Part shown: positions 1 to 64,000 of the stretch, one piece after another
How the letters are laid out: every line of letters begins with the position of its first letter
Numbering within the stretch: position 1 is the stretch's first letter
DNA from: a virus
Lineage: Duplodnaviria; Heunggongvirae; Uroviricota; Caudoviricetes
Length of the DNA stretch: 64,000 bases
Reading direction: 5' to 3' (one strand)
IMG/VR virus record: IMGVR_UViG_2579778842_000003
Notes under the pieces: model-generated
The model's input: only the letters and a program-made list of their open reading frames with translations
Database searches by the model: none
Told to the model about the DNA's origin: nothing
Position numbers and translations under genes: made by a program

Positions 1-227
1 CCCCAGAAGTGCCGGATCCGAAAAGAAGAACTAACTCGTTGTGGAGAATAACAAAAATGGTCATCTGGAGCTTACAGGTGGCCATTCGTGGGACAGTATC
101 CCTGACAGCCTACAAAACGCAATTGAAGAACGCGAGGCATCGTCTTAACGAGGCACCGAGGCGTCGCATTCTTCAGATGGTTCAACCCTTAAGTTAGCGC
201 TTATGGGATCACTCCCCGCCAGGTCTC

Positions 228-383
228 TTACCTTTCAGATTCGTAGGCTGTGAAGACAGTGACCTCCGTCTGGCCGGTTCGGATTCGTACCTCGCAGAGG
301 TCTTTCCTCGTTACCAGTGCCGTCACAATGACGGTTAGACAGATGACGATCAGAGCGATTAACATCGCTTTTTGCTGCTTCAT
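228..383 (-). CDS. hok: Hok/Gef-family type I toxin (51 aa, below the ORF-track cutoff)
   Basis: Manual translation of minus strand gives MKQQKAMLIALIVICLTVIVTALVTRKDLCEVRIRTGQTEVTVFTAYESER, which closely resembles Gef/HokC as recalled; single TM helix plus conserved RKDLCEV motif. Confidence 0.7.
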   Translation of the reverse strand: MKQQKAMLIALIVICLTVIVTALVTRKDLCEVRIRTGQTEVTVFTAYESER

Positions 384-441
384 AGCCTGCTTCTCCTTGA
401 CCTTTTGGTCGGTAAGAGGCTAATCTACGTATGCTAAGCAT
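235..441 (-). CDS. mok: Mok-like overlapping leader ORF (translational coupler for hok)
   Basis: 68-aa ORF in a different frame that starts upstream of hok and overlaps almost all of it, the classic hok/mok arrangement. Confidence 0.4.
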   Translation of the reverse strand: MLSIRRLASYRPKGQGEAGYEAAKSDVNRSDRHLSNRHCDGTGNEERPLRGTNPNRPDGGHCLHSLRI

Positions 442-520
442 AGATATGGCCTCAGATTAATGTTAAGCGTCTTGCAGGACGCGTAATGTTATCTGGGGCT
501 TTCTTCTATCTGCTTTTCGG
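400..520 (+). ncRNA. sok: Predicted Sok-like antisense RNA region (boundaries approximate)
   Basis: Inferred from hok/mok architecture only: an antisense RNA would be expected opposite the mok start and leader. No promoter was mapped with confidence. Confidence 0.2.
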
Positions 521-564
521 GTCATGCCTGAAGCAGATAGCCTCAAGCACCCGCAACGATTGTA

Positions 565-810
565 TCAATGTCTGGCTTTTTTTCTATAGAAATCACCTGG
601 AAGGGTGAATATCCACATCAGAAGAAATGTTGCAGCAAACATGATCCCTAATGGCCAGACCGCGCCAAAGAAAATCCATACTAAGATCTCCTCTGCTCGT
701 TCTTTGCGGTAGATATCGACAAGCATTTTTCGGCTGATCATGTATACACAGAAGCCAATACAAACATATCCTGCAAAAGCGATCGCTAACTGTAAAAAAT
801 CAGATTGCAT
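565..810 (-). CDS. Small two-helix membrane protein (about 81 aa from an internal ATG with a GAGG RBS)
   Basis: Hydrophobic ORF downstream of repL; C1-operator-like half-site (gattagagcaat) about 40 nt upstream. Confidence 0.4.
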   Translation of the reverse strand: MQSDFLQLAIAFAGYVCIGFCVYMISRKMLVDIYRKERAEEILVWIFFGAVWPLGIMFAATFLLMWIFTLPGDFYRKKARH

Positions 811-860
811 CTCCGACCTCAAACTGAAAACGCCAGGTGACTCCAGATTAGAGCAATCTA

Positions 861-1706
861 TCACCCCCTGAATCCTGCCGGTATACCCCATTTTTCGTTA
901 TCTTTATTTTTGGCTAAAACCGCATTAAGAGCTTCGTTTACCGTCATGCAATGCGGTAGATTATCGAAGTTTGATATCCCGCCAATATCAGGCGAACGCT
1001 TGTTCTTCAGGTAAGCATATTTCCGCGCAGCCGCCTCTACTTTCTGCTTGAACTCATGTTTTTGAGCGCGTTTTTTGGATAACCGCAGATTGTCAGCCTT
1101 TGCTTTTGCCTCAGCGATCCATGAAGTCAATTTTTTGAGTCTGGTCGTTCCGGCACCGCCGGAAACTGATCTTTTTGTTTTTTTAACTTGTGACTTCTTA
1201 TTCTTTATTGCCACGTCATCCTGACAGGGGGAGGGGGTATCATTTTGACATGGGGGTGTGGATAAAAAATCAAATAAAGCCAATGTCTTAGCGAGAACAG
1301 CTTTAACCTTGGTTGCCGCTGAAGAGATCTTTAATTTGCTTTCAATCAGCGCATTTTTGGTTTGTTGTGCGAAGGCCAAAAAGGATGGTGTAAACCGGTA
1401 CAGGTTAGCGCGACGTTCACGGTGATCGCCGATAACAATCTCTACAGATAGAATTCCTTTGTTTACAGCTTCACGGAATGCACGAACGACGGTTGATTGG
1501 CTATAACCAGTTTCTGCCGCGATCAGGCGGTGGGGCTTGTGAATGAAGTATTCACTGGTTGTTGCCGCGAGATTTGCACATTGCGACAGGATATGCCCGG
1601 CGCTACGGGATAGACCGGAGTGTGTTACAAAGAAGGCCAATTCATAGCCAGAAAAAGTAAAATCGCTCATCGTTATACAGCTCAGGAAAGTGACTTTAGC
1701 CAGCAT
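861..1706 (-). CDS. repL: Lytic replication initiator RepL
   Basis: 281 aa, matching P1 RepL length; immediately downstream of kilA in the same orientation. The P1 lytic origin is expected within this gene. Confidence 0.8.
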   Translation of the reverse strand: MLAKVTFLSCITMSDFTFSGYELAFFVTHSGLSRSAGHILSQCANLAATTSEYFIHKPHRLIAAETGYSQSTVVRAFREAVNKGILSVEIVIGDHRERRANLYRFTPSFLAFAQQTKNALIESKLKISSAATKVKAVLAKTLALFDFLSTPPCQNDTPSPCQDDVAIKNKKSQVKKTKRSVSGGAGTTRLKKLTSWIAEAKAKADNLRLSKKRAQKHEFKQKVEAAARKYAYLKNKRSPDIGGISNFDNLPHCMTVNEALNAVLAKNKDNEKWGIPAGFRG

Positions 1707-1735
1707 TACAATGCTGGTGGTTCTTACTACGTCTG

Positions 1736-2536
1736 TTAGCGCGTTGCCGCGACAGGTACCAGCACACCAGCATCAAGCAATCGCTTCATCAGCCACTGCT
1801 GACCTTTGCCGGTTATACGAGTCGTGAAAGAAATCCTGCTTCCATTGCTTGTATCGATCACGGTTTCTTTAAGGGTGAAATACCCACGGGATATGTATTC
1901 TTGTTTGGGGACGTTCCTGCGTTCACCGGTTGCGATCAGAATTCCGTTATCACGCAACCAGGTGAAGAGATAGTTTTGGCCCAGGCCGAGCACTTTGGCA
2001 TAGTTGCCGATTAGAACCCCACTGGCGGTAGCAACGCGTTCGGCGAATTCGACTTTAGGTGCATCCATCAGCATTTTTTGCTCCAGCCGTTGCTTTTGCT
2101 CTGCCAGGTCAGCAGCCAAACGGAGAGCTTCTGGGAGGCTCTTCGGAATAGCAGGTTGTAATCTTCCAGCGCGATAGTCGATAAATGTCTGGTTTACCTT
2201 CAGCCGAAACGCGGGAGAAATCCAACCAGCGTACTCCACTGCGAGCAATTCATGGGCAAAAGTGCCGCCGCCACGGCCTTCGAACGAAACTATGCAATTC
2301 TGCATAGTTTCTTTTTCCAGCTCTTCGATGAGCTGTTTGGCTGACAGCGTTCTTAGCCATTGAGCTGGCGCTTTATGGGCACCGAGTCCGCTCGCTCTGT
2401 GTAGAGCATTAAGGTTGTAACGGCCAGCGCGGTCGGTCGTAATTTCAACACCACAAATAACGGGCAGAGTGGTGGAAGGATCGACATTTTGATGAAGGTT
2501 TGATATATTCATATCCGCATTGAATGTTTGTTGCAT
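1736..2536 (-). CDS. kilA: KilA (KilA-N domain with antirepressor-like C-terminal domain)
   Basis: 266 aa as in P1 KilA; C-terminal half is paralogous to the C-terminus of the upstream Ant ORF; C1 operator immediately upstream. Confidence 0.8.
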   Translation of the reverse strand: MQQTFNADMNISNLHQNVDPSTTLPVICGVEITTDRAGRYNLNALHRASGLGAHKAPAQWLRTLSAKQLIEELEKETMQNCIVSFEGRGGGTFAHELLAVEYAGWISPAFRLKVNQTFIDYRAGRLQPAIPKSLPEALRLAADLAEQKQRLEQKMLMDAPKVEFAERVATASGVLIGNYAKVLGLGQNYLFTWLRDNGILIATGERRNVPKQEYISRGYFTLKETVIDTSNGSRISFTTRITGKGQQWLMKRLLDAGVLVPVAATR

Positions 2537-2605
2537 TTTTTCTCCAAATTTGCATCAACCTTCAATCACCAGCTCGAAATGGTGATTCTTTGCACTTAGA
2601 AAACG

Positions 2606-2622
2606 AAATTTATTAGAGCAAA
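2606..2622 (-). promoter_or_regulatory. C1 operator (Op53-like) controlling kilA-repL
   Basis: aaatttattagagcaaa matches the reverse complement of the 17-bp C1 operator consensus ATTGCTCTAATAAATTT at 16/17. Confidence 0.6.
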
Positions 2623-2699
2623 TTTTTCTGACTCGATCCAGATCGGGTTGGACGATCTGCTCAGAAACCTGCCAGTTAGCTGGCAGGTTTTTTCTTTTG

Positions 2700-3734
2700 T
2701 TAACCTATTGCTACTGGTTTTAACAAACCAGCATCAAGTAGCTTGCGAGTTAACCACTGCTGGCCTTTACCCGTTAATTGGGGCGTCAGCCGTATCTGGT
2801 AGCCATTTTCATCATCCAGCACCACTTCTTTCACCGTGAAATACCCGGCGTTAATGTACTGCTGGCGCGGTACGTTTTTGCGCGCACCAAAAGCCATGAG
2901 AATGCCGTTCTGGCGCAACCATGAGAAAAGGGCGTTTTGCTTAAGTCCAACGACCTTTGCAAAGTCCCCGATCAGGATTCCATTAGCCGCTGATACCCGG
3001 TCGGCAAAATCGACTTTAGGGGCTGCGGCCACCAGCTGTTGTTCCAACTGCATTTTCTGTTCTGCCAACTCGGCAGCCAGGCGTAGAGCTTCTGGTAATG
3101 TTTGGGGGATCGATGGGGTAGGGGAGTTTGCCTGCTGCAATTCTTCCAGTTTGTCGATCAGCGAACGGCGGACCGCTTTTGACTCGCGCGCGGCAACTCG
3201 CAGGGCTTGTTTGTAGGTCATGGTTATAATATCTATTTCTGCGCCGTTTTTTTGACCTACGAAAATTTCGTAGGTTTCTCCTTCAAGCTCATCCTTAACT
3301 CTGGCAATGAAATCATTGTTGCGAACTGGTTTTTCGCTACATAATTTCCGTGCCTCATTGACCATCTTCAACAATGTTTGGCTGTCGATTGTGTCTCCGG
3401 TGTTGGGGATGACATTCAGGGCTGGTGCTGGCGTAGCTGAAGCAACAGGTGCTGGTTTTTCAACATTTAAATTATTACCGGTCATTCTATGTGCCTCCTT
3501 TCTCATTTCTGCTGCCACTGTTGCGTAACGTAGACGTCCTTGTTCAATCAAATAATCCCTGATCTCGGCTATCAGTAGCCTGTTGATCACAGCCTTATCT
3601 GTTCGGGTATAAAAACGTCTGGTTATCATGAAATAGTTAGCAATTGCGCCGGGGATCTCCCGTGTCGGCATACAGGCAGTATGCAAGGCGATCGCTTCGG
3701 CTATTTCATTACGGGTGACGAGAGGTGTTTTCAT
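2700..3734 (-). CDS. ant1: Antirepressor Ant1 (Ant2 would be an in-frame internal start)
   Basis: 344 aa; antirepressor-like C-terminal domain; sits downstream of icd and the c4 region as in P1 immI. Confidence 0.8.
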   Translation of the reverse strand: MKTPLVTRNEIAEAIALHTACMPTREIPGAIANYFMITRRFYTRTDKAVINRLLIAEIRDYLIEQGRLRYATVAAEMRKEAHRMTGNNLNVEKPAPVASATPAPALNVIPNTGDTIDSQTLLKMVNEARKLCSEKPVRNNDFIARVKDELEGETYEIFVGQKNGAEIDIITMTYKQALRVAARESKAVRRSLIDKLEELQQANSPTPSIPQTLPEALRLAAELAEQKMQLEQQLVAAAPKVDFADRVSAANGILIGDFAKVVGLKQNALFSWLRQNGILMAFGARKNVPRQQYINAGYFTVKEVVLDDENGYQIRLTPQLTGKGQQWLTRKLLDAGLLKPVAIG

Positions 3735-3952
3735 AAACCCCCCTGAACGTCGGCAGAGAAGGGGAGGCTCCAGTAACTAAGTGAATTGCGCGAGTTAGTT
3801 GAAAAACGGGCAGTAAAAATGCAGGGGCCATCAGGCAATTGAGAGCGTGCTTCGTCTTCAGTTGCTGCGATAACGAAGTGATAGTGGTGTTTTTTACAGG
3901 AATAGAAACGCCAGATGAATTCTGGGCGTGCGCAAGGATTGGCATTAACCAT
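3731..3952 (-). CDS. icd: Icd (interference with cell division)
   Basis: 73 aa, the length recalled for P1 Icd; stop overlaps the ant1 start; RBS lies in the c4 target region. Confidence 0.65.
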   Translation of the reverse strand: MVNANPCARPEFIWRFYSCKKHHYHFVIAATEDEARSQLPDGPCIFTARFSTNSRNSLSYWSLPFSADVQGGL

Positions 3953-4009
3953 AGTTACGGCCTCACAATCAGGTTTAACAACCTGCTACCCGCTGTCAAA
4001 CAGGTGGCA

Positions 4010-4100
4010 GGACGTGACAGGGTTGACAGACTGGCGATTGTGAAACCAGCAGGCCGAAGCCTCCCCATCACGCCCCACCATAATTTGGGCGTAACGCGGT
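4010..4100 (-). ncRNA. c4: c4 antisense repressor RNA (approximate position)
   Basis: Direct repeats cacaatca and gctgtcaaac occur at 4148-4170 and again at 3964-4001 over the icd RBS; complementary segments (gattgtg, ggttgacag) lie between them at about 4021-4042, matching the c4 a'/b' versus a/b target logic. Confidence 0.35.
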
Positions 4101-4266
4101 TTAACGGACACAAAAATACCGCAATATCGGAAATCTGCGGTTGTCCGCACAATCATTCAGGCTGTCAAACCTGGTCGCAGAATTTGCTACGACGGCGAAA
4201 CTATAAGCCTGAACGATTAAAAGGTCAATATGATGCGAAAAGATAGCATTCGCGACTTAAAAATAC

Positions 4267-4283
4267 AAATTTATTAGAGCAGG
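4267..4283 (-). promoter_or_regulatory. C1 operator (Op51-like) at the immI promoter
   Basis: aaatttattagagcagg, 15/17 to the operator consensus. Confidence 0.55.
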
Positions 4284-4564
4284 TGAGCGTAGTGCAATAG
4301 ATGTATTATTTGTGATGAAAAATAATGCAGAGGGATATTGTTACTTTAAGATGGATATCAATAGTCGATACATAAATTAAGTTAGCAATAAACTATTAAC
4401 TTAAGAAATAATGCAGATGGTGAACTTATCTCTGACTTTTCAGCTATACACAATAAGTTAGGGATAGCTTATAAAAAGTTGATTATTTGATATAAGTCAA
4501 TGGGAGTATTCTTGTTTACTTTCCGTTCTCGTGGTAACTTCTCGCCGGTTTTTGTTTTTCTGGG

Positions 4565-5086
4565 ATGATTCTTATGTCTAAAAAGTATACTTTATGCGCT
4601 CTTGTTGTATCTGCAATTCTTCTTTCTGGGTGTCAATCTAGCGGTGCTGATTATGCTGCCGATGTTTATGATACCGCTCAATTGAATTCGAAGCAGGAAA
4701 CAAAGACAGTCAATATTATCTCTGTGCTTCCAGCTAAAGTGAAAGTTGATAATAAAGCTAATAAAGAAGCGGCACAGACATTTGGTGCGGTACTGGGAGC
4801 TGTTGCTGGGGGCGTTGCCGGTTATAATGTTAAAGGCACATCGACACTGGGTGCTGTAGCTGGCGGTACTGGTGGTGCGGCTCTTGGTGCAGCGGCTGGT
4901 TCTTTGGTTAGTGATAAAACAATTGTTGAAGGTGTTTCACTGACTTATAAAGAAGGAACTAAGGTGTTCACTTCAACTCAAGTTGGTAAAGCATGCCAGT
5001 TTACAACGGGGCTTGCTGTGCTTATTTCAACTAAAGATAATGAAACTCGAATTCAGCCAAATGCTACTTGTCCAGAAAAGAAATAA
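4565..5086 (+). CDS. Lipoprotein with glycine-zipper region (SlyB/Pcp-like)
   Basis: Signal peptide with lipobox LLSGC; Gly/Ala-rich AVAGGVAG and GAVAGGTGGAALGAAAG repeats; AT-rich gene divergent from immI. Confidence 0.65.
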   Translation: MILMSKKYTLCALVVSAILLSGCQSSGADYAADVYDTAQLNSKQETKTVNIISVLPAKVKVDNKANKEAAQTFGAVLGAVAGGVAGYNVKGTSTLGAVAGGTGGAALGAAAGSLVSDKTIVEGVSLTYKEGTKVFTSTQVGKACQFTTGLAVLISTKDNETRIQPNATCPEKK

Positions 5087-5089
5087 TTT

Positions 5090-5629
5090 ATGAATAAAAT
5101 TATTTTATTTCTAATCTTTTCTACGTTTAGTGTAGGCACTGCCTTGGCTAACTCGTTGCAAAGTCAAATTGCTGCTATTGCTCAAGCGGAAAATGAAGGG
5201 CGAGCTAAAGAGCAGCAAGCTGAGGATGCCAGAAAAGAACTTATTCGCCAACAAGCACAAGCTGAACGTATTAGAAGAGAAAAAGCAGCATCTGCCGCTG
5301 CTGCACGCGAAAAACAGCGTGTTGCTGCAGAAAATGAACGTAGAGCGAAACGAGAAGCCGAGCTAGCAAATGACAAGAAGCGAGATCAAGCTTATGAGGA
5401 TGAGCTTCGCAAGCTGCAACTCGAAAGCATGAAACTCGAACTGCAAGCAAAAGCGGCTCGTGTCCAGCGAGAAAACGATTTTATAGAGCAGGAGTTGAAG
5501 GAGAGAGCAGCTAAGACAGATGTAATTCAGTCTGAGGCTGATGCAAATAGAAATATTTCTACAGGAAGTAAAGATTTACTGCAAAGCGAAGGAAAAGCTA
5601 GAGAGAAGAAAGCTAGCAGTTGGTGGTAG
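5090..5629 (+). CDS. Secreted charged coiled-coil protein
   Basis: N-terminal signal peptide (LFLIFSTFSVGTALA) followed by a long E/R/K/A/Q-rich helix; AT-rich, probably co-transcribed with the lipoprotein. Confidence 0.6.
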   Translation: MNKIILFLIFSTFSVGTALANSLQSQIAAIAQAENEGRAKEQQAEDARKELIRQQAQAERIRREKAASAAAAREKQRVAAENERRAKREAELANDKKRDQAYEDELRKLQLESMKLELQAKAARVQRENDFIEQELKERAAKTDVIQSEADANRNISTGSKDLLQSEGKAREKKASSWW

Positions 5630-5668
5630 TAATCACTACGATTGCGAGCATACTGTCACAAATGACAA

Positions 5669-6276
<608 letters not shown>

Positions 6277-6286
6277 GGGGGCTGAT

Positions 6287-6898
6287 ATGGGGCTTAATGT
6301 TGCTTCAGTAAAGTCTTATGTATCTTCGGCATTAACGACGACATTATTTGGCTCCGGCGTTGGTGAGCGGGAAGTTGGTAAGCTGACGTCAATCATCATG
6401 AACAAAATGCTGTTCGCGCAAGGATGGCAGTTCTCTGTCGAAGTTGATGGACTGGAGGGGGCAGACTTCTTTGCCAAAGACATTACCTACCACGATTACA
6501 GCATCGAATATGAAACGATTAAAATCGGCGGAGGGAATATCCTTCAACCAACGGAGCGTTCGCCTGGGCAGATAACAATGATGGTCAGGGATACCGTTGA
6601 TGGCCTCGTTTTAGACTGGTTTAAGACGGCAAAAAGTCGGGTGATCAATCCGGACGGTACCGGGAATATACCGTCTAAATATTTGCTCAATGTGCGTATT
6701 TATCGGTTGCTGTCTTCCGGCTTAACCAAACTGGAAAATGAGATGACGGTATTCCCGGTCACTACCGGCGATGTCACCTATGCGCGGGATCAGGTTACGG
6801 AATTTAAGTCATTCCCAATGACCTTCGCATTGCACAGCACGTTTAACCAATCCTCAAGTTCTTTGGCTTCCCTTCTGGGCTTTAGTTTTTCTCTTTGA
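6287..6898 (+). CDS. Hypothetical protein (putative morphogenetic)
   Basis: 203-aa ORF with RBS, tightly packed with neighbours. Confidence 0.55.
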   Translation: MGLNVASVKSYVSSALTTTLFGSGVGEREVGKLTSIIMNKMLFAQGWQFSVEVDGLEGADFFAKDITYHDYSIEYETIKIGGGNILQPTERSPGQITMMVRDTVDGLVLDWFKTAKSRVINPDGTGNIPSKYLLNVRIYRLLSSGLTKLENEMTVFPVTTGDVTYARDQVTEFKSFPMTFALHSTFNQSSSSLASLLGFSFSL

Positions 6899-6912
6899 AT
6901 TAAGGAGCAAGG

Positions 6913-7794
6913 ATGCTTTTACCCCTTTTCCCGCTACCATCGCGGCCAACTGAATTGATCCAGTTCCGTCAGCCAAATATTGCTGATGCGATGCGTTTCA
7001 ACTCGATAACACCGGAGGAACAAGAACAACAGACAACGGCGTATTTAAAAGCCTTGCTGGCTGAACCCGCGAAACATGATCCCCTGACATGGACGGCGCA
7101 GGACCGGATTACCGCGTTATGGTGGATATTTACCGGCTCCCGTGAAACACCGGTCGAGACATTCACCTACACCTGTAAACATTGCGGTAAAGAGCATTAT
7201 TACGATTGCGATATGAATGCTCTGGCTGAAGATATCCAGGTCCTGGAAGTGGAACCGTTCATTGACGATATTGAGGTGTCTGTAGAGGGCGTGCCTTATC
7301 AATGGCGTATCGTGCCGCTTGATGGTTGGGCAATGGAAATGCTGGAGATGCGCCGTGCAGCATTGCCACCTGAAGACGACGCGGAATTCAAAGAAGCGAT
7401 CGTTGATTTGCGTTTTTGGGAATTCGCTTATCAGTGTGAACTTTATAACGATGTTAGCGGTACTCGTGAAGAGCAGGCTGAGCGTCGTTATGAAACGATC
7501 AAACGGATGGCCATTGATACTGAATTTATGAAGCTGGCGGCACACATCCGGCTGGCTCATGAAAAGCTCGAACATGGTTTACCGTGCTACATCGATAAAG
7601 GCGAAATGCGTCTTCGTCTCCCGCCGCACAAATGCCCAAACCAGGATACAAAGGAGTCCACAGAGGGTGCGTATACCCGTCTGTGGGTGCCCTTTCGGGC
7701 TACCGACTTCATTCCACAGGTGGGGATTGAAAAGCTATCAGACCTTAGTGTCCAACCTGGTTTTGTATGGGGGTATACCGATTCAGGACGCTGA
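6913..7794 (+). CDS. Hypothetical protein with Cys-rich motif (CKHCGKEHYYDC)
   Basis: 293-aa ORF directly upstream of sit. Confidence 0.55.
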   Translation: MLLPLFPLPSRPTELIQFRQPNIADAMRFNSITPEEQEQQTTAYLKALLAEPAKHDPLTWTAQDRITALWWIFTGSRETPVETFTYTCKHCGKEHYYDCDMNALAEDIQVLEVEPFIDDIEVSVEGVPYQWRIVPLDGWAMEMLEMRRAALPPEDDAEFKEAIVDLRFWEFAYQCELYNDVSGTREEQAERRYETIKRMAIDTEFMKLAAHIRLAHEKLEHGLPCYIDKGEMRLRLPPHKCPNQDTKESTEGAYTRLWVPFRATDFIPQVGIEKLSDLSVQPGFVWGYTDSGR

Positions 7795-7875
7795 AAGGCT
7801 CACTGAATCCTATGCGTTTTTCCTGTTGGAGAAACTGGAAGAAAAACTTAAACCGAAGCGGTAGGCGATAAGATC

Positions 7876-10800
7876 ATGGAAAGAAAAAACGCCAACATTG
7901 ACGATGTGATAAGGACGGTTGAAACCGCCAGCGCAAAAGAGCTGGAAGAGCTTGCAGGTATTCGGGAAGCCGTTGAAGATTTGAAAGGTGGGCGAGTTGC
8001 TACAGTTGATCCTGTCTCTCGCAGTGTGTCGGCATTAAATCGCACAATCGAAAATTCCCGGCCAGACTTTGTGGCCAATGCGCCATCAGTGGACCCTATT
8101 GTTGAGGCAATGAAACGGCTTAATTTAGGGGACGTTTCTCGTGTAGTTCAGGAGGATGTTGCTCTACAGGAACCGCAGGCCAAATCAACTACGCGAAAGG
8201 GTAAAAAACGACGCAAGAAGGCTATAACAGAAGATGTAAAGGCGCAACGGACCGAAGCAGCCGAACACGCTCGCGAAATGTTCGGTCAAAAAGGCGGTGC
8301 GCAAAAAAGCCAAAACCAACGCGATGCGCGTGGTCGTTTTATTGGAAAGTCAGGGAGTAAGGCCGCAGCGGAAGATGCCCGTGCTGAACGTGCTGAAAAG
8401 GCCAGGCGCAAAGAGGATGATGAGCGTCTAAATGCTGAATCAGGTTTATTAAAAAAACTGTCAAAAGTAGCTGAAGGCATAGGTAACCCTTCAGAGACTC
8501 GTGCCGTCGATGCGTTAGGTTATGCCGTTGCTGGTCCATTGTGGGCAGCAGGGAAGGAGCTTGGCGGGATATCAAAAGAAGTTGGTGGATCGCTTAATGG
8601 TGCCAGAAAGTCTATTGCCGATGTGATTCGTGGCAATGACGATAACAGCCGTAGAAAAGGTTTTTTTAGGCGTAAATCGCAAAATAGTGCCGATGTCGTT
8701 CAGGTTAACACCCAAAAACGGACGGTTCAGGAACTTCAGGAGCAGACCAGCGAAATTAAAGAGGGCAATGACAAGATTCTCCGTGCCCTTGATCAGATAG
8801 CCAAAAACACCGGGAAAAAGAAGGGCGGCTTGCTGTCCAAACTATTTAGCCTGTTAGGGAAGGGGGCCGGTGGCGTCGCGTCGTTGTTAATGGGGCGTGG
8901 CATGCTGAAAAAAGCTGGAGCACTCGCTTTTGGCGCTCTGGGGGCAAAGAAACTTGTAGGAATGCTACGCGGTGGTGGCAAGAAGACTCTCGCCCATGAA
9001 GGCGGAGATTTGGCTGCCCGGGCAGCAGGTAAACTTGGATTAAAGGCAGTTGGTAAAGGGGCGTTACGCGCAATTCCCCTAGTCGGCACAGTGGCTGGAG
9101 GTATTTATGATGCGGTAACCGGTTGGAATGATACAGAAGCGCAACGTCGAGCGTTTGGGCTTAAATCAGGACAAGATCCATCATTCCAGCAAAAAGCCGC
9201 TTATACGTTAGCTAATGTTCTTGATATGGGGGGACTGGTATCTGGTATTAGCAGCGCCATTGGTGAGGCTCTCAAATCACTTGGATTTGAGGATATCGGC
9301 AATATGTTGCAATCATTTTCGACGGAAAGTATTGCCCAGGCCATTGATAGTGGGATTACCAACTTAGAAACATATATTTCTAACCTTGGCGACACCATTT
9401 CTACCAAGTTCGATGATTACACAGCAAAGATTGGTGATGCTGTTTCAGCATGGTTTAGCGATACATCTAATAAGTTGCTTGAAAAGCTGGATGCCATAAA
9501 AGACTTCTTTACTGTCGATAACCTGAAACAGGTTTTCAGTGATGCAATTGATAGTGTAATTGACTTCATTAAGAACCCAGGGAAACACATTAAAGAGGCG
9601 GCTGGTAATATTTGGGATGGGGTTAAAAATTTACCCGGTAAAGCATTAGATGCAGCGGTTGATGCCGTTAAAAATACCCCTGCGGCAATGATTGTATCAA
9701 AAATACCCAATCCGATCGGCGAGGCTAATGCGAAAGAAATCACTCCAGAGTTAAAAGCTCCGGTTAATAGCCACCAGGAGACGTCTAATTCTAAAACTGA
9801 ATCCGATGCCAAACAGAGTAATATTGCTACCCGCGTGATAAATGCGGCACTGGACACAGCGAAAGATAGCAATAAAACAGTTAAACAAACTGCCAATCAG
9901 ATTATCAATGCAAATGCCGTAGAAACGGGCAATAGCGCGTTGCAGAAAATTGATAAAGCTATTGGTCAAAATAGCTCGTCATCATCCTCGCTTAATACCA
10001 CTGGCACCAGGAATGACATTCAGAAAGCTGCGGATACCTACAATAATGGCAACTTGGATGTAAAAGTCGGAAGTCTTGGCGCTGAAGGTAAGGCAAATCT
10101 CGATAAGTTGGCTCCGTATTTTGCTGAACTAGAGAATAAATATGGCCTTCCTGAAGGTACTCTTTACGCGATCGCTGCAACTGAATCTGGTGGTGATCCT
10201 AACGCAAAATCTACGCTTACAAGATCACCAAATGGAAAGCTAAGTGGTGGCGCTCTCGGAATGTTCCAGTTTACGAGCGTTGCTCGTGAGGAAACTGGAT
10301 TATCCCGGGAAGATTCTTTTAATCCGGAAAAATCGGCAGAAGCTGCGGCTCTTCTCATGAGCAAGTATCTGAAGCAAGCCAATGGAGACTTAAACGAGGC
10401 CATCACTGCATATAACGCTGGGTTTGGCACTATCAATAAGTGGAAAAAAGGCACAGGTGACTTATCGAAAGAAAACCGTGAGTACGCGATCAAGGTCAAT
10501 ACTCATCGTGCTCGCTATTTAGGTGGTGAAATCTATACACCTGGAGCAGGAGCACAGGGTGGGGCGCAATATGGAGTGAGGGGACCACTGCCTGATAACG
10601 CTGTTATCGATCAGTCTACTGGCTTGGCGTTTACCCCTGGTGATAGCCCGTTTGAGAAAGGCGGTCTGGTAGACAAAATCGGCAATGCTGTTGGCGTTAA
10701 CGATCTGGTCAACAAATTCATGAATGGCCGGGGTATGCGTCGGGAAGTCGTTCAGGGAACGCTCGAAGAACGTGCGCGAGGGAAGGGGACCGCAACAGCA

Positions 10801-19017: not shown

Positions 19018-21497
19018 TATACTGATGCTGCTGTGTACCATGTACCGTTGATACAATACTGAACCGGTCGATAATAAATCCCGCCGATATTGTCGGCTGA
19101 ATTACTTCCTGTTTCTTGAACAATAATACCTGTCATAACCAGTCCGCTTCCTAGATTCTGAGTCCAGGAAACAACATTGCTTGATGGTTTATAACTGGCA
19201 GCAGATCCCATTCTTACGCTTGTCACACAAGCCGTTTTTAATGTGTAGCGCGAGTCAAAATTACTATAGTTAGCTGGAAGTATTTGCCCGCCGCACTGGA
19301 AGTTACCACTGCTATCAAGAAATGCTTGGCCATCTGTACCATTTGATGTTCTTGAGTTGTTAATCATGTAAAAGCCGAATTGACTATTACCAAGACCACC
19401 AATAAAGAACTTTCTGTCAGCATGGTCTTGTCTTAATAATGCCTGGGCGGAACTGGTTGATACCTTATTAAGACCAAAAATAACATTTTGATCTCGCATA
19501 CTAATCCAAGAACCTGAGCTGCTATTAACAGAAAATCTGTTTGCATATACCCATGCATTGGTTCTTATATCGCCAGTTACATTGAGTCCATTACCGATTG
19601 AAACAGCCCCGTTAGCGTTGTTAATGGTAAGCGGTCTTAAACTATTCCATGTTCCAAGATTGTCACCCGAGGCGGTCAACATGAAGTATGTGCTTGAACC
19701 ATCGTTTCGGATAAAGAATCCATAGTTGCCATAGGCAATACGAAGACCATTCGCCGATTTGGAAATAATCTCGCCAGCGAATTTCGCATAGGAACCAGTC
19801 CTCAAGACTAACTCTTCCTGAGCGTCAGTTGTTCCTGTGCATAAGCGATAAACGTTATTCTCTATTGTTTCATGCCATATGCTTGCACCTGTGCTGGAGC
19901 GGAAACGTCGCAGATACATTTTTGCATCGTCAACAACTGACGTGAGCATGTCATGTTTATACTCACTTTGCGGCACGCCATTGCTATTGATTCCTCCCCG
20001 AAGAACAGTGCCACCCGGCATGGTAAAAATGCCATCTTCACCGAATATCCAATCACCTGAATTAGTACCATTGCCGGTTTCTTTATTCGGCGCAGCACAA
20101 TTTATCCGGATACCTGGTCGTCTGTTAGGGTTATCGACACCATCTTTAAATATGTACCCATCAGTTAGTGTTGTGCCGTCATTTTTCGTATATGTAAAGC
20201 GGATATGACGGCTTGTATGGCTACTAAAAATAAGATCGCTTTTAGTGGTAAGTAAAGGAGCTGTCAGACCTCCTAATAATGTGCCTCCGGATAGTGACAG
20301 CGCGCCAATGTTCTCTGGTGTCAACGAAATATCAGTAGTGCCATCGAAGGTTACTCCGTTGATTGTTCTGGCGGTCTGTAATTTAGTTGCTGTTGCAGCA
20401 TTACCATTGAGGTTTCCAGAGCTATAGAAACCACGACCATTGCTAAAATCAATAATTATGTCGGCAGCTATACATTCAGCTTTAGGGTTGGTTGCCCCCC
20501 ATTTGTATGTGGTTTGTCCAACAATATAATCCGTTGTAGGGACAACAACAGAAAGCCCCTCCTCCACAAGAACGCATACTGGAAATGCTCCGCCTTCAAT
20601 ATAAAAAACTGAGCTAACTTCATCGTCTTTATTGCTCATCGCAATAGAATGAATCGCCCGTTCTGCATCCTGATATTGCCAGAACATCCCGTATGCGTAC
20701 CGCCCTCTGTCACTCCAACCAGCAGGCATCACAAAACCATTGAATTCGCAGTTGTTCATGCGATGTGCAGCTTGGCGCGGCGCAGTGGAAATAATAACCC
20801 GAGAAGCAAGTTCACCATTGCTCGTTGCAGATCTCTTGATGACTACAGGATAGAATTTACCCTCTTCAGCTCCAGAAGGAGCATTGACTCTGGTGAATTT
20901 CATCCCTTTTTTAAGGTCTACTTCGGCTTTGCTGTAAACATCAATATTTTTTCTTGTTAACGCTACATCAGTTGGTTCTAATGCTCGGCATTTGCTATCA
21001 CCGGTAATCAGAAAATTACCGTCAATGTCTAATCCGGCATATTTATTGGTGTTGGTATCAGATTGTAGATGTAACGTCAGCCATGAGCGGTTGTCACTCC
21101 TGATCTCTGAATAAATTCTAAAACGACTTCTCTGTACCCCAGCTGAATTATTCAGATAACCACTTACAATCCCTGACGCCGCTAAATCAGCGTCTGTTGA
21201 GTTAACAAGGTTGATACCCTTAAATTGGGGGATGTCCGCAACACCTAATCCAAGATTAGTACGCCCTCCAGAGACGCTGGATGCACCTAATCCCCCATGA
21301 GTAATTGGTAAAATACCTTTTATGCCCAGAAGAGCATTTGATGAACCATCAAAGTCGATGGCGTTATCACTTTGGAGGTCAACTTGAAGCGACCTTTTGG
21401 TTTTCAATTTCGTTGCAGTATCGGCATTCCCTGCCAGCGCCCCGGTGATCCCGCCGTTGAAAGTCTGGCGTGAACTCCATGTGTTAGCCGTGCTCAA
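19017..21497 (-). CDS. Alternative tail-fibre segment Sv' (promoterless; expressed after Cin inversion)
   Basis: 826-aa ORF whose N-terminus (STANTWSSRQTFNGGITGALAGNADTATKLKT) is identical to the S segment after the cix site; distinct C-terminal body. Confidence 0.75.
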   Translation of the reverse strand: MSTANTWSSRQTFNGGITGALAGNADTATKLKTKRSLQVDLQSDNAIDFDGSSNALLGIKGILPITHGGLGASSVSGGRTNLGLGVADIPQFKGINLVNSTDADLAASGIVSGYLNNSAGVQRSRFRIYSEIRSDNRSWLTLHLQSDTNTNKYAGLDIDGNFLITGDSKCRALEPTDVALTRKNIDVYSKAEVDLKKGMKFTRVNAPSGAEEGKFYPVVIKRSATSNGELASRVIISTAPRQAAHRMNNCEFNGFVMPAGWSDRGRYAYGMFWQYQDAERAIHSIAMSNKDDEVSSVFYIEGGAFPVCVLVEEGLSVVVPTTDYIVGQTTYKWGATNPKAECIAADIIIDFSNGRGFYSSGNLNGNAATATKLQTARTINGVTFDGTTDISLTPENIGALSLSGGTLLGGLTAPLLTTKSDLIFSSHTSRHIRFTYTKNDGTTLTDGYIFKDGVDNPNRRPGIRINCAAPNKETGNGTNSGDWIFGEDGIFTMPGGTVLRGGINSNGVPQSEYKHDMLTSVVDDAKMYLRRFRSSTGASIWHETIENNVYRLCTGTTDAQEELVLRTGSYAKFAGEIISKSANGLRIAYGNYGFFIRNDGSSTYFMLTASGDNLGTWNSLRPLTINNANGAVSIGNGLNVTGDIRTNAWVYANRFSVNSSSGSWISMRDQNVIFGLNKVSTSSAQALLRQDHADRKFFIGGLGNSQFGFYMINNSRTSNGTDGQAFLDSSGNFQCGGQILPANYSNFDSRYTLKTACVTSVRMGSAASYKPSSNVVSWTQNLGSGLVMTGIIVQETGSNSADNIGGIYYRPVQYCINGTWYTAASV
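19580..19775. repeat. Internal inverted repeat, Sv' copy
   Basis: Reverse complement matches 17096-17291. Confidence 0.8.
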
Positions 21498-21517
21498 CAG
21501 GGGGATCTTTTCACCGC

Positions 21518-21543
21518 TGGTACCGAGTTCTCTTAAACCAAGG
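21518..21543 (-). promoter_or_regulatory. cix crossover site next to cin
   Basis: Reverse complement caatcctaaaccttggtttaagagaa; the right half is identical to the site at 15793-15818. Confidence 0.65.
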
Positions 21544-21544
21544 T

Positions 21545-22105
21545 TTAGGATTGAAATGATGACGCCGGAAACTTCTTATAAAGCGTGGAAACAGCCACAT
21601 CATAGATGATTGCAACCTGCTTACGGGGGATGCCCTTCTCGAGCAATCGCCGCATTTGCTGCCATGTTTCTTCTTGGTATTTAGGCCGACGTCCACCTAT
21701 ACGACCTTCTGCGCGAGCTGCATCAAGTCCAGCGCGTGTACGTTCAACGATAAGCTCACGTTCCATTTCAGCCAGCGCCCCCATTACGTGAAAGAAAAAG
21801 CGCCCCATTGGTGTACTGGTGTCGATGGAGTCAGTGAGACTCCGGAAGTTAATGCCTCTGTCACGCAGCTCTTCCACCAGCACAACTAAGTGACGCATGC
21901 TGCGCCCAAGACGATCTAACTTCCATACGACTAGGGTGTCACCTCTGGAAAGCATACGGAGAACCTTTTTTAACCCAGGGCGTTCAGCCTTTTTGCCGCT
22001 CGCCTTGTCCTCAAAAATTAGCTCACATCCTGCGCTTTCAAGAGCGTTTCGTTGTAAAGCAGTGTTTTGTTCATTTGTTGATACGCGTACATAGCCTATT
22101 AGCAT
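21545..22105 (-). CDS. cin: Cin serine recombinase (DNA invertase)
   Basis: 186 aa; Hin/Gin-family resolvase-invertase sequence with HTH C-terminus; adjacent to the cix site. Confidence 0.9.
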   Translation of the reverse strand: MLIGYVRVSTNEQNTALQRNALESAGCELIFEDKASGKKAERPGLKKVLRMLSRGDTLVVWKLDRLGRSMRHLVVLVEELRDRGINFRSLTDSIDTSTPMGRFFFHVMGALAEMERELIVERTRAGLDAARAEGRIGGRRPKYQEETWQQMRRLLEKGIPRKQVAIIYDVAVSTLYKKFPASSFQS

Positions 22106-22232
22106 ATTTTCTGCTCACTATCGTTATTTATAGCAAGCTGCGGATTTTAATTAACAAAAACCAGTATGTGTGGAAATCACAAAGTACATACCGTTTCCCA
22201 ATGATATTTAATTCACTATTAAGGAAATAGTT

Positions 22233-22514
22233 ATGTGTGATTTCACAATAATGCTCCTCTCCATCCTTGGCGGGGTGCATTCGTTTCTGAATGGGGTTCG
22301 TGAAAAACGTTACGAAGCGTCATGCAGGCAATTGATGGCCGAGTGTATTGCTGCCGTACTTGCAGGCTTTATAGGCATGTATTTCGCGGAATATAAGGGT
22401 ATGGATGAAAGTCTTCAGAATTGCGTGACTATTATTTGCAGCATCAATAACAGGCTCATTCTTGAAAAGTTACAAAGGATTATCGATTCGCACCTCAATA
22501 GAAATGCCTCTTAA
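22233..22514 (+). CDS. Small membrane protein (possible holin-like LydC)
   Basis: 93 aa with hydrophobic segments; first gene of the lysis/dar operon. Confidence 0.45.
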   Translation: MCDFTIMLLSILGGVHSFLNGVREKRYEASCRQLMAECIAAVLAGFIGMYFAEYKGMDESLQNCVTIICSINNRLILEKLQRIIDSHLNRNAS

Positions 22515-22581
22515 GCAACAAATGACCGGTTGAGAAGTTACTTTGCATACCATTACCTCCTGACAACGTAGGAGGGAACTT

Positions 22582-22911
22582 GTGCTTGACACACAGGAAT
22601 TAGCTCCAGTTGCTATTGCGCTCCTGCTTTCAGTAATTGGTGGGATAGGCACGTTCCTGATGGATGTCCGAGACGGTCGCCAGTCTGGCAATTTGTTAGG
22701 ATTGGTTACGGAGATCTTTGTTGCAGTGACAGCTGGCGCGGTGGCGTACCTATTGGGGCAACACGAGGGCTGGGAGTTATCAATTACGTACTTAATGGTA
22801 ACGATAGCCAGCAATAACGGTCATGAGGTGATTTCAGGGATGAAACGAGTGAATATCGATAGCATTCTGAATGTTCTTACAAGTTTGGTGAAAAAGGGAG
22901 GCGGGAAATGA
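22582..22911 (+). CDS. lydA: Holin LydA
   Basis: 109 aa with two or three TM helices and a charged C-terminus; upstream of lydB. Confidence 0.65.
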   Translation: MLDTQELAPVAIALLLSVIGGIGTFLMDVRDGRQSGNLLGLVTEIFVAVTAGAVAYLLGQHEGWELSITYLMVTIASNNGHEVISGMKRVNIDSILNVLTSLVKKGGGK

Positions 22912-23351
22912 TTGGCTGGGGTGTATGCGTTCTTGCGTTAGCCTTAGCCGATCGCTATTTGCTAAAACGCAAGGACATCACGCACTTAGAACTTGGTGAT
23001 GTGGAAATTAAACCGGGTTTCATCCGGGTGCCGTTCAAATACCGGTCTAAATTCCCGTTTTTGCGCGGCGCAACGGTCAGATATTGGATCCGCGATGTTC
23101 AGAAGCCGACGACAGTGATTGAAGGCGAACAACGTTGTCTGACGTCGGCTGAACAGGGCGAAAACAGTGAATGGTTGTACATACCCACTGAATATATGGG
23201 TAAAGGAGAGCGACTGTGGCATTTCAACGTCATGGTTACGCATGGCGACTCGTTCATTAACCCGTTGTATCGGATTTTCCCTGTTACTCAGCAAATCCGC
23301 AGAAGTTACGTAATAAATCTCGCACAGGATGTGTCAGATGACGAAAAATAA
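22908..23351 (+). CDS. lydB: Antiholin LydB
   Basis: 147 aa as recalled for P1 LydB; overlapping start. Confidence 0.6.
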   Translation: MIGWGVCVLALALADRYLLKRKDITHLELGDVEIKPGFIRVPFKYRSKFPFLRGATVRYWIRDVQKPTTVIEGEQRCLTSAEQGENSEWLYIPTEYMGKGERLWHFNVMVTHGDSFINPLYRIFPVTQQIRRSYVINLAQDVSDDEK

Positions 23352-23940
23352 GTATGCAACGGTCGATTTTGACCAGGTTAATGAAAAGGGGCTGAAATCC
23401 CTTATCGCGGCGATCAATAAAACCGGGGTTACGGTAATTGAGGTTGACTCCAGCAACCGCGCAACAACGAAAGATGGCGTTAAAGTTAAAACCGCAAAGC
23501 TGGTTCTTAACGACGGACAAATTCTTGCCATACAGGTAAACGATACTGGCGATATATCGTCTGTGAAACTGAATGGAAAAGCTATTCCTAACGCTCAGTC
23601 GCCGGATATCAAGACGCTTGGTACCGCCATGGGACAGGCGGCCCGCAAAAACTCCGCAAAATTCCAGAAATCACTGATCGCCAAAGCGAAGCGTGTTGCC
23701 AATCCGGTAGACAAGAAACCGGCAGTTAAATCCAACTTTCAGCGCCTGCAAGAAGCAAAACAGCGGAATGCTCAGGTGGTTGCCGCTTATAAGTCCGCGC
23801 AGAATTCGGTGTCTTTCAATCAACAGCAGATCACTGATTTGCGGGCGAAGCTGGATAAGGAGACGGGCCGACTCAATAACGAAAAGGCACGGAATGGCGA
23901 ACTCAAACGTCGTCTTAAGCAACTGAAAGCAGGAAATTAA
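23329..23940 (+). CDS. hdf: Hdf (homolog of DarA fragment)
   Basis: 203-aa ORF directly upstream of darA; Lys/Ala-rich coiled-coil C-terminus. Confidence 0.55.
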   Translation: MCQMTKNKYATVDFDQVNEKGLKSLIAAINKTGVTVIEVDSSNRATTKDGVKVKTAKLVLNDGQILAIQVNDTGDISSVKLNGKAIPNAQSPDIKTLGTAMGQAARKNSAKFQKSLIAKAKRVANPVDKKPAVKSNFQRLQEAKQRNAQVVAAYKSAQNSVSFNQQQITDLRAKLDKETGRLNNEKARNGELKRRLKQLKAGN

Positions 23941-23941
23941 C

Positions 23942-25861
23942 ATGGAACAGTTCAATATCAATAAAGGGGTGACGCTCAAGCCTGGGCTTGACGTGCTTCC
24001 CCCGCCAGTGACTGATGATGAATATCGCGCATTAATGGCCGGTGAGGACCGCTATCTGATGACGGAATCCAACACCCTGGAGGAAATCGAGGCTACGTTC
24101 TTCTATGACACGCCGATCCACTGGTGTGCTACGGATTTACTGGAGGCGATTAGTTCTACTCGTTTGCAGTTACACCGGACCATGCAGGCATTTGTCCGGG
24201 CATTGAACCAGAAGCTGAATGGTACCGGAATCTCTGCGGGGAGTGATAAAACGGGGGATGTGGCCCAGAGCGGCGCGCGCGCGATCGGCGGCGCTGAAAT
24301 TGGCCGGGCACGTAACGTTAACGGGCTGCCGGTCTTGCCAGCCATTATTCCGCTCAGTGATGGTCAGACTATCAGCATTCTGTTTCATAGCCCGACAGCG
24401 GAAAACCGGATCACCAATAGCGATACGCTGGTTGCTTTCCAGTTCTTACTGAATAAAAAAGACGTTACTCACACCGTTGCTCCGATGAGTGGACGTGATA
24501 TGACGCTGGCGCAGGTCACCATGAAACTTGCCAACCTTGCAGAGAAAAACTCGGCAAAATTCCAGCGTGCGCAGAAGAAGAAAAAAGCCCTTGTTGATGA
24601 AATAACCCAACTACAGGCTGACAGTGACCAGAAAGAGGATGCCATGAGCGACCTCGCGGATCAGGTGGCAGCGGTAGAAGGGCAGAAGGTAGATCTGGAG
24701 CAGAAAATTAACGCTGTTGCATCGGAAGCGGATTCTCTTTATGAAGAGAATGAGCGTTTGCAGACGGAGATTGATCAGCTCAATCGCACAGGTGGGCGCG
24801 ATACCATTGATCCAGCGGGGATGACTGGTGGGCACTCGCGCGCGCTGACGGATCGCCTTGCAAGTATCAAAAATCGTATGCATATGAACGGGGAAGTGAC
24901 GCTCAGTAATGGTGCATCAATGAAGCAATTCATTGAGGACGGTGAAGGGTATATCCAGTTAACCGATTCGGATGGCAGCGTGTACATGATCAAGGCTAAA
25001 TCCATACAGGGTGTGGACATGGCAGATGCGATCGGCAAGCTGTTTAAAGCCTATAAAGCGGGTAATGTATCGGAATACCTGGTCCAACCAGAAGAACATA
25101 AACCGGAAAACGTCGAACCTGAACCAGCGGAGGATACCGGTAGCTCTTCGCCTGAACCAGAAGTCTCTATAGGTGCATATCGATATGCCCTGCAAATGCG
25201 TCCGGCGGCCCCTGGCGCAATACCTGAAGGTAACAAAGCAATTCTGCCGCGCCCTGATGAAGGTGACCCGTATTATGAATATGCACGCTACGGCATTGCT
25301 ACTTACGATACCCCGCTTTCTGATCAGCAAATGAGTGAGTACGACCTGAAGTTATTGCCTCGCGAGGATTCTTTCGACTTCCTGGCGAAGACACTTACTA
25401 ATGGTCCGTTTGGCAAATATGCACAAAAAGCTCTGGAGCTGGCCACCAGCTCACCAGACGAGTTCCGCGTAATGCTGAAAACTCAGTTTCAAAAAACTTT
25501 CCCCAATATTGCGTTTCCGGGGGGCGCTGGCACCGAGAAAATGGTGCAGAGCATGATCAATGCATTGCAGGCCGAAGTCGGTGAGATTACTCAGCCAGAA
25601 CCTGTCCCGGCACAGCCTGATGAAACGGTTAGCGAAGCAGATGCAGAGGCTAATAAAGCCATTGAATATCTCAATAACGTGATGGATATGCAAAGCACTG
25701 ACATGGCGGAGATCCGTAACGCCCGGGGTAATGTCCGGGAAGCGATTGCAGTCCTTCAGGCTGCCGGGCGTTTTGAGGAAAACGAAGAGCTGGTTAATGG
25801 CGCTGCTCGCCACCTGGCTGATCTGCTGGTAGCAATCCAGAAAGCGGGGGTAGCGGCATGA
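23942..25861 (+). CDS. darA: DarA, virion anti-restriction protein
   Basis: 639 aa, matching P1 DarA; position in the dar operon. Confidence 0.75.
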   Translation: MEQFNINKGVTLKPGLDVLPPPVTDDEYRALMAGEDRYLMTESNTLEEIEATFFYDTPIHWCATDLLEAISSTRLQLHRTMQAFVRALNQKLNGTGISAGSDKTGDVAQSGARAIGGAEIGRARNVNGLPVLPAIIPLSDGQTISILFHSPTAENRITNSDTLVAFQFLLNKKDVTHTVAPMSGRDMTLAQVTMKLANLAEKNSAKFQRAQKKKKALVDEITQLQADSDQKEDAMSDLADQVAAVEGQKVDLEQKINAVASEADSLYEENERLQTEIDQLNRTGGRDTIDPAGMTGGHSRALTDRLASIKNRMHMNGEVTLSNGASMKQFIEDGEGYIQLTDSDGSVYMIKAKSIQGVDMADAIGKLFKAYKAGNVSEYLVQPEEHKPENVEPEPAEDTGSSSPEPEVSIGAYRYALQMRPAAPGAIPEGNKAILPRPDEGDPYYEYARYGIATYDTPLSDQQMSEYDLKLLPREDSFDFLAKTLTNGPFGKYAQKALELATSSPDEFRVMLKTQFQKTFPNIAFPGGAGTEKMVQSMINALQAEVGEITQPEPVPAQPDETVSEADAEANKAIEYLNNVMDMQSTDMAEIRNARGNVREAIAVLQAAGRFEENEELVNGAARHLADLLVAIQKAGVAA

Positions 25862-26223
25862 CACTATCAGCTATTGAGTTAATGGATCTCAGCGATAAGT
25901 TGGATGCTCTGATGTCCAAAGCGGCTACCGCGAGTGGCATGGAGTTGCTGGATATCAGCGATGAAATTGACCAGATCATGCAACAGATGGGGTACGGAGC
26001 GTCCGGCGGCAGTAGTGGCGAGGAAAAACAACCTTCGGTACATGATGGTGTGCCAAAACTGGTTGCTGATTTCCTGGCTGATAAATTCGTCGATCAGAGC
26101 ACAGATGCATTTATCGGTACCTTGCAGGACTTGAGTCAATATGTTGGCACATACATCGACCTGGACCAGGTTAAACAGCACACGGCGGCATGGATAGCCG
26201 CCAACATTAAAGAGGCAGCATAA
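25858..26223 (+). CDS. ddrA: DdrA
   Basis: 121 aa; overlapping start; synteny. Confidence 0.6.
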   Translation: MTLSAIELMDLSDKLDALMSKAATASGMELLDISDEIDQIMQQMGYGASGGSSGEEKQPSVHDGVPKLVADFLADKFVDQSTDAFIGTLQDLSQYVGTYIDLDQVKQHTAAWIAANIKEAA

Positions 26224-26235
26224 GGCGTAACAGGG

Positions 26236-29223
26236 ATGAGCTTAAGCGATCAGGTGGTAATGGCCACCAGCATAGAAACGCTGATCGAGCTGCTAAAGAA
26301 CCTGCCCGATTATGGGCGGGTTTCGTATGTGGTGACAGCGAAGGGAGACGAGGTAAAAACAGCGTTTGATATCGTCGATGCCTCAGCTCTTTTGGTATCC
26401 AATACTCTGGATGGGAAAATTAATCCAGACTATCCCCAGGAACTTCAGCCGCGCGACCGGACCCGCGCATCCAGCCTTCTTCAGGTCAACCAGATATCCA
26501 AGGATTTGCGTCCTGCCCAGCTTACCGATTCCGGTTTATCCAGCCATGGCGCGCCAATAATTGGTGAGGACAATGCCGTTGAGTCAGGTAATGGGCGGAC
26601 CATGGGGATCATTAAAGCCTATCAGGACGGTAATGCGGATCGGTATCGGGAGTACCTGATTGAACATGCGACCGAATTCGGCATACGGCCTGAAAAGGTT
26701 GAATCAATGACGGCTCCGGTACTGGTGCGCCGCCGGTTAACGAAGGTTGACCGTGTTCAGTTTGCCAAGGACTCAAATATTTCTGATCTCCAGGAAATGG
26801 CAGCCAGTGAAAAGGCTTTTGTTGATGCCGACAGCATAACACCGGCGATGATGGCGTTGTTTAACCCGTCAGAAAGCGGAGATCTGCTTAGCCGCAGTAA
26901 TGACGCGTTTATTCGCGGATTCATGACGCAAGTTGGTGCCACACAGGCTGCTGGCCTTGTAACGGAAGATGGGCGACCAACACGGCAACTTGTAGACCGT
27001 ATACAAAACGCGATCTTTGCCAAGGCATATAAGGATGCGCGCCTGGTAAGGATGGTTGCAGAAGAACCTGATCCGGATATGCGTAATGTTCTGACGGCGC
27101 TTAATGCGGCAGCCAATGATTTTGTCCAGATGCAGGCTTTATCAGGAGAAGCGCACAAGCAGGCTGTGACAACTATTGTTGATGGTATTGAGACAGCGGA
27201 TAGTCTCGATAAAAAGGCGCTGGCGGCATTGAAAGATGCGGTAGACCTGGTAAGGCAATCGAAGGAGTCAGGCCAACATATTACCGATGTTATTGCTCAG
27301 GGGGATATGTTCAGCGAAACAGCCCCGGAAGTGAAAGCTCTCGCGTTGTTCATCGTCGCGAATAACCGTAGCGCGAAGCGTATGGCCACCGCCTTTAAAT
27401 TGATGGCTCAACGTATCAATGATGAGTTACAGCACCAGGGCCAGGCGCTGGGGGATATGTTTGGCGGTGGTGATGTGTCGTTACAGGATATCCTTCGCCA
27501 GGTGTCTCAGGAACTGGAAAACGAAGGCATGCAAGGGATATCCGGCGGTCTTTTCGAGTCCGTTTCCGGCGGTAGTTACAACGGTGTTGCTCCATATACC
27601 AGCTTGCTATTACATCGGGCATCCGGCATCAAAGACATTATTCATCTGATCAGGCTGCTTTCCCGTACAGATCCCCAGGATGAACAGCTTGTACAAGTGC
27701 TTGCGCATTTTGTTCGAATGCCTGTTGCCGACGTGAATAAATGGTGCCGATTATTCGGTATCAGCAATTCGTTACTTCGCGGATTGTTAAATCACGCATC
27801 CTCCCTTGGGCGCGACGGCTTTGATGAGATAGCGCAGGCGATAAAAAACGGAGATATGCCACCAGCTATTGACTGGTTTTCCATTCGCCCAACCAGGGTG
27901 AAAGCATTCCTTAGAGCGGCGCAATCAGCATCACCATTGGCAGAAATGGTTCAGAGGTTATCGCTCATATTCACAGACCATACCGCGTTGGGTGATCTGA
28001 CTCTGGACGAGATGAAAGAAGCCTCCATTCAGTGGGCCGATCAACAAAATGAGGTTAACTCAGACTTCTTGCCAGCATTCAGGAAGGCCGTTAGTAAAGC
28101 GGATGATGCCCGTGAAATTCTGAAGGCATTTAAGGCATTGCAAAGTCGTGTTAATAAACATGTCGGTGATATCGATGGGGTAACGGCGGAAGGCCGGGAT
28201 ATCCTTAAAGAGCACGGCATAACGCCAGAGTTTATTGATGAGATCAGGACTGATATGCAGCGTGAGGTCGTATCGTCCCTGCAAATCGTAGCCAGAGCGT
28301 TGGCGGATGCTAATCCGAAGAGTGCGGCCATTGTTAACCGGGTTATTGGTGATATTGAAGCATCGGAGGGCATGGGGGCGCTGAAACTCTTCCTTTCGCG
28401 AGCGTTTAATCCTAACGGCAATATTCTCCCTGGCATTATTGGTGAGGCTAAAAAGTATGTCAGTGAAGAAGAACTTGAGCAGCTTGACCAACTACTTAAG
28501 CGATTCTCATATAACCCGCAGACACGCTGGCAAATGAATCAGCGAAGTATGGGTTCGGTCCACGAGAAAGTGTTATCTGCCATGAACAGTGCGATCGCAA
28601 ACTCATCCGTATCTGAAGAAAAAGCTCTTGAGTGGGCCGACTCTTTTATCACAGAAGAAGTGGAAGAAGCCCGCGCTGGACAGAATGGTGGGATAGACCT
28701 GCGCAAGGAACTTGCTGATATTTATCGCCTGACTGGCGGGAAAATATCGACCTTATCAAAGGTAGTTCACCACCAGGGAAGGGCATATGCAAATCTAAAT
28801 GGTGTTGTTGCTGTCAATTTGAACGATGAAAATGCAAGTGCACTGTGGCACGAGCTGGGTCATCATCTTGAGTACAGTAACCCTGGTTTGTTAGAGAAAG
28901 CCCGGTCATTCCTGAAGGCCAATGTTGAAGGGGATAAGCCATCTTTCGTCAATATCGGTGGGCGTGGCAAGCCTGAATGGTGCTTCAGATCTCGATTGAG
29001 TAATATTTATATGGCGAAGGTATACCCGCCAGCCTCAGTAAGTAACACCGGGAAAATTCGGCAGAAATCACCGACTATTTCCAAAACGTCAGCAACGGAA
29101 GTATTCTCTATGGCTCTTCAGTTGTATCATGACAAAGAGGCCGCTGCCGCATCACTGATGAATGGTGACGGATTGCTGGAACTGTTATTAGGTGTGGCAA
29201 AGGAGCTAAATAATGCAGATTAA
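26236..29223 (+). CDS. ddrB: DdrB, large dar-operon protein
   Basis: 995 aa; synteny with P1 ddrB. Confidence 0.65.
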   Translation: MSLSDQVVMATSIETLIELLKNLPDYGRVSYVVTAKGDEVKTAFDIVDASALLVSNTLDGKINPDYPQELQPRDRTRASSLLQVNQISKDLRPAQLTDSGLSSHGAPIIGEDNAVESGNGRTMGIIKAYQDGNADRYREYLIEHATEFGIRPEKVESMTAPVLVRRRLTKVDRVQFAKDSNISDLQEMAASEKAFVDADSITPAMMALFNPSESGDLLSRSNDAFIRGFMTQVGATQAAGLVTEDGRPTRQLVDRIQNAIFAKAYKDARLVRMVAEEPDPDMRNVLTALNAAANDFVQMQALSGEAHKQAVTTIVDGIETADSLDKKALAALKDAVDLVRQSKESGQHITDVIAQGDMFSETAPEVKALALFIVANNRSAKRMATAFKLMAQRINDELQHQGQALGDMFGGGDVSLQDILRQVSQELENEGMQGISGGLFESVSGGSYNGVAPYTSLLLHRASGIKDIIHLIRLLSRTDPQDEQLVQVLAHFVRMPVADVNKWCRLFGISNSLLRGLLNHASSLGRDGFDEIAQAIKNGDMPPAIDWFSIRPTRVKAFLRAAQSASPLAEMVQRLSLIFTDHTALGDLTLDEMKEASIQWADQQNEVNSDFLPAFRKAVSKADDAREILKAFKALQSRVNKHVGDIDGVTAEGRDILKEHGITPEFIDEIRTDMQREVVSSLQIVARALADANPKSAAIVNRVIGDIEASEGMGALKLFLSRAFNPNGNILPGIIGEAKKYVSEEELEQLDQLLKRFSYNPQTRWQMNQRSMGSVHEKVLSAMNSAIANSSVSEEKALEWADSFITEEVEEARAGQNGGIDLRKELADIYRLTGGKISTLSKVVHHQGRAYANLNGVVAVNLNDENASALWHELGHHLEYSNPGLLEKARSFLKANVEGDKPSFVNIGGRGKPEWCFRSRLSNIYMAKVYPPASVSNTGKIRQKSPTISKTSATEVFSMALQLYHDKEAAAASLMNGDGLLELLLGVAKELNNAD

Positions 29224-29521
29224 AATCGCAGCGCCATTAGGTGGAGATGCCATTATCGAATTTGATGATAATGAAGAAGTTTCCGGGCGTTTAAGCATTA
29301 TCTCCGGTGACATTACCGAGGACATGATCGCTGAAGCCATAGCTGGGGCAAATCCCAATAGCTATATGGGATTCGTTAACACCCTTGATGCTCCCGCAAG
29401 TGATGTTCTCCGAACGCTGCATCTTTACGCTGGCTGGTTTGTTGATTGGCCAGCAGTAGATGGTGGCGATGAGGACGACGACGATGATTTTGGTGATCAT
29501 GTAGACCAGATCGTATATTGA
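29213..29521 (+). CDS. Small acidic protein (hxr position)
   Basis: 102 aa with a poly-Asp C-terminus; last gene before the convergent terminator. Confidence 0.5.
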   Translation: MQIKIAAPLGGDAIIEFDDNEEVSGRLSIISGDITEDMIAEAIAGANPNSYMGFVNTLDAPASDVLRTLHLYAGWFVDWPAVDGGDEDDDDDFGDHVDQIVY

Positions 29522-29523
29522 AG

Positions 29524-29552
29524 AAATCCCGCCAATCGGCGGGATTTTTTTT
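29524..29552. terminator. Bidirectional intrinsic terminator
   Basis: aaatcccgcc-aat-cggcgggattt followed by a T8 run; lies between convergent genes. Confidence 0.75.
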
Positions 29553-30339
29553 AATCGCTTTCCACTTCTTCCGTGGTGTTTTCTTGCAGTTCTGTTAATG
29601 CAGCACGACATAGGTTCCGGGCATTGGCTATAGCCACACTTTTGACTTCATCCGTCATCGTGCAGGTAATGTACTGATCGAGTTCTTCAGCGCGGATGAT
29701 GCTTTTGCCAATCAGAAACTGTATTTGCCAGAGCAGATCGGCATCCATAATCAGAATTTCTGCCGGGCCTTCAGGGCCAGCCGGGAAGGAAACATAAGAC
29801 TGTTTGCCCAGGCCGATAACTCGACAACTTGCTTCAAGAATTGCGCGCTTGAGGTCTGACTTTGTAACTGAAACAGGTTGATTTTCACCTGCGATTACGC
29901 CGTTGACATGGATGTGGAAGGGCATGTAGCTTGAAATTCGCTCTACTTTCCATACGCCAGCAAGCGATCCTTCATGCAGCACAATGGGGGTAACCGCGAG
30001 TTTCATCTCACCATATAACTGCTGGCAGATGGCTGGATTGCTGAATACATCCAAAGGTTCACACTCAAACAGCGGCGCAATCTGCATGAGGTCCATCATG
30101 GTCATACCAGGGGTACGAGCAGTAATGAATCTGCGCATGCCAGTATCCATTGTGCGCCAGATAGCTACACCATGCTTTTTGCTCACTTCTTCAGTAAAGC
30201 CAAGCTGGCACATGATGGTTTTTTCGATAGCCAGATCAGAGATAGAAACCTTTTCGCCAGGTACACCATCATTATTGATGGTCACTTCGACACTCTGGCC
30301 ATTACGCAGGCGGTATTGAATTGCTTTAGTATTTTCCAC
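29551..30339 (-). CDS. Hypothetical protein
   Basis: 262 aa; second gene of a two-gene minus-strand operon downstream of ssb. Confidence 0.55.
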   Translation of the reverse strand: MENTKAIQYRLRNGQSVEVTINNDGVPGEKVSISDLAIEKTIMCQLGFTEEVSKKHGVAIWRTMDTGMRRFITARTPGMTMMDLMQIAPLFECEPLDVFSNPAICQQLYGEMKLAVTPIVLHEGSLAGVWKVERISSYMPFHIHVNGVIAGENQPVSVTKSDLKRAILEASCRVIGLGKQSYVSFPAGPEGPAEILIMDADLLWQIQFLIGKSIIRAEELDQYITCTMTDEVKSVAIANARNLCRAALTELQENTTEEVESD

Positions 30340-30345
30340 GTTAAA

Positions 30346-31023
30346 TCACTCCACTACAAACCAGTCACATGCCAGTAAGTCGCATACAGAAGGCACCCAC
30401 GGAACAACTACACCTTGTGCATTTTTTAAGGCGAAATAAGCACCATACGGAACGAGGTCGCCGGGGAAATATCCCTTAATGGCTTCCATTCGTGCCGGGT
30501 ACTGTCCTTCAGGAACCAGCCAGCAGAATTGGTTTTCGCCGTTCCACCCGCGTCGAGCAACTTTCTTGCCATCCTTCAGCCACATCAGCGCGTCAGAAAA
30601 GTCGGCTGCTTCAAGGTCGATTTCTTCTTGTGTGGTAATGATGCCACTGGCAGCAATAGTTACGTCCCTGGCTGTAATGAATGCCACCCCATTGTGACCT
30701 TCAATACTGAGCGATACCCCATTTTCGAAGAAGTCGTTAGTCCGACTAAAGCCTTCTTCAAATGTTTTTTCTGGTGAATAGGACAGAGATCCGTCCTCAT
30801 AAGCGACCAGATATCCGCCAATTTCTGGTCGGTGTTTTTGCAAAAACATTTTATCAACATGGACTTTTACCCCTTCTGGCTCAACGACTTCGATGTTGCA
30901 AAAAAGGACCACATCCATTAGGGCGATAATTTCGATATCTTTGATTTTTGAGGCGCAAACTGTTTTATGGCTTTTGTATTTTGGAAGTGCCGTCAAAAGC
31001 TCTTTCGTTGTCATGTTATTCAT
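30346..31023 (-). CDS. Hypothetical protein with C-terminal DUF2829-like (Tad2-like) motif
   Basis: Start taken at MNNMTTKELL with an AGGA RBS (track ORF extends to 31143). The C-terminus FSDALMWLKDGKKVARRGWNGENQF...VPWVP resembles the DUF2829 signature as I recall it. Confidence 0.55.
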   Translation of the reverse strand: MNNMTTKELLTALPKYKSHKTVCASKIKDIEIIALMDVVLFCNIEVVEPEGVKVHVDKMFLQKHRPEIGGYLVAYEDGSLSYSPEKTFEEGFSRTNDFFENGVSLSIEGHNGVAFITARDVTIAASGIITTQEEIDLEAADFSDALMWLKDGKKVARRGWNGENQFCWLVPEGQYPARMEAIKGYFPGDLVPYGAYFALKNAQGVVVPWVPSVCDLLACDWFVVE

Positions 31024-31220
31024 AGTCTTTCCTCTGCTTAAAACCTGATGTATTGCGCCTTCAGGTGGGTCAGGAATGTTTTCCCACCAGCGAAAGCAAT
31101 ATCTCGGGGTGTTCTTTTCGTGAAAAGCGCGTGCCATTGCCAACTTTGGCGTTTTTTAGCGAGTTCGTGCTTTTGTTGGCGTTTGGACCACCGCTTTTCT
31201 TTCAGTCGTTTTTTACACAT

Positions 31221-31709
31221 TCAAAACGGAATATCGTCGTCAAAGTCCATTGGAGGTTCGTTATTGGCGTTGCTCTGAGGTTTACCGCCACCGCTGTATT
31301 GCTGGTGGTTTTGAGGTTGGTTTGATTGCCCCCAGCCATTTGAGGACTGTGAATCGTCACGGCGAGCGCCGATCATTTGCATGGTGCCGCCCTGGCTGAC
31401 GATAATTTCCGTCGTGTAACGTTCTACACCGGCGTCATCTGTCCACTTACGGGTTTTAAGTTTCCCTTCGATGTAGACCTGAGAACCTTTTCGTAAATAC
31501 TCACTCGCAATTTCAGCAAGTTTTCCGAACAAAACGACTTTATGCCATTCTGTTTGCTCTTTCTGTTGGCCCGTTTGCTTGTCGCGCCATGATTCATTCG
31601 TTGCGATGCTGAGTCTTCCGACCGCGCCGCCATTTGGTATATACCTGATCTCCGGGTCTTGCCCCAGGGTACCAATCAGGATGACTTTGTTTACACCGCG
31701 TTGTGCCAC
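31221..31709 (-). CDS. ssb: Single-stranded DNA-binding protein
   Basis: 162 aa; OB-fold SSB N-terminus, Gly/Gln-rich linker and acidic tail DFDDDIPF. Confidence 0.9.
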
Positions 31710-31728
31710 TTATCTTACCTAATAAAAT

Positions 31729-31745
31729 AAATTAATTAGAGCAAT
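31729..31745 (-). promoter_or_regulatory. C1 operator upstream of ssb
   Basis: aaattaattagagcaat, 15/17 to the operator consensus. Confidence 0.55.
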
Positions 31746-31877
31746 AATGTATATCTTTGAAACGTAGCTAACAAGTGATTTGCATTATCCTGTGTCTTCT
31801 AAAGGGATCGAGTCAGTCGGTATTGGCTGTGAATGGGTGTTTGTCCTGGAGCGTAAAAATTCGCTTATGAGGTCTTT

Positions 31878-32435
31878 ATGAAGGGAAAAACAGCCGCAGG
31901 AGGCGGTGCAATTTGCGCTATCGCGGTGATGATTACCATCGTGATGGGTAATGGCAATGTGCGAACCAACCAGGCGGGGCTTGAGCTTATCGGAAACGCT
32001 GAAGGTTGCCGACGTGACCCATACATGTGCCCGGCGGGTGTATGGACTGACGGGATTGGTAATACACACGGGGTAACGCCAGGCGTGCGAAAAACCGACC
32101 AGCAAATCGCCGCTGATTGGGAAAAGAATATCCTGATCGCTGAACGCTGTATTAATCAGCACTTCCGGGGCAAAGACATGCCCGATAATGCCTTCAGTGC
32201 AATGACAAGCGCGGCATTCAATATGGGATGCAATAGCTTACGGACCTACTACAGCAAAGCGCGAGGCATGCGAGTAGAAACGTCCATCCACAAGTGGGCG
32301 CAGAAAGGGGAATGGGTGAATATGTGTAACCATCTCCCTGATTTCGTGAACAGTAACGGCGTGCCCCTGCGAGGTTTAAAGATTCGCCGTGAAAAAGAAC
32401 GCCAGCTTTGCCTGACGGGACTGGTCAATGAATAA
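31878..32435 (+). CDS. lyz: Endolysin (T4-lysozyme-like with N-terminal SAR/TM segment)
   Basis: 185 aa; hydrophobic N-terminus AGGGAICAIAVMITIVM followed by lysozyme-like GNAEGCRRDPYMCPAGVWTDGIGNTHG. Confidence 0.8.
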   Translation: MKGKTAAGGGAICAIAVMITIVMGNGNVRTNQAGLELIGNAEGCRRDPYMCPAGVWTDGIGNTHGVTPGVRKTDQQIAADWEKNILIAERCINQHFRGKDMPDNAFSAMTSAAFNMGCNSLRTYYSKARGMRVETSIHKWAQKGEWVNMCNHLPDFVNSNGVPLRGLKIRREKERQLCLTGLVNE

Positions 32436-32682
32436 ACTCCGGCAGCTCCGCCGACTTTCGACAATGAAGTTATCGCTGGCGGCGATAGTTTTTGACTCGA
32501 TTTTCATGGCGGTATATGTGCTCAATGAGACGTGGCCACTGGAACCGCTATTGTATGCCGGGCTTCGGCTGTGCCTGACATTTTTGAGCATGGCTGCAAG
32601 ATTGATGCAGCAGAAAGAAACCGCTTCAGATTGCCCACGTCGCGCGGTGCGCAAATATATGGCACGCAGACGAAGGCGATAA
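32428..32682 (+). CDS. Small membrane protein overlapping the lyz stop
   Basis: 84 aa, TM segment, Arg-rich C-terminus; followed by a terminator. Confidence 0.4.
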   Translation: MNKLRQLRRLSTMKLSLAAIVFDSIFMAVYVLNETWPLEPLLYAGLRLCLTFLSMAARLMQQKETASDCPRRAVRKYMARRRRR

Positions 32683-32693
32683 TAGTTAACGAT

Positions 32694-32721
32694 AACCCCG
32701 GCAGCCGCCGGGGTTATTTTT
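32694..32721. terminator. Bidirectional intrinsic terminator
   Basis: aaccccggc-agcc-gccggggtt plus a T-run, between convergent genes. Confidence 0.7.
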
Positions 32722-32726
32722 GATGG

Positions 32727-35457
<2,731 letters not shown>

Positions 35458-35523
35458 TTAATTAGAATAATTCGCATCGTGTTTGAACGGAATTTAACAC
35501 TAGTCACTTGTTAAGGATTACCA

Positions 35524-38500
35524 ATGAACAAGCTATCTATTGGGGTGTTTCGCTGTTCAAGTGTCAGCGAAATATTGAAATACATTAGGGCAATAACATC
35601 TCACCGAGCGCCGATTAAATACGGCGTGGAAAAGGTGGAAGGCAAAAGCTATGACCGACTGCGCCGGGAGGCGAATCAGAAGGCGATAGATTTGCTTAAT
35701 TCACTGGTGGACAGCGCGACACTGACAGATGAACAGCGCCAGATCCTGGCTGGGTACACCGGTGAAGGCGGCATTGGCGGGTCCGTCTCCGAATATTACA
35801 CACCAAAGCCGATCGCTGAAGGTGTCTGGGAGATCATGAAGCTCTACGGCGCGGACGTAGGTAACACTCTGGAACCATCGGCGGGCACCGGCGTTTTTAA
35901 TGAGACAAAACCGGTTGGTACGGTGATGACTGCGACTGAGATCAGCAGTGTTTCCGGTCGTATAAACCAGTTGTTACACCCGGAAGACAGCGTACAGATT
36001 TCCCCGTTCGAACAGCTGGCTATAAGCACACCTAACGATTCATTCGACCATGTTGTGGGTAACGTTCCGTTCGGCGGTCGTGATAACACACGCAACATCG
36101 ATAAGCCTTACGCAGAAGAAACGGACATGGGTTCTTACTTCATGCTCCGCATGCTGGACAAGATAAAGCCAGGCGGATTCATGTGCGTGATTGTGCCGCC
36201 GTCCATTGTTTCAGGTTCAAACATGAAGCGGTTACGCCTGCGCCTATCACGGAAAGCAGAATTTCTTGGTGCCCACCGCTTGCCTACCGGTACTTTTGAC
36301 GCAAACGGGACCAGTACGGTCGTAGATGTGGTGCTGATGCGCAAACATCCGGCAGAGATGGCTGAGAAAATCCCCCTGGTGGATGAAAGCACTCTTGAAT
36401 CAGCAAATGTGCTTTGGCCAACGTTTATTTCTGGCAAGTGGTTTGAAAAGGATGGCCGCCGGTTTGTTCATGGCACCCAAGAAAAGGGCTTCCGGGGGCG
36501 TATTGAGGTTCGTGCCGACGGTCAGATTGATAACCAGGCTCTTAAAGCGAAGCTGATTCATCGTTTCGAAAGCCGTATCGACTGGTCTTTGCTCGATATG
36601 GCTGAACCGTCACCGACCGCAGACGTTGTTGGTGAAGGGGAAATGCGCCTGATTAATGGCGTATGGCAAAAATATGCTGGTGGTCGCTGGATTGAAGCTG
36701 ATGCCGGGAAGGAACTTAAGATCGATGCTGCCAGTTATGGCGCGGATAGCTGGGAGGCTCTTCAGCGTAACCTGACTACAACAGAAGGCCGTCTCGGTAT
36801 GACATTTACCCAGATGGCAAATGTCCGCGATAAGTACACCACATCAATCAGCGACGATATGGTGCAGCTGGTGGACTGGATTAACAGCCAGCCTGAAAAA
36901 TACCGTGAACGCTTGTATCGCGGGGCGATGATTGGCCGGATGTTAATTGAATATCAGGATATGAAGGCCGCCGGGCATAGTGCTGAACAAATCGAACAGC
37001 AGCGCCTTTCTCTGGTATCCCGTTTGCAGGCAGAGATTGACCGTTTTGGTAACCCCGGTCGCGGTCCGATAGCGAAATTATCGGGGAGCGGTGCGCGCGC
37101 CTGGTTTGCTTTCCGTGGTGCAATTAAGCTGGATGGCACTATTTCTGACGAGCTGACAGGAAAACTGGTTACGCATGATTCCAGCGCCAGTTATGACTCC
37201 ACCAGCTATCAGGACACCCTGCGTTATCTCTACAGTGATCTCACTCGCGATCCAATCCAGCTCGATGATTTCCGCCTTGCGTTTACCGGCGAACTGCCAG
37301 CCAGTGATGATGAGTTGCTTAATTTATTGGCCAGCACCCCTGGCATTGCGGTTTCACCGTATGGCGGGATTGTTCCGTTCGCCCGCGCCACCAGCGGCGA
37401 CATTAACGAGATAGTGGCTCCAAAACAGGAATTCCTCGCCACGCTCCCCGACGGTCCAGTAAAGAACAACGTCCTTAATCAGCTGGCAGCGATCGAAGAG
37501 AAGCGCATCAAGACGCCAGCAGAGAATATCCGCTTTAAGCTCAATAGCCGTTGGTTCGACCGTTCCGTCATTCTGGAGTTTTTGCAGGAAAACGGCTATC
37601 CGGATCTGCGCTATGTGCAGTCAGTGCAGCTGGAAGGCGACGAAATGGTTTCTGACACCTATCACGGTGGTGATGGCCTGTTCGTCGGGCACCGATACGG
37701 TGTCGTCCAGCGCAAGGATAAAGAAACAGGCGAGATCCGCTACGAGTGGGACCGTAAATCAGGAGAAAACGCGACCGGGTTCCCGGCACAGCTGGAAAAG
37801 TATCTCAATGGTGCGCGTATCGGTGGCAAAGATAGCGCGACGGCGAACGGCTATCGTGAGCAGATGGCACTGCTTGAGGACCAGTTCAATAAGTGGATCA
37901 AGACGCACGATCGCTACGATGAGCTGGTTGCCAAATACAACGATGTGTTCAATAGCAATATCCCGTATGAACACTCTGGCGATCCGCTTGGGTTGAAGGG
38001 ATTAAGCGGTAAGCGCCAGCCATTTGATTACCAGAATAGCGAGGTGCGCCGACTGTCCGAAGATGGGCGCGGCATCCTGGGCTTCGGTACCGGGCTGGGT
38101 AAAACCACGACCGCGCTGGCGCTTGAGACGTTCAACTATGAGAACGGTCGCTCCACCCGTACTGCTTATGTAGTGCCTAAATCAGTGCTGGAAAACTGGT
38201 ATTACGAAGCAAAAGAATTCCTGAGTGAAGAGGCATTCAGTAACTACCTGTTCGTCGGTCTTGATGTGCTGATGGATGGCGATCAGATTCGCCAGGTGCC
38301 GGTGCTCGATGAGAACGGTAAACCTGTTCTTGGTACTGATGGCACTCCAGTTATGCGCGATGCTCTTAAGCTGGCAGATGAAGCCACTATCACAGCGCGG
38401 ATGAACGCGATCCCGCACTCAAACTACCGTGCAGTCGTGTTTACCAAAGAACAATACGCCCGCATTCCGCTACGTGATGACACCGTAGATGAGCATGCAC

Positions 38501-41500
38501 AAGACATGCTTTATGACTTCGTTGCCGCCGGGCGCGTAGCCAGCGCAATGGATTCCGACTCCCATCGTAAAGAGGCGGCGCGTCGCTGGGTATTGTCGGA
38601 GTATTCAGATACCGGTACCGAAAAAGCAGAGAAGTATCCGTACTTTGAGGATATGGGCTTCGATAGTGTGATCGCCGACGAAGGTCACAACTACCGCAAT
38701 AGCTATAAAAATGGTCGCGAAGCGTCACAACTGGCCTATCTGCCCACCAGCGCGGTGGCGCAATCGGCGCGGGATATGGCAATCAAAAACGCGTACCTGA
38801 TGAAAAAGAATGGCGGGCGCGGGCCGGTTCTCCTGACTGCAACGCCAGTCGTTAACACCCCGATCGATGCATACAACATGCTTTCTCATGTTCTGCCGAA
38901 GGAATACTGGCAGAAGATGGGGATCTACGGTCCTGATGACTTCGTTAAATTCTTCGGCAAGACCAGGCTGGAAACGGTACAGAAAATCAGCGGTGAAGTT
39001 GAAGAAAAAATGGCGCTGGTGGGCTTTGAAAACCTTGATGCGCTGCGCGGTATATTCCATCGCTGGGTAACGCTTAAAACGGCGGAAGACGTTAAGGATA
39101 CCGTGGAGATCCCGGAACTGGACGAACACCAGCAGGATGCACCACTTACTGAAGAACAACTGGCGGCGTATGAAGAATTGCGTCAGCAGGCGGAAGCGGC
39201 GGCCAAAGCCAACAATGGTGTAACGACCTCGGTCAATGAAGACGGCGTGATTGAGCACGAGAAAGCCCGTCCGATCTTCTCAATAATCAGGGATATGGAC
39301 CGCGTATGTACTGACATGGACCTGTACTATCGCCGGATCACCTATCGTTTCCTGCCGGAGTACGCCGATGCGGTGCAGCAGCTGGCGGACAGTTTGCCTA
39401 AACAAGCCACCAGCGAAGACGACGACAGTGATGATTCAATCACGCAGCAATCGCAATACTCCCTGATAGATAAGGGCGAGTTTATTCAGTTGCAGGTTCC
39501 GGAAGCGTTCGAGCAGGAAGTGAATAAGCGCCTGGCCAGGTTTGGCATTGACGAACAGACCGTAACTCACCCCGTTACGCCGAAATACGCGAAGCTGATC
39601 GCCACGCTGAAGGAGTTTTTCCCGGAAGGGAAGCAAATCATCTTCACCGACGAAAAAACGCAGCACCAGAAGCTCAAGCGCATTATCTGCAATGCTCTTA
39701 ACCTTGAACCTTCAAAGGTAGGGATCCTGAATGCTCAGACTGTTGCCGAGGCAGGTAAAACCGGTAAGAAACTGAAAGCGGTTAAACCGCCGAAAGAGTT
39801 ACCGGATGAACCAACAGATGCACAGATAGCGAAATACAACGAGCAAATGGCTCTGTATGACGCCTATATCGCGCAGCAAAATGAAATGTCGTTGGGCGGT
39901 CTGGAAAAGATTGCAGCCGACTTCCAGGAGGGCCGGACTCCGATCATCATCTGCAACAAAAAGGCAGAGGTGGGTATCAACCTGCATCGAGGAACGACTG
40001 ACATCCATCATCTGACGTTGCCATGGACACCAGCCAGTATCGCACAGCGTAACGGTCGCGGTGCTCGAGTTGGCTCCAACCGTGCAAGCGTTCGCGTTCA
40101 CTACTACTGCGGCAAGGGGTCTTTCGATGAATACCGATTGAAGACGCTGAAGCGTAAAGCAGGCTGGATCTCCGATATCCTCCGTTCAGATAAGTCGGAA
40201 ATGGAGAACGCCGACGCCAATGACATGATCGAAATGCAGATGTATACCGCGAAGGATGACGGCGAACGTCTGGCAATGATGCAGGTTCAAATGGATAAGG
40301 CGAAAGCTGCGAAACGCGCTCGCCAGAAAGAACAGGCTACTATCGACCTTCAGAATTACATCAAGGCGCAGCACGCAGCTGGCGAGGATGTGGAGGTACT
40401 TACCGCTGAATTAGAGCGAAGCAAAGCGGAACTTGAAAAGACCACCGCCGAGGTAGCTAAATTCAAACAGGCGGTAATGGCCAAAGCAGCTGATAACGCA
40501 GACTGGAAAGCCCGCTGGGGTAGCGTCCATCACACAGACCGTACGTTGTTAGCACAGTATCGCGCGTCGTTGAAAAGCGCCATTCAGCGCAAGGCTAATA
40601 TCTCTCAGGCCATCTCCCGCTATGAGAAATTATTGAACCGTACTCAGAAGGCCGCGACGGATATCAAACGCCTGCGCCCGCTGGTGGAGGATGCAATAAA
40701 TAAAGGCATTCTGGATGTTGATCCTGATCTGGTTAACCATGCGAATGAGTTCCTTGTTATCGGCGATCGCTCATGGCGTGTAGGCCAATACTACGATTGT
40801 GCCGGTGATATCGTTCGCATTAAGTCGCTGGACTTCGACAGCCAGCGCGCAGACGTGGAGATCATCTTTACCTTAAGAGGCACCAAATCGGGTAACTGGG
40901 ATGTGAAGACGCTGGATAAACAGGTGGATGTAACTCCCGATGAAGATGCTGTTATGCAGAAAATCAGTGGTGGCGTCTCCATCGCCGGGATTAACGACAT
41001 CATTTCCTGTGACGATTTCTACCGTTTCCAGCAGCGCGGCATGATCAAAATCACTGACTCGTACGGCGTTCAGACTACAGAGTCAGGCTATAGCATTGAT
41101 TTTGTTGGTACCTATACGGACCCACTGAAGCATGCGGTTTACCCGGATCGCCGTGACGGCGCGCTGAAGTCGTCAATTGCAAAATGGGTGCTTGGTATGA
41201 TGTCGGAAGGGAATAACCGCCAGATCCGTTCGGCAGAAACATTCCTGGTTGAATTGTTTGGCTCCAATTATGGCGATGTAATCGCGTCATACGGAGATAC
41301 GCTATCCCCTGAAGCAATTCAGGAGAAAATAGCGGATGCGATCGCCAGAATGCCGGAAAAAACAAGCCAGGGGTCTACTCGTAACGGGGATTCTGAACTT
41401 GAAGTCACCAATGCCATTTTCGGTACCAATGAGTTCCGGGCGTCAGATTATGAGATCACCACAGCACAGTTTGGCACCATTGGCATTTACAGCAATAAAG

Positions 41501-42291
41501 ACGAGATCAAGCAGGCAATGGACGCAGCAAGTGCGCGCATTGCAGCAGAACGGAAAGCCAATCTGAATCATGCAGTCGCCGCGCTGACTCAATCGTGGGT
41601 AACAGCAATCAGGGAGGCCGCCACCACAGGAAAAATCACACCGGCAATTGCGGATGTCGTAAACGACGGCTCTAAATTTATGGATGCCTATAAAATGGAT
41701 GCGGTGCAGTTGCCATCAGTCTATGGCCAACTCAGCTATCGCATGACCTACAACCTGGTATCAATGTTTACTGACCTTGCCATCCTTGGGCTGGTGGACC
41801 TTAACGAGGTTACGCCGGAATTACTCAGCATGCGCAAGAATCATGTTGAGATATTGCAGAGAATTAACACGGTTCTTGCCGGGCGCACCGATGAAGAGAA
41901 ACAGGCCGACGCTGATCGGATAAACCTGGCCCTAGGCAACATCACGGAGGAAGAAATTGCCGCCAGAAACGAGAAACAAGAAGAGTTATCATCAATACAG
42001 GGTGATGCCACCAGCATAGCTCAGTCTCTTGGGCTGAATTATCGCGTATCCACCGCCGACCTGAAGATGATGTACGCACCAAAATTCGCCGCTGGCGAGG
42101 TATTTGGGCTTCAGGAAGCCTCCGGCATGAAAGGGGTTCTTTTCCGTGCGAAAGACGCAATCAAGGCGAAATTCGGCGCTCGCTGGTTGCCAGCGAAGGC
42201 GAAGAACAGCGATTTCCCGGGTAACTGGTGGATTATCGAGACAAAACACAACGTGGCGGACGTTCTGGCCGTCATCCAACAATACGCATAA
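35524..42291 (+). CDS. darB: DarB, giant virion anti-restriction protein (N6-adenine methyltransferase plus SF2 helicase domains)
   Basis: 2255 aa, the size of P1 DarB; methyltransferase motif GNVPFGG; helicase Walker A LGFGTGLGKTTT and DEGH box VIADEGHNY. Confidence 0.9.
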   Translation: MNKLSIGVFRCSSVSEILKYIRAITSHRAPIKYGVEKVEGKSYDRLRREANQKAIDLLNSLVDSATLTDEQRQILAGYTGEGGIGGSVSEYYTPKPIAEGVWEIMKLYGADVGNTLEPSAGTGVFNETKPVGTVMTATEISSVSGRINQLLHPEDSVQISPFEQLAISTPNDSFDHVVGNVPFGGRDNTRNIDKPYAEETDMGSYFMLRMLDKIKPGGFMCVIVPPSIVSGSNMKRLRLRLSRKAEFLGAHRLPTGTFDANGTSTVVDVVLMRKHPAEMAEKIPLVDESTLESANVLWPTFISGKWFEKDGRRFVHGTQEKGFRGRIEVRADGQIDNQALKAKLIHRFESRIDWSLLDMAEPSPTADVVGEGEMRLINGVWQKYAGGRWIEADAGKELKIDAASYGADSWEALQRNLTTTEGRLGMTFTQMANVRDKYTTSISDDMVQLVDWINSQPEKYRERLYRGAMIGRMLIEYQDMKAAGHSAEQIEQQRLSLVSRLQAEIDRFGNPGRGPIAKLSGSGARAWFAFRGAIKLDGTISDELTGKLVTHDSSASYDSTSYQDTLRYLYSDLTRDPIQLDDFRLAFTGELPASDDELLNLLASTPGIAVSPYGGIVPFARATSGDINEIVAPKQEFLATLPDGPVKNNVLNQLAAIEEKRIKTPAENIRFKLNSRWFDRSVILEFLQENGYPDLRYVQSVQLEGDEMVSDTYHGGDGLFVGHRYGVVQRKDKETGEIRYEWDRKSGENATGFPAQLEKYLNGARIGGKDSATANGYREQMALLEDQFNKWIKTHDRYDELVAKYNDVFNSNIPYEHSGDPLGLKGLSGKRQPFDYQNSEVRRLSEDGRGILGFGTGLGKTTTALALETFNYENGRSTRTAYVVPKSVLENWYYEAKEFLSEEAFSNYLFVGLDVLMDGDQIRQVPVLDENGKPVLGTDGTPVMRDALKLADEATITARMNAIPHSNYRAVVFTKEQYARIPLRDDTVDEHAQDMLYDFVAAGRVASAMDSDSHRKEAARRWVLSEYSDTGTEKAEKYPYFEDMGFDSVIADEGHNYRNSYKNGREASQLAYLPTSAVAQSARDMAIKNAYLMKKNGGRGPVLLTATPVVNTPIDAYNMLSHVLPKEYWQKMGIYGPDDFVKFFGKTRLETVQKISGEVEEKMALVGFENLDALRGIFHRWVTLKTAEDVKDTVEIPELDEHQQDAPLTEEQLAAYEELRQQAEAAAKANNGVTTSVNEDGVIEHEKARPIFSIIRDMDRVCTDMDLYYRRITYRFLPEYADAVQQLADSLPKQATSEDDDSDDSITQQSQYSLIDKGEFIQLQVPEAFEQEVNKRLARFGIDEQTVTHPVTPKYAKLIATLKEFFPEGKQIIFTDEKTQHQKLKRIICNALNLEPSKVGILNAQTVAEAGKTGKKLKAVKPPKELPDEPTDAQIAKYNEQMALYDAYIAQQNEMSLGGLEKIAADFQEGRTPIIICNKKAEVGINLHRGTTDIHHLTLPWTPASIAQRNGRGARVGSNRASVRVHYYCGKGSFDEYRLKTLKRKAGWISDILRSDKSEMENADANDMIEMQMYTAKDDGERLAMMQVQMDKAKAAKRARQKEQATIDLQNYIKAQHAAGEDVEVLTAELERSKAELEKTTAEVAKFKQAVMAKAADNADWKARWGSVHHTDRTLLAQYRASLKSAIQRKANISQAISRYEKLLNRTQKAATDIKRLRPLVEDAINKGILDVDPDLVNHANEFLVIGDRSWRVGQYYDCAGDIVRIKSLDFDSQRADVEIIFTLRGTKSGNWDVKTLDKQVDVTPDEDAVMQKISGGVSIAGINDIISCDDFYRFQQRGMIKITDSYGVQTTESGYSIDFVGTYTDPLKHAVYPDRRDGALKSSIAKWVLGMMSEGNNRQIRSAETFLVELFGSNYGDVIASYGDTLSPEAIQEKIADAIARMPEKTSQGSTRNGDSELEVTNAIFGTNEFRASDYEITTAQFGTIGIYSNKDEIKQAMDAASARIAAERKANLNHAVAALTQSWVTAIREAATTGKITPAIADVVNDGSKFMDAYKMDAVQLPSVYGQLSYRMTYNLVSMFTDLAILGLVDLNEVTPELLSMRKNHVEILQRINTVLAGRTDEEKQADADRINLALGNITEEEIAARNEKQEELSSIQGDATSIAQSLGLNYRVSTADLKMMYAPKFAAGEVFGLQEASGMKGVLFRAKDAIKAKFGARWLPAKAKNSDFPGNWWIIETKHNVADVLAVIQQYA

Positions 42292-42324
42292 CAGGAGCGC
42301 CCGGTTCGCCGGGCGTCGCATAAT

Positions 42325-42765
42325 ATGGCCACATTATCTGATACAATAAAACCGAATAAAACATATCTTGAGGCGGTGCTGCGTACGGCGTTGTTAGGAA
42401 AGACAGAAGACGAATACGTTGATTTCTTCCTGTCAGGGCTACGCGGGCGATTACTGAAAAATCCCCGCCTGTACCGCAGTTATGGCCCATACTGGCCGGA
42501 AATTAAAAAATTATTACTGGAGCGCGGTTATGGTAATTTCGGTCGTCTCGTTGACCGTGACGTTCGCAAAATTTACCGTTATGACCGCCCGGCGCTGACA
42601 CTCATAGCCGCGACGCTCTACAGCCAGGAGCGTTTTGATAATGGTCAGATATACTCAGCCTGGCATTTACTGCCAGTGCCTGAAGAAGTTGACGACCAGG
42701 ACTATGAGTTTGAGTCTTACGATTTGGAAGTTGAAGCCTTGGCACAGGCTGGAGAGAAAACTTGA
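42325..42765 (+). CDS. ulx: Ulx
   Basis: 146 aa upstream of and overlapping lxc; synteny. Confidence 0.6.
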   Translation: MATLSDTIKPNKTYLEAVLRTALLGKTEDEYVDFFLSGLRGRLLKNPRLYRSYGPYWPEIKKLLLERGYGNFGRLVDRDVRKIYRYDRPALTLIAATLYSQERFDNGQIYSAWHLLPVPEEVDDQDYEFESYDLEVEALAQAGEKT

Positions 42766-43010
42766 AAAAGCGATACTACACAGTAAAGCATGGGACGCTA
42801 CGAGCATTACAAGAGTTTGCTGACAAGCATAACGTTGAGGTGCGCAGGGAAGGGGGAAGTAAAGCTCTGCGTATGTACCGTCCGGATGGGAAATGGCGTA
42901 CGGTCGTCGATTTCAAAACTAACAGCGTTCCCCAGGGCGTCCGTGACCGGGCATTCGAAGAATGGGAGCAGATCATCATAGATAACGCATTGCTCCTGAA
43001 TGCTGATTAA
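42762..43010 (+). CDS. lxc: Lxc (modulator of C1 repression)
   Basis: 82 aa; position downstream of darB-ulx. Confidence 0.6.
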   Translation: MKKRYYTVKHGTLRALQEFADKHNVEVRREGGSKALRMYRPDGKWRTVVDFKTNSVPQGVRDRAFEEWEQIIIDNALLLNAD

Positions 43011-43011
43011 T

Positions 43012-43046
43012 TTATCGGGCAGTTTTATCTGCCCGATAAATTTTTA
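43012..43046. terminator. Bidirectional intrinsic terminator at the cargo boundary
   Basis: ttatcgggcag-tttt-atctgcccgataa followed by a T-run; separates lxc from the convergent SIR2 gene. Confidence 0.7.
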
Positions 43047-43056
43047 TCGACCACAA

Positions 43057-44364
43057 TTACACTATATTCTTAACTATAAGGTTGGCGTCCTTCAAGGTGC
43101 CTAATGTTTCAATGTGGTTTTTTATCATTAATCTATTTGAGGCAATTATTGCAGGCCATCGTGTTTCCCAAGCTCTGTAAGCATACCAAGAAACTCCCCA
43201 ATTCCTTTCTTTACTCATATGACCCATCGAGTATTCAACTGCGTCTAAATATGTTTTTTCATACTTAGTATTGCTAACCTCTATGATGCTTCCAAAATAT
43301 ATAAGCCATTTTGCCAACTGTTCATATTGCTCCCACGCTCCGTTATTCCTTGTTAACTTTCTCTTTTTTTCTATTATCCTTTCGAAAAGAGAAACGACTT
43401 TATCATCATTCCAATCTAAACCTTCCGATATAATTGATGATATAATTTGATAAAATGAATCCTCTAATTTAAGATATTCATTTTTATAAGTATAAGCCCC
43501 CGAAACAACTTTTCTGATATTTTCGCGCGCTCTTTCAATGATGTCTTTAATGAGAGACATCTTATAACTTAATCGACTAAAGAAACAATCTATTTCTGTA
43601 TTGTCAATTACCCTTATACCAAAGCAATAGAAGTAATAATCCTTCATATCTTGACTTACTTTGTTGCGAGATATCAAAAAGATATTAGAGCACAGGGCAT
43701 TATTTTTCGAAAATTTTTTATAGTCATTTATAATTGCTTTAAGATTTGTGTCGCTTAAAGAATACCCTAATATCGCAACTGTATTTTCATGCAGCATCGT
43801 ACTAAGTTTTCGTGAAAAATAAGTATCGGAATTTATAAATCTGAAGTAATCATCTGAAGTGACAATCATATTTTTTGGCGAATCAATAGAGCCATGAACA
43901 TGATATATTTTCACCTTGGATGGATACTTTGGAATTGGCAGGCCGGGCGTGATAGACTGTACACTTTCATCTCCAACCAAGCATTCAGCCAACTTGTCAT
44001 AATTTGTTGTAATGACACGGAATGAGTTTTTTTGGAAAAAATCTTTTATATTTGATATGTCTTCTCCAAGTTGAATTGGAGATATGATGTCAACAATTTC
44101 ATCATAAATCGACTTACCCTCAATATTGAGCTTCAAAGATAGTATTTGTGCGGCTTCTTCAAGACTCAGTGCTGGTGGTTTATCATCAGGGAATAACGTG
44201 TCTTCCAACTTTTTGGCATTGTGAACTTTGCTGCAAACTTTTTTTAATAGTTCCTTCCACGTTGGAGCTTCACCGTTCGAGACTGCCTTTGAAAAGCCAG
44301 TCCCGGTAAATAGACAAAGCCTGCTTGTAGCGGCAGCGTATGCTAACTCAACATATTCGCTCAT
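43057..44364 (-). CDS. SIR2-like (sirtuin-fold) protein with uncharacterised C-terminal helical domain; candidate anti-phage NADase
   Basis: 435 aa. Motifs read directly: LFTGTGFS (GAGxS-like, residues 18-25), ITTNYD (residues 118-123), HVHGS (155-159) and ILGYSLSD, with N121/H157 spacing like ThsA-type SIR2. Gene is markedly AT-rich compared with its neighbours. Confidence 0.8.
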   Translation of the reverse strand: MSEYVELAYAAATSRLCLFTGTGFSKAVSNGEAPTWKELLKKVCSKVHNAKKLEDTLFPDDKPPALSLEEAAQILSLKLNIEGKSIYDEIVDIISPIQLGEDISNIKDFFQKNSFRVITTNYDKLAECLVGDESVQSITPGLPIPKYPSKVKIYHVHGSIDSPKNMIVTSDDYFRFINSDTYFSRKLSTMLHENTVAILGYSLSDTNLKAIINDYKKFSKNNALCSNIFLISRNKVSQDMKDYYFYCFGIRVIDNTEIDCFFSRLSYKMSLIKDIIERARENIRKVVSGAYTYKNEYLKLEDSFYQIISSIISEGLDWNDDKVVSLFERIIEKKRKLTRNNGAWEQYEQLAKWLIYFGSIIEVSNTKYEKTYLDAVEYSMGHMSKERNWGVSWYAYRAWETRWPAIIASNRLMIKNHIETLGTLKDANLIVKNIV

Positions 44365-44420
44365 TACTTACTCCATTTACTTATAGTTCTATGGAGAAGT
44401 ATACCCTAATGCATTGACGT

Positions 44421-45062
44421 TTATAGATAATTTCCTTTTCCAGTTAACTCCCCTTTAGGCACCCGTTTTTGTGCCAGTGTTTGGGTTCCGCGAATTATGT
44501 TAATCAGAGGGCTTAGTAACGATGATTCCTGGCGGGCATCAACTTCTCCTGCCATTGCCCTAATGTAGTCGGCGCTTGCAACGTTGTTATATTCCGTTGC
44601 GAAGCAGCATAACAACGTCAGAACGTGCTCTGTCGTTATTTCGCTCCAGTTGATGTTGAAAAATTCATCGCCTTTTTTGTCATGTTCGGAATCGAAGATG
44701 CTTTGGTGAAGGATGTATTTGCCGGATTCCTTGCGCGGTAACTTGATCGCTTTCTGGCGTTCCAATTCCTTGTAAATCTGCATCGCTTCAATCAGTACCG
44801 GTCTGCCGTTCATGAAGGGATCACGCAACCTTACACGCTGGCCAACTCGACCGGTAATAAAGCTGTTTTCCTCTTCCACCAGCACGATAAAACCCTTTTC
44901 CTCTTTTTCTCGCAATTCGCGCAGCAGCTGGAGTTCCATATCGCGGCGGCGTTCAGGGTAGCTGGTCCGCTCAGCCATTATCAGCTCATTGTTGATCCAT
45001 GCGGCAGTCATTGACGCCGGTTTGCCGACGCTCATCGAAACAACGCATATTTTCTTATCCAT
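44421..45062 (-). CDS. mat: Mat-like protein (particle maturation control)
   Basis: Synteny only (between ref and the res-mod position); start taken at MDKKICVV. Confidence 0.45.
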   Translation of the reverse strand: MDKKICVVSMSVGKPASMTAAWINNELIMAERTSYPERRRDMELQLLRELREKEEKGFIVLVEEENSFITGRVGQRVRLRDPFMNGRPVLIEAMQIYKELERQKAIKLPRKESGKYILHQSIFDSEHDKKGDEFFNINWSEITTEHVLTLLCCFATEYNNVASADYIRAMAGEVDARQESSLLSPLINIIRGTQTLAQKRVPKGELTGKGNYL

Positions 45063-45250
45063 AGCGCCCCTACAAAAAAGAAAAGCCACCAGCGGCGGCT
45101 TAGCAATACAACTGAAGGTAGCGCCCGGTACTCAGACTGTGCCGTCCATGGAATATTTGAAAAGGGATCCATCCGTACCGGGCGTGTGATGATTCTGACT
45201 GAAGTCACTTGTCAGTTGTCAATCATTTATCATTAAAAATAATATATTTA

Positions 45251-45811
45251 TTAGTGCATAATGTTTGTCATCTCATAGGCGTCAGCCAGTAACTCCATCT
45301 CTGACTTGTTCAGCAGGGTGAATTCTTTCTTGCCTCCAACCACACCATCGGCATGAACAGGGACCAGCCAGGGGTATTTTGCTCTTACTTCAGTCGGTGC
45401 TGCATGCTGGTGGTGCCATCTACAAAGTGGCAATTGCTTTTTATGACAACCCGGCGCAGTACGACCGGCGATATGGTGCAGAGACACCTCATTAGATATT
45501 ACTCCATGCATATAGCAGGCAATGCAGGGGAGAGTGCCAAGAGCATTGGCGATGCGCCGTTCCTCCGCCGTTGGTGTTCTCCCCTTCAAGCCACGAGATT
45601 TTATTTTTACCGCGCTTTTCCGCGTTTTGCTGGCTGGTGGGCGCTCTTTCTGTTTAGCGATACGGCGGTCGATAGTATCCCGCATTTTCTGATATTGAGA
45701 TTCTCGCCAGACCGGATCAGCCAACTTCTCCCGTTGCCGAGCGATCGCTCGTTCTCTGGCTGCCTTCTGCCACTTGCGGCACTGTTCAATTTTTTGTTCG
45801 ATTGTTTTCAT
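45251..45811 (-). CDS. ref: Ref, HNH-family recombination enhancement endonuclease
   Basis: 186 aa; starts MKTIEQKIEQCRKWQKAARER; HNH core CIACYMHG...LHHIAGR...CRWHH. Confidence 0.9.
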   Translation of the reverse strand: MKTIEQKIEQCRKWQKAARERAIARQREKLADPVWRESQYQKMRDTIDRRIAKQKERPPASKTRKSAVKIKSRGLKGRTPTAEERRIANALGTLPCIACYMHGVISNEVSLHHIAGRTAPGCHKKQLPLCRWHHQHAAPTEVRAKYPWLVPVHADGVVGGKKEFTLLNKSEMELLADAYEMTNIMH

Positions 45812-45816
45812 ATGGT

Positions 45817-45843
45817 CAAAAAAAGGCGGCCTAATGGCCGCCT
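45817..45843 (-). terminator. Hairpin plus U-run in the ref leader, 6 nt upstream of the ref ATG
   Basis: aggcggcc-taat-ggccgcct with an A7 run on the plus strand (T-run on the transcript). Confidence 0.5.
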
Positions 45844-45909
45844 ATGATGTCAAGGAGTGAAGTAATGGCAACGTCTTCGTAGTTGACAAAAACTGCGACT
45901 CAATTATAG

Positions 45910-45926
45910 CAACCAATTAGAGCAAT
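45910..45926 (-). promoter_or_regulatory. C1 operator (ref promoter region)
   Basis: Contains attagagcaat; a TATAAT on the minus strand lies just downstream (gttgctataat). Confidence 0.5.
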
Positions 45927-46033
45927 TAAAGTTGTTTATTTATCGCGAATCACATTTTTTCACTTCAGTACCTGTGTGCTATACTCCTTCTTGATTGATT
46001 GGATGCGGAATACAAACCCGCTCTTTTGTGCAG

Positions 46034-46059
46034 CCTGACTCCTTGCCAGGCTTTTTTTT
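46034..46059 (+). terminator. Plus-strand intrinsic terminator
   Basis: gcctg-actccttgc-caggc followed by T8. Confidence 0.5.
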
Positions 46060-46369
46060 ATTTCATCATGGAAGCTGTTAACGCTTTGGACCTTGCTGAA
46101 CTGATTGAGAGGGCTTTGTCAACGTGCCCCAAAAATTCGCCAAACTCAGACATCACTTTAGCAAAACCGCGCCGTGCTTCTTCCTCGGTGGCATTCATCA
46201 CGAAATGTTCAGCACCACGCATACTTTTGACAGGGAACGCAACGGATATTGAATCAATATCAGGCATTCTATCGCTCAGCTTTACAGTGACAATGACGGC
46301 TGGCGACTGAATATTAGTGCTTACAGACAGCACTACATATTTTCCGTCGATGTTGAAATCCTTTCTCAT
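46058..46369 (-). CDS. Hypothetical C1-controlled protein downstream of cre
   Basis: 103-aa ORF with a C1 operator about 20 nt upstream of its start. Confidence 0.5.
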   Translation of the reverse strand: MRKDFNIDGKYVVLSVSTNIQSPAVIVTVKLSDRMPDIDSISVAFPVKSMRGAEHFVMNATEEEARRGFAKVMSEFGEFLGHVDKALSISSARSKALTASMMK

Positions 46370-46385
46370 ATGTCACCATAAATAT

Positions 46386-46402
46386 CAAAGAATTAGAGCA
46401 AT
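46386..46402 (-). promoter_or_regulatory. C1 operator
   Basis: aaagaattagagcaat. Confidence 0.5.
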
Positions 46403-46419
46403 CATTTACGCGTTAATGG

Positions 46420-47451
46420 CTAATCGCCATCTTCCAGCAGGCGCACCATTGCCCCTGTTTCACTATCCAGGTTACGGATATAGTTCATGACAATATTTAC
46501 GTTGGTCCAGCCACCAGCTTGCATGATCTCCGGTATTGAAACTCCGGCACGGGCCATATCTCGCGCGGCTCCGACACGGGCACTGTGTCCAGACCAGGCC
46601 AGGTACCTCTGGCCAGAGTCATCCTTAGCCCCGTAAATCAATCGGTGAGTTGCTTCAAAAATCCCTTCCAGGGCGCGAGTTGATAGCTGGCTGGTGGGTG
46701 ATGGCGAGGCAACACCATTTTTTCTGACCCGGCAAAACAAGTAGTTATTCGGATCATCAGCCACACCAGAGACAGAAATCCATCGCTCGACCAGTTTAGT
46801 TACCCCCAGGCTAAGTGCCTTCTCTACACCCGCGGTACTAACCAGCGTTTTCGTTCTGCCAATATGGATTAACATTCTCCCACCGTCTGTACGTGAGATA
46901 TCTTTAACCCTGATCCTGGCAATTTCGGCTATACGTAACAGGGTGTTATAAGCGATCCCCAGAAATGCCAGATTACGTATGTCCTGGCAGCGATCGCTAT
47001 TTTCCATGAGTGAACGAACCTGGTCGAAATCAGTGCGTTCGAACGCCAATGCCTGTTTTGCACGTTCACCGGCATCAACGTTTTCTTTTCGAATCCGCCG
47101 CATGACCAGTGAAACAGCATTGCTGTCACTTGGTCGTGGCAGCCCGGACCGACGATGAAGCATGTTTAGCTGGCCCAAATGTTGCTGGATAGTTTTTACT
47201 GCCAGACCGCGCGCCTGAAGATATAGAAGATAATCGCGAACATCTTCAGGTTTTGCGGGAAACCATTTCCGGTTATTCAACTTGCACCATGCCGCCCATG
47301 ACCGGCAAACGGACAGAAGCATTTTCCAGGTATGCTCAGAAAACGCCTGGCGATCCCTGAACATGTCCATCAGGTTCTTGCGAACCTCATCACTCGTTGC
47401 ATCGACCGGCAATGCAGGCAAATTTTGGTGTACGGTCAGTAAATTGGACAT
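46420..47451 (-). CDS. cre: Cre tyrosine site-specific recombinase
   Basis: 343 aa, MSNLLTVHQNLPALPVDATSDEVRKNLMDMFRDRQAFSEHTWK..., recognisably P1 Cre; adjacent to loxP. Confidence 0.97.
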   Translation of the reverse strand: MSNLLTVHQNLPALPVDATSDEVRKNLMDMFRDRQAFSEHTWKMLLSVCRSWAAWCKLNNRKWFPAKPEDVRDYLLYLQARGLAVKTIQQHLGQLNMLHRRSGLPRPSDSNAVSLVMRRIRKENVDAGERAKQALAFERTDFDQVRSLMENSDRCQDIRNLAFLGIAYNTLLRIAEIARIRVKDISRTDGGRMLIHIGRTKTLVSTAGVEKALSLGVTKLVERWISVSGVADDPNNYLFCRVRKNGVASPSPTSQLSTRALEGIFEATHRLIYGAKDDSGQRYLAWSGHSARVGAARDMARAGVSIPEIMQAGGWTNVNIVMNYIRNLDSETGAMVRLLEDGD

Positions 47452-47458
47452 TTGACAC

Positions 47459-47680
47459 TCAGATAATGGTTTTAAGTAAAGTGTACAGGATCGGCTCTGC
47501 CTTTACCTGTTTATGGTTCTCGTCATAGAAACGCCAGCGACCGCGCGTGCGTTCTATTTTCTCTTCACCGCGCGATAATGACAGTTGACAACTATCACGA
47601 TCAAACCCTTTTGCCCGCCAGTAACCACGGTTTTTCTCAAGCTCAATATGAGTGGACACTTTAGCAGCTGAATATCCCAT
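47459..47680 (-). CDS. cra: Small protein between loxP and cre (cra-like)
   Basis: 73-aa ORF immediately upstream of cre; naming by synteny. Confidence 0.5.
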   Translation of the reverse strand: MGYSAAKVSTHIELEKNRGYWRAKGFDRDSCQLSLSRGEEKIERTRGRWRFYDENHKQVKAEPILYTLLKTII

Positions 47681-47777
47681 TTTTCACCTCTGATTGATTG
47701 GTGGTGCTAAGTGCGCTACGCGAAATCTAGAGCACAAACACTGCCAACATTTCGCAGATTTTACGTAGCGCAACCTT

Positions 47778-47797
47778 GATCAAATGATCAAGTGATC
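47778..47797. promoter_or_regulatory. Cluster of three GATC (Dam) sites in the cre promoter region
   Basis: tgatcaaatgatcaagtgatca: three TGATCA within 20 bp, about 75 bp from loxP. Confidence 0.5.
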
Positions 47798-47869
47798 ACT
47801 ATTTGACCTGATAAGGTATTGAACTGTATGGATTTACAGGTAAATTGATCATGTTCAATAACCCCTAAT

Positions 47870-47903
47870 ATAACTTCGTATAATGTATGCTATACGAAGT
47901 TAT
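47870..47903 (+). other. loxP: loxP recombination site
   Basis: Exact 34-bp ATAACTTCGTATA-ATGTATGC-TATACGAAGTTAT. Confidence 0.97.
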
Positions 47904-47946
47904 TAGGTCTGAAGAGGAGTTTACGTCCAGCTGCGCATAAAAATCA

Positions 47947-47963
47947 ATAATTATTAGAGCAAT
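47947..47963 (-). promoter_or_regulatory. C1 operator (immC, Op99 cluster)
   Basis: ataattattagagcaat. Confidence 0.55.
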
Positions 47964-48029
47964 AAATTTTGAGAGAAAAATCCCACTCCACCAGCCAAAA
48001 ACTGGATTGTTTTTCATAGTTGTTTGACA

Positions 48030-48046
48030 ATTGCTCTAATAAATTA
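48030..48046 (+). promoter_or_regulatory. C1 operator overlapping a rightward promoter (TTGACA at 48024-48029)
   Basis: attgctctaataaatta, 16/17 to consensus in forward orientation. Confidence 0.6.
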
Positions 48047-48284
48047 TAGTTTTGCCGCCGTTTCGTAATACGACTTTGGATTCACTATTTAATGTGTCTT
48101 CAGCGTTGTAGAGCGGCTCAGAAGGAAATGAGCAAACAGGGAAACCTTATACAACGGCATTACAGCTATGCATTGCTCATCTTACACACAGCGCAATGTT
48201 GTTAGATTACCCCAGCATGGATCATGGGTGAAACAGTAGGTCAGAGCTTCAGGCTCTGTGTTGTCAATACAGTGAGGCATAATT

Positions 48285-48494
48285 ATGGCTTTCATTCCAC
48301 CAACCATCGACGACGTTAGACATTGCTCTAACGCTTTATCTGTAGACCCCGCCGAAACCGACGCTGCCCGCGCCATTGCTGAACACTACTCAAAGATATC
48401 CAATCAGGAGTACCGCATCACCCAAGACGACCTGGATGATCTCACTGACACAATCGAATATCTCATGACCACTAACCAGCCAGACTCACAATAA
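48285..48494 (+). CDS. coi: Coi (C1 inactivator)
   Basis: 69 aa, directly upstream of c1. Confidence 0.8.
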   Translation: MAFIPPTIDDVRHCSNALSVDPAETDAARAIAEHYSKISNQEYRITQDDLDDLTDTIEYLMTTNQPDSQ

Positions 48495-48604
48495 ATGCAC
48501 TAATAAATCTATTATTTTCGTTGGATCCTTCTATAATGGTGGCCAACAACTCCCAGCGTAATCCGCTGTGAGTTGTTGGCCATGTCAATTCTGGAGGAGG
48601 ATCA

Positions 48605-49456
48605 ATGATAAATTATGTCTACGGCGAACAACTGTACCAGGAGTTCGTCAGTTTCAGGGATCTCTTTCTAAAAAAAGCTGTTGCACGCGCCCAACACGTT
48701 GATGCCGCCAGCGACGGTCGTCCTGTTCGCCCGGTTGTCGTTCTGCCGTTCAAAGAAACGGACAGCATTCAAGCTGAAATTGATAAATGGACTTTAATGG
48801 CGCGGGAACTGGAACAGTACCCAGACCTCAATATCCCAAAGACTATTTTATATCCAGTGCCTAACATCCTTCGCGGTGTGCGTAAGGTTACAACTTATCA
48901 GACAGAAGCTGTGAACAGCGTCAACATGACCGCTGGCCGCATTATTCATCTGATTGATAAGGACATTCGCATCCAGAAAAGCGCGGGGATCAATGAGCAC
49001 AGTGCGAAATACATAGAGAACCTGGAAGCAACAAAAGAGCTAATGAAGCAGTACCCGGAGGATGAAAAATTCCGTATGCGTGTACACGGCTTTAGCGAAA
49101 CAATGCTGCGCGTCCATTACATTTCCAGTAGCCCTAACTACAATGATGGTAAATCAGTTAGTTACCATGTGCCGCTGTGTGGTGTGTTTATCTGCGATGA
49201 AACTCTCCGTGATGGAATCATCATCAACGGTGAATTCGAGAAAGCAAAATTTAGCCTTTATGACTCTATAGAACCGATCATCTGCGACCGCTGGCCGCAG
49301 GCAAAAATATATCGCCTGGCAGATATTGAAAATGTAAAAAAACAAATTGCCATCACTCGCGAAGAGAAAAAGGTCAAATCAGCCGCATCAGTTACGCGCA
49401 GCCGTAAAACTAAGAAGGGGCAGCCAGTAAACGACAACCCCGAAAGCGCGCAATAG
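48605..49456 (+). CDS. c1: C1 master repressor
   Basis: 283 aa; position next to loxP and coi; cognate operator motifs found throughout the window. Confidence 0.9.
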   Translation: MINYVYGEQLYQEFVSFRDLFLKKAVARAQHVDAASDGRPVRPVVVLPFKETDSIQAEIDKWTLMARELEQYPDLNIPKTILYPVPNILRGVRKVTTYQTEAVNSVNMTAGRIIHLIDKDIRIQKSAGINEHSAKYIENLEATKELMKQYPEDEKFRMRVHGFSETMLRVHYISSSPNYNDGKSVSYHVPLCGVFICDETLRDGIIINGEFEKAKFSLYDSIEPIICDRWPQAKIYRLADIENVKKQIAITREEKKVKSAASVTRSRKTKKGQPVNDNPESAQ

Positions 49457-49480
49457 TTTCTATCCGGCATGGTCAATGAG

Positions 49481-50965
49481 TTATTCATTAAGCCATGCCA
49501 GAGCTTCATCAACCTGCGCTTCGTCTTCGACGCTAAGCACTTCATCCTGGGGAACATAATCCGCCAGCATAGCGAAACAATATGTATCCCAATGGTCTGG
49601 TGAGTGCAGGTTGAGTTTTTTCTTCATATCCTCCTTACTCATCACCTTCCATTGACCTGCGGAGTTAATCCCTACAGGGATTTTCGACGCTTCCTCAATA
49701 GTTTCATTACCCTTATCCAGTCTCATACGACCAGATTTTACGGCCTCTGCGGCTTGAACGTTGGCATAAGCACGTTTATCAAAGTACAGGCTCTTATCTT
49801 CACGGCTATGCATCTTTTTACCCCAGCGTATACGCTGTACGGTAATACCATAATACTCGTACATCAGATCCGCCGTTGCTTTACCCAGGCCATCGCCGTC
49901 TATCGCTATGGTGATATTTGGGAATCGCTCAGGATTACATTCTGCGAAAATTTTGGCGGCAAGCTGCGTTTCTGTAACGTCTGTGTATTCCAGCATTCGA
50001 TAGTTGATTACACGGCGTTTATTTCGCTGGCCGGACACCATCATGATATTGATAACGGACTTATCCCGTCCCGTACCACCAGCAACGTCCACACATGCAA
50101 GCCAGCCCCATCCTTTTGCAATCTTGACTTTCCGCCTCGTTGCACGTTCAACCTCATCACGTCCAAGAAGGAAGCCATCCTGTGATTTAGGGAATAGGCC
50201 GCGTACCTTAATCATGTACATAGGGTTATCACGCCCGCCGTACTCCGCCAGCTTCATTTTGATAAATGCTGGCGTTACCAGCGGTGATTCCTCACTGTTA
50301 AGCGTGATCGCCGTATAAACGCCATCAGGGTTACCAGGACGCTTGGCCAGTTTATGGTGAGTATCGTAGAAATAGCCGCTTGGGCGTGTAGGCTGTGACA
50401 GTAATAAGATGCGGTTATCCTGTCCGGTAAGAGCACCGGTGATGATACCGAAAGCTCTATCACTGACACCGGAGGCTTCATCGATAATATACAGAAGATG
50501 ATCTGCGTGTTCACCGGCGAGAGCTTCTTCACTTCCCAGACGAAAGCCCTTCGGTACTACAGTCCATACACCTTTACCAGTAACCTCATAGAAAGCGGTT
50601 TCTGTCAGAACAAAATAATCAGCAAGCCATGGAAAACGGCTGGTGGCAGTAGCCCAGTTTATCTTGATGTACTTGAAAATACCGGTCATTACCTGCTGAA
50701 TTTTGTTCGCAACGATAATGGCGCGGGCACCGGGATACATGATTATGAACAACATGATCATGATAGAAGTCATGTCTGATTTCCCGGTACCGTGACCAGA
50801 CGAAACAGATGTCTTGCTACCCTGTTCCTGCACAGACTCAATAATCAGATCCTGCTGCCAGGTAGGTGTTTTGCCGAACAAAACATCAGCGGCCGCAATC
50901 CAGTCATAACGATATAGCGCCACCAGCTCGCGCCAACGTGGATCCGTTACGCAACTTCTGGCCAT
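49481..50965 (-). CDS. pacB: Terminase large subunit PacB
   Basis: 494 aa; overlapping start with the pacA stop; terminase-like. Confidence 0.85.
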
Positions 50966-52158
50966 TAATCATCATCCCCGTATAGCTTGCGGGTAACTTC
51001 TTCGTCTTCCTCCTCGTCTTCGTCCAGGTCTTGTTCCAGCCATGGGTCGTTTGATACACCTTCAGTATCAACATCTCCATAACCGCCTGTATCAACGATA
51101 TCGGCGATTTCTTCCCTACGCTGCTCAATCCACAATGCGGCATCGGCGCGGCGGTTGGCGGCCCGTTCTCGCGCAACTTTATCCAGATCTTCAAGAGAAG
51201 GGCCACCGACGGCTGTTTGCCTTTCCTCATCATCGGTATTGGTCTTAGGAGCACGCAGATCGGCTTTGATTTGCTCCAGCATCAGGGGCGGAACTTTCCC
51301 ACCATGCGCCTCGATGAATTCAGCTGCTTCCAGCACTGACCAGTTATTTTCACGCTTTCGTTCGTATGCCAGCTTAACAATGCCAGCTTGCCCCATAGAC
51401 AAAGCGTGCTTTTCCGCCTCCCGGCTTTCTTTTCGATAGTTATTCCGGATGCTGTAAATGGTGTTGATCAGGCTGCTTATCTGCGCGGAACAGCTGTTTA
51501 GCATGCTCGCGATACGGTATTCAGGCGGAGTACCTTCATCATCGTCTTTTTGCTGATCGCGCATTTCCTGCACCAGGCGAATACACGTATCCCTGGCGTT
51601 CTCCAGCATAAGGAGATGAGAAAGAGACTTTTCAAGAAGAGTGGTTTCCAGAACATCGGCCCCGGACCGACGCAACATAGCGCGCGCGGCCTTCCGCGCT
51701 TCAACGTTATCTATCAGGTAATCGCCAGCTTCGAATTCAAAGCGTTCACCATCATCATCCAGGGTGTCGCGTTCCAGGCGATCACGTAAGGTCCGGTGGG
51801 CGCGGGTGATCACGTCATGATCATCTGAACGATCATTTATGCGCTTATTTTGGCGCTTCGCATTCTCGACTGCGGCACTGATAACGGCATTAACTCTCTG
51901 TTTTTCCGCTATTTCAGCCGCAATATGATCACCTGCATGTTGATCATTAGAGTGATCAATGATCATGCTTTTTAGTGGCTTCCTGACTGGCTTATTTGGC
52001 TTGCGGCTGTCCGCAGTCCTGGAGTCTTCTTTGAAGGCACGGAGATAACGACGTGCGGTATTAGGGTTAAGATTAAACTCGGCGGCATACTGTGCGATGG
52101 TGTAACCACCATCTCGCGCCAGGCGAGCAAAATTCTTCTTGTGATCGTCCCAGGTCAC
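50965..52158 (-). CDS. pacA: Terminase small/pac-recognition subunit PacA
   Basis: 397 aa; contains the pac site in its 5' region; acidic C-terminus. Confidence 0.85.
51805..51966. other. pac: pac packaging site (7 TGATCA/GATC elements in 3+4 arrangement)
   Basis: GATC at 51808, 51819, 51831 and at 51927, 51942, 51954, 51961, flanking about 90 bp; matches the described P1 pac architecture. Confidence 0.75.
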
Positions 52159-52243
52159 TTATGCTTCCTTTCGTAAAAACTCTTTTTGACGCGAGGGTAA
52201 CGAAAGTCACATGTCAAAAGGCCCGGAACGGGCAAGCAATCAA

Positions 52244-52696
52244 TCAGATACGTGCGGATGTGGCATTACCGTAATGACGGTGCTGACGGGCCACCTTATT
52301 GAAAAGTTGACGCGCCATTACCCAAGGCTGGTGCTCCCGGCGTTCCTTTTCGTCCTGCGTCATATAGAGTTCGTTCTGGAGTTTTTCATCAAACCGGCGC
52401 GGAGCGCGGCTACGGCGAAAGAATTCAGGATTCAGAGAGTGGATCTGAAATCTACGTGGGCGTGTACTGTCATCAATCAAAACAGACGAATACTTAGACA
52501 CAGCGATAGCCTTTAAGCGCAGATAAACATCGCGCTTATCGACATCCAGATGCGGGTATTCCTTTTCAAGAATTGCTGCGAGTTCTTTCGCTGATAGAAG
52601 AGATTTAGTGCGGATCATGTAATCCGCAATCTCGTACGATGTTATTCGTGAGTGATTTATTTCCATGAAGTGGCGTCCCTGCCAGTTAAGTAACAT
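52244..52696 (-). CDS. lpa: Lpa, late promoter activator
   Basis: 150 aa; C1 operator upstream; position next to pacA. Confidence 0.75.
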   Translation of the reverse strand: MLLNWQGRHFMEINHSRITSYEIADYMIRTKSLLSAKELAAILEKEYPHLDVDKRDVYLRLKAIAVSKYSSVLIDDSTRPRRFQIHSLNPEFFRRSRAPRRFDEKLQNELYMTQDEKERREHQPWVMARQLFNKVARQHRHYGNATSARI

Positions 52697-52766
52697 CCTG
52701 TCACCTACTGATTAGCCCATGTCAACTAATCAACGTGGAATATAATACCCTCGATTAAAGAAATAG

Positions 52767-52783
52767 CAATACATTAGAGCAAT
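52767..52783 (-). promoter_or_regulatory. C1 operator upstream of lpa
   Basis: caatacattagagcaat. Confidence 0.5.
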
Positions 52784-52784
52784 T

Positions 52785-53828
52785 TTATATAACGCTCGAC
52801 GAGTGACTTGTGATAGCGCCGACTCCAAGCGCGTAATCAAAGAACAATCGTTGATGCATCGCCAGCCTACCGTGCGTCTTCTCCCAATTATCGCGGTCAC
52901 GCTCAATATCACGCTGGCATGACTGGCACAGAGGAATTGCGTAAATGTCATGCGCGCATAATCGACTATGACGAACGATATAAGGCGTAATGTGAGCGCC
53001 AGCTCCCGCCGCTCCACACCCACAGCATGGACGGGAAGCAACAAAGTCCATGTACTCAGGTAATTTTAGCGATTGCAGTTTTGGTATTTTGAAATGCGCC
53101 ATGCCAGGGTCGGAGTCAACATCCACAGGGCATACTTTTGCACGCATCGGCGCGGCGCGTTCTTCCATCATCTGAACATATGCTGTAGCGCGATCGTCAT
53201 ACGGGCGAATATCCGCCTCTTTCAGAGGTCCGCTATCCTGCGTTGCGGCTTTCATCTTATTTATTGATATACGGCAAACTTCTTCCGGCATCAGGTGCAT
53301 CATGTTGCGCATGAAAGCCCACCAGCACAGTTCCTGAATACTTAGATCATGGCCATCTGAAAGCCCCATTTCCTGACGGGCGACATCCAGTATCCAGTTA
53401 ACGCGATTATTATGCAGCGTTTCTTTCAGCTCATTAAAACCACGCATCCGGTAATGGTTATCGTGATGCCAGCACAACAACACCGCGCTATTGTCTCGTT
53501 CTGCGTGGACAATATGGTTGTCACACCAGCTACGATCTGCGGCCTGGCATTGCCCCTCTTTCCTGCGCAACCACGCCACCAGCGCGTCAATTCCACCAAT
53601 ACGGCGAAACAGTTCATCGCTGTTAAAAAACGGCTGCAACGCCTCATTTGTTGCCATGGTTTGCTCGGTAACAACGAGGCCGTCTTCCATGTGCTCGATT
53701 AACTCGCGCGGCACCGGCTCCATAATAAATTTACGGCCAGCCTCCACCAGCTTTCTGACCTCCTGATCCACTTTGAACGTGGCGAGGCCAAGCTCTTTCT
53801 GTACAAAGGGAGTAATTACGGCTTTCAC
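52785..53828 (-). CDS. Post-doc protein (pdcB-like), Cys/His-rich
   Basis: 347 aa downstream of doc; CCGCG...H...C...H...CQSC cluster near the C-terminus. Confidence 0.5.
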
Positions 53829-53855
53829 ATCACACCTTTCATCACTGATTGGGCT

Positions 53856-54056
53856 TTATCTGCTGCCCGGCATTCTCTGTTTAAGCGCAACCATTTCCTG
53901 ACGGCATAACACAGCAATAGCGGTCCTGACTCCAATTTGCTTACCAACCAGGTATTGCTTTACCTTGCGGCGACTCACGCCATCAAGAAGCATCTTTAAC
54001 GCTTCACGGGACAATTTGTTGTATTTGCGTGCCATTAATCTACTCCGCAGAACCAT
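53856..54056 (-). CDS. Small basic protein downstream of doc (pdcA-like)
   Basis: 66-aa ORF; overlaps the doc 3' end, so the true start may be internal. Confidence 0.35.
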
Positions 54057-54420
54057 ACAATCTACGTAACGTGTCGGCGACAGAAGATACAGATATCTCT
54101 CCGGTCGCAGCCCCTACGGTAAGGTCTGCCAGTTCAGGTGAATCAAATACCTGCACCCCGTTACGGCGTAGAAATAACAGCGCACTGTTTAGCGCGGTAC
54201 GCTTATTGGCATCATTGAATATATGCCCTCTCGCTGTAGCCACCAGGTAGGTGGCGGAGACTTCGAAAAGGTCGGTGATCTCTTCGTAGGCAACTCTGGC
54301 CTGAACTCTCCCGATAATGGCCTCTGCCCTACCAGGATCTGACATTCCCGGCAGGCCGCCGTAGCGGTTTATATTCGCATCATGAAGCGCAATAAGTTCT
54401 TCCGGTGATATATGCCTCAT
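54040..54420 (-). CDS. doc: Doc toxin (Fic-fold kinase)
   Basis: 126 aa, [25 protein letters not shown]...; start overlaps the phd stop. Confidence 0.92.
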
Positions 54421-54641
54421 TATCGGTTAACCAGTTCCTTGTTGGTGGAGTCCAGGGTGTCAAACAGGGATGCAAATTCAGCATCCAGCGCCGCTTTTTT
54501 GTAGGCTTCGAAAGTAGCCTTGCTGACAATTACTGCTGGCTCACGGCCTCTGCGGGTGATTTCAACCTCTTCCCCGGCTTCAACATTGTTGAGCACTTCA
54601 GAAAGGTTGCCGCGCGCGGTACGGAAGTTAATGGATTGCAT
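54420..54641 (-). CDS. phd: Phd antitoxin
   Basis: 73 aa from [32 protein letters not shown]... Confidence 0.92.
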
Positions 54642-54713
54642 AAACACCTCGTGTACTCGTTATGTGTACACAATTATAAACTTCACAGGCATAAAGCACC
54701 AGCACTTTGCAGC

Positions 54714-55103
54714 TTAAATGACCGGACAATCATCAAACTCTCCACTCCGGGCATCATTGATGACATGAGTGATCACACCAAAAACAGCATTACTACCCGT
54801 GTAACCATCGTCATCTACTGGTAACGCCTCTTTCTTCCCGGTGCTTAAATCCTCCAGGTGCTGGCGCGGATACTTCCTGTATCTCTTTATGCGATATTCA
54901 CCCTCCATAGCGCACACAAGCAGAGAACCATCAACCGGAGTAAGCGAGGAATCAACCACCAGCAAAGCACCCTGCAATATTCCCTCACGGTGATGGCTAT
55001 CAGTTGCCCGCATGAAGTAGGTTGCTGATGGATGCCTGATTAGTTGCTGATCAAGAGAAATTCGGCTTTCAACATAATCCGCCGCAGGAGAAGGGAAGCC
55101 CAT
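54714..55103 (-). CDS. humD: HumD (UmuD' homolog)
   Basis: 129 aa; S24 peptidase-like; LexA box immediately upstream. Confidence 0.8.
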   Translation of the reverse strand: MGFPSPAADYVESRISLDQQLIRHPSATYFMRATDSHHREGILQGALLVVDSSLTPVDGSLLVCAMEGEYRIKRYRKYPRQHLEDLSTGKKEALPVDDDGYTGSNAVFGVITHVINDARSGEFDDCPVI

Positions 55104-55122
55104 AGCGTTTTCACCTCAATAA

Positions 55123-55142
55123 TACTGTTCATTTATACAGTA
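55123..55142. promoter_or_regulatory. LexA (SOS) box
   Basis: tactgttcatttatacagta, perfect CTGT-N8-ACAG palindrome 20 bp upstream of humD. Confidence 0.75.
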
Positions 55143-55550
55143 TACATTAAAGAGACACCTTTGGTGCAAACGCGTTACGTACATCAACCACCGCTGATGA
55201 TTTTGTGCTCTTTGCTACTATTCATCACCAACGGATCAGCGTAACCTCGTTGCCAATCAGTTAATAAGGAGATGCCGCAGCGACCGGATCATCAACAAGA
55301 AATTGTTGCTGAATTTTCCTCAAGGGATGAGATGAATCTCTTCTCATTAAAGCAGGAAGAAAGGGATCGCGTCGAAGTGTCTCCAACTCTCGACCACAAC
55401 CGGATGAACCTGGCCCAACTCGCCTAGTACAGCAAAGAATTAGAGATGTCTATTGCCCGACTTGAAAACGAAAAAGCCGCTATCCAAGTCCAGCACGAAG
55501 TAGTTCTGAACCGGATTAGAGAAATGCAAAACGATAACAGGGGATTTTGA

Positions 55551-55907
55551 ATGGCTAAAGTCGAGTACCATCGCGATCGCGGTAATTACCTGGAAATATA
55601 CGATCATGAATCTCTTAACGATATCAACGATGCGTTATATGAATACTGTGAAAAAACGAGCATCACAGATGCACCTGATGCATTTGTCGAGCTGCCGGTA
55701 TATCTCCGCGACATCTATGCAATACGAACACCGCCCGTATCGGTGATTCACATTGGCTATGTCCGCCTGTCCATCGAAGAAGATGAAGATCGTTATATCG
55801 TGCGCCACTATACATTGGACAGAAAAGAACTTCCTAATGAATGGAACATGAGTAATTTCTACAACGGTGAATATGGCTTAAAATCCGCTAATAATTTACG
55901 GTCATAA
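55551..55907 (+). CDS. Hypothetical protein (lxr/hot neighbourhood)
   Basis: 118-aa ORF divergent from humD. Confidence 0.45.
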   Translation: MAKVEYHRDRGNYLEIYDHESLNDINDALYEYCEKTSITDAPDAFVELPVYLRDIYAIRTPPVSVIHIGYVRLSIEEDEDRYIVRHYTLDRKELPNEWNMSNFYNGEYGLKSANNLRS

Positions 55908-56982
55908 TCTATACAGGCATGTATAACAACAACGAGCCTATTAGCTGTCAACAACATTATTTTCTCAAATAAGAAAAAGCAGAAAACAAATTGTTTAAGA
56001 TCACAAATTGTGGCCTTGATGGAGGAGGGAGGCTTATTGGCTATGGCTAAAAATCAAATTAGACACTTCATGTTGCTGTAGCTCATCAAGATCCGAGGCC
56101 ACAAAACCTTTTCCGAAAAACTTCACAAGTAACTCACTAGCTGCATCATTGTCACCTATTACACGAAAGTCATACGGCAACGTCGCAAGTTGACGATGTA
56201 ATCCTGCTGAGAAAGTCGAATCTAACAGCGCCCAGAATTCCCACCGCAGGATAATACTCGCCTCTTAATACTGTATATATGTTGTTACGATATGTTTTTC
56301 TGTCTCTAAAAAAAGATGTTAATAGAATGCTAACCATTGAAGGGGATAAAAATATACAATTCCAACAAACGTTATTTTTAACAATTTTTTTCTTTGCGTT
56401 GACTTTCCCTGACACCTTGTCTGACCGAAGGTGCGCGAAAGCCACTTTTTCCTTCCTGAGTTATCCACAAAGTTATGCACTTGCAAGAGGGCCATTTTCT
56501 ACATATTGTGGTGGCTAACAGATGAAATGAATGTAGATTAATTGAAGATAAGGAGAAAATTTGAGATGCAATCATGACGTTAATAGATAGGGTCTGCATT
56601 ACAGACCCCACCCGCATCAAGGAATTAGCCGTTCCCTGATGTTTTTCCGAAAACATGTGCCGTAAGCTCACGTTAACGACTTTCATTCACCGAATCCAAC
56701 TATATAGGGGTTGGGTTTCTACGTCAACGTGAGCAAGTGCACCTTTACATTTGACAAGGAACCACCTGAATGAACGCTTTTTTTCAGTTCCTGAGTGCAT
56801 TTTTAGATGCGCCTGTTATTAGCCAGATTCTGGCTATTATCCTCATCATCGTTTTGATTTTGCTTTTAAGGTCAGTAAAAAATGGAATTATGCACTGGCT
56901 TACTTAATGTTTCAGTGAAACATTAAAATATCCTTGATGAGGAAACAATCATTTTCTGTATGTGCTGGTGGGCACCTGTAGT

Positions 56983-57345
56983 TCAGCTTTCGTTGGCATT
57001 TAACTTCGTCTTTGCTTTCTCCACCAGCAACTTCCAGATGCCTATTTCATTAGCAGCCGCCTTGATGGCGGCATAAAAAGCATCTTGCTGATCGTAACGC
57101 TGGATCTGTTTTTTCAGTTTTGCCTCCACCAATTTAATTTCATTACGTGCTTTCTGAATCCGCATCACCGCCCGGTTACGTCTGTTCTTGTATAGCGTGT
57201 TAATCTCTGACAATTGCTTTAATTTACCAGCCTGACTGCGGATTATCGCCTCCCTGGCTTCTGCCGTGCGTCTCATCTGATCTCTTAAGAGTTCACCGTT
57301 TTCGATAATTCTTTCAAGGTGTTTGATGTGATCTGCAACTCTCAT
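56983..57345 (-). CDS. Coiled-coil protein
   Basis: 120 aa; overlapping start with the upstream gene. Confidence 0.5.
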   Translation of the reverse strand: MRVADHIKHLERIIENGELLRDQMRRTAEAREAIIRSQAGKLKQLSEINTLYKNRRNRAVMRIQKARNEIKLVEAKLKKQIQRYDQQDAFYAAIKAAANEIGIWKLLVEKAKTKLNANES

Positions 57346-58016
57346 ACTTCACCCTCGCTTGTATCACCAGCGTCCACCAACGACAATAAAGCCCTGGCCA
57401 TCTTATGAACCAACAGTGCATCAATAATGCCAAGCGTATGCCCCGGCTTAATGTTTAATGCTGCCTCAAGATGACACCTTTCCAGACCGCTTTTCTCGGC
57501 TTGTTTATGATGATATGGCGTAATAACGTCGCCCAAAACACGGCTAATTCTTTCTCGTAATTGCTGGGTGCCAGCACACTTGATCGCTGTATCGTGGAGA
57601 CGGTTAACCAGTTCGCGATAAACATGCGGTTTAATGCGGATACGTTCACCGGTGACGCCCTTTCCTGGCCCTGGCACCGAACTATCCGGAATATCCGGAT
57701 AGTTGCCAGCCTCGTAAGCTACCCGCAGCCAGTGCATGAATGTTTCAGTAGACACACAACCACAGTCCACATCGATTTTTCCGCGTTGCTGTTCCAGCCA
57801 CTGCTCAAAATTCAATCTACACGTATTACTTTCATGTTGCTCTTTTTGTCTTAAGGCCAGCACCTGTTGGGCCAGTTCCAGAACGATACCGGGTGACGCT
57901 AACCTCTCAAATTCCAATAAATAGTTTGCGTCAGGATGACAAGTAGCCTCGCCTGCAAAAAATACCAATTGCTGTAAGTATGCTGTCGTTAGAGTAGTCA
58001 TTTCTTTTTGCGCCAT
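57342..58016 (-). CDS. Hypothetical protein
   Basis: 224 aa; operon context. Confidence 0.55.
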   Translation of the reverse strand: MAQKEMTTLTTAYLQQLVFFAGEATCHPDANYLLEFERLASPGIVLELAQQVLALRQKEQHESNTCRLNFEQWLEQQRGKIDVDCGCVSTETFMHWLRVAYEAGNYPDIPDSSVPGPGKGVTGERIRIKPHVYRELVNRLHDTAIKCAGTQQLRERISRVLGDVITPYHHKQAEKSGLERCHLEAALNIKPGHTLGIIDALLVHKMARALLSLVDAGDTSEGEV

Positions 58017-58372
58017 TTCTTTTCACATTCCTTAGTCCATTTTTCAATGTTCATTTTGGCAATATCAGTCATTCCATCACCTAAGAAATACTTTTTCCGG
58101 TACGTCTTGCACTTAAACCACACTACAACAGCCACCAGCCAGAAAATAAAAGGCCATACAGCAATACCAACGACAGCCGCGATAAAGCCCAATAGCCATA
58201 AATGAAGCTCTCCAACTTCTGTTTCCGGCAATATTCTTAAAGAATTAAACAGCAGGCTGAACGAATGGTCGTATGCATTGGCAGTATAAGACATGCAATC
58301 CATATAATTAAAGTCATAGCCTGCGGCTGCCGCCCATAATGGGCGGTCAAGAAAATGTTTTAGTGTCATCAT
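57998..58372 (-). CDS. Membrane protein
   Basis: 124 aa; TM helix (LWLLGFIAAVVGIAVWPFIFWLVAVVVWF) and Lys-rich tail. Confidence 0.5.
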   Translation of the reverse strand: MMTLKHFLDRPLWAAAAGYDFNYMDCMSYTANAYDHSFSLLFNSLRILPETEVGELHLWLLGFIAAVVGIAVWPFIFWLVAVVVWFKCKTYRKKYFLGDGMTDIAKMNIEKWTKECEKKWRKKK

Positions 58373-58378
58373 ATAAAT

Positions 58379-58672
58379 TTAAGGTTCAGACCAGTTATCT
58401 TCAATAGCAATGCTTAATCTTTGTAGCCATTCTGCTAATTTCAGCATTGCTTCTCTTTCGCTTAAACCACGAGGAAAATCATCAAGCGAAATTGTTGGCT
58501 TGAATCCCCCGCAATTATCCATTTCAACTGTCAGATTTTGTTCCAGCACGGTATTTCTTACGCGGCTATTGTGCCGGAGCAAATATACTGAGCATGATTT
58601 ATTGGTTTTGTGGTCTAGCTTATATTCGGTAAGTATCATCTGGCTTTTGCCATGATTATTACCTCTCCACAT
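58379..58672 (-). CDS. Hypothetical protein
   Basis: Start taken at MWRGNNHG after a GAGG RBS; track ORF extends to 58768. Confidence 0.4.
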   Translation of the reverse strand: MWRGNNHGKSQMILTEYKLDHKTNKSCSVYLLRHNSRVRNTVLEQNLTVEMDNCGGFKPTISLDDFPRGLSEREAMLKLAEWLQRLSIAIEDNWSEP

Positions 58673-58850
58673 ACTTACCTCACTTAATAAAACAACTCCA
58701 TGCGTAGTTGATGATTTTTTCCCACGTAATATAAATCTGCACTCCGGCAGTAAAACCAAAGCCAACAATTGCTGAAAAAATCAAAACATTTACTTTTGAC
58801 ATTATAAACTTTCTCTCGGTGTCGTAGGTGATAGCACCATAATTGATAAT

Positions 58851-59084
58851 TTAGTGAGTTAGCAGTTCCATTTTTTTGATGATTTCCGCATGAGCATCAT
58901 CGTTATCAACACTTAGCTCGTTTAATGCTTCTCGCACTACATCAACTTCTTCAGGCTGAAAGAAGTCGTCGCGGTAATCACCAAATAGAACCGAAACCAG
59001 CCTGCTACCAGCAACATCAAGATTGGCGCTAACAGGTGGCTCTTTGCCATCCTCAAATTCGACTACAAAAGTTAATTTTCCCAT
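58851..59084 (-). CDS. Small acidic protein
   Basis: 77 aa. Confidence 0.45.
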   Translation of the reverse strand: MGKLTFVVEFEDGKEPPVSANLDVAGSRLVSVLFGDYRDDFFQPEEVDVVREALNELSVDNDDAHAEIIKKMELLTH

Positions 59085-59160
59085 CGTTACCCCCAGAAGA
59101 TAAAAATAGCGGCAATCGCCATAGCTACGCCTACAATCGCAAATGCTTCAGGCCAGCTTA

Positions 59161-59421
59161 TTACCTCACCTCCAGTCTCCATACCGCCTGACCAATCCGG
59201 CTGGCATGGGTATCTTTGGATACTGTTCCATCTTTAGCCAGCTCCATAAGAATTTTGCGCAAATCTGCCGAACGCCATTCTTCATCAGGAAATTCCTTCT
59301 CCATTGCCAACCGCAGATTCCAGGTTGCTATCGTGAATGGATATTCCCCGCCGAGAGCTTTCTCTTGCAGGGCAGCACGGGAACGTATCACCTGCAAAAC
59401 CTTCTCTTTTACATCCATCAT
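59161..59421 (-). CDS. Hypothetical protein
   Basis: 86 aa from MMDVKEKVL; ATG overlaps the upstream stop (ATGA). Confidence 0.45.
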   Translation of the reverse strand: MMDVKEKVLQVIRSRAALQEKALGGEYPFTIATWNLRLAMEKEFPDEEWRSADLRKILMELAKDGTVSKDTHASRIGQAVWRLEVR

Positions 59422-60605
59422 TTTGCCTCCTGCGGCGGTTCTGGTAGCGGCATCCAGTGTGATGGTATCCACGACGCACCAGGTATTACCCACCCATCAT
59501 TAGCGTCAGGATGCCCCGGGATGTAAGTCGCCCATTTCATTCGCCAGTCACCTTTCCTGTCAAACTCCCTGGCAACAAGAACGGCTGTTTTGGTATCCGG
59601 CATTCGCTCACTACAGCTTATCCAACTATCCGGAATTACCGGAAAGTTGCGCATTGCGACCTTTAATGCCTCATAGAAGCACTCTTTCAAATTGTTGAAC
59701 TGACACCCATTTAGAGGACCGTGTTCAGTCAGCATGTTGTGTAATTTCCATGCCGCGTCGTTTACTGCGTTGGATGACATGGGAGGCAACTTGTAAGCCT
59801 GGCTTACAGGCTCGGAACCATGAAGAATGGCGGCGCGGCAGGCATCCTCTACGCCCTTAACTGCATCTGCGCAGTAGTTATAGCGATTGCATTCCACTAA
59901 CTTCTGCTTGAGATTTTCAATTGCTTGTGCGACATCAGCCTGTATTGGTGGAACGGCTGTCTGCTGCTCTCGAACGTCATTAGTCGCTATCGGTTCTGCT
60001 GCCAACTGACTGGCATATTTGTTAATGGTAACGATAAGCTCTTGCTCAGCCTCATCCAGACAATCACCGATACCTCGTCTGTCGCCGTCAAAATCATCGA
60101 AATCAGCACGAACTCTGGCAAACTTCAGGATTGCGGACAACACCTCACCAGGAATTACCGGAGAGTTGGTTGACGTTTCCGCAATTTCCCGAAAATTATT
60201 GGTTGACGCATTCGCGTTTTTCCGAAAGTTTCCGGCATGAAGCATAGCCGCGCGGCAGGCGTTCCAGCCTCTCACCTCTGCAATAGCGGCAACAGCATCG
60301 ACCGCGTACATGCTAAGAGGGTTAGGCATTGGTTTTTCTTCCGGTACTACTGGCGCTGGAGGGGCAGTGTAAAGCTGGTGCGTTCCATCAGGTAGCGAGT
60401 GACCCACATACTCACCGACCCCGTCAATACACATGCCCCCATCTTCAACAATGCATTCCGCTACAGGCTCTGCTTCCAGTGATGCCAGCGCAATCCGTGC
60501 CAGCTCTTCCGCTTCTTCTGCTGGCAGTACAACGTTGCTACCAGGTCCGTATGTTTCGCGCCACTCCTTGATTGTCAGCAGTCGCTCTTTGGTAATAGTG
60601 ATCAT
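59418..60605 (-). CDS. DUF551-like phage protein
   Basis: 395 aa; C-terminal Trp-rich motif ending WMPLPEPP. Confidence 0.55.
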   Translation of the reverse strand: MITITKERLLTIKEWRETYGPGSNVVLPAEEAEELARIALASLEAEPVAECIVEDGGMCIDGVGEYVGHSLPDGTHQLYTAPPAPVVPEEKPMPNPLSMYAVDAVAAIAEVRGWNACRAAMLHAGNFRKNANASTNNFREIAETSTNSPVIPGEVLSAILKFARVRADFDDFDGDRRGIGDCLDEAEQELIVTINKYASQLAAEPIATNDVREQQTAVPPIQADVAQAIENLKQKLVECNRYNYCADAVKGVEDACRAAILHGSEPVSQAYKLPPMSSNAVNDAAWKLHNMLTEHGPLNGCQFNNLKECFYEALKVAMRNFPVIPDSWISCSERMPDTKTAVLVAREFDRKGDWRMKWATYIPGHPDANDGWVIPGASWIPSHWMPLPEPPQEAK

Positions 60606-61117
60606 GCCGCGTTTCCTTCTTTCTTATTAACAATTACACCGTCATATATTTCATTAAGGTGCCCTCTCAACTCCATGCGCCTTAATGCAGATAACATGTA
60701 ATCGCATTCAACCTGCTTATTCCCAATAAAAGGTTTATCTTCAGGGTTACCCCAACAGCAATTCCCCTTGGGCCATCCATGTACTTTCCGTACTCTTCCG
60801 TTAACAACGTGAAGTAATCCCCAGCCAGGAGGTAAATCCTCAATTGAAATAATTCCCGGCTCACTAATAAAGAATCGCCAGTCGCCCATGCCAAGTGAGG
60901 GATTTTTACGGAAACGCTTTTTTCTATCTGCCAACAAATCAGCACGAGAACACTTCGCCTCTATCAGGCATGATGCTGAATTTCTGAATCCCATAGCATC
61001 TGGCTGTTCTCCGGTACTGGTTACAGCTATAAAGCGGTCATGAAAACAAACCTTGAACCCGTTGCGCTTAAGGAACTTGTACGCAATCTGACAGAGTTCG
61101 CGGTGTGTTAACGCCAT
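60602..61117 (-). CDS. Putative PD-(D/E)xK-family nuclease
   Basis: Start at MALTHRELCQ; motifs ...QPDAMGF...CLIEAKCSRADL (D...E-x-K). Confidence 0.45.
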   Translation of the reverse strand: MALTHRELCQIAYKFLKRNGFKVCFHDRFIAVTSTGEQPDAMGFRNSASCLIEAKCSRADLLADRKKRFRKNPSLGMGDWRFFISEPGIISIEDLPPGWGLLHVVNGRVRKVHGWPKGNCCWGNPEDKPFIGNKQVECDYMLSALRRMELRGHLNEIYDGVIVNKKEGNAA

Positions 61118-61118
61118 A

Positions 61119-61751
61119 TCACTCTCCTTTGATGCGAATGCCAGCGGCGCGTGGCACATTAACTTCCACGATGCGCACAGTTGGTTTGTACATCTCAATC
61201 GCAGTCAGCCAGTCAGCGCCAGTCATGCGCTTTTCTGCATCGCCATTAGTCCACTTAACCGGTACACCAATAGCCTTCATCGCGATTTCTATTTCCCCGG
61301 CAATGGCGCTTTTTCCGCAACCAGTAAAACCAGATACAACGACCAGAACTTCACCTTTGGCTGGTTTTATTTCCCGCGCTTCCAGTTCTGCTATGCGCTT
61401 ACTTCCATCCGAGATAACACCTTCGTAATACTCACGCTGCTCGTTGAGTTTTGATTTTGCTTCCTCAAGCTCAACTCTCAGCTTCCCTACCGTTAGCGCA
61501 ATATCCTCGTTCTCCTGGTCACGGCGTTTGATGTATTGCTGGTTTCTTTCCCGTTCATCCAGTAGTGCCAGCACGGTTTCTGGTCCGGCCAGAAATTTGA
61601 AGGCGTTGAGCGCATCAATATCCACACCGTAATCTTTAAGTTCCTGTTCACTTAACAAATCATCATCAGCTGGCAACATTAACAGGCGTTCCATTGCTGG
61701 AATTGCACGTTCCGCCGCCTCACGCAGTGCCTGATAGTCAATCTTGCTCAC
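61119..61751 (-). CDS. P-loop NTPase with N-terminal coiled-coil
   Basis: GTG start after an AAGGAGG RBS; Walker A GFTGCGKS. Confidence 0.5.
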   Translation of the reverse strand: MSKIDYQALREAAERAIPAMERLLMLPADDDLLSEQELKDYGVDIDALNAFKFLAGPETVLALLDERERNQQYIKRRDQENEDIALTVGKLRVELEEAKSKLNEQREYYEGVISDGSKRIAELEAREIKPAKGEVLVVVSGFTGCGKSAIAGEIEIAMKAIGVPVKWTNGDAEKRMTGADWLTAIEMYKPTVRIVEVNVPRAAGIRIKGE

Positions 61752-61987
61752 TGGTTGCCTCCTTGGCGGAGTTGCGCTGCGATGCATGAAAAAAAAGACT
61801 CCCGAGTGTGACAGTTAAGAGCTGGTGCGAACGCCGCGTTAAGAACGGCGGCATCACAGCCGTCATCAATATAGAGCGCAATTTTTTTCTCCAGGCGCGC
61901 TTTGGCTTCCTGCAACTGCATACCCCGGCACGCACGCGGGATATAATCAGCAATTTGAGCGATAGCTTTTTCGTTCTGTTTAAACAT
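61748..61987 (-). CDS. Small hypothetical protein
   Basis: 79 aa; ATG overlaps the upstream stop (ATGTTTAA). Confidence 0.45.
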   Translation of the reverse strand: MFKQNEKAIAQIADYIPRACRGMQLQEAKARLEKKIALYIDDGCDAAVLNAAFAPALNCHTRESFFSCIAAQLRQGGNQ

Positions 61988-62183
61988 GCTTCACCTCGAT
62001 AGGCTTGATGGTGTCTAACAGCAGTCGGCGGCGCGTATTTTCTGCAAAATGGCGGCGCCCAGTTTCTTTGTGGTAAAACTCGTTTTTGCCGACGACCCAC
62101 ATCCGCTCTGTTTGGTGCAGTTTTTTTACCTTCGGGCCATCTTTGGTGATCACGGTACCGGTATGGGTTTTTACGATTGTCAT
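61980..62183 (-). CDS. Small hypothetical protein
   Basis: 67 aa; overlaps neighbours on both sides. Confidence 0.45.
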   Translation of the reverse strand: MTIVKTHTGTVITKDGPKVKKLHQTERMWVVGKNEFYHKETGRRHFAENTRRRLLLDTIKPIEVKHV

Positions 62184-63058
62184 TCCACTACCTCTTCGAA
62201 TTTCAACTCCAATTGGTCACCCCAGATTTCACATGATTCGGAACACGAACCAGTATCAAACCGCTTGGCCAGCACCATCGCCTGATACAAATTTCTGTAG
62301 TCACTGTCGGCATACATTCTGGCAATCCCGTCAAGCGTCAGGTGGCCACGGTACATAACGTCTTTACCTGTTCTGCGCTGACCATCCCTGACGTGTTTGC
62401 CTGTAACCAGTTCATTAAAAACCCGCATCAGACCTGGTTCGTCTTTACATGCAAGCCCCAGCTTTTGCGTTGACTTTTTGATGCAAAAAACACAGTTCCC
62501 GAGGTGCTCCGGGATTTGCAAATCAAAAGGTTGTTTTCGCCACCACCGGATAACATCCGACTTATCAAAATCTGACAGTTCGGCAAGATACCGGACGCCC
62601 GGTTTCGGTTTCAGCCTACGGGGTTCGTCCGCACGAATACCGAGCCATGTGATGTAATTCCCTCGCCCAAAATGATCATCGCAATATTTCGTGAAAGGGG
62701 TGAGTTTTAGCCTGTCGGTACAGAACGCGCCGCCGATGTATGGCGTACCGTACTTTTTAACCATGTCCATAAACGGTTTAAGCACCGGCATTCGCGTCTG
62801 AATATCCTTTGGTTCCCATTCCGTATAACCATTTGGCTGCCCAAGTTCTGGATTTATATCGACCTGCAACACCGTTAGCGGTACGTTCCAGAACTTCACA
62901 ACCTCACGAATAAAGCGATACGTCAGAGGATGTTCACAGCCGGTATCCATAAAAATGAAATGGACGCTAGCGCCAGCTTTTCGCTGTGCTTCCATCAGAT
63001 GAACGAGATAAGCCGATGTTCGTCCACCTGAAAAGCTGACAACTTGATGCATACTCAC
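62180..63058 (-). CDS. pap: PAPS-reductase-like PP-loop ATP pyrophosphatase
   Basis: 292 aa; PP-loop motif SFSGGRTS near the N-terminus; Cys-rich C-terminus. Symbol from recalled P1 nomenclature, not verified. Confidence 0.65.
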   Translation of the reverse strand: MSMHQVVSFSGGRTSAYLVHLMEAQRKAGASVHFIFMDTGCEHPLTYRFIREVVKFWNVPLTVLQVDINPELGQPNGYTEWEPKDIQTRMPVLKPFMDMVKKYGTPYIGGAFCTDRLKLTPFTKYCDDHFGRGNYITWLGIRADEPRRLKPKPGVRYLAELSDFDKSDVIRWWRKQPFDLQIPEHLGNCVFCIKKSTQKLGLACKDEPGLMRVFNELVTGKHVRDGQRRTGKDVMYRGHLTLDGIARMYADSDYRNLYQAMVLAKRFDTGSCSESCEIWGDQLELKFEEVVE

Positions 63059-63061
63059 GGT

Positions 63062-63790
63062 TTATTCCTGAATGCGCTTAAACTCGATTACCCACACCCA
63101 GGGATTAGCGTTCCAGCTTTCTTCACCATAGATGGATTCCCACAGGCGCTGGAACGCAACCTTGGCCATTGCGAAATCCCCCTTGGGAGTAAGGAATGTT
63201 CCCGGGTGATCAGGAAGCAAACTTCCAGCAGGCGGAACGCCCTCATCCCTTGCATCGCATTCGCTGATATCGTTCAACCGCTCAACGCGCACGTTGGTAA
63301 TTTCCAACAGGATGCGTGATGCCCATCGCGGCATGTGAATTGATGGACGCCACCCACCATCAAACTTTTCATTCACTGTGTGAGGTTTCCAGTCGGCATC
63401 ATCTGGTATCGACCATAAACCGTAATCACCAGGCTTTTGCTCACAACTGGCCCGATAAATCCTTGCTGCGTTCTTCTCATCGCCACGACAAAGGTTGTCG
63501 TTCCAGTCCACACTGCAACCATCTTCATTGCCTAATATCGCCCATGTTTCACGAACCCAAATTCGATCGCCGACGATACCAAAGGGGCAATTGAAAACAC
63601 TGCTTACACCATCAGCCCCGTACCACTGAAAACCTGCACCAATTTTTCTAACCATCACTGGTGCTTCTGGACCAACTTCCGCAGGCTGATTTTTCATTAT
63701 CCGCCGCGTCTGCGTTTTCCTTCCTTCGAGGATGGCCCGGACCATCTCATCGTTGAAAATCATGCCGCGCTCTTTCACTTCGCCTTTCAT
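63062..63790 (-). CDS. Hypothetical phage protein
   Basis: 242 aa; first large gene of the C1-controlled operon. Confidence 0.55.
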   Translation of the reverse strand: MKGEVKERGMIFNDEMVRAILEGRKTQTRRIMKNQPAEVGPEAPVMVRKIGAGFQWYGADGVSSVFNCPFGIVGDRIWVRETWAILGNEDGCSVDWNDNLCRGDEKNAARIYRASCEQKPGDYGLWSIPDDADWKPHTVNEKFDGGWRPSIHMPRWASRILLEITNVRVERLNDISECDARDEGVPPAGSLLPDHPGTFLTPKGDFAMAKVAFQRLWESIYGEESWNANPWVWVIEFKRIQE

Positions 63791-63799
63791 GCATCCCCC

Positions 63800-63886
63800 T
63801 TACCCATGCGCGACGATGCCGCCAAAAGTGATAGAGAACAGCCAGAAATAGATCGCGGCCATAATGATTTTGAATGCCGTGTTCAT
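63800..63886 (-). CDS. 28-aa hydrophobic leader peptide
   Basis: MNTAFKIIMAAIYFWLFSITFGGIVAHG with an AGGAG RBS; below the ORF-track cutoff; just downstream of the C1 operator. Confidence 0.3.
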   Translation of the reverse strand: MNTAFKIIMAAIYFWLFSITFGGIVAHG

Positions 63887-63968
63887 ATTTTCAGCTCCTG
63901 TGATTGATTGGATACATGCCGCGCCTTGCGGCATGTTTTTATTTTCACTTTCTCTGTTTTAAAAATCA

Positions 63969-63985
63969 AGATTTATTAGAGCAAT
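63969..63985 (-). promoter_or_regulatory. C1 operator at the head of the minus-strand operon
   Basis: agatttattagagcaat, 16/17 to the operator consensus. Confidence 0.6.
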
Positions 63986-64000
63986 TATTGTTGATGAAGA

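Follow-up and report, generated by a model that had tools for sequence, protein, structure and literature searches.

An IS186-interrupted hok/mok/sok cassette beside the lytic replicon of a P1-like phage-plasmid is most likely a crippled killing module

Does a P1-like phage-plasmid that already carries phd-doc also carry a second, unrelated addiction module in working order? The question is raised by a locus near the left end of the DNA examined here (the window; 64,000 nucleotides of IMG/VR record IMGVR_UViG_2579778842_000003), where a sequence-only reading had recognized a type I toxin-antitoxin cassette of the hok/mok/sok type. The window derives from a P1-like (IncY) phage-plasmid, in which repL (861-1706, 98% identical to P1 repL), kilA and ant follow the hok locus at 98% identity to P1, so that hok indeed adjoins the lytic replicon, as that reading had proposed. 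Its further statement that phd-doc is also present was borne out by Pfam, with phd at 54420-54647 (minus strand; PhdYeFM, 3.1e-13) and doc at 54040-54420 (minus strand; Fic/DOC, 2e-09). Homology to canonical P1 (NC_005856) begins only at position 847 of the window, and the canonical order rlfA-rlfB-pmgF between repL and bplB is not found in the window, which carries an 81-aa open reading frame and hok/sok instead. Canonical P1 therefore lacks hok at this position, in agreement with the earlier reading, the spot being occupied by pmgF-rlfB-rlfA. As described below, positions 205-586 represent a hok/mok/sok cassette of the HokD/HokW type, located in the variable slot between bplB and repL, that has been interrupted by IS186 and is most likely crippled as a killing module.

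The toxin gene was located in the open reading frame list at 228-383 on the minus strand, and encodes a HokD/HokW-like protein of 51 aa with the translation MKQQKAMLIALIVICLTVIVTALVTRKDLCEVRIRTGQTEVTVFTAYESER. Its membership in the Hok/Gef family is far beyond chance; the protein matches Pfam HOK_GEF (PF01848) with an E value of 2.4e-22 (78.7 bits versus a cutoff of 22) and PHROG 251 ("MokW-like host killing") at 4.9e-32, is identical to WP_001313475.1, named HokD in RefSeq, and shares 41 of 50 residues with HokC of Escherichia coli K-12. The NCBIfam Hok models score it below their curated cutoffs (49.5 versus 73). Peptides of the HokD cluster have been found to be toxic in experiments (bioRxiv 10.1101/2025.08.07.668861). 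The gene is overlapped along nearly its entire length by an out-of-frame mok reading frame of 68 aa (235-441, minus strand), which is matched by PHROG 37205 at 2.7e-19 and is preceded by a Shine-Dalgarno sequence of its own (GAGG, 450-453, minus strand), 8 nt upstream of the mok ATG. This ATG (441) lines up with the annotated mokC start in the alignment with K-12, and hok translation would be coupled to that of mok. The coordinates given for both frames in the sequence-only reading were exact, and its assignment of the locus to the hok/mok/sok class is supported by Rfam, Pfam and the alignment with K-12.

Upstream of the two frames, the 5' leader of the hok mRNA (378-552, minus strand), with tac, ucb, the Sok-target hairpin and the mok initiation region, was delineated by Rfam, RNA folding and alignment with hokC and hokE. 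An Rfam scan, which the earlier reading had proposed, matched family RF01794 ("sok") over the full length of the model, from 552 to 378 on the minus strand, with 113.9 bits (gathering score, 59; E=1.8e-26). As this model spans the sequence from GGGUGCUUGAGG to the hok AUG, it describes in practice the leader of the sense hok mRNA and not the antisense RNA. Three further Rfam matches fell far under their gathering scores and were dismissed as noise or plain terminator hairpins: a second "sok" match (495-643, plus strand; 20.3 bits, E=0.12), ceN48 (25.7 bits) and ctRNA_p42d at 2663-2700 (21.2 bits). Within the leader, tac is placed at 541-552 and ucb at about 495-501 (both minus strand) by the folds and the hokC/hokE alignment. 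A consensus scan detected a putative sigma-70-like promoter at 559-586 (minus strand, reading 586 to 559), consisting of TAGAAA, a 16-nt spacer and TG-n-TACAAT; its -10 element (TACAAT) is aligned with TATAAT of K-12 hokC, and transcription from it would begin at about G552, where the RF01794 model also begins. Both the promoter activity and the RNA ends of the locus are thus predictions. Counted along the leader from the predicted start at 552, the mok ATG (441) is reached after 111 nt and the hok ATG (383) after 169 nt, which makes the earlier figure of about 120 nt roughly right.

Aligning the locus with the annotated K-12 hokC/mokC/sokC and hokE/sokE loci revealed homology of the Sok region to both sokC and sokE, and alignment to the annotated 59-nt sokC predicts a Sok antisense RNA of about 77 nt at about 433-509 on the plus strand. 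The predicted RNA would have a 5' single-stranded tail lying over the mok start, a long hairpin (448-500) bearing an 18-nt insertion at its tip relative to K-12 SokC, and a U-rich tail, CUUUCUUCUAU. The fold is highly stable, with an energy of -29.9 kcal/mol (z=-5.4) that was equaled by none of 200 shuffled sequences. A putative Sok promoter was read from the sequence at 397-426 (plus strand), with TTGACC as the -35 element (397-402), an 18-nt spacer and TAATCT as the -10 element (421-426), at the position homologous to the region upstream of annotated sokC; it lies below the threshold of the promoter consensus scan and, since the scan did not call it, is proposed on the basis of homology.

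The 3' side of the locus is where it departs from an intact cassette. Positions 1-204 of the window (plus strand) form the right end of IS186/IS421 (IS4 family) and match the final 204 bp of K-12 IS186A at 100% identity. The transposase reading frame stops at about position 51 and the terminal inverted repeat (...CAACCCTTAAGTTAGCGCTTAT) at 204, and the remainder of the element falls outside the window. The box drawn by the sequence-only reading (200-565) begins at this junction, and the IS186 sequence to its left had gone unnoticed. As the window itself begins inside IS186, the far side of the element is deduced from identical public records, in particular the plasmid NZ_CP091040.1, which is identical to the window across all 4,900 bases compared. 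In this plasmid (locus L004), IS186 is present as a full copy of 1,338 bp (L004 2867-4204) that is 99.9% identical to K-12 IS186A and has the terminal repeats ATAAGCGCTAACTTAAGGGTTG...CAACCCTTAAGTTAGCGCTTAT, and the same 12-mer, GGGATCACTCCC, is found at both ends of the element. The 12-bp target-site duplication is therefore at 205-216 of the window, with its second copy past the opposite end of the IS and not contained in the window. Consistent with this junction, all matches to phages and prophages end at position 205, and in plasmid matches the left end of the window coincides with a feature annotated as "IS4-like element IS421 family transposase."

The insertion point is 23 nt 3' of the hok stop codon, and IS186 sits in the loop of a GC-rich stem-loop that directly follows this codon. 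When the IS and one copy of the repeat were removed, the empty site obtained (...GAGTGGCGGGGATCACTCCCCGCCAGGTCTCTTACC...) restored a perfect GGCGGGGA-GUGA-UCCCCGCC stem-loop right after the hok stop, and this rebuilt site was found at 100% identity in 10 plasmids, including NZ_CP010146.1. The target, GGGG-ATCACT-CCCC, fits the IS186 preference for GGGG(N6/N7)CCCC that is quoted second-hand in PMC6925257. What remains of the hok 3' untranslated region in the window (205-227, minus strand) is, according to the folds, the 5' arm and loop of the stem-loop, GGCGGGGA-GUGA-UCCC, with the 3' arm cut by the IS after 4 nt and four stem pairs left. Thus the intact GC-rich terminal stem-loop 3' of hok is absent from the window copy, and it folds fully as GGCGGGGA/UCCCCGCC in the intact alleles, that is, in MH422554 (locus L001) and in the reconstructed allele of NZ_CP091040.1. 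The consequence of damage to this element can be gauged from hok of plasmid R1, in which 19 of 22 loss-of-function substitutions in the 3' untranslated region abolish a CG pair in the stem at the end of the processed mRNA, and in which the processed mRNA vanishes in those mutants (PMC9841398).

A second control element, fbi, is displaced altogether. The tac-fbi pair belongs to the classical model of R1 hok (PMC9841398), and in the locus examined here fbi (GGGTGCATTGAGG) reads CCUCAAUGCACCC on the mRNA, which is the complement of the mRNA 5' end GGGUGCUUGAGG (tac). In the uninterrupted MH422554, fbi is found about 40 nt past the position of the junction (L001 2965-2977), and in NZ_CP091040.1 it lies beyond the IS (L004 2819-2831). 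The native fbi is thus absent from the window, 1.3 kb away past the 1,338-bp IS186. Of the two elements for which the sequence-only reading had proposed RNA folding, tac is accordingly present in the leader, and fbi lies outside the window. In both intact alleles nt 1-12 of the transcript pair with nt 373-385 in the minimum-energy structure, with a tac-fbi pairing probability of 0.99. For the interrupted transcript the outcome varies with the 3' end picked inside the IS: with ends at 100, 30 and 1 the probability of tac pairing with the 3' region is 0.00-0.02, with ends at 100, 52, 30 and 1 the partner of tac is either a local sequence or ucb, and with the short ends at 190 and 150 the probability is 0.33 and 0.65. 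The predicted tac-fbi pairing is lost in the interrupted copy in these models. The known open tac-ucb form was not recovered by ViennaRNA, not even from a processed-like intact RNA, and the program left the mok Shine-Dalgarno paired in every construct; we have therefore restricted the folding to the tac-fbi question and draw no conclusions from it on translatability.

The partner of tac in the transcript ending at 150 is a cryptic IS sequence, CCUCGGUGCCUC, at 151-162 of the window. We considered it as an IS-borne substitute for fbi and rejected it as a chance match; its duplex with tac is predicted at -16.8 kcal/mol versus -21.6 kcal/mol for native tac-fbi, a value that 9% of dinucleotide shuffles of the IS end equal. 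In longer transcripts an IS hairpin sequesters the sequence, and it is missing when the IS has the other orientation. As to where transcription would stop, a terminator scan of the minus strand across the IS part (1-204) found none. A weak hairpin with a U-run near 55-87 in the IS is a candidate terminator, and would fit the 3' end reported for gef (about 200 nt past the stop; PMC3562002).

Taking the R1 mechanism as a guide, we propose the following for the intact form of the locus. An mRNA of about 390 nt would begin at about 552, and its 5' tac would pair with the 3' fbi, leaving the mRNA untranslated and blind to Sok. Slow trimming of the 3' end, up to the GC-rich stem-loop after the hok stop, would open the mok ribosome site, to which the unstable Sok RNA, present in excess, would bind and thereby lead to decay of the mRNA. 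When the element is lost, Sok would be gone first and Hok would kill the cell, so that the intact form, by analogy, would serve for killing or abortive infection once the element has gone. The transcript of the window copy must run into IS186. It would supply no stable inert mRNA pool, and the mRNA would either be captured by Sok without delay or decay from a 3' end left without protection. The toxin gene would then be silent and post-segregational killing lost or greatly weakened, as has been proposed for K-12 gef/hokC; maintenance of the plasmid would rest on phd-doc and partition, with the hok module adding little or nothing. Because IS186 splits the 3' stem-loop and separates fbi from the mRNA, we regard the module as probably disabled, a loss of function argued from the R1 mechanism and the gef precedent. 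The suggestion that the element possesses two addiction modules is therefore unsupported as far as a second working one is concerned.

The locus can be compared with several known systems. K-12 hokC (gef)/mokC/sokC (sof) belongs to the same family and has the same architecture, comprising tac, mok, hok and, at the corresponding place, the antisense Sok that is predicted for the window. IS186A interrupts its homologous 3' hairpin at the identical nucleotide and shares both orientation and 12-bp duplication with the window copy, the junction reading ...GGCGGGGAGTGATCCC|ATAAGCGC.... In K-12 hokE, the homologous nucleotide is the insertion point of IS186B, which faces the other way. Unlike the window locus, hokC is chromosomal, its toxin is identical at 41 of 50 residues and its SokC measures 59 nt, while the Sok hairpin of the phage-plasmid is longer by 18 nt. 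PMC3562002 describes the IS186 that follows gef as a presumed disruption of fbi and mRNA processing, and reports that gef with this IS is still transcribed, its transcript ending inside the IS and being regulated by the antisense sof. With hok/sok (parB) of R1, the window locus shares all elements of the RF01794 leader, the overlapping mok, a predicted antisense RNA directed at mok initiation and a GC-rich 3' stem-loop, and the tac-fbi fold-back of R1 is kept by the intact sister alleles. R1 hok/sok, in contrast, is uninterrupted and stabilizes plasmids experimentally, and its toxin falls in the R1 Hok cluster, whereas that of the window is of the HokD/HokW type; the window copy is without fbi and half of the 3' stem. 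As the window copy lacks these two elements, its nearest match is the IS186-inactivated gef/hokC of K-12 and not parB of R1.

Two further groups of loci are related to the window copy. The hokD (relF)/hokW-type loci of lambdoid prophages (Rac, mEp460, Tritos and others) display 88-92% nucleotide identity over exactly 205-564 of the window, have the same toxin type and are annotated as hok/mok/MokW/HokD. They differ in residing on integrated prophages and in being uninterrupted where examined, the similarity ending at the IS junction of the window. The uninterrupted P1-like loci (MH422554, NZ_CP010146.1 and 248 further PLSDB plasmids) are likewise located between bplB and repL, are 98-100% identical and are followed downstream by the same 81-aa open reading frame, but keep the complete stem-loop and fbi, both of which the window copy lacks; MH422554 also has a terminator shared with bplB that is not in the window copy.

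This position is not new. The same hok locus is found between bplB and repL in MH422554 ("Punavirus P1"), vB_EcoM-Ro157c2YLVW and phi456, which match from position 205 onward at 98-99%, and in PLSDB plasmids, 442 of which carry this hok allele; they are mostly P1-like/IncY, mostly non-mobilizable and about 90-100 kb. The sequence, including the IS junction, is already public, and RefSeq labels the allele in these plasmids "type I toxin-antitoxin system toxin HokD," so that the novelty implied by the sequence-only reading does not hold. Our literature searches on hok in P1-like phage-plasmids returned no specific discussion of it. A survey has reported an enrichment of hok in prophages and large plasmids (bioRxiv 10.1101/2025.08.07.668861); hok/sok cassettes in phages, prophages and large plasmids are already well documented, and the locus has little discovery value in this respect. 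Among the 442 carriers, 249 plasmids are intact across the junction, 161 have IS186 in the orientation of the window, and 34 (for example, NZ_LR130553.1) have it in the opposite orientation. The interrupted share thus amounts to about 44% of the plasmid copies (161 + 34 = 195).

Might the module work fully in spite of the IS, as a second addiction or abortive-infection system alongside phd-doc, with an IS-ended transcript that is stable enough or is closed by the tac complement within the IS? Neither the hok and mok frames nor the two putative promoters or the predicted Sok gene are damaged, and the interrupted allele is common (195 plasmids) and persists without further decay, so that it is not demonstrably dead. 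The cryptic sequence at 151-162 could pair with tac at about the native distance, with a probability of about 0.65-0.7 if the RNA ends at 150, and gef with the same IS is reported to be transcribed and antisense regulated (PMC3562002), which suggests that some toxin potential remains. Against this possibility, the substitute duplex is weaker than the native one and no stronger than in 9% of the shuffles, longer 3' ends bury it in the IS hairpin while tac pairs locally, and insertions in the opposite orientation (the 34 plasmids and hokE) offer a match of only -13.1 kcal/mol. The insertion also divides the 3' stem that R1 hok requires in intact form (PMC9841398), and the chromosomal hokA, hokB and hokC loci, even when intact, gave no killing after plasmid loss, as relayed in bioRxiv 10.1101/2025.08.07.668861, citing Pedersen and Gerdes (1999). 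We consider a fully working module unlikely.

The opposite extreme, that the locus is a chance or decayed resemblance, a pseudogene remnant without toxin, antisense RNA or regulation, is highly improbable. The Sok promoter missed by the consensus scan, the NCBIfam scores under the curated cutoffs and the disruption by the IS are in keeping with a remnant, but the full-length Pfam, PHROG and Rfam matches are far above threshold, the identity to uninterrupted alleles is 98-100% with changes that are synonymous or confined to loops, and HokD-cluster peptides have the experimental toxicity noted above. Nor is it readily credible that the junction was imported by recombination with the chromosomal hokC::IS186 rather than by an independent insertion. 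The duplication GGGATCACTCCC, the orientation and the nucleotide of insertion are identical to those of K-12 hokC; yet the sequence just outside the hairpin is plasmid specific on both sides and not hokC-like, the exact empty site is present in sister plasmids, and other plasmids have the opposite orientation or a different duplication allele, as expected of a GGGG-N6/7-CCCC hot spot in the terms relayed by PMC6925257.

For the annotation of such elements, the gene-level label "hokD present" overstates function. Nearly half of the copies, that of the window among them, have lost fbi and the integrity of the 3' stem, so any tally of addiction modules on phage-plasmids should consider the RNA elements as well as the toxin reading frame. 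The repeated IS186 hits on a single hairpin provide a clean natural case of target-site-driven, recurrent inactivation of a toxin-antitoxin system. We further offer, as a tentative and rather unlikely generalization, that every hok mRNA of this type needs a conserved 3' GGGG-N6-CCCC stem-loop, which is at the same time an IS186 landing pad, and that hok loci are in this way repeatedly and independently disarmed (hokC and hokE of K-12; the P1-like plasmids). Under this proposal, the frequency of the interrupted allele could reflect selection against an active hok/sok where phd-doc serves, or an IS-fused variant that is still functional, and not hot-spot mutation and hitchhiking alone. In the plasmids, the occurrence of both orientations shows that IS186 inserted independently at least twice. 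A different duplication allele, GGGATCTCTCCC, is found in a different flanking context in NZ_CP021842.1 and NZ_AP027681.1, which suggests a third.

The 3' hairpin of hok is a hot spot for IS186, matching GGGG-N6-CCCC. The same hairpin nucleotide holds the element in the hokC (L005 1507-1560) and hokE (L006 1480-1540) loci of E. coli K-12, at window 205-227 and at the junctions of loci L004-L010. Among the 442 PLSDB plasmids that harbor this hok allele, 195 carry IS186 at this nucleotide, in one orientation in 161 and in the other in 34, and two duplication alleles occur at the interrupted plasmid hok sites. In the L010 region of plasmid NZ_AP025221.1, the IS186 flanks (611-655 and 1993-2037) lack a direct repeat, with gggatctctccc on one side and gggagtgatccc, the window-type loop in reverse complement, on the other. 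These flanking sequences suggest recombination or inversion between IS186 copies of differing orientation.

The IS186 end also harbors a stretch (window 151-162; minus-strand RNA CCUCGGUGCCUC) that is complementary to tac, the 5' element of hok mRNA, at nearly the native distance of fbi, the 3' element that pairs with tac. We judged this complementarity to be due to chance, as the duplex is weaker than that of native fbi (-16.8 versus -21.6 kcal/mol) and 9% of shuffles equal it. Within hok itself, the codon of the C-terminal tyrosine, Tyr47 (window 240-246, minus strand), lies in GCC-UAC-GAA. This UACG context resembles that of the TadA A-to-I editing sites reported in hokB, hokC, hokD and hokE, where editing recodes Tyr to Cys.

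The gap between bplB and repL is a variable cargo slot. In window-type plasmids, a MazG-like gene (L004 1531-2523 in NZ_CP091040.1, outside the window and to the left of IS186) separates bplB from the detached 3' fragment of hok, whereas in MH422554, with an uninterrupted hok, bplB is followed directly by hok, and in P1 the gap contains pmgF-rlfB-rlfA. Between repL and hok, an 81-aa hydrophobic ORF (565-810, minus strand, with a longer frame to 891) matches PHROG 3772 (1.2e-52), a family of unknown function, with no match in Pfam or NCBIfam; it accompanies hok in P1-like elements and is absent from lambdoid hok loci. Window 841-857 (minus strand), ATTGCTCTAAT followed by CTGGAG, retains the first 11 nt of the P1 C1 operator Orlf/Op55 (ATTGCTCTAATTATAAC), within which the P1 homology breakpoint falls. 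Because this remnant sits just upstream of the 81-aa ORF, C1 might still control that ORF and, possibly, any read-through from it into hok.

The ant1-like ORF (2700-3734, minus strand) has at its 3' end a hairpin with a T-run (2663-2700, plus strand), downstream of the start of the kilA-like ORF. This hairpin is probably just a terminator; its match to Rfam ctRNA_p42d is weak (21.2 bits versus 50).

Follow-up and report, generated by a model that had tools for sequence, protein, structure and literature searches.

The sim Slot and the Borders of the Cassette

The window (the whole stretch of 64,000 nucleotides that was analysed) is a P7-type P1-like phage-plasmid with 99% identity to P7, SJ46, RCS47 and JL22. 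When it was aligned with P1 and P7, the P1 superimmunity genes simA-simB-simC proved to be swapped exactly for a different cassette (~4284–5656, plus strand), lying between the C1 operator Op51 as its left border and the late promoter LPsit as its right border. The cassette carries two genes: a yfgH-like gene (4574..5086, plus strand; annotated upf50.5 in P7) for a SlyB-family glycine-zipper lipoprotein of 170 aa, and a yfgI-like gene (5090..5629, plus strand; upf50.0 in P7) for an exported DUF5384 protein of 179 aa, whose ORF begins 3 nt past the yfgH-like stop. Both ORFs lie on the plus strand, as a sequence-only reading of this DNA had described them.

On the left, P1 homology stops at 4283, the last position of Op51 (Oc4; 4267..4283, minus strand), which was placed by transfer of the P7/P1 annotation and matches the operator consensus with 2 mismatches; the same junction is found, identically, in a diverged allele of the cassette (L035). 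The C4 RNA (4000–4085, minus strand) and its a1/b1 targets (4154–4206, minus strand) were also located to the left of the cassette, so the earlier description of a gene pair diverging from immI, beside c4 and Op51, holds. On the right, the alignment with P1 and P7 shows a cassette-specific 3' tail (5630..5656, plus strand), and P1 homology is back from ~5657. The backbone here supplies LPsit (5659..5678, plus strand; P7/P1 annotation transferred by alignment) and, between the cassette and pmgC, a stem-loop with 18-nt arms that is conserved in P1 (5663..5709, plus strand). Its fold energy is -24.9 kcal/mol (z -4.7) and its U-tract is weak; possibly, it stops or stabilises transcripts of the cassette.

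The yfgH-Like Lipoprotein Gene

The ORF at 4565–5086 would give 173 aa from the annotated alternative start at 4565; ATG 4574 (170 aa) is the likelier true start, since diverged relatives have kept the block GGGATGATTCTnATG. The lipoprotein call of the sequence-only reading was confirmed: the signal MSKKYTLCALVVSAILLSG leads into an LLSGC lipobox with predicted cleavage before CQS, at a Cys20 that is invariant across 36 homologs. By the established rule for Lol sorting, Gln at +2 directs a lipoprotein to the outer membrane, and the Gln that follows Cys20 predicts this destination for the yfgH-like product.

The protein is 67% identical to K-12 YfgH over its full length (E 6e-73) and keeps all 35 family-invariant columns, including Cys141/Cys166 and the NETRIQPN motif. 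The glycine zipper that had been proposed stays below threshold as a Pfam match (18 bits vs 24), but a profile of the protein's family matches SlyB from end to end. Searched against SlyB (7OJF), this profile gave an hmmsearch E of 1.8e-9, with residues 9–162 aligned to 6–153 of 155. SlyB was also the top Foldseek match (E 6.4e-6, TM 0.52/0.61) and the sole significant fold match of the lipoprotein model, a monomer model of low confidence (pLDDT 54). Together, the comparisons show a product laid out as a strand, a two-helix glycine-zipper hairpin and a beta domain in which a pair of Cys is conserved. The label “DNA methyltransferase” (phrog_1277; RefSeq entries of P7, SJ46 and RCS47) is an annotation error, the protein being a 170-aa lipoprotein.

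The yfgI-Like Gene

The product of the second gene matches the Pfam family DUF5384 (PF17358) at 147.8 bits (cut-off 25) and is 47% identical to K-12 YfgI over its full length; the DUF5384 C-terminal motifs are shared with K-12 YfgI and all invariant residues are kept. Its sequence begins with a Sec-type signal peptide, MNKIILFLIFSTFSVGTALA, with a predicted cut before N, an A-L-A cleavage signal and not a membrane anchor. The mature protein is 41% charged, and AlphaFold2 (AF2) modelled residues 3–178 as a single continuous helix (pLDDT 88), so that the predicted mature protein is one charged helix of ~155 residues, ~23 nm in length. Of the earlier description of this protein, the signal peptide and the high charge stood up, while the coiled coil did not, since the heptad signal is weak. 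A PDB sequence search with the DUF5384 protein returned no match.

The Leader and Its Direct Repeat

The leader (4284..4573, plus strand) has a GC content of 0.32. Counted from 4284 to ATG 4565 it measures 281 bp, the length originally given, and 290 bp if ATG 4574 is the start. It turned up in 164 E. coli genomes, at 95–100% identity and always inside the P1-like cassette; two diverged copies, L035 and L006, allowed partial comparisons. No sigma-70 consensus promoter was found on the plus strand of the leader, no C1 operator within 4284..4573 and, by eye, no σE-type site in the leader; a relaxed promoter scan of it gave weak candidates only, with the AATAAT of the repeat described below as -10. 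A PhoP-like half-site (TGTTTA) was considered and set aside as too weak for a claim.

A direct repeat had been reported at about 4318 and 4416; it does exist, but the exact copies of AAATAATGCAGA lie at 4320–4331 and 4406–4417 (both plus strand). The first holds AATAAT and the ATG of a 16-codon mini-ORF (4325–4375, plus strand), and the second, an exact copy, likewise opens a 16-codon mini-ORF (4411–4461, plus strand); a third copy of AAATAATGCAGA (29208) is no more than the ordinary start of a gene. The leader repeat is more than chance: when the leader was shuffled 2000 times with its dinucleotides preserved, 0.5% of the shuffles had an exact repeat of at least 12 nt, in a test that was made post hoc. 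In the alignment it is not kept as a repeat in diverged L035 or L006. The AATAAT of the second copy (4407–4412) is a candidate -10 element because it aligns with a perfect TATAAT in L035, and the best-conserved block of the leader in the alignment with L035 and L006, TTGATATAAGTCAATGGGAGTATTCTTGTTTA (4487..4518, plus strand), which is palindromic in L035, is a candidate regulatory site. An origin of the leader by tandem duplication was discarded: TRF gave no result, and pairwise alignment recovered nothing beyond the 12-mer and a short stretch of TAAGTTAG.

Composition, Spread and a Second Allele

Both ORFs have a GC content of 0.42–0.44, with a GC3 of 0.24 (yfgH-like) and 0.31 (yfgI-like), as compared with a GC of ~0.48 and a GC3 of 0.43–0.53 in the flanking phage genes; taken with the GC of the leader, these values support the AT-richness described in the sequence-only reading. 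The cassette is held, at 99% identity or more and almost clonally, by ~167–168 of ~496 P1-like plasmids (~34%), 22 of the carriers coming from Salmonella, and it is present in ~3% of complete E. coli genomes. Its foreign composition, its absence from P1 and its restriction to about a third of P1-like plasmids fit the “cargo-like” character ascribed to it; the pair is accessory and missing in P1, and does not belong to the conserved backbone morphogenetic genes. Of the proposal that it forms a superinfection-exclusion or envelope module, the envelope part is sustained by a predicted outer-membrane lipoprotein together with an exported helical protein (exclusion is weighed below): the cassette is real accessory envelope cargo.

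Further mobile copies of yfgHI occur in islands flanked by IS elements and integrases, and beside a P2-like prophage tail module. A low GC3 is common to all of them, members of this mobile clade are 68–92% identical among themselves and only 47% identical to core YfgI, and the adjacency of yfgH and yfgI is kept in K-12 and in every mobile copy examined. Two sets of apparent phage carriers were rejected. The record of phage TL-2011b, a would-be third phage carrier, ends in the K-12 layout (pdeF fragment, small ORF, yfgG, yfgH, yfgI), which makes its copy a piece of host DNA at the edge of a prophage; ~55 IMG/VR contigs with 47% matches exactly at contig ends are likewise host DNA at prophage boundaries.

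Purifying selection on the cassette genes is strong, with a dN/dS of 0.06–0.07 for the yfgH-like gene and 0.04–0.13 for the yfgI-like gene (0.04–0.13 overall). The same slot of a near-identical backbone also holds an anciently diverged second allele, L035; its dS is 1.5–3.2 where that of the backbone is 0.01–0.07, a difference that points to an exchange of alleles and to selection for yfgHI cargo. We found no literature on upf50.5 or upf50.0 and, beyond the listing of the slot as a variable region, no study of sim-slot occupants.

Comparison With Known Envelope Systems

The closest named system is the chromosomal yfgH–yfgI operon, which lies beside guaA and is present in 5420 of 5426 E. coli genomes: the two genes, their order and their tight coupling are the same, and the lipobox, glycine zipper, Cys pair, NETRIQPN motif and DUF5384 C-terminal motifs are shared. 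The phage pair differs from it in occupying the sim slot, in having an unrelated leader and in its GC3 (0.24/0.31 vs 0.43/0.50 for the chromosomal genes). SlyB (PDB 7OJF/7OJG), a PhoP-regulated lipoprotein that forms outer-membrane nanodomains, has the same layout of strand, helical hairpin and beta domain, but is ~25% identical to the yfgH-like lipoprotein and has no YfgI-like partner.

SimA, SimB and SimC of P1 share with the pair their slot and orientation, the export of their products and their status as non-essential accessory cargo; Sim, however, comprises three genes and no lipoprotein, and it alone is known to have an exclusion phenotype. TraT (IncF surface exclusion; PDB 9FSM, 9FS5, 9E2V) is, like the yfgH-like product, a mobile-element lipoprotein assigned to the outer membrane, and its alpha-helical membrane domain forms rings. 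The likeness covers a Gly-rich hairpin and the following TST..G strand (hhalign 89.8%, E 1.8e-6, 73 columns, values that the Gly/Ala-rich composition may inflate). Against the Pfam model PF05818 the yfgH-like protein scores 23.1 bits, below the gathering threshold of 31, over profile positions 74–160 of 214, and the fold comparison of its model is not significant (E 0.2–0.5, TM 0.17–0.25); TraT itself has 243 aa and an extracellular ring domain, whereas the yfgH-like protein is 73 residues shorter and lacks this domain. We have therefore rejected membership in the TraT family, which fails both the Pfam threshold and the fold test and leaves only a remote modular similarity.

Cor and Llp are prophage-encoded outer-membrane lipoproteins expressed in lysogens. 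Their sole likeness to the pair is a signal-peptide-level PHROG match (E 0.022, residues 10–54), size and fold being unrelated; the Cor and spanin readings were both dropped, as their PHROG matches are confined to the signal peptide. No PADLOC model matched either protein at E ≤ 1.

Possible Functions of the Gene Pair

Outer-membrane stabilisation would be the default function of the phage-borne pair, which has the housekeeping yfgH–yfgI operon as its close paralog. It seems to us somewhat better than an even bet (about 55%) that the cassette is a two-gene operon of a mobile, AT-rich yfgH–yfgI lineage, serving as a lysogenic-conversion envelope module that acts like host YfgHI. Host YfgH keeps the outer membrane stable when it is stressed by SDS/EDTA or in its biogenesis, relieves envelope defects when overexpressed, binds porins, LptD and BamA, is present at ~7 copies per cell absent stress, and is reported to be non-interchangeable with its paralog SlyB (bioRxiv 10.64898/2025.12.22.696046); S. 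Typhimurium lacks yfgHI orthologs (PMC11619404). In a lysogen, the phage lipoprotein would put its hairpin into the outer membrane and build SlyB-like rings around lipid/porin patches, as proposed for host YfgH, with the YfgI-like helical partner acting alongside it from the periplasm. The prophage copy would in this way add outer-membrane-stabilising activity, in a context where host YfgH is very scarce unless the cell is stressed and some Salmonella have no operon at all; the outcome would be lysogenic conversion of the envelope, and envelope remodelling would be what lies behind any effect on incoming phages, colicins or conjugation.

Several points run against this reading. E. coli hosts already have yfgHI, which leaves the gain from a second, diverged copy hard to see; the monomer model of the lipoprotein is of low confidence; and the leader has no consensus promoter. 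AT-rich DNA like that of the cassette is frequently silenced. There are also hints, in that the Sim occupants of the slot act in superinfection exclusion, of a role more specific than general envelope hardening.

That more specific role could be superinfection or surface exclusion, with the pair a functional stand-in for Sim, an explanation that we consider possible but on balance unlikely. The SlyB-like rings and the periplasmic rod might mask or immobilise outer-membrane receptors; alternatively, they might keep the injection machinery (Sit) of incoming P1-like or other phages from getting through, in analogy to TraT and mating-pair formation. The location makes exclusion plausible: the cassette sits exactly at the simABC position, and every alternative cargo of the slot starts with signal-peptide proteins. 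Position alone is nevertheless weak evidence, because P1-like variable regions carry unrelated cargo (PMC9603915). One SimA variant contains 47 residues that copy a part of Sit (937–979; 49% identical, E 6e-9), which suggests a slot specialised in interference with injection; however, neither protein of the pair resembles SimA, SimB or SimC in sequence (E above 0.3 throughout; best BLASTP E 0.33), the match to Cor (phrog_1119, E 0.022) covers the signal peptide only, and the PADLOC search was negative. The exchange of two anciently diverged alleles into near-identical backbones is a pattern typical of conflict loci, but dN/dS is uniformly low and no diversifying selection was seen. A likeness to TraT also speaks for exclusion: 33 of 34 family members touch its Pfam model, all below threshold, and hhalign gives a probability of 90% over the hairpin and next strand, which the Gly/Ala-rich composition may again inflate. 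Porins, LptD and BamA, the partners of host YfgH, serve as phage receptors; the receptor of P1, on the other hand, is the LPS core and not a porin, and a housekeeping role is the default for a 67%-identical paralog. Bolder still is the idea that mobile yfgHI cassettes form an unrecognised class of envelope exclusion systems, in which a SlyB-like outer-membrane ring and a rod across the periplasm take over the function of Sim in a third of P1-like phage-plasmids, and which shares hairpin ancestry with TraT; this we regard as doubtful.

The pair could also be a passenger with no current phage role, a hitch-hiking or H-NS-silenced island fragment kept only by its linkage to immI. The AT-rich leader without a recognisable promoter fits such an origin, as does the dispensability of sim in P1 (PMC10695390), and the spread of a near-clonal cassette (at least 99% identity in ~167–168 plasmids) could simply mirror the success of the backbone. 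Against it stand the strong purifying selection on the mobile lineage (dN/dS 0.04–0.13), in which no invariant residue has been lost, the two arrivals of the same kind of cassette in this slot, as very diverged alleles, and the better conservation among carriers of the ORFs (at least 99% identical) than of the leader (mostly 95–99%); we consider it quite improbable.

A spanin-type lysis or egress device, which would disrupt the outer membrane as the lytic cycle closes, is suggested by the superficially similar architecture (a lipoprotein plus a long periplasmic helix) and by a weak PHROG match to an Rz-like spanin (E 0.038), but it seems far-fetched. This match spans the signal peptide only (residues 10–67), the lipoprotein is a 170-aa SlyB fold and not a short o-spanin, and the helical protein carries an A-L-A signal for cleavage in place of a membrane anchor. 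The orthologs belong to the core chromosome and sit in no lysis cassette, P1 lyses without the pair, and the pair lies upstream of LPsit, not downstream.

Implications for P1-Like Phage-Plasmids

The cassette is found in ~3% of complete E. coli genomes and in about a third of P1-like phage-plasmids, a group that is important in the carriage of mcr-1 and ESBL genes. If it does harden the outer membrane, as the envelope-module reading holds, it would alter the tolerance of the host to bile, detergents, chelators and some antibiotics, a type of lysogenic conversion not yet ascribed to P1-like elements. If it excludes phages instead, it would open a way to study the mechanism by which SlyB-type nanodomain lipoproteins can gate the outer membrane, and would link them to TraT; were mobile yfgHI cassettes an exclusion class of their own, lysogens would be shielded from incoming phages, conjugation or colicins, and mobile elements would have turned repeatedly to glycine-zipper ring lipoproteins as a means of exclusion. 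The cassette also provides a natural series of diverged alleles for dissecting YfgI/DUF5384.

Identity of the element and of the gene pair

The window is a P1-like phage-plasmid of the P7 type: P7, SJ46, RCS47 and JL22 match the 1.5 kb around the gene pair at 99.0–99.5% identity and the E. coli plasmid NZ_CP010146 matches it at 100%, while the match to P1 covers the first 82 bases only. ORF checks and the P7 annotation place both genes described in the sequence-only reading on the plus strand, a lipoprotein gene at 4565/4574–5086 (P7 upf50.5) and a second gene at 5090–5629 (P7 upf50.0). To their left, on the minus strand, lie the C4 antisense RNA (4000–4085), its a1/b1 targets (4154–4206) and the C1 operator Op51 (4267–4283); to their right are the late promoter LPsit and then pmgC, tub, pmgB and sit. 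The C1 operator consensus, at up to three mismatches, matches the window nine times (2606, 4267, 31729, 35578, 47947, 48030, 48494, 52767 and 63969) vs. 0.4 expected by chance, giving a map of the C1 regulon of the element. A sok antitoxin RNA near the window start (378–552, minus strand; Rfam RF01794, 114 bits) indicates a hok/sok post-segregational killing locus.

ATG 4574 is favored as the start of the lipoprotein (170 aa) because the ribosome-binding block is kept in diverged relatives, and the lipobox is present as reported (LLSG-C). The protein is collinear end to end with K-12 YfgH (67% protein identity, E 6e-73) and keeps all invariant residues of the family, whose profile matches SlyB (PDB 7OJF/7OJG) over its full length (E 1.8e-9). 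The AlphaFold monomer has the SlyB layout, but at low confidence (pLDDT 54), and SlyB was its sole significant Foldseek match (E 6e-6, TM 0.52/0.61). Host YfgH is reported to keep the outer membrane stable when cells face SDS/EDTA or biogenesis stress and to be very scarce without stress, and it has been modeled as SlyB-like rings (December 2025 preprint, bioRxiv 10.64898/2025.12.22.696046). The label “DNA methyltransferase” on this lipoprotein (4574–5086), carried by RefSeq P7, SJ46 and RCS47 (NC_050152, NC_031129, NC_042128) and by phrog_1277 in PHROGs, is a propagated annotation error, as is “minor tail protein / tail tip protein” for the pair in phage phi456 (OR339795).

The second protein had been read as a signal-peptide-bearing, highly charged coiled coil. 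It does have a typical signal peptide (ending A-L-A) and a mature part that is 41% charged, predicted as a single unbroken helix of about 155 residues (pLDDT 88); its heptad periodicity is weak, however, so we retain “long charged helix” and drop “coiled coil.” It matches DUF5384 at 148 bits and K-12 YfgI at 47% identity (E 9e-46), collinear over the full length with all family-invariant residues kept. The sole phenotype cited for YfgI is a nalidixic-acid/DNA-damage one (PMC11619404). The identification as a phage-plasmid-borne, putatively functional YfgH/YfgI pair is secure, and the pair is accessory cargo, not a morphogenetic module.

The sim slot and its alternative cargoes

In alignments with P1 and P7 the junctions are sharp: P1 homology ends at 4283, within Op51, and returns at about 5657, in the -22 region of LPsit. 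The corresponding P1 interval holds simA-simB-simC, annotated as superimmunity; these genes are non-essential in P1 (PMC10695390) and belong to a low-GC part of P1-like phage-plasmids that is documented as variable (PMC9603915). Of the P1-like plasmids in PLSDB, about 496 in all, 167 carry the window-type cassette, every copy at 99% identity or above, and 137 carry full P1-type sim; many of the remainder have other cargo opening with a SimA-like gene. Each alternative cargo inspected starts with signal-peptide proteins, which marks the slot as one given over to exported proteins.

At least five different cargoes occupy the Op51–LPsit interval (among them L004:3091-4276, L005:3091-5348 and L002:4654-5938): P1 simABC, two diverged yfgHI alleles, a long SimA with a 159-aa protein, and a SimA-like protein with a 169-aa protein and a 390-aa SH3-domain protein. 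The 159-aa protein is a homolog of the 169-aa one (28% identity, E 8e-26). The long SimA variant (L004:3091-3738), from the sim slot of P1-like plasmids other than the window, contains a 47-residue copy of residues 937–979, in the C-terminal part, of Sit (49% identical, E 6e-9), the injection transglycosylase/tape measure encoded at 7876–11298 of the window, and shares with it a second short motif, DxxRNxPGMR (Sit 1013–1026). The variant may act in superinfection exclusion as a mimic or decoy of Sit in the periplasm, and its Sit-like segment suggests that sim-slot cargo can target P1-type injection.

A mobile yfgHI lineage under selection

The pair is a diverged version of the chromosomal yfgH–yfgI operon, which 5420 of 5426 complete E. 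coli genomes have; homolog searches gave a graded series from cassette to core gene. Copies at 92% and 78% sit in islands that also contain integrase and IS genes, and one at 68% is found with chromosomal yecD on one side and the tail-fiber end of a P2-like prophage on the other. All mobile copies have low GC3 (0.22–0.31, vs. 0.43 and 0.50 in K-12), with dN/dS of 0.06–0.13 relative to the window. Just upstream of the 92% YfgI copy (L006, chromosomal or island) is an Op51/P51-like stretch (AAAGATAGCATTGGCGGCTTAAAAACATAAATAAACCAGAG; L006:5180-5260), evidence that this cassette was captured by an island from a P1-like immI neighborhood; no C4 RNA was found at L006.

Most telling is the IMG/VR contig L035, another P1-like phage (sok, C4, ant, kilA, pmgC and tub present), with a pair 84% and 80% identical to that of the window in the same slot and with the same left junction. 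Between the two, backbone dS is 0.01–0.07 and cassette dS is 1.5–3.2 (dN/dS 0.04–0.06): one yfgHI allele has been swapped for another in a nearly unchanged backbone, which argues that the cargo is selected at the sim slot. At L035:6540-8245, an LPsit-like sequence right after the yfgI-like gene is followed by an extra 419-aa gene similar to DUF559/REase_MTES_1575 (endonuclease-like) and then pmgC; the slot seems to have taken up a second insertion here.

TL-2011b (JQ011317) and about 55 IMG/VR loci (L041–L097) were rejected as phage-encoded pairs: these sequences run out into the chromosomal yfgG-yfgH-yfgI of the host, because a prophage integrates between yfgI and guaA. Such boundary overshoot makes YfgH/YfgI proteins that phage databases present as “phage-encoded” look more numerous than they are.

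Leader and composition

The pair is AT-rich as described; the leader (GC 0.32) and the synonymous sites show this most strongly (GC3 0.24 and 0.31, vs. 0.43–0.53 for neighboring phage genes). The direct repeat reported in the leader is real, but its coordinates (about 4318 and 4416) needed correction: the 12-mer AAATAATGCAGA has exact copies at 4320–4331 and 4406–4417, and in a post hoc test 0.5% of dinucleotide-shuffled leaders gave a repeat of such length. The operator-consensus scan found no C1 operator within the cassette, and no consensus sigma-70 promoter was found on the plus strand; in a relaxed scan the top candidates take the AATAAT of each repeat copy as candidate -10. The L035 leader is missing copy 1 and has a perfect TATAAT aligned to the AATAAT of copy 2. 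The most conserved leader block (4487–4518) is directly 5' of the ribosome-binding site, and 3' of the cassette the backbone has a strong stem-loop (5663–5709, z -4.7). Both repeat copies open mini-ORFs of exactly 16 codons (4325–4375, 4411–4461), as seen in 0.7% of shuffles in a post hoc test, and leaders of diverged alleles have one too (L035:5316; L009:7356); the mini-ORFs have no conserved peptide and no Shine-Dalgarno sequence.

Function of the pair

The most economical mechanism, to which we give a probability of roughly 0.55, is that the pair acts in the lysogen like host YfgHI, stabilizing the envelope. The lipoprotein would insert into the outer membrane and build assemblies of the SlyB kind around patches of lipid and porins; the pair would in this way increase an activity that is normally scarce, or provide YfgHI to hosts without it. 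S. Typhimurium is without yfgHI orthologs (PMC11619404), and Salmonella is the source of 22 carrier plasmids.

The superinfection-exclusion module proposed in the sequence-only reading is a live rival, if a distinctly less probable one. It draws on the position in the sim slot, the exported-protein theme of that slot, the allelic exchange of yfgHI and an echo of TraT, the IncF surface-exclusion lipoprotein, but homology to exclusion systems does not support it: similarity to sim-slot proteins was absent (best E 0.33) and PADLOC gave no match for the pair. The lipoprotein scores 23 bits against the TraT model PF05818 (cut-off 31), which 33 of 34 family members touch below threshold, and hhalign aligns the Gly-rich hairpin and the TST..G strand after it at 90% probability. 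The similarity is weak but consistent; the fold match is not significant and the extracellular ring domain of TraT (PMC11733297) is absent, so that the lipoprotein is not a TraT, but the two may have an ancestral membrane-hairpin module in common. A silent passenger is improbable, being disfavored by the selection data. Cor and Rz-like PHROG matches covered the signal peptide alone, and a spanin reading is rejected.

The P7 genes have been annotated since the GenBank deposit, where similarity to E. coli lipoprotein genes was noted, and the sim region was already known to be variable. What is new is the exact allelic relation of the cassette to sim, its series of ancient alleles kept by purifying selection, the modular link to TraT, and the placing of the lipoprotein in the SlyB/YfgH family, read against the recent functional work. 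Rather than a new type of system, the finding is a testable hypothesis of outer-membrane lysogenic conversion.

Follow-up and report, generated by a model that had tools for sequence, protein, structure and literature searches.

A Tad2 domain fused to an N-terminal OB-fold domain

The 225-aa product of a gene in the window (the whole 64,000-nt stretch of viral DNA analysed here) ends in a true DUF2829/Tad2 family domain, and the full-length protein is probably an anti-defence "sponge" that a P1-like phage-plasmid expresses early. The results given below establish its domain identity, its fold, the conservation of its pocket, and the gene arrangement. The protein, referred to as OB-Tad2, also holds an N-terminal OB-fold domain, and its gene lies between ssb and a homologue of P1 isaA:

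30346..31023, − strand: OB-Tad2 gene, 225 aa plus stop (PGAP: DUF2829 domain-containing protein, WP_001376910.1 family)
30739..30990, − strand: N-terminal OB-fold domain (residues 12–95), possibly Dec-like, belonging to an unnamed family associated with sponges
30616..30738, − strand: variable linker (residues 96–136), pLDDT <50 for residues 96–136, differing in length and sequence between homologues
30349..30615, − strand: Tad2-like domain (residues 137–225) with the conserved ADPR-type pocket residues W160, N161, G162, W209, S212, and D215
29551..30339, − strand: isaA homologue, 262 aa, GTG start
31221..31709, − strand: ssb, single-stranded DNA-binding protein, 162-aa ORF, probable first gene of the operon
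31024..31220, − strand: ssb/OB-Tad2 spacer, 197 nt, with the ribosome-binding site GAGGAAAG at 31027..31034
31729..31745, − strand: C1 operator-like site 5′ of ssb (equivalent of P1 Ossb/Op21), one mismatch to ATTGCTCTAATAAATTT
29524..29547, either strand: bidirectional terminator-like hairpin between the convergent isaA and hxr
30336..31019, − strand: 684-bp segment missing in reference P1, a gene-sized indel exactly equal to the OB-Tad2 ORF

Both open reading frames lie on the − strand where the first-pass annotation had placed them (29551..30339, and 30346..31143 or 31023 depending on the start), and the C-terminal peptide that it quoted matches the 225-aa product exactly. The real start of OB-Tad2 is almost certainly the ATG at 31023, because the ribosome-binding site GAGGAAAG lies 3 nt 5′ of it, PGAP calls a 225-aa protein in a 98%-identical plasmid, and homologues begin with MNNM. 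The longer starts, namely the TTG at 31143 and that of the 281-aa annotation in SJ46, were ruled out, as the upstream extension is interrupted in the window and corresponds to a leader shared with P1, and as both PGAP and the homologues begin at the 31023 ATG.

Residues 141–224 matched PF11195 ("Tad2-like") over profile positions 2–73 of 73 (Pfam; E=4.3e-23, 82 bits, cutoff 25). This match is far above chance and falls in the region (140–225) for which the family had been suspected. Among PDB sequences, phmmer returned ModTad2 (9eib, E=7e-20), AcrIIA7/HgmTad2 (E=2e-10), and SPO1 Tad2 (E=4e-9), and the matches cover four experimentally characterised Tad2 sponges. In the model comparison, the predicted fold of the C-terminal domain agreed with the solved Tad2 structures. 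The proposal of the first-pass annotation that a larger protein carries a C-terminal DUF2829/Tad2 domain was therefore borne out by profile, fold, and pocket residues. Tad2 proteins are typically single domains of ~90–100 aa; OB-Tad2, at 225 aa, is longer by the N-terminal domain and the linker. An HMM search of all six frames found no second Tad2 copy in the window.

Mutations in HgmTad2 have targeted the gcADPR-contact residues W21/N22 and S90/T92/D93 (10.1101/2023.11.15.567273), which align with W160/N161 and S212/C214/D215 of OB-Tad2. Equivalents of the full HgmTad2 pocket set (W21, N22, G23, W87, S90, and D93) are all present, as W160, N161, G162, W209, S212, and D215. Among 39 homologues, W160, W209, S212, and D215 were invariant and G162 nearly so. 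N161 and C214 varied: the former is K in some P1-like alleles, and the position of the latter, T92 in HgmTad2, is occupied by G in most homologues. HgmTad2/AcrIIA7 and SPO1 Tad2 (PDB 8KBI-8KBM, 8SME-8SMG) share the fold and the gcADPR-contact residues with the window protein at a lower identity to its domain (31–39%). In contrast to HgmTad2, the window protein lacks the long insertion that binds cGG/cGAMP, and the HgmTad2 contacts R31, S47, and N85 are not conserved.

By sequence comparison, the nearest characterised relative of the domain is ModTad2 (MoTad2) from a Myroides odoratus prophage (PDB 9EIB, 8V3E), a single-domain protein of 89 aa that binds His-ADPR of type II Thoeris and, in a second pocket, cUMP/cCMP. 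Unlike ModTad2, the window domain makes up the C-terminal 40% of a 225-aa protein, and several variable pocket residues differ. The insertion region is of the ModTad2 type, with V170, P171, G173, Y175, and Y193 corresponding to ModTad2 V35, P36, G38, Y40, and Y57, respectively; N201, V205, V207, V210, and C214 differ from ModTad2 T65, D69, A71, T74, and S78. Because these variable positions are unlike those of ModTad2, no ligand was assigned to the window protein. The pocket-forming insertion occurs in at least three alleles among P1-like plasmids (PEGQYPARMEAIKGYFPGD; PDKQGASRLTPIKHA.NGELEINFDSP; LAGSVNLH.GI).

Gene arrangement in the window and in reference P1

The ssb gene, an annotation shared by SJ46, P1, and the E. 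coli plasmid CH427, is located 197 nt upstream of OB-Tad2 on the same strand. The window contains nine C1-type sites, compared to 0.4 expected by chance, as scored with ATTGCTCTAATAAATTT, which we take to be the C1 operator consensus. At the place equivalent to the site 5′ of ssb, the P1 annotation has the C1-controlled operator Ossb and the promoters P1ssb/P2ssb. Neither a sigma-70-like promoter nor a terminator was found on the − strand of the 197-nt spacer. Because the C1 operator lies 5′ of ssb and this spacer holds no such element, ssb, OB-Tad2, and isaA most likely form one C1-repressed early operon. The earlier description of a two-gene operon beside ssb thus stands with respect to adjacency to ssb and the 262-aa gene, but the unit more likely comprises three genes. 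Within it, isaA is predicted to be translationally coupled to the OB-Tad2 gene: the two are 6 nt apart, and the Shine-Dalgarno sequence of isaA is located inside the end of OB-Tad2 (GGAGTGA TTTAAC GTG). The hairpin that follows isaA has a 10-bp GC-rich stem with U/A runs on its flanks, and its folding energy is −17.1 kcal/mol on the − strand and −21.6 kcal/mol on the + strand (z-scores −3.5 and −4.9). No Rfam family reached the threshold in the ssb/OB-Tad2 spacer, and a structured RNA there was rejected, as the weak Rfam hits merely reflect the terminator hairpin.

Comparison of the window with P1 by blastn gave alignments at 31020..31800 (98.8% identity) and 29551..30335 (95.7%) and none between them. 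Reference P1 lacks OB-Tad2 through an exact, gene-sized indel of 684 bp. In P1, isaA directly follows ssb and is itself followed by IS1 and isaB, and the leader and ATG that precede OB-Tad2 in the window serve isaA. The P1 IsaA annotation has ~56 additional N-terminal residues, which correspond to untranslated leader in the window. The 262-aa product is 96% identical to residues 60–320 of P1 IsaA (YP_006486) and belongs to phrog_2326, a group of unknown function. The first-pass annotation had allowed that the two genes might be P1 backbone genes with an established, unrelated function; this was not the case, as the 262-aa gene is P1 isaA, which has no known function. The IsaA homologue had no match in Pfam, PDB sequences, PADLOC, or NCBIfam. 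Its AF2 model, built from a shallow 7-sequence alignment, had a mean pLDDT of 53, and Foldseek found nothing in the PDB below E=0.2.

The OB-Tad2/isaA pair is conserved, with a spacing of 6–7 nt, at two distinct genome positions: it follows ssb in P1-type elements, and in D6-type elements it comes behind dUTPase, close to the integrase. Between the two types, IsaA is 48% identical. Fusions of dUTPase and Tad2 also exist. N4-like phages have an anti-signalling hotspot in which a sponge gene lies next to ssb and genes of unknown function come after it (10.64898/2026.06.04.730250), and the layout of the window, where the putative sponge gene adjoins ssb, parallels this hotspot.

The N-terminal domain belongs to a sponge-associated OB family

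The N-terminal domain (residues 12–95) is a predicted OB-fold that may resemble the Dec protein of phage L (PDB 6E3C), with which it shares a motif around GGYL...FE.xY at marginal similarity. It has no Pfam or NCBIfam model, and no match to PF13876, PF21825, or PF24729 was obtained in Pfam at E<=1. A word-index search with this domain yielded only fragments of the same gene, and the family was therefore counted in an exhaustive HMMER search, where ~2,450 clusters (50% identity) matched the OB-domain family HMM. Half of the 137 matches inspected are stand-alone proteins of ~90 aa. The domain is also fused repeatedly to Tad2, Acb4, Sequestin, Acb2/Tad1 (hairpin), and Lockin domains. The signature of the family is P-x-Y-x-C-H-K-x-V-x-A-x-K-I ... 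K-H-x-P-x-x-G-G-Y-x-V-x-Y-x-D-G-Y-x-S-x-S-P-x-x-F-E-x-G-Y, with the conserved polar residues H19, K20, K63, H64, D77, S81, and S83, and this polar signature is absent from Dec.

Two known families were considered for this domain and rejected. Its GGYLV.Y and S.SP..FE motifs resembled one protein of the Sequestin table, which suggested a divergent Acb4, but hhalign gave a probability of 0.2%. Lockin was ruled out because the domain is unrelated to the LockinA sequence (Tal et al. Table S4). TadIV-1 (T4 vs.3) is confined to T-even phages.

Fused multi-sponge proteins are experimentally established for Acb4-Tad2 and Tad2-Sequestin (10.1101/2025.07.12.664507). In Acb4-Tad2 (Pasteurella phage Pm86), Tad2-Sequestin, and Acb4-Sequestin (phage Ab09), as in the window protein, a linker joins a second small phage domain; unlike in these proteins, the partner domain in the window is outside the recognised sponge families. 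RyR-Tad (gp68 of Pectobacterium phage vB_PatP_CB1) has the same layout as OB-Tad2, in which an N-domain with no known function precedes the sponge at the C-terminus, but this sponge is a RyR Repeat12-like domain and not Tad2. The N-domain of RyR-Tad is a shorter variant of the OB domain, matching the OB-family HMM at both signature motifs (32 bits), and it has been reported as inactive against type I Thoeris when alone.

Tad2 proteins with a 6E3C-like domain were left out of the 84-protein screen of Hadary et al., where about one quarter of the tested sponge homologues had no detected target. The part of their supplementary tables that was searched contained no P1-like sequences, and we found no published test of any OB-Tad2 protein in the literature. 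Sequestin was found through the same "guilt by fusion" reasoning that can be applied here. We tentatively propose that the OB domain defines a large, overlooked phage family and might itself be an anti-signalling module, which would turn the P1-like protein into a dual inhibitor; we consider this possible rather than probable. Such a module may be a new sponge or a small signal-modifying enzyme, acting on a signal outside those assayed so far; alternatively, the family may be a general accessory needed by sponges in vivo.

Proposed function and alternative explanations

We infer the ligand, oligomer, expression timing, and any activity of OB-Tad2 as follows. The Tad2 domain would assemble into the homotetramer of its family, and the conserved inter-subunit pocket would sequester TIR-derived ADPR-type alarm molecules, while a second pocket like that of ModTad2 may take up cyclic nucleotides. 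Sequestration of these signals would keep Thoeris-type, and possibly Pycsar or CBASS, effectors of the host switched off. The gene would be co-transcribed with its neighbours ssb and isaA from the ssb promoter, which C1 represses, and the protein would appear upon prophage induction or entry into a new cell. The OB domain would act as a separate module on a flexible linker and would most likely bind a second ligand or counter signalling in some other way.

The possible resemblance to Dec raises the alternative that OB-Tad2 is a virion decoration protein, with the OB domain bound to the capsid as in phage L and the Tad2-like part serving as a displayed or oligomerising appendage without a sponge role. 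We consider this highly improbable. Dec is a late structural protein with a C-terminal trimer spike, whereas in OB-Tad2 the Tad2 domain stands in place of the spike and the gene most likely belongs to the C1-controlled ssb early unit, not to a late morphogenetic operon. Moreover, reference P1 builds virions without OB-Tad2, the homologues in phages Dolphis and SopranoGao are located among small early genes and not capsid genes, and the recurring fusion partners of the OB family are cytoplasmic sponge domains. Scarcely more probable is a non-immune role of the Tad2-like domain, in which it would bind a nucleotide or metabolite in connection with the DNA metabolism of ssb/dUTPase, or an anti-CRISPR role of the AcrIIA7 type. 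The position after dUTPase in D6-type elements and the dUTPase-Tad2 fusions are in line with the former, but every characterised member of the Tad2 family is an immune-signal sponge, and the residues of the immune-ligand pocket are invariant or almost so. As for the latter, E. coli is not known to have type II CRISPR-Cas; the domain entered the literature under the name AcrIIA7, yet the anti-Cas9 activity of AcrIIA7/HgmTad2 was not reproducible (10.1101/2023.11.15.567273).

A further explanation, unlikely but the most plausible of the alternatives, is that OB-Tad2 and IsaA form a two-component unit, with IsaA as effector or partner and the sponge as accessory, comparable to Bes1/Bes2 beside Acb4-Sequestin in N4-like phages (10.64898/2026.06.04.730250). 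The maintenance of the tightly coupled pair at two genome positions, despite divergence of IsaA to 48% identity, is consistent with such a unit, as is the N4-like parallel. However, P1 retains IsaA without the Tad2 gene, Tad2 proteins act alone in all tested cases, and neither domain nor fold searches found a match for IsaA.

The first-pass annotation had also suggested an offence/defence pairing with a SIR2 gene of the same element. This pairing found no support, as the targets of Tad2 are signals produced by TIR proteins and not SIR2 enzymes, and the SIR2 protein of the element lacks detectable Thoeris signalling parts. The 435-aa SIR2 protein (43057..44364) matched only SIR2_2 (residues 117–252) and the SIR2 part of the ThsA, Dsr, and PDC-S25 models. 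Neither Pfam nor PADLOC returned a match for the neighbouring 222-aa protein, and a scan for TIR, which covered these two proteins, found none. A Thoeris system combines a TIR signal producer with a SIR2 effector that carries a SLOG or Macro sensor, and this combination was not found in the two proteins.

Distribution and significance

The Tad2 call adds little by itself, since it is not new: PGAP names the gene "DUF2829 domain-containing protein", and a DefenseFinder survey recorded Tad2 in 56% of P1-group and 93% of D6-group phage-plasmids (bioRxiv 10.1101/2025.09.12.675607). The added value lies in the N-terminal OB domain, which is abundant, fused to sponges, conserved at polar positions, without a family model, and filtered from the one large functional screen in which it could have been tested. 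Should the domain prove to bind or modify a signal, a widespread family would join the counter-immunity repertoire of phages, and new immune messengers could also be sought with it as bait, in the way that ModTad2 led to His-ADPR. Clinical E. coli, Shigella, and Salmonella commonly carry P1-like phage-plasmids, and P1 is a standard tool of genetics; the clean indel in reference P1 offers an isogenic test bed for whether the sponge alters host range or helps the plasmid to establish itself in the face of Thoeris-type immunity.

The OB-Tad2 gene was present in 213 of 5,426 complete E. coli genomes, nearly always on plasmids. It is accessory in character, being an indel in P1, plasmid-borne, and represented by several insertion alleles. 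Close relatives of the window Tad2 domain, with 78–84% identity, are found joined to Sequestin in contigs of ~90 kb, as is typical of phage-plasmids.

Gene boundaries and the C-terminal Tad2-family domain

The window is a P1-like phage-plasmid. Across 20000..42000 it shares 98.4% identity with a 98.8-kb E. coli plasmid; related DNA was found in 774 of 5,426 complete E. coli genomes, nearly always plasmid-borne. The P1 gene order darA, ddrA, ddrB, hxr, followed by ssb, lyz, pro, prt and darB, is kept. Both reading frames under study lie on the minus strand where the first-pass annotation had placed them, and the C-terminal peptide quoted there matches the 225-aa product exactly:

30346..31023, minus strand: OB-Tad2 ORF, 225 aa counted from ATG
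29551..30339, minus strand: isaA ORF, 262 aa, GTG start

Upstream of the ATG at 31023 lies GAGGAAAG, PGAP predicts the same 225-aa product in a near-identical plasmid, and every full-length homologue begins with MNNM. A longer ORF from a TTG codon was therefore ruled out as an over-extension, as was, on the same evidence, the 281-aa annotation in phage SJ46.

The proposed DUF2829/Tad2-like C-terminus was borne out by Pfam, where PF11195 (Tad2-like, formerly DUF2829) matched residues 141–224 over the whole profile (E=4.3e-23; 82 bits, cutoff 25). Comparison with PDB sequences by phmmer returned ModTad2 (9EIB, E=7e-20), HgmTad2/AcrIIA7 (2e-10), SPO1 Tad2 (4e-9) and SptTad2 (3e-8). Structure prediction with AlphaFold2, using 39 homologues as input, likewise gave a confident Tad2 domain (pLDDT 70–92). 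As had been suggested, this domain is part of a larger protein, in which it follows an OB domain and a linker.

In HgmTad2, gcADPR is contacted by W21/N22 and S90/T92/D93, and mutating these residues abolishes binding (10.1101/2023.11.15.567273). They correspond to W160/N161 and S212/C214/D215 of the window protein, where G162 and W209 are likewise kept. Across the 39 homologues, whose alignment omits M1 and is hence numbered one lower than the protein, W160, W209, S212 and D215 never change and G162 rarely does; some P1-like alleles carry Lys in place of N161. Tad2-family membership is supported by profile, fold and pocket residues, and the first-pass observation is confirmed. The most likely function is a predicted sponge activity, which we consider fairly probable.

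Second pocket and ligand

The β2–β5 insertion forms a second pocket, which binds cyclic dinucleotides in HgmTad2 (10.1101/2023.11.15.567273) and, according to prediction, cUMP in MoTad2. ModTad2 is a sponge for His-ADPR, the signal of type II Thoeris, and leaves type I Thoeris unblocked; its other ligands are cUMP/cCMP, and it blocks Pycsar as well. The window insertion is similar in length to that of ModTad2, with V170, P171, G173, Y175 and Y193 identical, but several variable pocket positions differ, so that the ligand is not assignable from sequence.

The homologue alignment contains at least three sharply distinct alleles of the insertion (aa ~168–196): PEGQYPARMEAIKGYFPGD; PDKQGASRLTPIKHA.NGELEINFDSP; and LAGSVNLH.GI. 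The P1-like plasmids carrying them are otherwise alike. Because this allele-variable insertion forms the second pocket in HgmTad2 and MoTad2, the alleles suggest that the ligand range may have diversified.

The N-terminal OB domain

Residues 1–95 form a confident beta-barrel in the AlphaFold2 model (pLDDT 85–94), connected to the Tad2 domain by a variable, low-confidence linker (residues 96–136). Searched exhaustively with HMMER, 1.84 billion cluster representatives yielded 2,448 clusters with the OB domain at E≤1e-3. Among the best 137 representatives, 67 were stand-alone (~85–100 aa), 56 C-terminally extended and 13 N-terminally extended, and the recurring Pfam families in the extensions were sponge families only:

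Acb4 (PF13876): 4 representatives, either domain order
Sequestin (PF21825): 3 representatives
Acb2/Tad1 hairpin (PF24729): 2 representatives
Tad2: 1 representative

The literature supplied two further fusions, an OB + Acb4 + Lockin triple fusion in Table S4 of Tal et al. and RyR-Tad gp68, discussed below. The OB domain itself was rejected as an Acb4 (hhalign, 0.2%) and, by comparison with Lockin, as a Lockin. Conservation of its polar residues is unusually high (H19 97%, K20 99%, K63 89%, H64 94%, D77 94%, S81 100%, S83 97%, E89 95%).

Fusion to known sponges predicted the new sponge family Sequestin (Tal et al., 10.1101/2025.07.12.664507), and the same logic makes the OB family a candidate anti-signalling module. 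We hold this reading as tentative and rather unlikely, because of one negative result and the resemblance to Dec, the phage L capsid decoration protein (6E3C). The negative result concerns RyR-Tad gp68 of Pectobacterium phage CB1, whose N-terminal domain matches the OB HMM with both signature motifs (32 bits); its authors described this domain as a functionally unassigned fold that frequently makes up an ORF by itself and is inactive on its own against type I Thoeris. In phages Dolphis and SopranoGao, as well as in two phage contigs from metagenomes, OB homologues lie among small early-type genes, not capsid modules. Hadary et al. screened 84 proteins functionally but explicitly left out Tad2 proteins with an extra 6E3C-like domain, which places the OB-Tad2 architecture outside those data.

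The OB-domain protein gp96 of Dolphis (3495..3989 of the locus; also in phage Jeremy) is annotated 'capsid decoration protein', a label probably transferred from weak Dec similarity. Small hypothetical genes of early type surround its gene, which adjoins a DNA methyltransferase gene.

Expression and the SIR2 pair

With the P1 C1 operator consensus, nine matches with ≤3 mismatches were found in the window (2606, 4267, 31729, 35578, 47947, 48030, 48494, 52767 and 63969), against 0.4 expected by chance; they would fit a complete P1-type immunity circuit. One lies immediately upstream of ssb:

31729..31745, minus strand: C1-operator match

P1 is annotated at the equivalent position with the C1-controlled operator Ossb and two ssb promoters. 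The minus strand of the 197-nt ssb–Tad2 spacer contained no sigma-70-like promoter and no terminator, the Tad2 stop codon and the Shine-Dalgarno sequence of isaA overlap, and a strong bidirectional hairpin lies 3' of isaA. From this arrangement we infer that ssb, OB-Tad2 and isaA would form one early operon, repressed in the plasmid prophage. The two-gene operon proposed beside ssb is more likely a unit of three genes.

The SIR2 defence gene that the first-pass annotation set against the Tad2 domain is present, together with a partner:

43057..44364, minus strand: SIR2_2-domain protein, 435 aa, PF13289 E=1e-23
44421..45089, minus strand: partner, 222 aa, without family match

The pair lies between lxc and ref, roughly at the P1 res/mod position. 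The best PADLOC models for the SIR2_2 protein were PDC-S25 and the SIR2 part of ThsA, with weak Dsr1/Dsr2 matches. Neither protein contained a SLOG, Macro or TIR domain, and the pair is probably a defence cassette without Thoeris signalling parts. The suggested offence/defence pairing is not indicated, since the targets of Tad2 are signals made by TIR proteins, and SIR2 enzymes are not among them.

Prior record

The OB-Tad2 gene or a close DNA relative occurs in 213 of 5,426 complete E. coli genomes, and every E. coli record inspected carries the RefSeq label "DUF2829 domain-containing protein". A DefenseFinder survey of phage-plasmids reported "Tad2 AcrIIA7 (anti-Thoeris)" in 93% of the D6 group and 56% of the P1 group (2025 preprint, 10.1101/2025.09.12.675607); functional tests of these proteins were not found in the literature. 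The finding is thus largely known at annotation level. Three points go beyond public annotation: the two-domain architecture, whose OB domain is uncharacterised, widespread and associated with sponges; a clean presence/absence polymorphism between the window and P1; and the allelic diversification of the second pocket.

IsaA, the P1 indel and module mobility

The 262-aa neighbour, correctly reported as an unknown protein, is orthologous to P1 IsaA, itself uncharacterised (96% identity to P1 aa 60–320). Its sole family match was phrog_2326; family, solved-relative and fold searches gave nothing further. Reference P1 (NC_005856) lacks the Tad2 gene, while the flanks 31020..31800 (98.8%) and 29551..30335 (95.7%) align to it:

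30336..31019, minus strand: 684-bp segment missing from P1, exactly the OB-Tad2 ORF

In P1, the shared leader, ribosome-binding site and ATG run straight into isaA (ATG ACA GCA CAA AAT ACT AAA..., MTAQNTK...), and the P1 IsaA annotation (320 aa, GTG start, 5001..5963 of the P1 locus) therefore probably starts ~56 codons early. P1 also carries IS1 and isaB downstream of isaA, whereas the window has neither.

The OB-Tad2/IsaA pair recurs at two positions. In P1-type elements (the window and one relative) it follows ssb, and in two D6-type elements it follows a dUTPase gene close to the integrase. IsaA at the dUTPase position is only 48% identical, but its first 14 residues are unchanged and the spacing is 6–7 nt. 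The pair thus moves as a module, though IsaA also exists without the Tad2 gene.

D6-type elements carry a 164-aa dUTPase gene directly upstream of a 216-aa OB-Tad2 gene (L009, 1992..3151). In the matching neighbourhood of L004 (4001..4726) lies a 241-aa 'dUTPase-Tad2' fusion, which looks like a deletion product that lost the OB domain and joined the two genes. A 364-aa gene, which some phage records call 'terminase large subunit', overlaps the isaA end in some relatives (P1-type L008, 3990..5084; L004, 5490..6584); the window lacks this gene, and its isaA directly precedes the terminator and hxr. A 90.7-kb metagenomic contig encodes a Tad2-Sequestin fusion (4001..4576) next to a Ref-like nuclease gene and a HigB/HTH toxin-antitoxin pair. 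Its Tad2 domain is 84% identical to that of the window, and the same Tad2 domain has therefore recombined with different partners in related elements.

Follow-up and report, generated by a model that had tools for sequence, protein, structure and literature searches.

Among SIR2 immune proteins, DSR2 of Bacillus subtilis (PDB 8k98, 8wkt and others) is a single protein of roughly 1000-1200 aa that begins with an SIR2_2 NADase domain and continues through a MID to a large C-terminal domain (CTD), an alpha-solenoid of HEAT type that binds phage tail tube (PMC11850899). DSR2 is a tetramer, activated when tail tube protein attaches to the CTD. ThsA ends in a SLOG/STALD domain (PMC9503650; its PADLOC models are labelled STALD) and pairs with ThsB (PMC9503650). 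KomC, at 264-278 aa, was solved within the KomBC complex. By their entry titles, deposited structures show BcThsA bound to gcADPR and KomBC bound to dITP. Then there is PDC-S25 (PADLOC; PHROG 2695), a single-gene computational candidate of about 450-570 aa, in which SIR2 likewise stands alone and the C-terminal region is not SLOG; the only mention of it found in the literature is in a genome-annotation list.

P1-like phage-plasmids have a variable slot between lxc and mat, described in 2019 as RD-1 (PMC6906374). In the P1 reference this interval is occupied by res and mod (EcoP1I) and by IS5. SJ46 has CapRel^SJ46 in the slot, an experimentally validated protein that is directly activated by phage capsid protein (PMC9712102), and in RCS47 the slot is empty.

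The window analysed here is a 64,000-nucleotide stretch of a P1-like phage-plasmid (IMG/VR record IMGVR_UViG_2579778842_000003), in which the slot contains one gene, encoding a SIR2 protein of 435 aa. I propose that the product is probably a stand-alone, compact DSR-like immune protein, directed against phages or other mobile genetic elements and encoded by a moron in the RD-1 hotspot. The first-pass annotation had recognized that the gene lies where P1 has res and mod. It erred in placing IS1 there as well: the P1 interval has IS5, and IS1 belongs to another region, RD-2 (PMC6906374).

Homology to the backbone, judged by comparison with the empty site of RCS47, with SJ46, with P1, and with a 58% allele, stops at 43010 and restarts at about 44425-44436. 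The stretch first singled out as a unit, 43011-44420, is therefore a true cassette, whose ends coincide exactly with the stop codons of lxc and mat. The compositional contrast noted at the outset is also real: the cassette is AT-rich, with a GC content of 0.347 against 0.514 in the left flank and 0.481 in the right, and its GC3 of 0.33 compares with 0.51-0.58 in darB, cre, and mat. Table 1 lists the features of the region.

Table 1. Features in and around the lxc-mat slot, in window coordinates
Feature	Position	Strand	Details or basis
darB, left flank	35524-42291		
ulx, left flank	42325-42765		
lxc, left backbone flank	42762..43010	+	
Terminator hairpin, convergent, between lxc and SIR2 gene	43009..43045	+	14-bp stem (43009-43042), 6-nt loop, T-run
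Variable cassette, lxc-mat slot (RD-1)	43011..44424	.	homology breakpoints and composition
Gene for 435-aa SIR2 + alpha-solenoid protein	43057..44364	-	ATG start; ORF, tblastn, PHROG, Pfam
C-terminal HEAT-like alpha-solenoid, aa 256-435	43060..43599	-	family-specific; presumed sensor
N-terminal SIR2_2 (Rossmann) domain, aa 1-255	43600..44364	-	invariant GTGFS, TTNYD (N121), HVHGS (H157)
56-nt leader of SIR2 gene	44365..44420	-	GGAG Shine-Dalgarno (44374-44371)
Candidate sigma-70 promoter, TTAACT-N16-TATAAA	44420..44447	-	read by eye
mat, right backbone flank	44421..45089	-	213 aa as annotated in relatives
ref, beyond mat	45251-45811		
c8, beyond ref	46058-46369		
cre, beyond c8	46420-47451		

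The hairpin between lxc and the SIR2 gene (dG -22.9 kcal/mol, z -7.3) is part of the cargo, a different hairpin accompanying each cargo type. It had been called a bidirectional terminator, and this is only partly supported, since a T-run follows the stem only on the + strand, where the - strand has UUAAUC. At the other end, the Shine-Dalgarno sequence lies 6 nt 5' of the start codon. A strict promoter scan 5' of the gene found nothing, and the candidate promoter, read by eye, is weak by consensus. Its -35 element would lie within the mat coding backbone (it reads TTAACA in other alleles) and its -10 would span the cassette junction and the mat stop codon. Control through a C1 operator was considered and rejected, an operator-like site being absent in or beside the cassette.

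In its setting the gene resembles that of CapRel^SJ46, which fills exactly the same slot, likewise as a lone gene that points the same way and brings its own terminator. The logic of the two proteins is also alike: a toxic enzyme at the N-terminus is coupled to a regulatory region at the C-terminus (a presumed sensor in the SIR2 protein). They differ in the enzyme: CapRel^SJ46 is a toxSAS of the RelA/SpoT family, unrelated in fold and with no sequence similarity.

The gene itself is the AT-rich 435-aa reading frame that had been proposed. Its product is identical to RefSeq WP_032167077.1 ('SIR2 family protein') and is encoded with 100% identity over aa 1-435 in NZ_CP091040.1 (tblastn). Its own family is PHROG 7567 (full-length match, 1-434 of 434, E 5e-247), which is without an annotated function. 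The four SIR2 motifs are at the positions first given for them, LFTGTGFS at 18-25, ITTNYD at 118-123, HVHGS at 155-159, and GYSLSD at 200-205. Pfam SIR2_2 (PF13289) matches aa 117-252 at E 1e-23, with 84.3 bits against a gathering cut-off of 24.5 bits, placing the protein in that domain superfamily. N121 and H157, the presumptive catalytic residues, are invariant among 50 sequences and align with N133 and H171 of DSR2. By its predicted fold the domain belongs to the clade of defence NADases (KomC, ThsA, Avs5, DSR2) and not to the deacetylase sirtuins; together with the DSR2 alignment, this supports the defence-type class claimed earlier. A canonical sirtuin deacylase (CobB/Sir2) was rejected: there is no Zn-binding Cys4 module, and the closest fold match lies elsewhere.

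DSR2 is both the best PDB sequence match (E 4e-10, aa 14-282, with the catalytic Asn and His aligned) and the top Foldseek match. The architecture, an N-terminal SIR2 domain and a C-terminal alpha-solenoid, is conceptually DSR2 in miniature, and the protein is therefore nearer to known systems than the first-pass annotation implied. The CTD of DSR2 shares only the fold class with the C-terminal domain here, however, and neither DSR family can claim the protein as a member: the DSR2 equivalog (NCBIfam NF041819) gives 22.6 bits, from the SIR2 core only, and the DSR1 equivalog (NCBIfam NF041818) 26.2 bits over aa 112-209, where at least 1400 bits are required of each.

Other named families fail in similar fashion. 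PDC-S25 is the best PADLOC match (E 1e-26), but membership (PDLC04968/PDLC04967) was rejected, since the match is confined to the SIR2 core, positions 127-289 of the 517 in the profile; true members reach E 1e-79 to 1e-142 with coverage from about two-thirds of the profile up to almost its full length. Its C-terminal domain is not common to the protein described here. Profiles for Thoeris ThsA match just the SIR2 core, aa 118-236, and the C-terminal domain is all-alpha, without SLOG and without a Pfam match. The Lamassu LmuA profile is matched at positions 14-238 of 433 only, with no recurrent SMC-like neighbour. SIR2-HerA (Nezha / Gao_19) requires an adjacent HerA-like ATPase and Avs5 (AVAST type 5, SIR2-STAND) a STAND NTPase after SIR2; neither was found. 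Membership in the Vassallo PD-systems fails on coverage or score, as it does for DSR, ThsA, LmuA, and PDC-S25. The earlier claim that Thoeris, SIR2-HerA, pAgo-SIR2, AVAST, and the DSRs do not accommodate the protein survives the profile searches. Searches of the accessible literature found no publication on the 435-aa protein or its family.

What sets the protein apart is its C-terminal domain, confidently modelled as an all-helical, HEAT-like alpha-solenoid behind the SIR2 defence-NADase fold. Its invariant residues are W344, Q346, Y347, W353, W393, W399, W403, N410, and R411. The C-terminal 180 aa have neither a G-x-G motif nor CxxC, and their hydropathy reaches a maximum of 0.86, so a TM segment is not indicated. 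Searches of Pfam and of PDB sequences with the domain gave no match. The initial description of a helical domain devoid of SLOG-like motifs, TM segment, or known sensor thus stands in all its parts. When a profile of the domain was run against 1.84 billion representatives (HMM search), 97 clusters matched. Full-length matches always have a SIR2 domain in front, and the shorter matches inspected start within the SIR2 domain or at its end, consistent with truncation. The idea that the domain has been shuffled onto other effectors was rejected, as it is found only behind SIR2. Across the family the domain and the enzyme core are conserved to the same degree. I presume that the solenoid is a sensor.

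Alpha-solenoids typically recruit substrates or partners, and this one might bring a host, phage, or plasmid target to an enzyme that modifies macromolecules, as ADP-ribosyltransferase or deacylase, instead of consuming NAD+ in bulk, in the service of defence, of toxicity or addiction that would keep the plasmid prophage stable, or of host manipulation. ADP-ribosyltransferase activity is found in some sirtuins, and DNA, RNA, or proteins have been suggested as targets of phage sirtuins (PMC9503650). RefSeq also uses the name 'SIR2 family NAD-dependent protein deacylase', and P1 res-mod, from the same slot, has been listed among plasmid addiction systems (PMC6906374). I consider such an activity unlikely.

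The genomic neighbourhoods speak to whether the gene needs a partner. No TIR, HerA, Argonaute, or STAND gene adjoins it in the cassette or flanks, as the first reading had it. Clustering of neighbours across 58 family loci found no neighbour family in more than three of them, so the gene works alone, and in P1-like elements it is swapped as a one-gene cassette; its stand-alone status is thereby upheld and a hidden two-gene system rejected. In Halomonas and Pseudoalteromonas, small genes lie on the same strand 5' of the SIR2 gene, but all-against-all comparison of these with P1 mat, lxc, and ulx found no similarity.

It is quite unlikely, then, that the protein is an effector like ThsA or KomC, whose C-terminal domain binds a second messenger made elsewhere, by a TIR protein or another enzyme, unleashing NAD+ depletion by SIR2. 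KomC and ThsA are the closest SIR2 structures and both are nucleotide-bound (dITP and gcADPR), and the invariant aromatic and polar cluster W344-R411 could line a ligand pocket. Against this, the C-terminal solenoid gives no match of SLOG, STALD, Macro, or CARF type, and neither a recurrent partner nor ThsB is at hand. TIR-like proteins appear only near isolated loci. One lies two genes downstream in Photobacterium, but it matches a different single-gene candidate, PDC-S66. A survey of 103 proteins turned up one ThsB-like (ThsB1-matching) neighbour; a motif search and PADLOC, aimed at finding its locus, led instead to a different TIR protein, in L024.

Nor is the protein readily seen as an orphan or remnant of a multi-gene system, such as a SIR2-type LmuA effector of Lamassu or a piece of a DSR, that is non-functional alone or needs chromosomal partners like LmuB/C. 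The PADLOC LmuA profile has nearly the same length (433) and matches aa 13-241 at E 5e-16, one study predicted a Lamassu-family system in three of four E. coli O157:H7 genomes, and an SMC-like gene lies near one locus, in Paracidovorax. But the LmuA match is limited to the SIR2 half, and no SMC/LmuB neighbour is present at the other loci among the 58. Homologues from many phyla keep closely to a length of about 434 aa and share invariant residues along both domains; together with a dN/dS well below 1, this argues for an intact, self-sufficient protein and makes an orphan highly improbable.

The case for immunity comes from the company the gene keeps. I infer an anti-phage function from the hotspot (EcoP1I and CapRel), from defence islands, and from a prophage end. 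In Halomonas and Photobacterium the gene lies within defence islands, and in E. coli a paralogue ends a lambdoid prophage, following int as its last gene. Genes directly beside it at other loci include type I R-M, dGTPase, AbiD, PD-T7-1, PD-T7-5, HamB, and integrases or resolvases. The claim that the slot is a defence hotspot is strengthened by finding EcoP1I in P1 and validated CapRel^SJ46 in SJ46 at the same place, and the hotspot reading rests on three occupants, EcoP1I, CapRel, and the SIR2 family. Compared across P1-like elements, the slot holds EcoP1I, CapRel, nothing, or one of many other cargos (703 plasmids), roughly one-sixth of the plasmids carrying the SIR2 family gene. The gene is patchy and accessory, present in 141 of 5426 complete E. 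coli genomes (about 2.6%), where 136 of its 146 places are on plasmids.

Some cargos of the slot (EAL+HTH, GNAT) have no obvious defence role, and many chromosomal neighbours are housekeeping genes, which would suit a non-immune metabolic or regulatory accessory, such as an NAD-linked regulator that acts on lysogeny or host physiology, lodged in a recombination hotspot. This is very unlikely, given that the SIR2 subtype belongs to the defence-NADase clade, that the gene co-occurs with defence genes and ends of mobile elements, that two validated defence systems have used the same slot, and that the gene is patchy and plasmid-borne with a fast-evolving, mosaic non-catalytic domain.

A slot of proven anti-phage genes, a defence-type SIR2, and a helical domain of its own together make a compact relative of DSR the likely reading. 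I infer its working, from expression in the lysogen to the nature of the trigger, as follows. The lysogen would express the protein through the gene's own leader and promoter, with the N-terminal domain a latent NAD+ glycohydrolase. The 180-aa solenoid would hold the enzyme off and sense a component of the infecting phage, most likely a protein. Binding would provoke a conformational or oligomeric change that turns on the NADase, and NAD+ depletion would abort the infection, sparing both the clonal population and the P1-like element resident in it. Oligomers or filaments are seen in KomC, ThsA, and Avs5. Some observations count against this model: no curated defence model fits the protein, and many of the chromosomal neighbours are housekeeping genes. 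Moreover, an abortive-infection sensor borne by a phage must stay silent when that phage itself enters the lytic cycle; how a temperate phage manages this is a question the model raises.

If active, the protein would be a minimal form of SIR2 NADase immunity, at 435 aa compared with about 1000 aa for DSR1 and DSR2, with a sensor domain that has no relatives outside the family, in a carrier that is a genetically tractable model (P1-like phage-plasmids). The conceptual picture of SIR2-based immunity would stay unchanged. As a defence hotspot, the slot suggests several more single-gene candidates.

Three SIR2 allele groups occupy the slot, and the C-terminal domain is their fastest-diverging part. 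In comparison with the 86% allele, identity is 99-100% over aa 1-110 and 68% in the C-terminal domain, with dN/dS of 0.15 in the C-terminal domain versus 0.05. Such a pattern is to be expected of a conserved effector with a diversifying sensor. More tentatively, and with somewhat less confidence than doubt, I suggest that the solenoid is an unrecognized, self-contained phage-sensing module, the smallest single-chain receptor of DSR type, that the three allele groups have different trigger specificities, and that the slot is the P1 counterpart of the P2/P4 hotspots, with YaaC, PIN, DUF2971, EAL+HTH, GNAT, and DUF4145 as further candidates. The dN/dS of the C-terminal domain, still well below 1, counts against a diversifying sensor. 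The allelic series, with the same leader and SIR2 half and divergent solenoids, is a ready-made test of how sensor specificity evolves and recombines; the leader is near-identical across all three groups.

The first-pass annotation drew a cassette at 43011-44420, and these limits are the bounds of a real one, because in pairwise alignments with RCS47 (an empty-site relative), SJ46, P1 and a divergent allele, the homologous backbone reaches exactly to the stop codon of lxc (43010) and picks up again at that of mat, at about 44425-44436. The window is part of a P1-like phage-plasmid, and its 3-kb region around the cassette is 100% identical to NZ_CP091040.1 (E. coli W25K plasmid unnamed3, typed as IncY). 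The gene was described as AT-rich relative to the backbone, and so it is: GC is 0.347 in the cassette, compared with 0.51 and 0.48 in the flanks, and GC3 is 0.33 in the SIR2 gene, compared with 0.51-0.58 in neighbouring backbone genes.

Features in and around the cassette, and identity of SIR2 protein segments to the 86% allele
Feature	Position	Strand	Remark
darB	35524-42291	+	
ulx	between darB and lxc		
lxc	ends 43010	+	
Hairpin	43009-43042		14-bp perfect stem
SIR2 ORF	43057-44364	-	435 aa
Leader and first ~27 codons	44285-44420	-	compared with loci L002, L094
Candidate promoter	44420-44447	-	TTAACT-N16-TATAAA
mat, ref, c8, cre	beyond SIR2 ORF, in that order	-	
SIR2 protein, N-terminal segment	aa 1-110		99-100% aa identity
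SIR2 protein, rest of SIR2 half	aa 111-255		92% aa identity
SIR2 protein, solenoid	aa 256-435		68% aa identity

All four SIR2 motifs quoted for the protein, together with N121 and H157, are at the residues assigned to them. Amino acids 1 to about 255 form a SIR2_2 domain (PF13289, 84 bits), whose GTGFS, TTNYD (N121) and HVHGS (H157) show no variation across 50 aligned homologues. By sequence, no solved structure comes closer than the SIR2 domain at the N-terminus of DSR2 (E 4e-10, aa 14-282), where N121 and H157 align with N133 and H171; the second of these is altered in the deposited DSR2(H171A) structures. The best matches of an AlphaFold model (pLDDT 81.5) are defence SIR2 proteins, among them DSR2 with a Foldseek E of 6e-12. 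The current RefSeq/PGAP name is 'SIR2 family NAD-dependent protein deacylase'. This is probably misleading, since Zn-ribbon cysteines are absent and the nearest structures are defence NADases. That the protein is a deacylase, a macromolecular ADP-ribosyltransferase or an addiction toxin is unlikely.

The gene was also said not to fit several named systems, and Thoeris ThsA, SIR2-HerA, Avs5 and the DSRs indeed all fall away. The SLOG domain and ThsB partner of ThsA are missing, as are a HerA partner and the STAND NTPase domain of Avs5; an effector activated by a signal, of the ThsA or KomC kind, seems quite improbable. With the NCBIfam Dsr1 and Dsr2 equivalogs the protein reaches 26 and 23 bits, where the cut-offs are 1400 bits, only half of the Lamassu LmuA profile is matched, and LmuB/C are missing; an orphaned remnant of Lamassu or of a DSR is the least probable reading of all. 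The likeness to PDC-S25 is confined to the SIR2 core, true members scoring 1e-79 to 1e-142. Nearest in presumed working is DSR2, in which, according to PMC11850899, an N-terminal SIR2 domain is followed by a C-terminal alpha-solenoid sensor, but the protein described here is less than half its size and resembles it nowhere outside the SIR2 domain.

I propose, as the best-supported model and a reasonably probable one, that the gene product works alone in abortive infection, in the manner of the DSRs. Its solenoid would keep the SIR2 NADase inactive until it binds a component of the invading phage, most likely a protein, and binding would switch on NAD+ hydrolysis. Oligomerization is the probable route, given that KomC, ThsA, Avs5 and FAM118B, all among the nearest SIR2 structures, were deposited as helical or filamentous assemblies. 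Such a protein falls within single-protein SIR2 NADase immunity and is not a new category.

The presumed sensor has no Pfam match and no PDB sequence match, and in the 50-homologue alignment it is conserved as strongly as the enzyme core, with W344, Q346, Y347, W353, W393, W399, W403, N410 and R411 invariant. Its profile matched only 97 clusters among 1.84 billion representative proteins. The full-length matches are all proteins of 430-470 aa with the domain at about 255-435, while the shorter ones inspected start inside the SIR2 domain or where it ends, as truncated fragments would. The solenoid is therefore specific to the family, with no detectable shuffling onto other effectors.

Three groups of SIR2 alleles occupy the slot in the same orientation, at amino acid identities of at least 99%, about 84-86% and about 58%. 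Relative to the 86% allele the gene is a mosaic. Measured against that allele, the solenoid has a dN/dS of 0.15 and the SIR2 half one of 0.05, and purifying selection still acts on both. This pattern fits a conserved effector fused to a sensor that diversifies and recombines. Across the groups, the 56-nt leader and roughly the first 27 codons are nearly identical, even between alleles otherwise only 58% identical, which implies either recombination within the gene or a regulatory leader in common.

At least 685 relatives of the family can be detected, markedly fixed in length (about 434 aa), in Gamma-, Beta- and Alphaproteobacteria, Desulfobacter, Actinobacteria, a Melainabacteria-like MAG and Treponema (33% identity). 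PHROG 7567, without assigned function, is this family itself. Of 5426 complete E. coli genomes, 141 have the gene, at 146 places in all, of which 136 are on plasmids. It stands alone, as the first-pass annotation held: neighbour clustering found no gene family in more than 3 of 58 loci, those few varying in distance and orientation, and specific candidate partners compared with each other showed no relationship. Immediate neighbours include type I R-M, dGTPase, NERD+UvrD, AbiD, PD-T7-1, PD-T7-5, HamB, mad3, TIR-like proteins, integrases, resolvases and housekeeping genes. In Halomonas the gene lies among HNH, DUF4145, HSDR_N, DUF87 and STAND-like genes; in Photobacterium, between a PDC-S31-like and a TIR/PDC-S66-like protein. 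On E. coli chromosomes (L003-L007, 8001-9311) a 59%-identical paralogue, P0010, ends a lambdoid prophage: it directly follows int and borders on host narP/ccm; some strains have an AIDA-type autotransporter in between. Homologous proteins of ~1050 aa, probably the two type I restriction R subunits of the neighbour survey, directly adjoin the gene in Massilia and a Treponema MAG (L029 2792-5962, L061 7331-10468). At one locus only, in Paracidovorax avenae (L012 10335-14278, -), a 1135-aa protein and a 189-aa AAA_23/SMC_N-like ORF lie ~1 kb downstream on the opposite strand and may form an SMC-type defence system of their own.

The lxc and SIR2 genes converge on a hairpin (dG -22.9 kcal/mol, z -7.3) accompanied by a T-run. 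Its U-tract is good on the + strand only, so the proposal of a bidirectional terminator holds only in part. Each alternative cargo of the slot carries its own, different hairpin. A GGAG Shine-Dalgarno precedes the SIR2 gene. A strict scan found no promoter for it; the candidate straddles the junction, its -35, which reads TTAACA in both other allele groups, lying in backbone that codes for mat and its -10 spanning the junction and overlapping the mat stop codon, and would be a hybrid of backbone and cassette. Nine C1-operator-like sites were found in the window (2606, 4267, 31729, 35578, 47947, 48030, 48494, 52767 and 63969; scored against ATTGCTCTAATAAATTT with up to 3 mismatches, where chance would give 0.4), and the cassette and its immediate surroundings have none. 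The gene would plausibly be expressed in the lysogen.

The lxc-mat slot itself (43011-44424) was taken for a defence hotspot at the P1 res-mod position, rightly on both counts, since sister elements hold proven defence systems there: P1 the EcoP1I type III res/mod genes, and SJ46 a 373-aa RelA/SpoT protein (L093 1249-2370, -), CapRel^SJ46, which aligns over its whole length (E 1e-250) with all 373 residues of the chain in PDB 7ztb, an entry titled 'RelA/SpoT family protein'. That the SIR2 protein is a non-immune accessory enzyme is very unlikely. The IS1 also placed in this interval of P1 is an IS5 in the reference, beside res and mod; the IS1 of P1 sits in another variable region, RD-2 (PMC6906374). 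The same paper, from 2019, described the slot as RD-1, a variable region of low GC, with no defence reading and no SIR2. In RCS47 it is empty (39 bp between the genes). Across 703 P1-like PLSDB plasmids it holds SIR2 (full-length in about 124), RelA/SpoT, YaaC, PIN, DUF2971, EAL+HTH, GNAT, DUF4145 or nothing; most cargos other than SIR2 and CapRel are candidate defence genes. The proposed single-gene SIR2 defence candidate is a real feature, widespread and uncharacterised, with a family-specific, sensor-like domain, and its main value, with the other candidate cargos of the hotspot, is as a compact and tractable experimental lead. PADLOC-DB v2.0.0 (2023) lists the validated CapRel^SJ46 merely as candidate PDC-S33, so its PDC labels can hide systems validated since.

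Follow-up and report, generated by a model that had tools for sequence, protein, structure and literature searches.

A probable native cre–cra–loxP–imcA–imcB–coi–c1 control region in 64 kb of P1-like phage-plasmid DNA

Background

The region at loxP/immC has already been described for P1 and P7. Cre recombines the P1 loxP site, which leads to cyclisation of incoming DNA and to resolution of plasmid dimers. Sternberg et al. (J Mol Biol 187:197) reportedly found in 1986 that P1 cre has several promoters and that its expression is regulated by DNA methylation, and the methylation sensitivity, with its direction, is said to have been assigned to the distal promoter pR1/P3cre. The C1 repressor binds P1 operators that follow a 17-bp asymmetric consensus, ATTGCTCTAATAAATTT; transcription of coi and c1 comes from the promoter P1coi, which C1 represses, Pc1 is subject to autoregulation via Oc1ab, and Coi inactivates C1 (PMC8546580). 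The genes cra, cre, coi and imcB are not needed for P1 lytic growth (PMC10695390).

Here we compare with these systems the 604 bp at 47681-48284 of a 64,000-nucleotide DNA (the whole stretch analysed, called the window below), which an earlier note had read as the P1 loxP/immC control region. The region fixes the orientation and identity of the element and provides precise landmarks, namely loxP, five C1 operators, a LexA box and four Dam sites; it has little significance beyond correct annotation.

Element identity and gene layout

Judged from its sequence, 47681-48284 very probably (we would say about 90%) belongs to a P1-like phage-plasmid (Punavirus, IncY-type) and is its native cre–cra–loxP–imcA–imcB–coi–c1 control region. 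All three segments of the window are 96-99% identical to P1-like phages and IncY plasmids, with P1 synteny, and the presence of a C4 antisense RNA is consistent with membership in Punavirus. In a Megablast search of phage records with 47400-48650, phiW39 and Salmonella phage SJ46 were 99.2% identical to the query, and P1 and P7 98-99.5%. Since matches to P1-like phages and IncY plasmids extend over the whole window on either side of loxP, we read the window as a P1-like phage-plasmid. Its closest relatives differ by segment (MH422554 for 1-25000, RCS47 and SJ46 for 25001-46000, SJ46 for 46001-64000), so that the element appears to be a mosaic of P1-like lineages. A tRNA scan of the 64-kb window returned no tRNA genes, and Pfam gave no matches for Cra, C8 and the ORFs at 42325-42765 and 44421-45089.

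Features of P1 were placed on the window via AF234172, which runs in the opposite direction, by subtracting the P1 position from 47887 (start of the record) or from 142687 (end of the record). Motifs were compared in a four-way alignment of the window, P1, P7 and phiW39. For conservation, a scan of IMG/VR for lox arms yielded 101 loci, and the 96 of these with a single canonical loxP served as the sample. The curated GenBank records of P1 and P7 annotate the same features homologously, among them the Dam sites where cre is regulated and the C1 operators toward c1, which bears out the main reading of the earlier note; in the alignment with P1 and P7 that it had proposed as a check, all mapped stretches are identical to P1 except for base 47948 in Oc1e. 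The genes are as follows.

46420-47451, minus strand: cre, tyrosine recombinase, 343 aa (ORF)
47459-47680, minus strand: cra, cre-associated ORF, 73 aa (ORF)
48092-48205, plus strand: imcA, 37 aa (ORF and P1 annotation)
48224-48319, plus strand: imcB, 31 aa, overlapping the start of coi (ORF and P1 annotation)
48285-48494, plus strand: coi, C1 inactivator, 69 aa (ORF and P1 annotation)
48605-49456, plus strand: c1, primary repressor, 283 aa (ORF)

Next after c1 come pacB and pacA, on the minus strand. The order cre, cra, loxP, imcA, imcB, coi, c1, pacB, pacA is that of P1 (AF234172/NC_005856; X03453). The imcA and imcB genes are separate, which is the P1 arrangement; in P7 they form a fused imcAB (ImcAB/Rgc), which results from AGG in place of the TAG stop at 48203-48205.

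The loxP site and Cre

47870-47903, plus strand: loxP, ATAACTTCGTATA-ATGTATGC-TATACGAAGTTAT (exact match)

The site had been called canonical, and it matches loxP at 34 of 34 positions on the plus strand, with two 13-bp inverted repeats (ATAACTTCGTATA) flanking an 8-bp asymmetric spacer (ATGTATGC). It is the sole match in the window even when three mismatches are allowed, and 100 shuffles gave none. Beside it lies an intact cre gene, whose product departs from that of P1 at residues 67, 249 and 252 (E67K, A249S and A252P), the remaining residues being identical. The residues that we take to be catalytic (R173, E176, K201, H289, R292, W315 and Y324) are unchanged, and the sequence predicts an intact recombinase. 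Residues 249 and 252 are naturally polymorphic: among IMG/VR loci with a readable cre, positions 67/249/252 are E/A/A (the P1 type) in 29, E/A/S in 12, E/S/S in 7, E/S/P in 7 and K/S/P, as here, in 1.

Spacer-variant lox sites with canonical arms were seen once each among loci L038, L073, L081, L096 and L031: ATGTTCGC, ATGCATGC, ATGAACGC and ATGTGTGT. L031 carries three lox sites in about 200 bp and may be engineered. Three IMG/VR loci with a canonical loxP have non-P1 flanks.

Clustered GATC sites and the cre promoters

47777-47782, 47785-47790 and 47793-47798, unstranded: three TGATCA (Dam GATC) with 8-bp spacing, TGATCAAA TGATCAAG TGATCA (motif scan)
47846-47851, unstranded: fourth TGATCA (Dam site 1), just 3' of the P2coi -10 (motif scan, P1 and P7 annotation)
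47847-47850, 47786-47789 and 47778-47781, unstranded: GATC cores annotated as Dam sites in P1 (mapped from AF234172)
47758-47791, minus strand: promoter pR1/P3cre (AF234172 and X03453 annotation; sequence identical to P1)
47758-47763, minus strand: -10 of pR1/P3cre, TAAAAT (homology to P1)
47778-47783 and 47786-47791, minus strand: alternative -35 hexamers of pR1/P3cre, TTGATC (X03453, AF234172)
about 47575-47604, minus strand: pR2/P2cre, cre promoter inside cra (homology to P1 annotation)
about 47463-47487, minus strand: pR3/P1cre, cre promoter inside cra (homology to P1 annotation)

Three TGATCA sites on the cre side are present as had been claimed; the interval 47778-47797 given for them is that of the GATC cores, and the hexamers span 47777-47798. 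The fourth, at 47846-47851, had been overlooked. When the 36 sites of the window are placed at random, three TGATCA fall within 22 bp in only 0.13% of cases (p ~0.001); three bare GATC within 20 bp turn up in about 39% of random placements in 64 kb and are unremarkable. The P7 record annotates the three clustered GATC of the window as Dam sites 2-4, and the four Dam sites of P7 (AF503408, AY751747; 37-40, 90-93, 98-101 and 106-109) have the layout of the window.

Reference P1 has GGTC at 47794-47797 and therefore two clustered Dam sites against the three of the window, whereas P7 and phiW39 have GATC there, as in the window. The string containing the GATC triple is identical in 78 of the 96 related loci and shifted by one base in 3 more; at the third GATC, the P1-type GGTC occurs in 2/96 and GTTC in 1/96, and one 8-bp unit is missing in 5/96. 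The fourth GATC is kept in 78/96 loci, with AATC in 12/96. The layout of four sites, at -92, -84, -76 and -23 from loxP, is found at the window's positions in 66 loci and shifted by one base in 3 more. The third GATC is thus a common polymorphism, in which three GATC are the P7-type majority state and laboratory P1 is of the minority type; since it is missing or deleted in about 8 of the 96 relatives and in laboratory P1, it is dispensable. For studies of cre regulation that take P1 as the reference, it is of minor note that laboratory P1 is atypical at this site.

Sternberg's record, X03453, gives two alternative -35 hexamers for pR1, both TTGATC, and a GATC lies within each of these candidates at positions homologous to P1 and P7. 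As both candidates are TTGATC, Dam methylation would act on the -35 region of pR1/P3cre. Canonical sigma-70 geometry was not found for this promoter, the spacers being 14 or 22 bp, and the same is true of P1 itself; given these spacers, either GATC may sit in the true -35 of pR1.

C1 operators, P1coi and Pc1

47947-47963, minus strand: operator Oc1e (former Op99e), ATTGCTCTAATAATTAT (consensus match and P1 annotation)
48001-48018, minus strand: Arg-box-like sequence, TATGAAAAACAATCCAGT (comparison with PMC2409434)
48024-48053, plus strand: promoter P1coi (former P99d), -35 TTGACA at 48024-48029, -10 region at 48045-48053 (P1 annotation)
48030-48046, plus strand: operator Oc1d (former Op99d), ATTGCTCTAATAAATTA (consensus match and P1 annotation)
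48322-48338, plus strand: operator Oc1c (former Op99c), inside coi, ATTGCTCTAACGCTTTA (mapped from P1 annotation)
48494-48510, plus strand: Oc1a of the bivalent operator Oc1ab (consensus match and P1 annotation)
48505-48521, minus strand: Oc1b of the bivalent operator Oc1ab (consensus match and P1 annotation)
48494-48537, plus strand: promoter Pc1, -10 TATAAT at 48532-48537, overlapped by Oc1ab (P1 annotation)

The consensus ATTGCTCTAATAAATTT, with at most three mismatches, has nine matches in the window against 0.41 expected by chance. At least two operator copies had been claimed on the c1 side, and both hold, Oc1e with two mismatches and Oc1d with one; Oc1c, Oc1a and Oc1b, which lie just past the range that had been examined, were missed. 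Oc1d and Oc1e occupy positions homologous to Op99d and Op99e, which were defined by experiment in P1, the cognate c1 gene is present, and we regard them as predicted C1 binding sites. One of the copies had been described as overlapping a TTGACA; this hexamer, at 48024-48029, in fact abuts Oc1d without any base in common. The spacer of P1coi is filled by Oc1d, through which the imcA-imcB-coi-c1 transcript is shut off in P1. The annotated -10 of P1coi (AGTTTT) is poor. Among the 96 loci, Oc1d together with the P1coi -35 is identical in 80 and Oc1c in 77; at Oc1e, the allele of the window (T at 47948) is found in 13, and G is the majority base, in 73.

The Arg-box-like sequence at 48001-48018 is kept in 81/96 loci. 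Its P1 counterpart, at position 94669 and 97 bp from loxP, has A at position 7 and C at position 10 (PMC2409434). We rejected it as an accessory site for ArgR/PepA, the P1 sequence showing no ArgR binding and PepA/ArgR having no effect on Cre-lox recombination (PMC2409434). A hairpin with a 7-bp stem and a T-rich tail at 48314-48333 encloses Oc1c in coi, and its occurrence is at chance level (1 against 1.2 expected).

Predicted promoters facing each other across loxP

47819-47846, plus strand: P2coi, predicted, -35 TTGAAC, -10 TAAATT, reading through loxP toward imcA-imcB-coi-c1 (P1 annotation)
47822-47841, unstranded: LexA box, core CTGTATGGATTTACAG at 47824-47839, in the P2coi spacer (P1 and P7 annotation)
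47918-47947, minus strand: P4cre, predicted, -35 TTGATT at 47942-47947, -10 TAAACT at 47918-47923, reading through loxP toward cra-cre (P1 annotation)

The division made in the earlier note, with cre-side elements for cre and c1-side elements for c1, is at odds with the P1 annotation. In that annotation Oc1e, the operator closest to loxP, serves P4cre, and the LexA box of P2coi sits on the cre side; neither P4cre nor P2coi with its LexA box had been reported. Both promoters are predictions in the P1 record ('may control expression of cra and cre'), and a strict sigma-70 consensus scan of 47400-48700 called no promoter, so that the promoter assignments given here rest on homology to the P1 annotation. 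The P4cre sequence is identical to P1, and Oc1e is located at its -35. The LexA box has the palindrome CTGT-N8-ACAG at the site annotated in P1 and P7, and its core, CTGTATGGATTTACAG, is one of two CTGTAT-N6-ACAG sites in the window against 0.12 expected; it has more than three mismatches to the 20-bp consensus. The box is kept in 82/96 loci, and P2coi with the LexA box is identical in 81/96.

In this arrangement, P4cre next to Oc1e would read through loxP toward cra-cre, P2coi with the LexA box in its spacer would read through loxP toward coi-c1, and each side of loxP would carry control elements for the genes on the opposite side. C1 would then restrict cre as well, and coi expression would receive input from the SOS response. 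Estimated from the -10 positions in the annotation, the starts of P2coi and P4cre are about 58 bp from each other. One could imagine that Cre at loxP, or collision or antisense pairing of the read-through transcripts, couples recombinase occupancy to the expression of coi/c1 and cre, the number of 8-bp TGATCAAN units (two or three in natural isolates) tuning a Dam-sensitive input. We consider such coupling improbable; the sequence is compatible with the scheme and does not demand it.

Alternative readings

The earlier note had presented loxP as a landmark of the element boundary. A physical boundary here would be a prophage or insertion junction, or else an engineered lox cassette or vector contamination; exact loxP is frequent in vectors, L031 with its three lox sites looks engineered, and so do two Lactococcus phage records that match the lox segment only. 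To this we give hardly any credence, because P1-like DNA continues unbroken on both flanks of loxP through the whole 64-kb window, the native flanks (cra-cre and imcA-imcB-coi-c1) are present, and the 604 bp occur in 702 of 5426 complete E. coli genomes, nearly always on plasmids of ~95 kb. Among complete E. coli genomes, 826 of the 849 places with this sequence are on plasmids, and it is found in 706 PLSDB plasmids, mostly of Escherichia and Salmonella. By convention, the coordinates of the P1 map start at loxP (AF234172), which is the site of cyclisation and dimer resolution and no element end. A further degenerate operator had been proposed at about 47722-47740, and the string in question, aaatctagagcacaa, does exist at 47723-47737. 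Read as a sixth C1 operator controlling cra and cre, it would have in its favour the operator core GCTCTA on the minus strand and a location between pR1 and the cra start codon. It matches the consensus at just 9 of 17 positions, the best register having 8/17 mismatches, and 1994 17-mers of the window do as well or better. The core (TAGAGC on the plus strand) hinges on A47729; P1, P7 and phiW39 have G there, and the window's version of the core is found in none of the 96 related IMG/VR loci. Moreover, 47723-47737 differs from P1 at four positions, and no operator is annotated at this place in the record of either P1 or P7. A sixth operator is very unlikely, and the motif is a chance resemblance, no better than expected at random, created by one private SNP. 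Dropping both the boundary reading of loxP and the spurious sixth operator avoids mis-annotation.

SeqA binds clustered hemimethylated GATC sites, and it might bind the cluster on the cre side just after replication, leaving recognition of the -35 by RNA polymerase unaltered; the replication cycle, in which dimers are formed, would then set the timing of cre expression or of access to the region. The TGATCA triple is not a random arrangement, three to four close GATC sites are kept in most relatives, and the poor spacing of the pR1 hexamers (14 and 22 bp) means that a pure -35 effect is not obviously enough. We nevertheless hold binding by SeqA to be the less likely course, at odds of a few to one against, since the 8-bp spacing of the GATC sites does not equal one helical turn, and the published interpretation, to go by the title of the Sternberg 1986 paper, is Dam-dependent promoter regulation. 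The native P1-type control region, in which methylation would act at pR1/P3cre, remains the reading that we prefer.

Comparison with P1, P7 and phiW39

Identical in the window and P1 are loxP, Oc1d with the P1coi -35, P4cre, P2coi with the LexA box, the pR1 -10, both TTGATC hexamers, Oc1c and Oc1a. P1 differs at four positions in 47729-47736 and at one base of Oc1e (47948). P7 has its LexA site at 46-65, matching the window, and the same operators, with a few residue changes in each of C1, Cre and Cra. At the nucleotide level, phiW39 (AY751748) differs from the window in having G at 47729, A at 47754, T at 47865, G at 47869 and G at 47948.

The closest sequences for the region are phiW39, Salmonella phage SJ46 and NZ_CP091040.1. 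The last of these, E. coli W25K plasmid unnamed3 (IncY, 97,720 bp, from a pig in China), is the sole 100% match to the 604 bp of 47681-48284, and it is not the best match for larger segments of the window.

Besides the changes in Cre, Cra differs from that of P1 by T5A and L12I and ImcA by T27A, and Coi has A62T relative to P1, P7 and phiW39. C1 departs from P1 C1 at residue 193 alone, the position at which the reference record is that of the c1.100 mutant.

Other features of the window

A hok/sok-type toxin-antitoxin module lies at 228-552 on the minus strand, downstream of repL, with an Rfam sok match of 113.9 bits at 378-552 and a 51-aa Hok-like ORF at 228-383. On the P1 map, reference P1 is not known to have hok/sok at this position. 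Several P1-like relatives begin to match the window only from about 205-847.

Between the ORF adjoining ref and darB, a 435-aa SIR2-like protein is encoded at 43057-44364 on the minus strand (Pfam SIR2_2, 1.1e-23; PADLOC PDC-S25, 1.1e-26; ThsA-like, 1.8e-17). The P1 gene order has the res-mod type III restriction system at this position (PMC10695390). The sequence suggests that the SIR2-like protein is likely to be swapped anti-phage defence cargo.

Three GATC within 23 bp (2635-2657) lie directly upstream of a near-consensus C1 operator at 2606-2622 on the minus strand (one mismatch), which precedes a KilA-like ORF (1736-2536) and repL. With 2606-2657, the window has a second instance of clustered Dam sites beside a predicted C1-controlled promoter. 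In pacA there are six TGATCA over 51807-51965, in two groups starting at 51807 and 51818, and at 51926, 51941, 51953 and 51960; these make up the methylation-controlled packaging site pac of P1 (Sternberg and Coulby 1990).

A strong LexA box, TACTGTTCATTTATACAGTA, is found at 55123-55142. It deviates from the 20-bp consensus at three positions, a match for which chance predicts no occurrence, and comes far nearer to the consensus than the box by loxP. We assume that it probably belongs to a LexA-regulated P1 gene (lxr/humD region). The landmarks of immI are all on the minus strand, with the C4 antisense RNA at 4000-4085, its a1/b1 targets at 4154-4206 and a C1 operator at 4267-4283.

Follow-up and report, generated by a model that had tools for sequence, protein, structure and literature searches.

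A NinC-family PP-loop gene among mosaic lambdoid cargo behind a C1 operator of a P1-like plasmid

The stretch of DNA analysed here (the window; 64,000 nucleotides, IMG/VR record IMGVR_UViG_2579778842_000003) is, judged by its sequence, a P1-like plasmid, and the region considered is 100% identical to the E. coli plasmid NZ_CP091040.1 (IncY, P1-like). Nine C1 operator-like sites with at most three mismatches were found in the window, against 0.41 expected by chance. One of them, ATTGCTCTAATAAATCT on the minus strand (63985..63969), agrees with the consensus at 16 of 17 positions and matches base for base the annotated P1 operator OpmgT (formerly Op88); its first base doubles as the last base of the stop codon of pap, the upstream gene. 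Two sigma-70 promoters are predicted on the minus strand at 63941..63984 from coordinates mapped from the P1 annotation, namely P2pmgT (-35 at 63984-63979, -10 at 63961-63956) and P1pmgT (-35 at 63969-63964, -10 at 63946-63941). Their DNA is identical to that of P1 and both -35 boxes are overlapped by the operator; the P1 record itself gives these promoters as predictions, and promoter activity and C1 binding are likewise taken from its annotation. Control by C1, proposed in a preliminary description made from sequence and open reading frames, agrees with this identity of operator and promoter DNA, and the minus-strand gene string that it placed behind the operator was confirmed.

The 5' untranslated leader contains a stem-loop of 9-10 bp (63914..63936, minus strand; RNA fold -18.3 kcal/mol, z -3.1); on the plus strand the same element resembles an intrinsic terminator, with a T-run past the stem. 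An unannotated hydrophobic ORF of 28 aa, MNTAFKIIMAAIYFWLFSITFGGIVAHG, follows at 63800..63886 on the minus strand. Its ATG is preceded by AGGAG at 8 nt, and the ORF is 100% conserved in P1 and related loci; the label "leader peptide" given to it is putative. A second 28-aa ORF with a TTG start (63883-63969) was without support.

The remaining genes, all on the minus strand, begin with a full-length PmgT-type protein of 242 aa, probably ASCH-like (63062..63790), and a NinC-family PP-loop (PAPS-reductase-like) enzyme (62180..63058). These are followed by a 67-aa protein of PHROG 1226 (61980..62183), a 79-aa protein of PHROG 1344 (61748..61987), an Ead/Ea22-family protein of 222 aa (61119..61787), a nuclease-like protein of 171 aa with a PD-(D/E)xK fold (60602..61117), a 395-aa protein with a C-terminal DUF551 domain (59418..60605; residues 327-392, E 8.6e-20) and an 86-aa protein of PHROG 2814 (59161..59421). 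The tight packing described earlier was confirmed from the ORF layout: junctions vary between a gap of 9 nt and an overlap of 40 nt, and three are ATGA-type overlaps (NinC with the 67-aa protein, nuclease with DUF551, and DUF551 with the 86-aa protein). The 28-aa ORF, the 242-aa protein, the two small proteins and the DUF551 protein are all present as had been reported, but the string does not end at 59161; on the same strand it runs on to at least 56983 through a 77-aa ORF, a membrane-like 124-aa ORF, a 224-aa ORF and a PmgV homologue (56983..59084, the last at 56983-57345).

The PP-loop enzyme, recognized earlier by its SFSGGRTS motif, is 292 aa long from a GTG or 290 aa from an ATG at 63052, and its identity was borne out by Pfam PAPS_reduct (37.7 bits, cut-off 22.5). 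It shares 79.6% identity with lambda NinC over 98% of its length, which places it by sequence in the NinC family. Among homologues at 51-92% identity, SxSGGRxS, DTGxEH, C113, C126, C189xxC192 and C272xxxC276 are invariant, and the C-terminal tail is Cys-rich and disordered. The window enzyme and lambda NinC (nin region ORF-290) agree in size and invariant motifs, and both are early and non-essential; they differ in their slot, since the lambda gene is found upstream of Q, with NinB on one side and NinD-H on the other, whereas the window gene lies in a C1-controlled P1 operon beside genes of the "ea" region. NinC homologues were also found in the lambdoid nin region. Against a library of defence-system HMMs, SspD gave the best match (E 1.8e-13), followed by BrxP (1.9e-4) and DndC (about 5e-4). 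These proteins share the PAPS-reductase/PP-loop superfamily with the window enzyme, but it scores far under their family cut-offs (17.8 bits against 290 for DndC TIGR03183), aligns only through the N-terminal half, as in the SspD alignment, and has no DndD/E, SspB/C or BrxC neighbour. Structure searches with NinC did not tell DNA-acting, tRNA-acting and small-molecule PP-loop enzymes apart. Dam (PF05869) is a recurrent fusion partner of NinC homologues, and a Dam gene lies immediately upstream of NinC in 12 of 66 loci.

The protein previously called a P-loop NTPase does carry the Walker A motif GFTGCGKS, but the motif sits near the C-terminus of the Ead/Ea22-family protein (Pfam Ead_Ea22, E 7e-38), in a mini-domain of about 73 residues (61143..61361, minus strand), so that the assignment is reduced to a putative NTPase domain. 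Two motifs, GxTGxGKS and VRIVE, are invariant within this domain; the ~73 residues fall under no Pfam model, and no sequence match was obtained among solved structures, the deposited C-terminal domain of lambda Ea22 included. The Ead_Ea22 N-terminal and coiled-coil region is shared with Ea22 of lambda and Stx phages, a pro-lysogenic tetramer encoded in the exo-xis region, and the published architecture of that family, with a variable C-terminal domain, also fits the window protein; the difference from lambda Ea22 is the Walker-A mini-domain at the C-terminus. For the nuclease-like protein, the listed ORF of 198 aa starts at a TTG, and the ATG at 61117 was taken as the real start because homologues have the resulting length of 171 aa. 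Its family is narrow (196 proteins found, in enterobacterial prophages only) and a search of Pfam and NCBIfam gave no match for the 171-aa protein. The closest solved structure is SPO1766 (PDB 3dnx), presumably an MmcB-like family member, and restriction-endonuclease-like PD-(D/E)xK nucleases (Hjc, SdaI, Can2) are the other closest known proteins, although it has no significant membership in their sequence families. Both this fold and the invariant D40 and E53-x-K55 (D...ExK) sustain the earlier identification as a PD-(D/E)xK-like nuclease.

Comparison with P1 showed that a 5.4-kb segment (57718..63095) is not in the P1 reference, in which both flanks meet at a single point inside "pmgT": window positions 63096-64000 and 56362-57717 align to either side of one P1 coordinate. 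At the DNA level, P1 and the window are identical or 98.5% identical through the operator, the leader, the small ORF and codons 1-232 of the first large gene, and the flanking genes are also shared (pap upstream; pmgU/pmgV, upfM-O, hot, humD and phd/doc downstream), whereas the window keeps intact genes for the 242-aa and 224-aa proteins. P1 PmgT (310 aa) consists of residues 1-232 of the 242-aa protein and an out-of-frame tail from the 224-aa gene, and PmgU is the C-terminal 111 aa of the 224-aa product. Because the flanks join at one coordinate and PmgT and PmgU are pieces of intact genes, the sequences indicate that pmgT and pmgU are leftovers of a deletion by which laboratory P1 lost the cargo. 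Parts of the cargo are about 91-94% identical to the ea-region genes gp11-gp16 of Stx phages and Ss-VASD, with their order kept, and the P1-like phage 813R1 keeps the two small genes and lacks NinC. The extra DNA is mosaic cargo common to the early-left "ea"/exo-xis region of Stx/lambda-like phages, and a recombination hot spot lies behind the operator, the small hydrophobic ORF and the PmgT/ASCH-like gene. P1 pmgT, pmgU and pmgV and lambda ninC are dispensable.

The PP-loop enzyme, the P-loop protein and the nuclease had been proposed as partners in one pathway, and a single DNA-modification system could be imagined for them, for example a minimal phosphorothioation machine in which a PAPS-reductase-like sulfurtransferase, an ATPase and a nicking nuclease correspond to DndC/D/E or SspD/C/B. 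Known phosphorothioate systems do join a PAPS-reductase-domain protein to a P-loop NTPase, often with a nickase; one translationally coupled string here holds all three kinds of domain, SspD is the top defence-system model for NinC, and the mini-domain gives weak APS-kinase-type matches. However, these matches extend over no more than the first ~40 profile positions, and the window domain, at 16.3 bits, stays below the cut-off of 21.1; its ~73 residues also contrast with the full ABC-type DndD and ORC/Cdc6-type SspC ATPases of the family descriptions, and it is carried on the Ea22 scaffold in 66 of 66 P-loop-anchored loci and was seen in many other architectures as well. The partnership is contradicted by the distribution of the genes, counted on IMG/VR contigs that include many close relatives and some truncated sequences. 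Of 80 loci whose NinC is at least 92% identical, 5 had the P-loop domain and 15 the nuclease, while 29 had no other gene of the window; at 64 loci with a more distant NinC (47-82% identity), neither partner was found within 6 kb of it. Conversely, of the 66 loci anchored on the P-loop domain a single one had NinC, as did 7 of the 63 anchored on the nuclease. A single pathway is therefore highly improbable. Since the three genes seldom co-occur, we consider with good confidence that the cargo genes are independent, separately shuffled accessory modules. With equal confidence we regard the operon that carries them as one of a known kind, the early operon that Op88 (OpmgT) controls in a P1-type plasmid prophage.

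The link of the PP-loop enzyme to DNA modification and anti-restriction fared better: besides the NinC family itself and its Dam fusions and adjacency, the nearest tested relative is p0018 of Vibrio phage 44E38.1, a PAPS-reductase-Dam fusion (55.5% identity over 96% of the query). Transfer of p0018 together with p0019 gave resistance to Dnd restriction (Piel et al., bioRxiv 10.1101/2021.05.05.442762), a result that belongs to two genes together, one a Dam fusion, and not to the PP-loop domain by itself. Unlike p0018, which ends in a Dam domain and was accompanied in the transfer by a DUF6475 protein (p0019), the window NinC is stand-alone and adjoins no p0019 homologue. Phage PAPS reductases are also among the anti-defence candidates of a 2026 survey. 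All established phosphorothioate systems require, adjoining the PAPS-reductase-like protein, both a large P-loop ATPase and a partner for DNA recognition or nicking; NinC loci showed no conserved partner of either kind. A sulfur-type action of NinC on phage DNA that shields it from Dnd/Ssp restriction can be put forward only tentatively.

Action away from DNA seems unlikely to us. NinC might modify tRNA by thiolation or a lysidine-like reaction (compare TtcA, TtuA, NcsA and TilS) or divert host sulfur or nucleotide metabolism, with the benefit that translation would be tuned or anticodon nucleases evaded; [4Fe-4S] tRNA thiolases resemble it in CxxC and further invariant cysteines, and P1-type phages have tRNA genes of their own. 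Yet phage Dam DNA methylases are repeatedly fused or adjacent to NinC, the DNA sulfurtransferase SspD is its top defence-library match, the sole functional precedent is directed against Dnd, a defence at the DNA level, and no RNA-binding domain (THUMP, PUA) is recognisable. Decidedly unlikely is an action against Dnd/Ssp without DNA modification, by decoy binding or poisoning of host DndD/E, SspB/C or DndFGH or by sequestering the sulfur relay. Homology to DndC/SspD, a subunit that docks into Dnd/Ssp complexes, the lack of specificity partners of its own and the anti-Dnd precedent would suit such a role, but the PP-loop, DTGxEH and six cysteines are strictly invariant, and catalysis is therefore favoured over mere binding.

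The combination of an Op88 operon, shuffled lambdoid cargo and this NinC function is the explanation that we hold to be rather more probable than its contrary. By analogy with P1, C1 repressor bound to the 17-bp operator over the -35 boxes would keep the genes silent in the lysogen, and induction or infection would release one tightly coupled message. The Ea22-type protein would serve as a coiled-coil scaffold bearing an exchangeable mini P-loop domain, and the 171-aa protein would act as a stand-alone PD-(D/E)xK nuclease. NinC, the most informative module of the cargo, may be an ATP-using PP-loop enzyme acting on phage DNA with a cysteine-persulfide centre or an iron-sulfur cluster, the latter suggested by its invariant cysteines; it would install or promote a sulfur-type modification with sulfur supplied by host donors (IscS, for example), and phage DNA so modified may be protected from phosphorothioate-dependent, Dnd/Ssp-type restriction.

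The minus-strand operon under study (about 56983-63985) is the known Op88 operon of phage P1, filled here with a mosaic of accessory genes that are independent of one another and shared with lambdoid phages. The stretch 59000-64000 was found to be 100% identical to plasmid unnamed3 of E. coli W25K (NZ_CP091040.1; IncY, 97.7 kb), and 1,291 plasmids, mostly from E. coli, match it in part. One flank carries doc/phd, humD, a late-promoter activator and terminase, all of them gene types of phage P1, and the other carries homologues of P1 pap, pmgS and ppp. Based on this plasmid identity and on the P1 gene content of the flanks, the window is classified as a P1-type (Punavirus) plasmid prophage.

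Comparison with P1 revealed two matching segments, 63096-64000 (98.5%) and 56362-57717 (94%), whose P1 counterparts abut at a single coordinate, near 85182 of NC_005856. Upon translation, the 310-aa PmgT of P1 was found to consist of residues 1-232 of the 242-aa protein of the window (63062-63790), followed by an out-of-frame join into the middle of a 224-aa gene, and PmgU of P1 is the C-terminal 111 residues of the 224-aa protein of the window. The tetranucleotide GGGT is common to both junction sequences, a microhomology at the P1 deletion point. Since 242 aa is the typical size in a very large family, in which over 8,000 homologues measure 224-261 aa, the P1 state is the derived one, and laboratory P1 has lost 5.4 kb (57718-63095). 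A new point is that pmgT and pmgU of P1 are, on this alignment, deletion remnants of genes preserved in full in the window, which corrects the reading of a classic phage annotation. Plaques form without P1 pmgT, pmgU and pmgV, and likewise without lambda ninC. In the literature, a search for pmgT found the string only in unrelated senses.

A 17-bp asymmetric site, ATTGCTCTAATAAATCT (63985..63969, minus strand), heads the operon and agrees with the C1 consensus ATTGCTCTAATAAATTT at 16 of 17 positions; allowing up to three mismatches, nine sites were detected in the window against 0.41 expected. The P1 reference record annotates the same 17 bases as the monovalent C1 operator OpmgT (formerly Op88, with earlier sequence entries cited under that name), which starts on the final base of the stop codon of pap and overlaps, at their -35 boxes, the predicted sigma-70 promoters P2pmgT and P1pmgT. 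The site at 63969-63985, which the preliminary description had named as a C1 operator, is therefore predicted to be C1-controlled and is the same as P1 Op88. In an alignment of the window, P1 and the P1-like phage 813R1, the operator, promoter region and leader are the same as in P1 except for one base just past the leader hairpin. P1pmgT and P2pmgT, as predicted in the P1 record, were not among the matches of a generic promoter scan of the window, and the generic promoter and terminator scans performed no better than chance. Eight further operator-like sites with one to three mismatches lie at 2606, 4267, 31729, 35578, 47947, 48030, 48494 and 52767, of which those at 47947 and 48030 form a close divergent pair.

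The 5' leader contains a stable hairpin at 63914-63936 (-18.3 kcal/mol, z -3.1); on the plus strand, where a T-run follows the stem, it resembles an intrinsic terminator directed against the operon. Downstream of Op88 and ahead of the first large gene lies an unannotated hydrophobic ORF of 28 aa, MNTAFKIIMAAIYFWLFSITFGGIVAHG (63800-63886, minus strand), with a strong ribosome-binding site (AGGAG, 8 nt upstream) and 100% conservation in P1, 813R1 and the P1-like loci of IMG/VR. The ORF previously described as a leader peptide thus exists and is conserved in P1, but its label as a leader is conjectural. In the IMG/VR loci both the operator and this ORF are 100% identical even beside an allele of the next gene with 46% identity, which points to a recombination boundary between the 28-aa ORF and that gene.

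All proteins listed in the preliminary description are present in the minus-strand ORF string, whose genes are separated by at most 9 nt or overlap by up to 40 nt, three of the overlaps being ATGA. Two of its boundaries had to be revised: the nuclease-like gene is not the 198-aa ORF with a TTG start but begins at 61117 with ATG, which gives a product of 171 aa, as in its homologues, and the operon, said to end at 59161, continues on the same strand beyond the DUF551 gene with ORFs of 86, 77, 124 and 224 aa and a PmgV homologue, to at least 56983. NCBIfam has no family for any operon protein, apart from weak PP-loop matches; PHROGs assigns "unknown function" to all except NinC, the PP-loop protein; and NinC was the sole operon protein matched by PADLOC. 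In the PDB, no significant match was found for the sequences of the 242-aa, 222-aa and 171-aa proteins, nor for profiles of the 242-aa family and of the P-loop domain of the 222-aa protein.

The 242-aa protein is probably ASCH-like by sequence: it has no match to Pfam ASCH (PF04266) itself, 13 of 19 homologues match the model weakly (best E 0.0084), and some sources label homologues "ASCH domain-containing protein". The 171-aa protein (60602-61117) contains a restriction-endonuclease-like alpha-beta-beta-beta-alpha-beta core, and D40, E53 and K55, the residues of the D...(D/E)xK pattern, are invariant in a sequence alignment of 41 homologues. It is accepted as a member of the PD-(D/E)xK superfamily and a putative nuclease, in agreement with the earlier call, and represents a SPO1766-like prophage nuclease family for which neither Pfam nor NCBIfam has a model, which is a new point. 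The presence of DUF551 (59418-60605) was likewise confirmed, with PF04448 scoring 71.8 bits against a gathering score of 22 over residues 327-392. In the gene table of NZ_CP091040.1 in PLSDB, which is incomplete, the nuclease gene is a 110-aa piece and the DUF551 gene a 61-aa piece; in the window the two ORFs are intact, at 171 and 395 aa.

The 222-aa protein (61119-61787) is an Ead/Ea22 protein (PF13935, 130.8 bits against 27, E 7e-38, residues 14-136). Ea22 has been described as a pro-lysogenic protein of unexplained mechanism that forms tetramers, each chain having a short N-terminal part followed by a coiled coil and a C-terminal domain that varies. In the window its C-terminal unit comprises about 73 residues (61143-61361, minus strand), and a full-library HMMER search recovered 446 representatives of this mini-domain, which sits at either end of proteins 110-623 aa long. 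Across 149 homologous domains the Walker A motif G29-x-T-G-x-G-K-S36 varies little or not at all, and a V-R-I-V-E motif is conserved or invariant. By definition, a P-loop NTPase also has a Walker B motif on the adjacent strand and at least five strands in its core sheet. Pfam APS_kinase matched all 17 members tested weakly (best E 3.8e-5) and over the first 40 or so profile positions only, the kinase-profile score of the window's own domain fell below the cut-off, and a PDB profile search returned UvrA, CysC and gluconate kinase, all with E above 0.03. Because the profile matches to true P-loop proteins are weak and confined to the Walker A region, the motif is real and conserved, and a complete NTPase core is putative. 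The "P-loop NTPase" named earlier accordingly retains its conserved Walker A but is only the small C-terminal unit of an Ea22 protein. This unit is mobile and has no Pfam model, the latter being a further new point. In some Salmonella prophages a PD-(D/E)xK domain is fused behind the Ead/Ea22 N-terminal region, and from such fusions Ea22 scaffolds appear to carry interchangeable C-terminal modules, namely the P-loop domain, the nuclease, DUF551 and lambda's own domain.

The PP-loop protein, NinC, lies at 62180-63058. It scores 37.7 bits against PF01507 (PAPS_reduct; gathering score 22.5), shares 79.6% identity with lambda NinC along 98% of its length, a full-length homology, and has more than 5,000 homologues. 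The PP-loop S8-x-S-G-G-R-x-S15 (SFSGGRTS in the window) and the motif D38-T-G-x-E-H43 are invariant in 42 sequences of 51-92% identity, as are six cysteines (C113, C126, C189-x-x-C192 and C272-x-x-x-C276). An AlphaFold model (pLDDT 86) has the alpha/beta/alpha, Rossmann-like PP-loop fold, with a disordered, Cys-rich C-terminal tail. By these features the protein is assigned to the lambda NinC family within the PP-loop ATP pyrophosphatase/PAPS_reduct superfamily. Several homologues are fusions with a phage Dam methylase domain (PF05869), and of 66 loci whose NinC is a more distant homologue, 12 have a Dam gene directly upstream. Distant homologues (29-36% identity) also occur in 137 Acinetobacter plasmids, and most of the 140 matching records are typed as conjugative; in the one plasmid examined, NZ_CP020589.1 of A. 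baumannii (5852-9557), the homologue adjoins a second PAPS-reductase-family gene, an orphan N6 DNA methylase, an H-NS gene and a thermonuclease.

Several known enzymes of this superfamily were considered as identities for NinC. A CysH-type assimilatory PAPS reductase was rejected, with 21.9 bits against a cut-off of 154 for PRK02090; CysH typically ends in the catalytic motif ECGLH, and the tail of NinC reads GSCSESCE. Among defence-system models the best match was SspD (E 1.8e-13), followed by BrxP and DndC. The SspD match covers the N-terminal half only (profile positions 2-121 of 277), SspB/C-like neighbours are absent, and NinC was not accepted as SspD proper; DndC was dismissed on a score of 17.8 against 290.4 bits (TIGR03183), with neither dndD nor dndE as neighbours in the contexts examined. 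The preliminary description had suggested that the PP-loop enzyme, the P-loop protein and the nuclease could be partners, an attractive idea because known phosphorothioate systems join a PAPS-reductase-domain protein with a P-loop NTPase. Co-inheritance was assessed in 80 IMG/VR loci with NinC of at least 92% identity and 64 loci with NinC of 47-82%. Of the former, 5 contained the P-loop domain, 15 the nuclease and 29 no other gene of the window; reciprocally, 66 loci anchored on the P-loop domain included NinC once and the nuclease 14 times, and 63 anchored on the nuclease included NinC in 7, the P-loop domain in 9 and s67/s79 in 11. The small genes s67 (61980-62183) and s79 (61748-61987) follow NinC in 45 of the 80 close loci, exist without it elsewhere, e.g. 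in phage 813R1, and were not found near the 64 distant NinC genes. Within 6 kb of those distant genes no other operon protein was detected, save four weak matches, two to DUF551 and two to later small ORFs of the string. These distant loci are the classical nin region, with NinB upstream in 42 of 66, then NinD, NinE, NinX, NinG, NinH and Q. No conserved NinC partner was found across the close and distant loci. The operon genes are not one system, and a three-enzyme pathway was rejected on this lack of co-inheritance and on the size of the P-loop unit, far too small for a DndD/SspC role; its removal saves effort on this operon.

The cargo of the operon is a mosaic that lambdoid phages share. 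Parts of 59.4-63.06 kb have counterparts of 91-94% identity in Stx-converting phages and Shigella phage Ss-VASD, in their early-left region, where the order is the same (PAPS reductase, two small genes, Ead/Ea22, a 185-aa gene, DUF551) and the block sits between the recombination genes and int/xis. The GC content of the cargo does not set it apart from its surroundings. Phage 813R1 has the same flanks as the window, whereas its middle genes are different and the PAPS reductase is absent, and in PLSDB the 242-aa gene (at least 95% identity) was found in 169 plasmids and the PP-loop gene (at least 90%) in 65. In IMG/VR loci, NinC genes of 98-99% identity stand behind ASCH/PmgT alleles of 46, 69, 83 and 100%; the C1 operator had no match in four of these loci. 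A functional pairing of ASCH and NinC, for which adjacency to four ASCH alleles might speak, was rejected because NinC genes of lambdoid phages and the nin region have no ASCH neighbour, and the adjacency probably reflects one insertion slot common to diverged P1-related backbones. Notes in the P1 record (84263-84482 and 87969-88647) state that the DNA after Op88 and at phd/doc is homologous to the DNA that flanks two type I restriction (hsd) loci carried on plasmids, EcoDXXI and R124/3. This homology suggests that the slot can hold quite different cargo, and it may alternately hold a restriction-modification system. In P1-like plasmids, which commonly carry resistance genes in E. coli, the slot behind Op88 is a hot spot for cargo.

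As for the role of NinC, protein p0018 of Vibrio phage 44E38.1 is a PAPS-Dam fusion with 55.5% identity to the NinC of the window, and its transfer together with the adjacent p0019 to a related phage conferred resistance to host Dnd (Piel et al., bioRxiv 10.1101/2021.05.05.442762). This two-gene transfer is the sole functional evidence for the family, and on its strength a 2026 survey listed phage PAPS reductases as anti-defence candidates. From the fold, the motifs, the Dam linkage, the Vibrio phage transfer and the survey, we infer that NinC would serve counter-defence by a reaction on phage DNA that depends on ATP and on cysteine or iron-sulfur chemistry. For NinC, the connection to DNA modification and anti-restriction drawn in the preliminary description is thus plausible, given the Dam linkage and the anti-Dnd precedent; the idea of partners is not supported. 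A more specific proposal, which we consider rather unlikely, is that the NinC family, lambda NinC included, comprises stand-alone phage DNA sulfur-modification enzymes that would act by ATP activation and iron-sulfur or persulfide chemistry with host sulfur donors. They would mark phage or plasmid DNA, or boost host marking, and so provide lambdoid phages and P1-type plasmids with portable Dnd/Ssp immunity, dispensing with the ATPase and nickase that all known phosphorothioate systems need as partners. NinC, a lambda gene product of long-unexplained function with thousands of homologues, becomes a testable counter-defence candidate, and if it does modify DNA alone, this would be a new way to sulfur-type DNA modification, simpler than those known.
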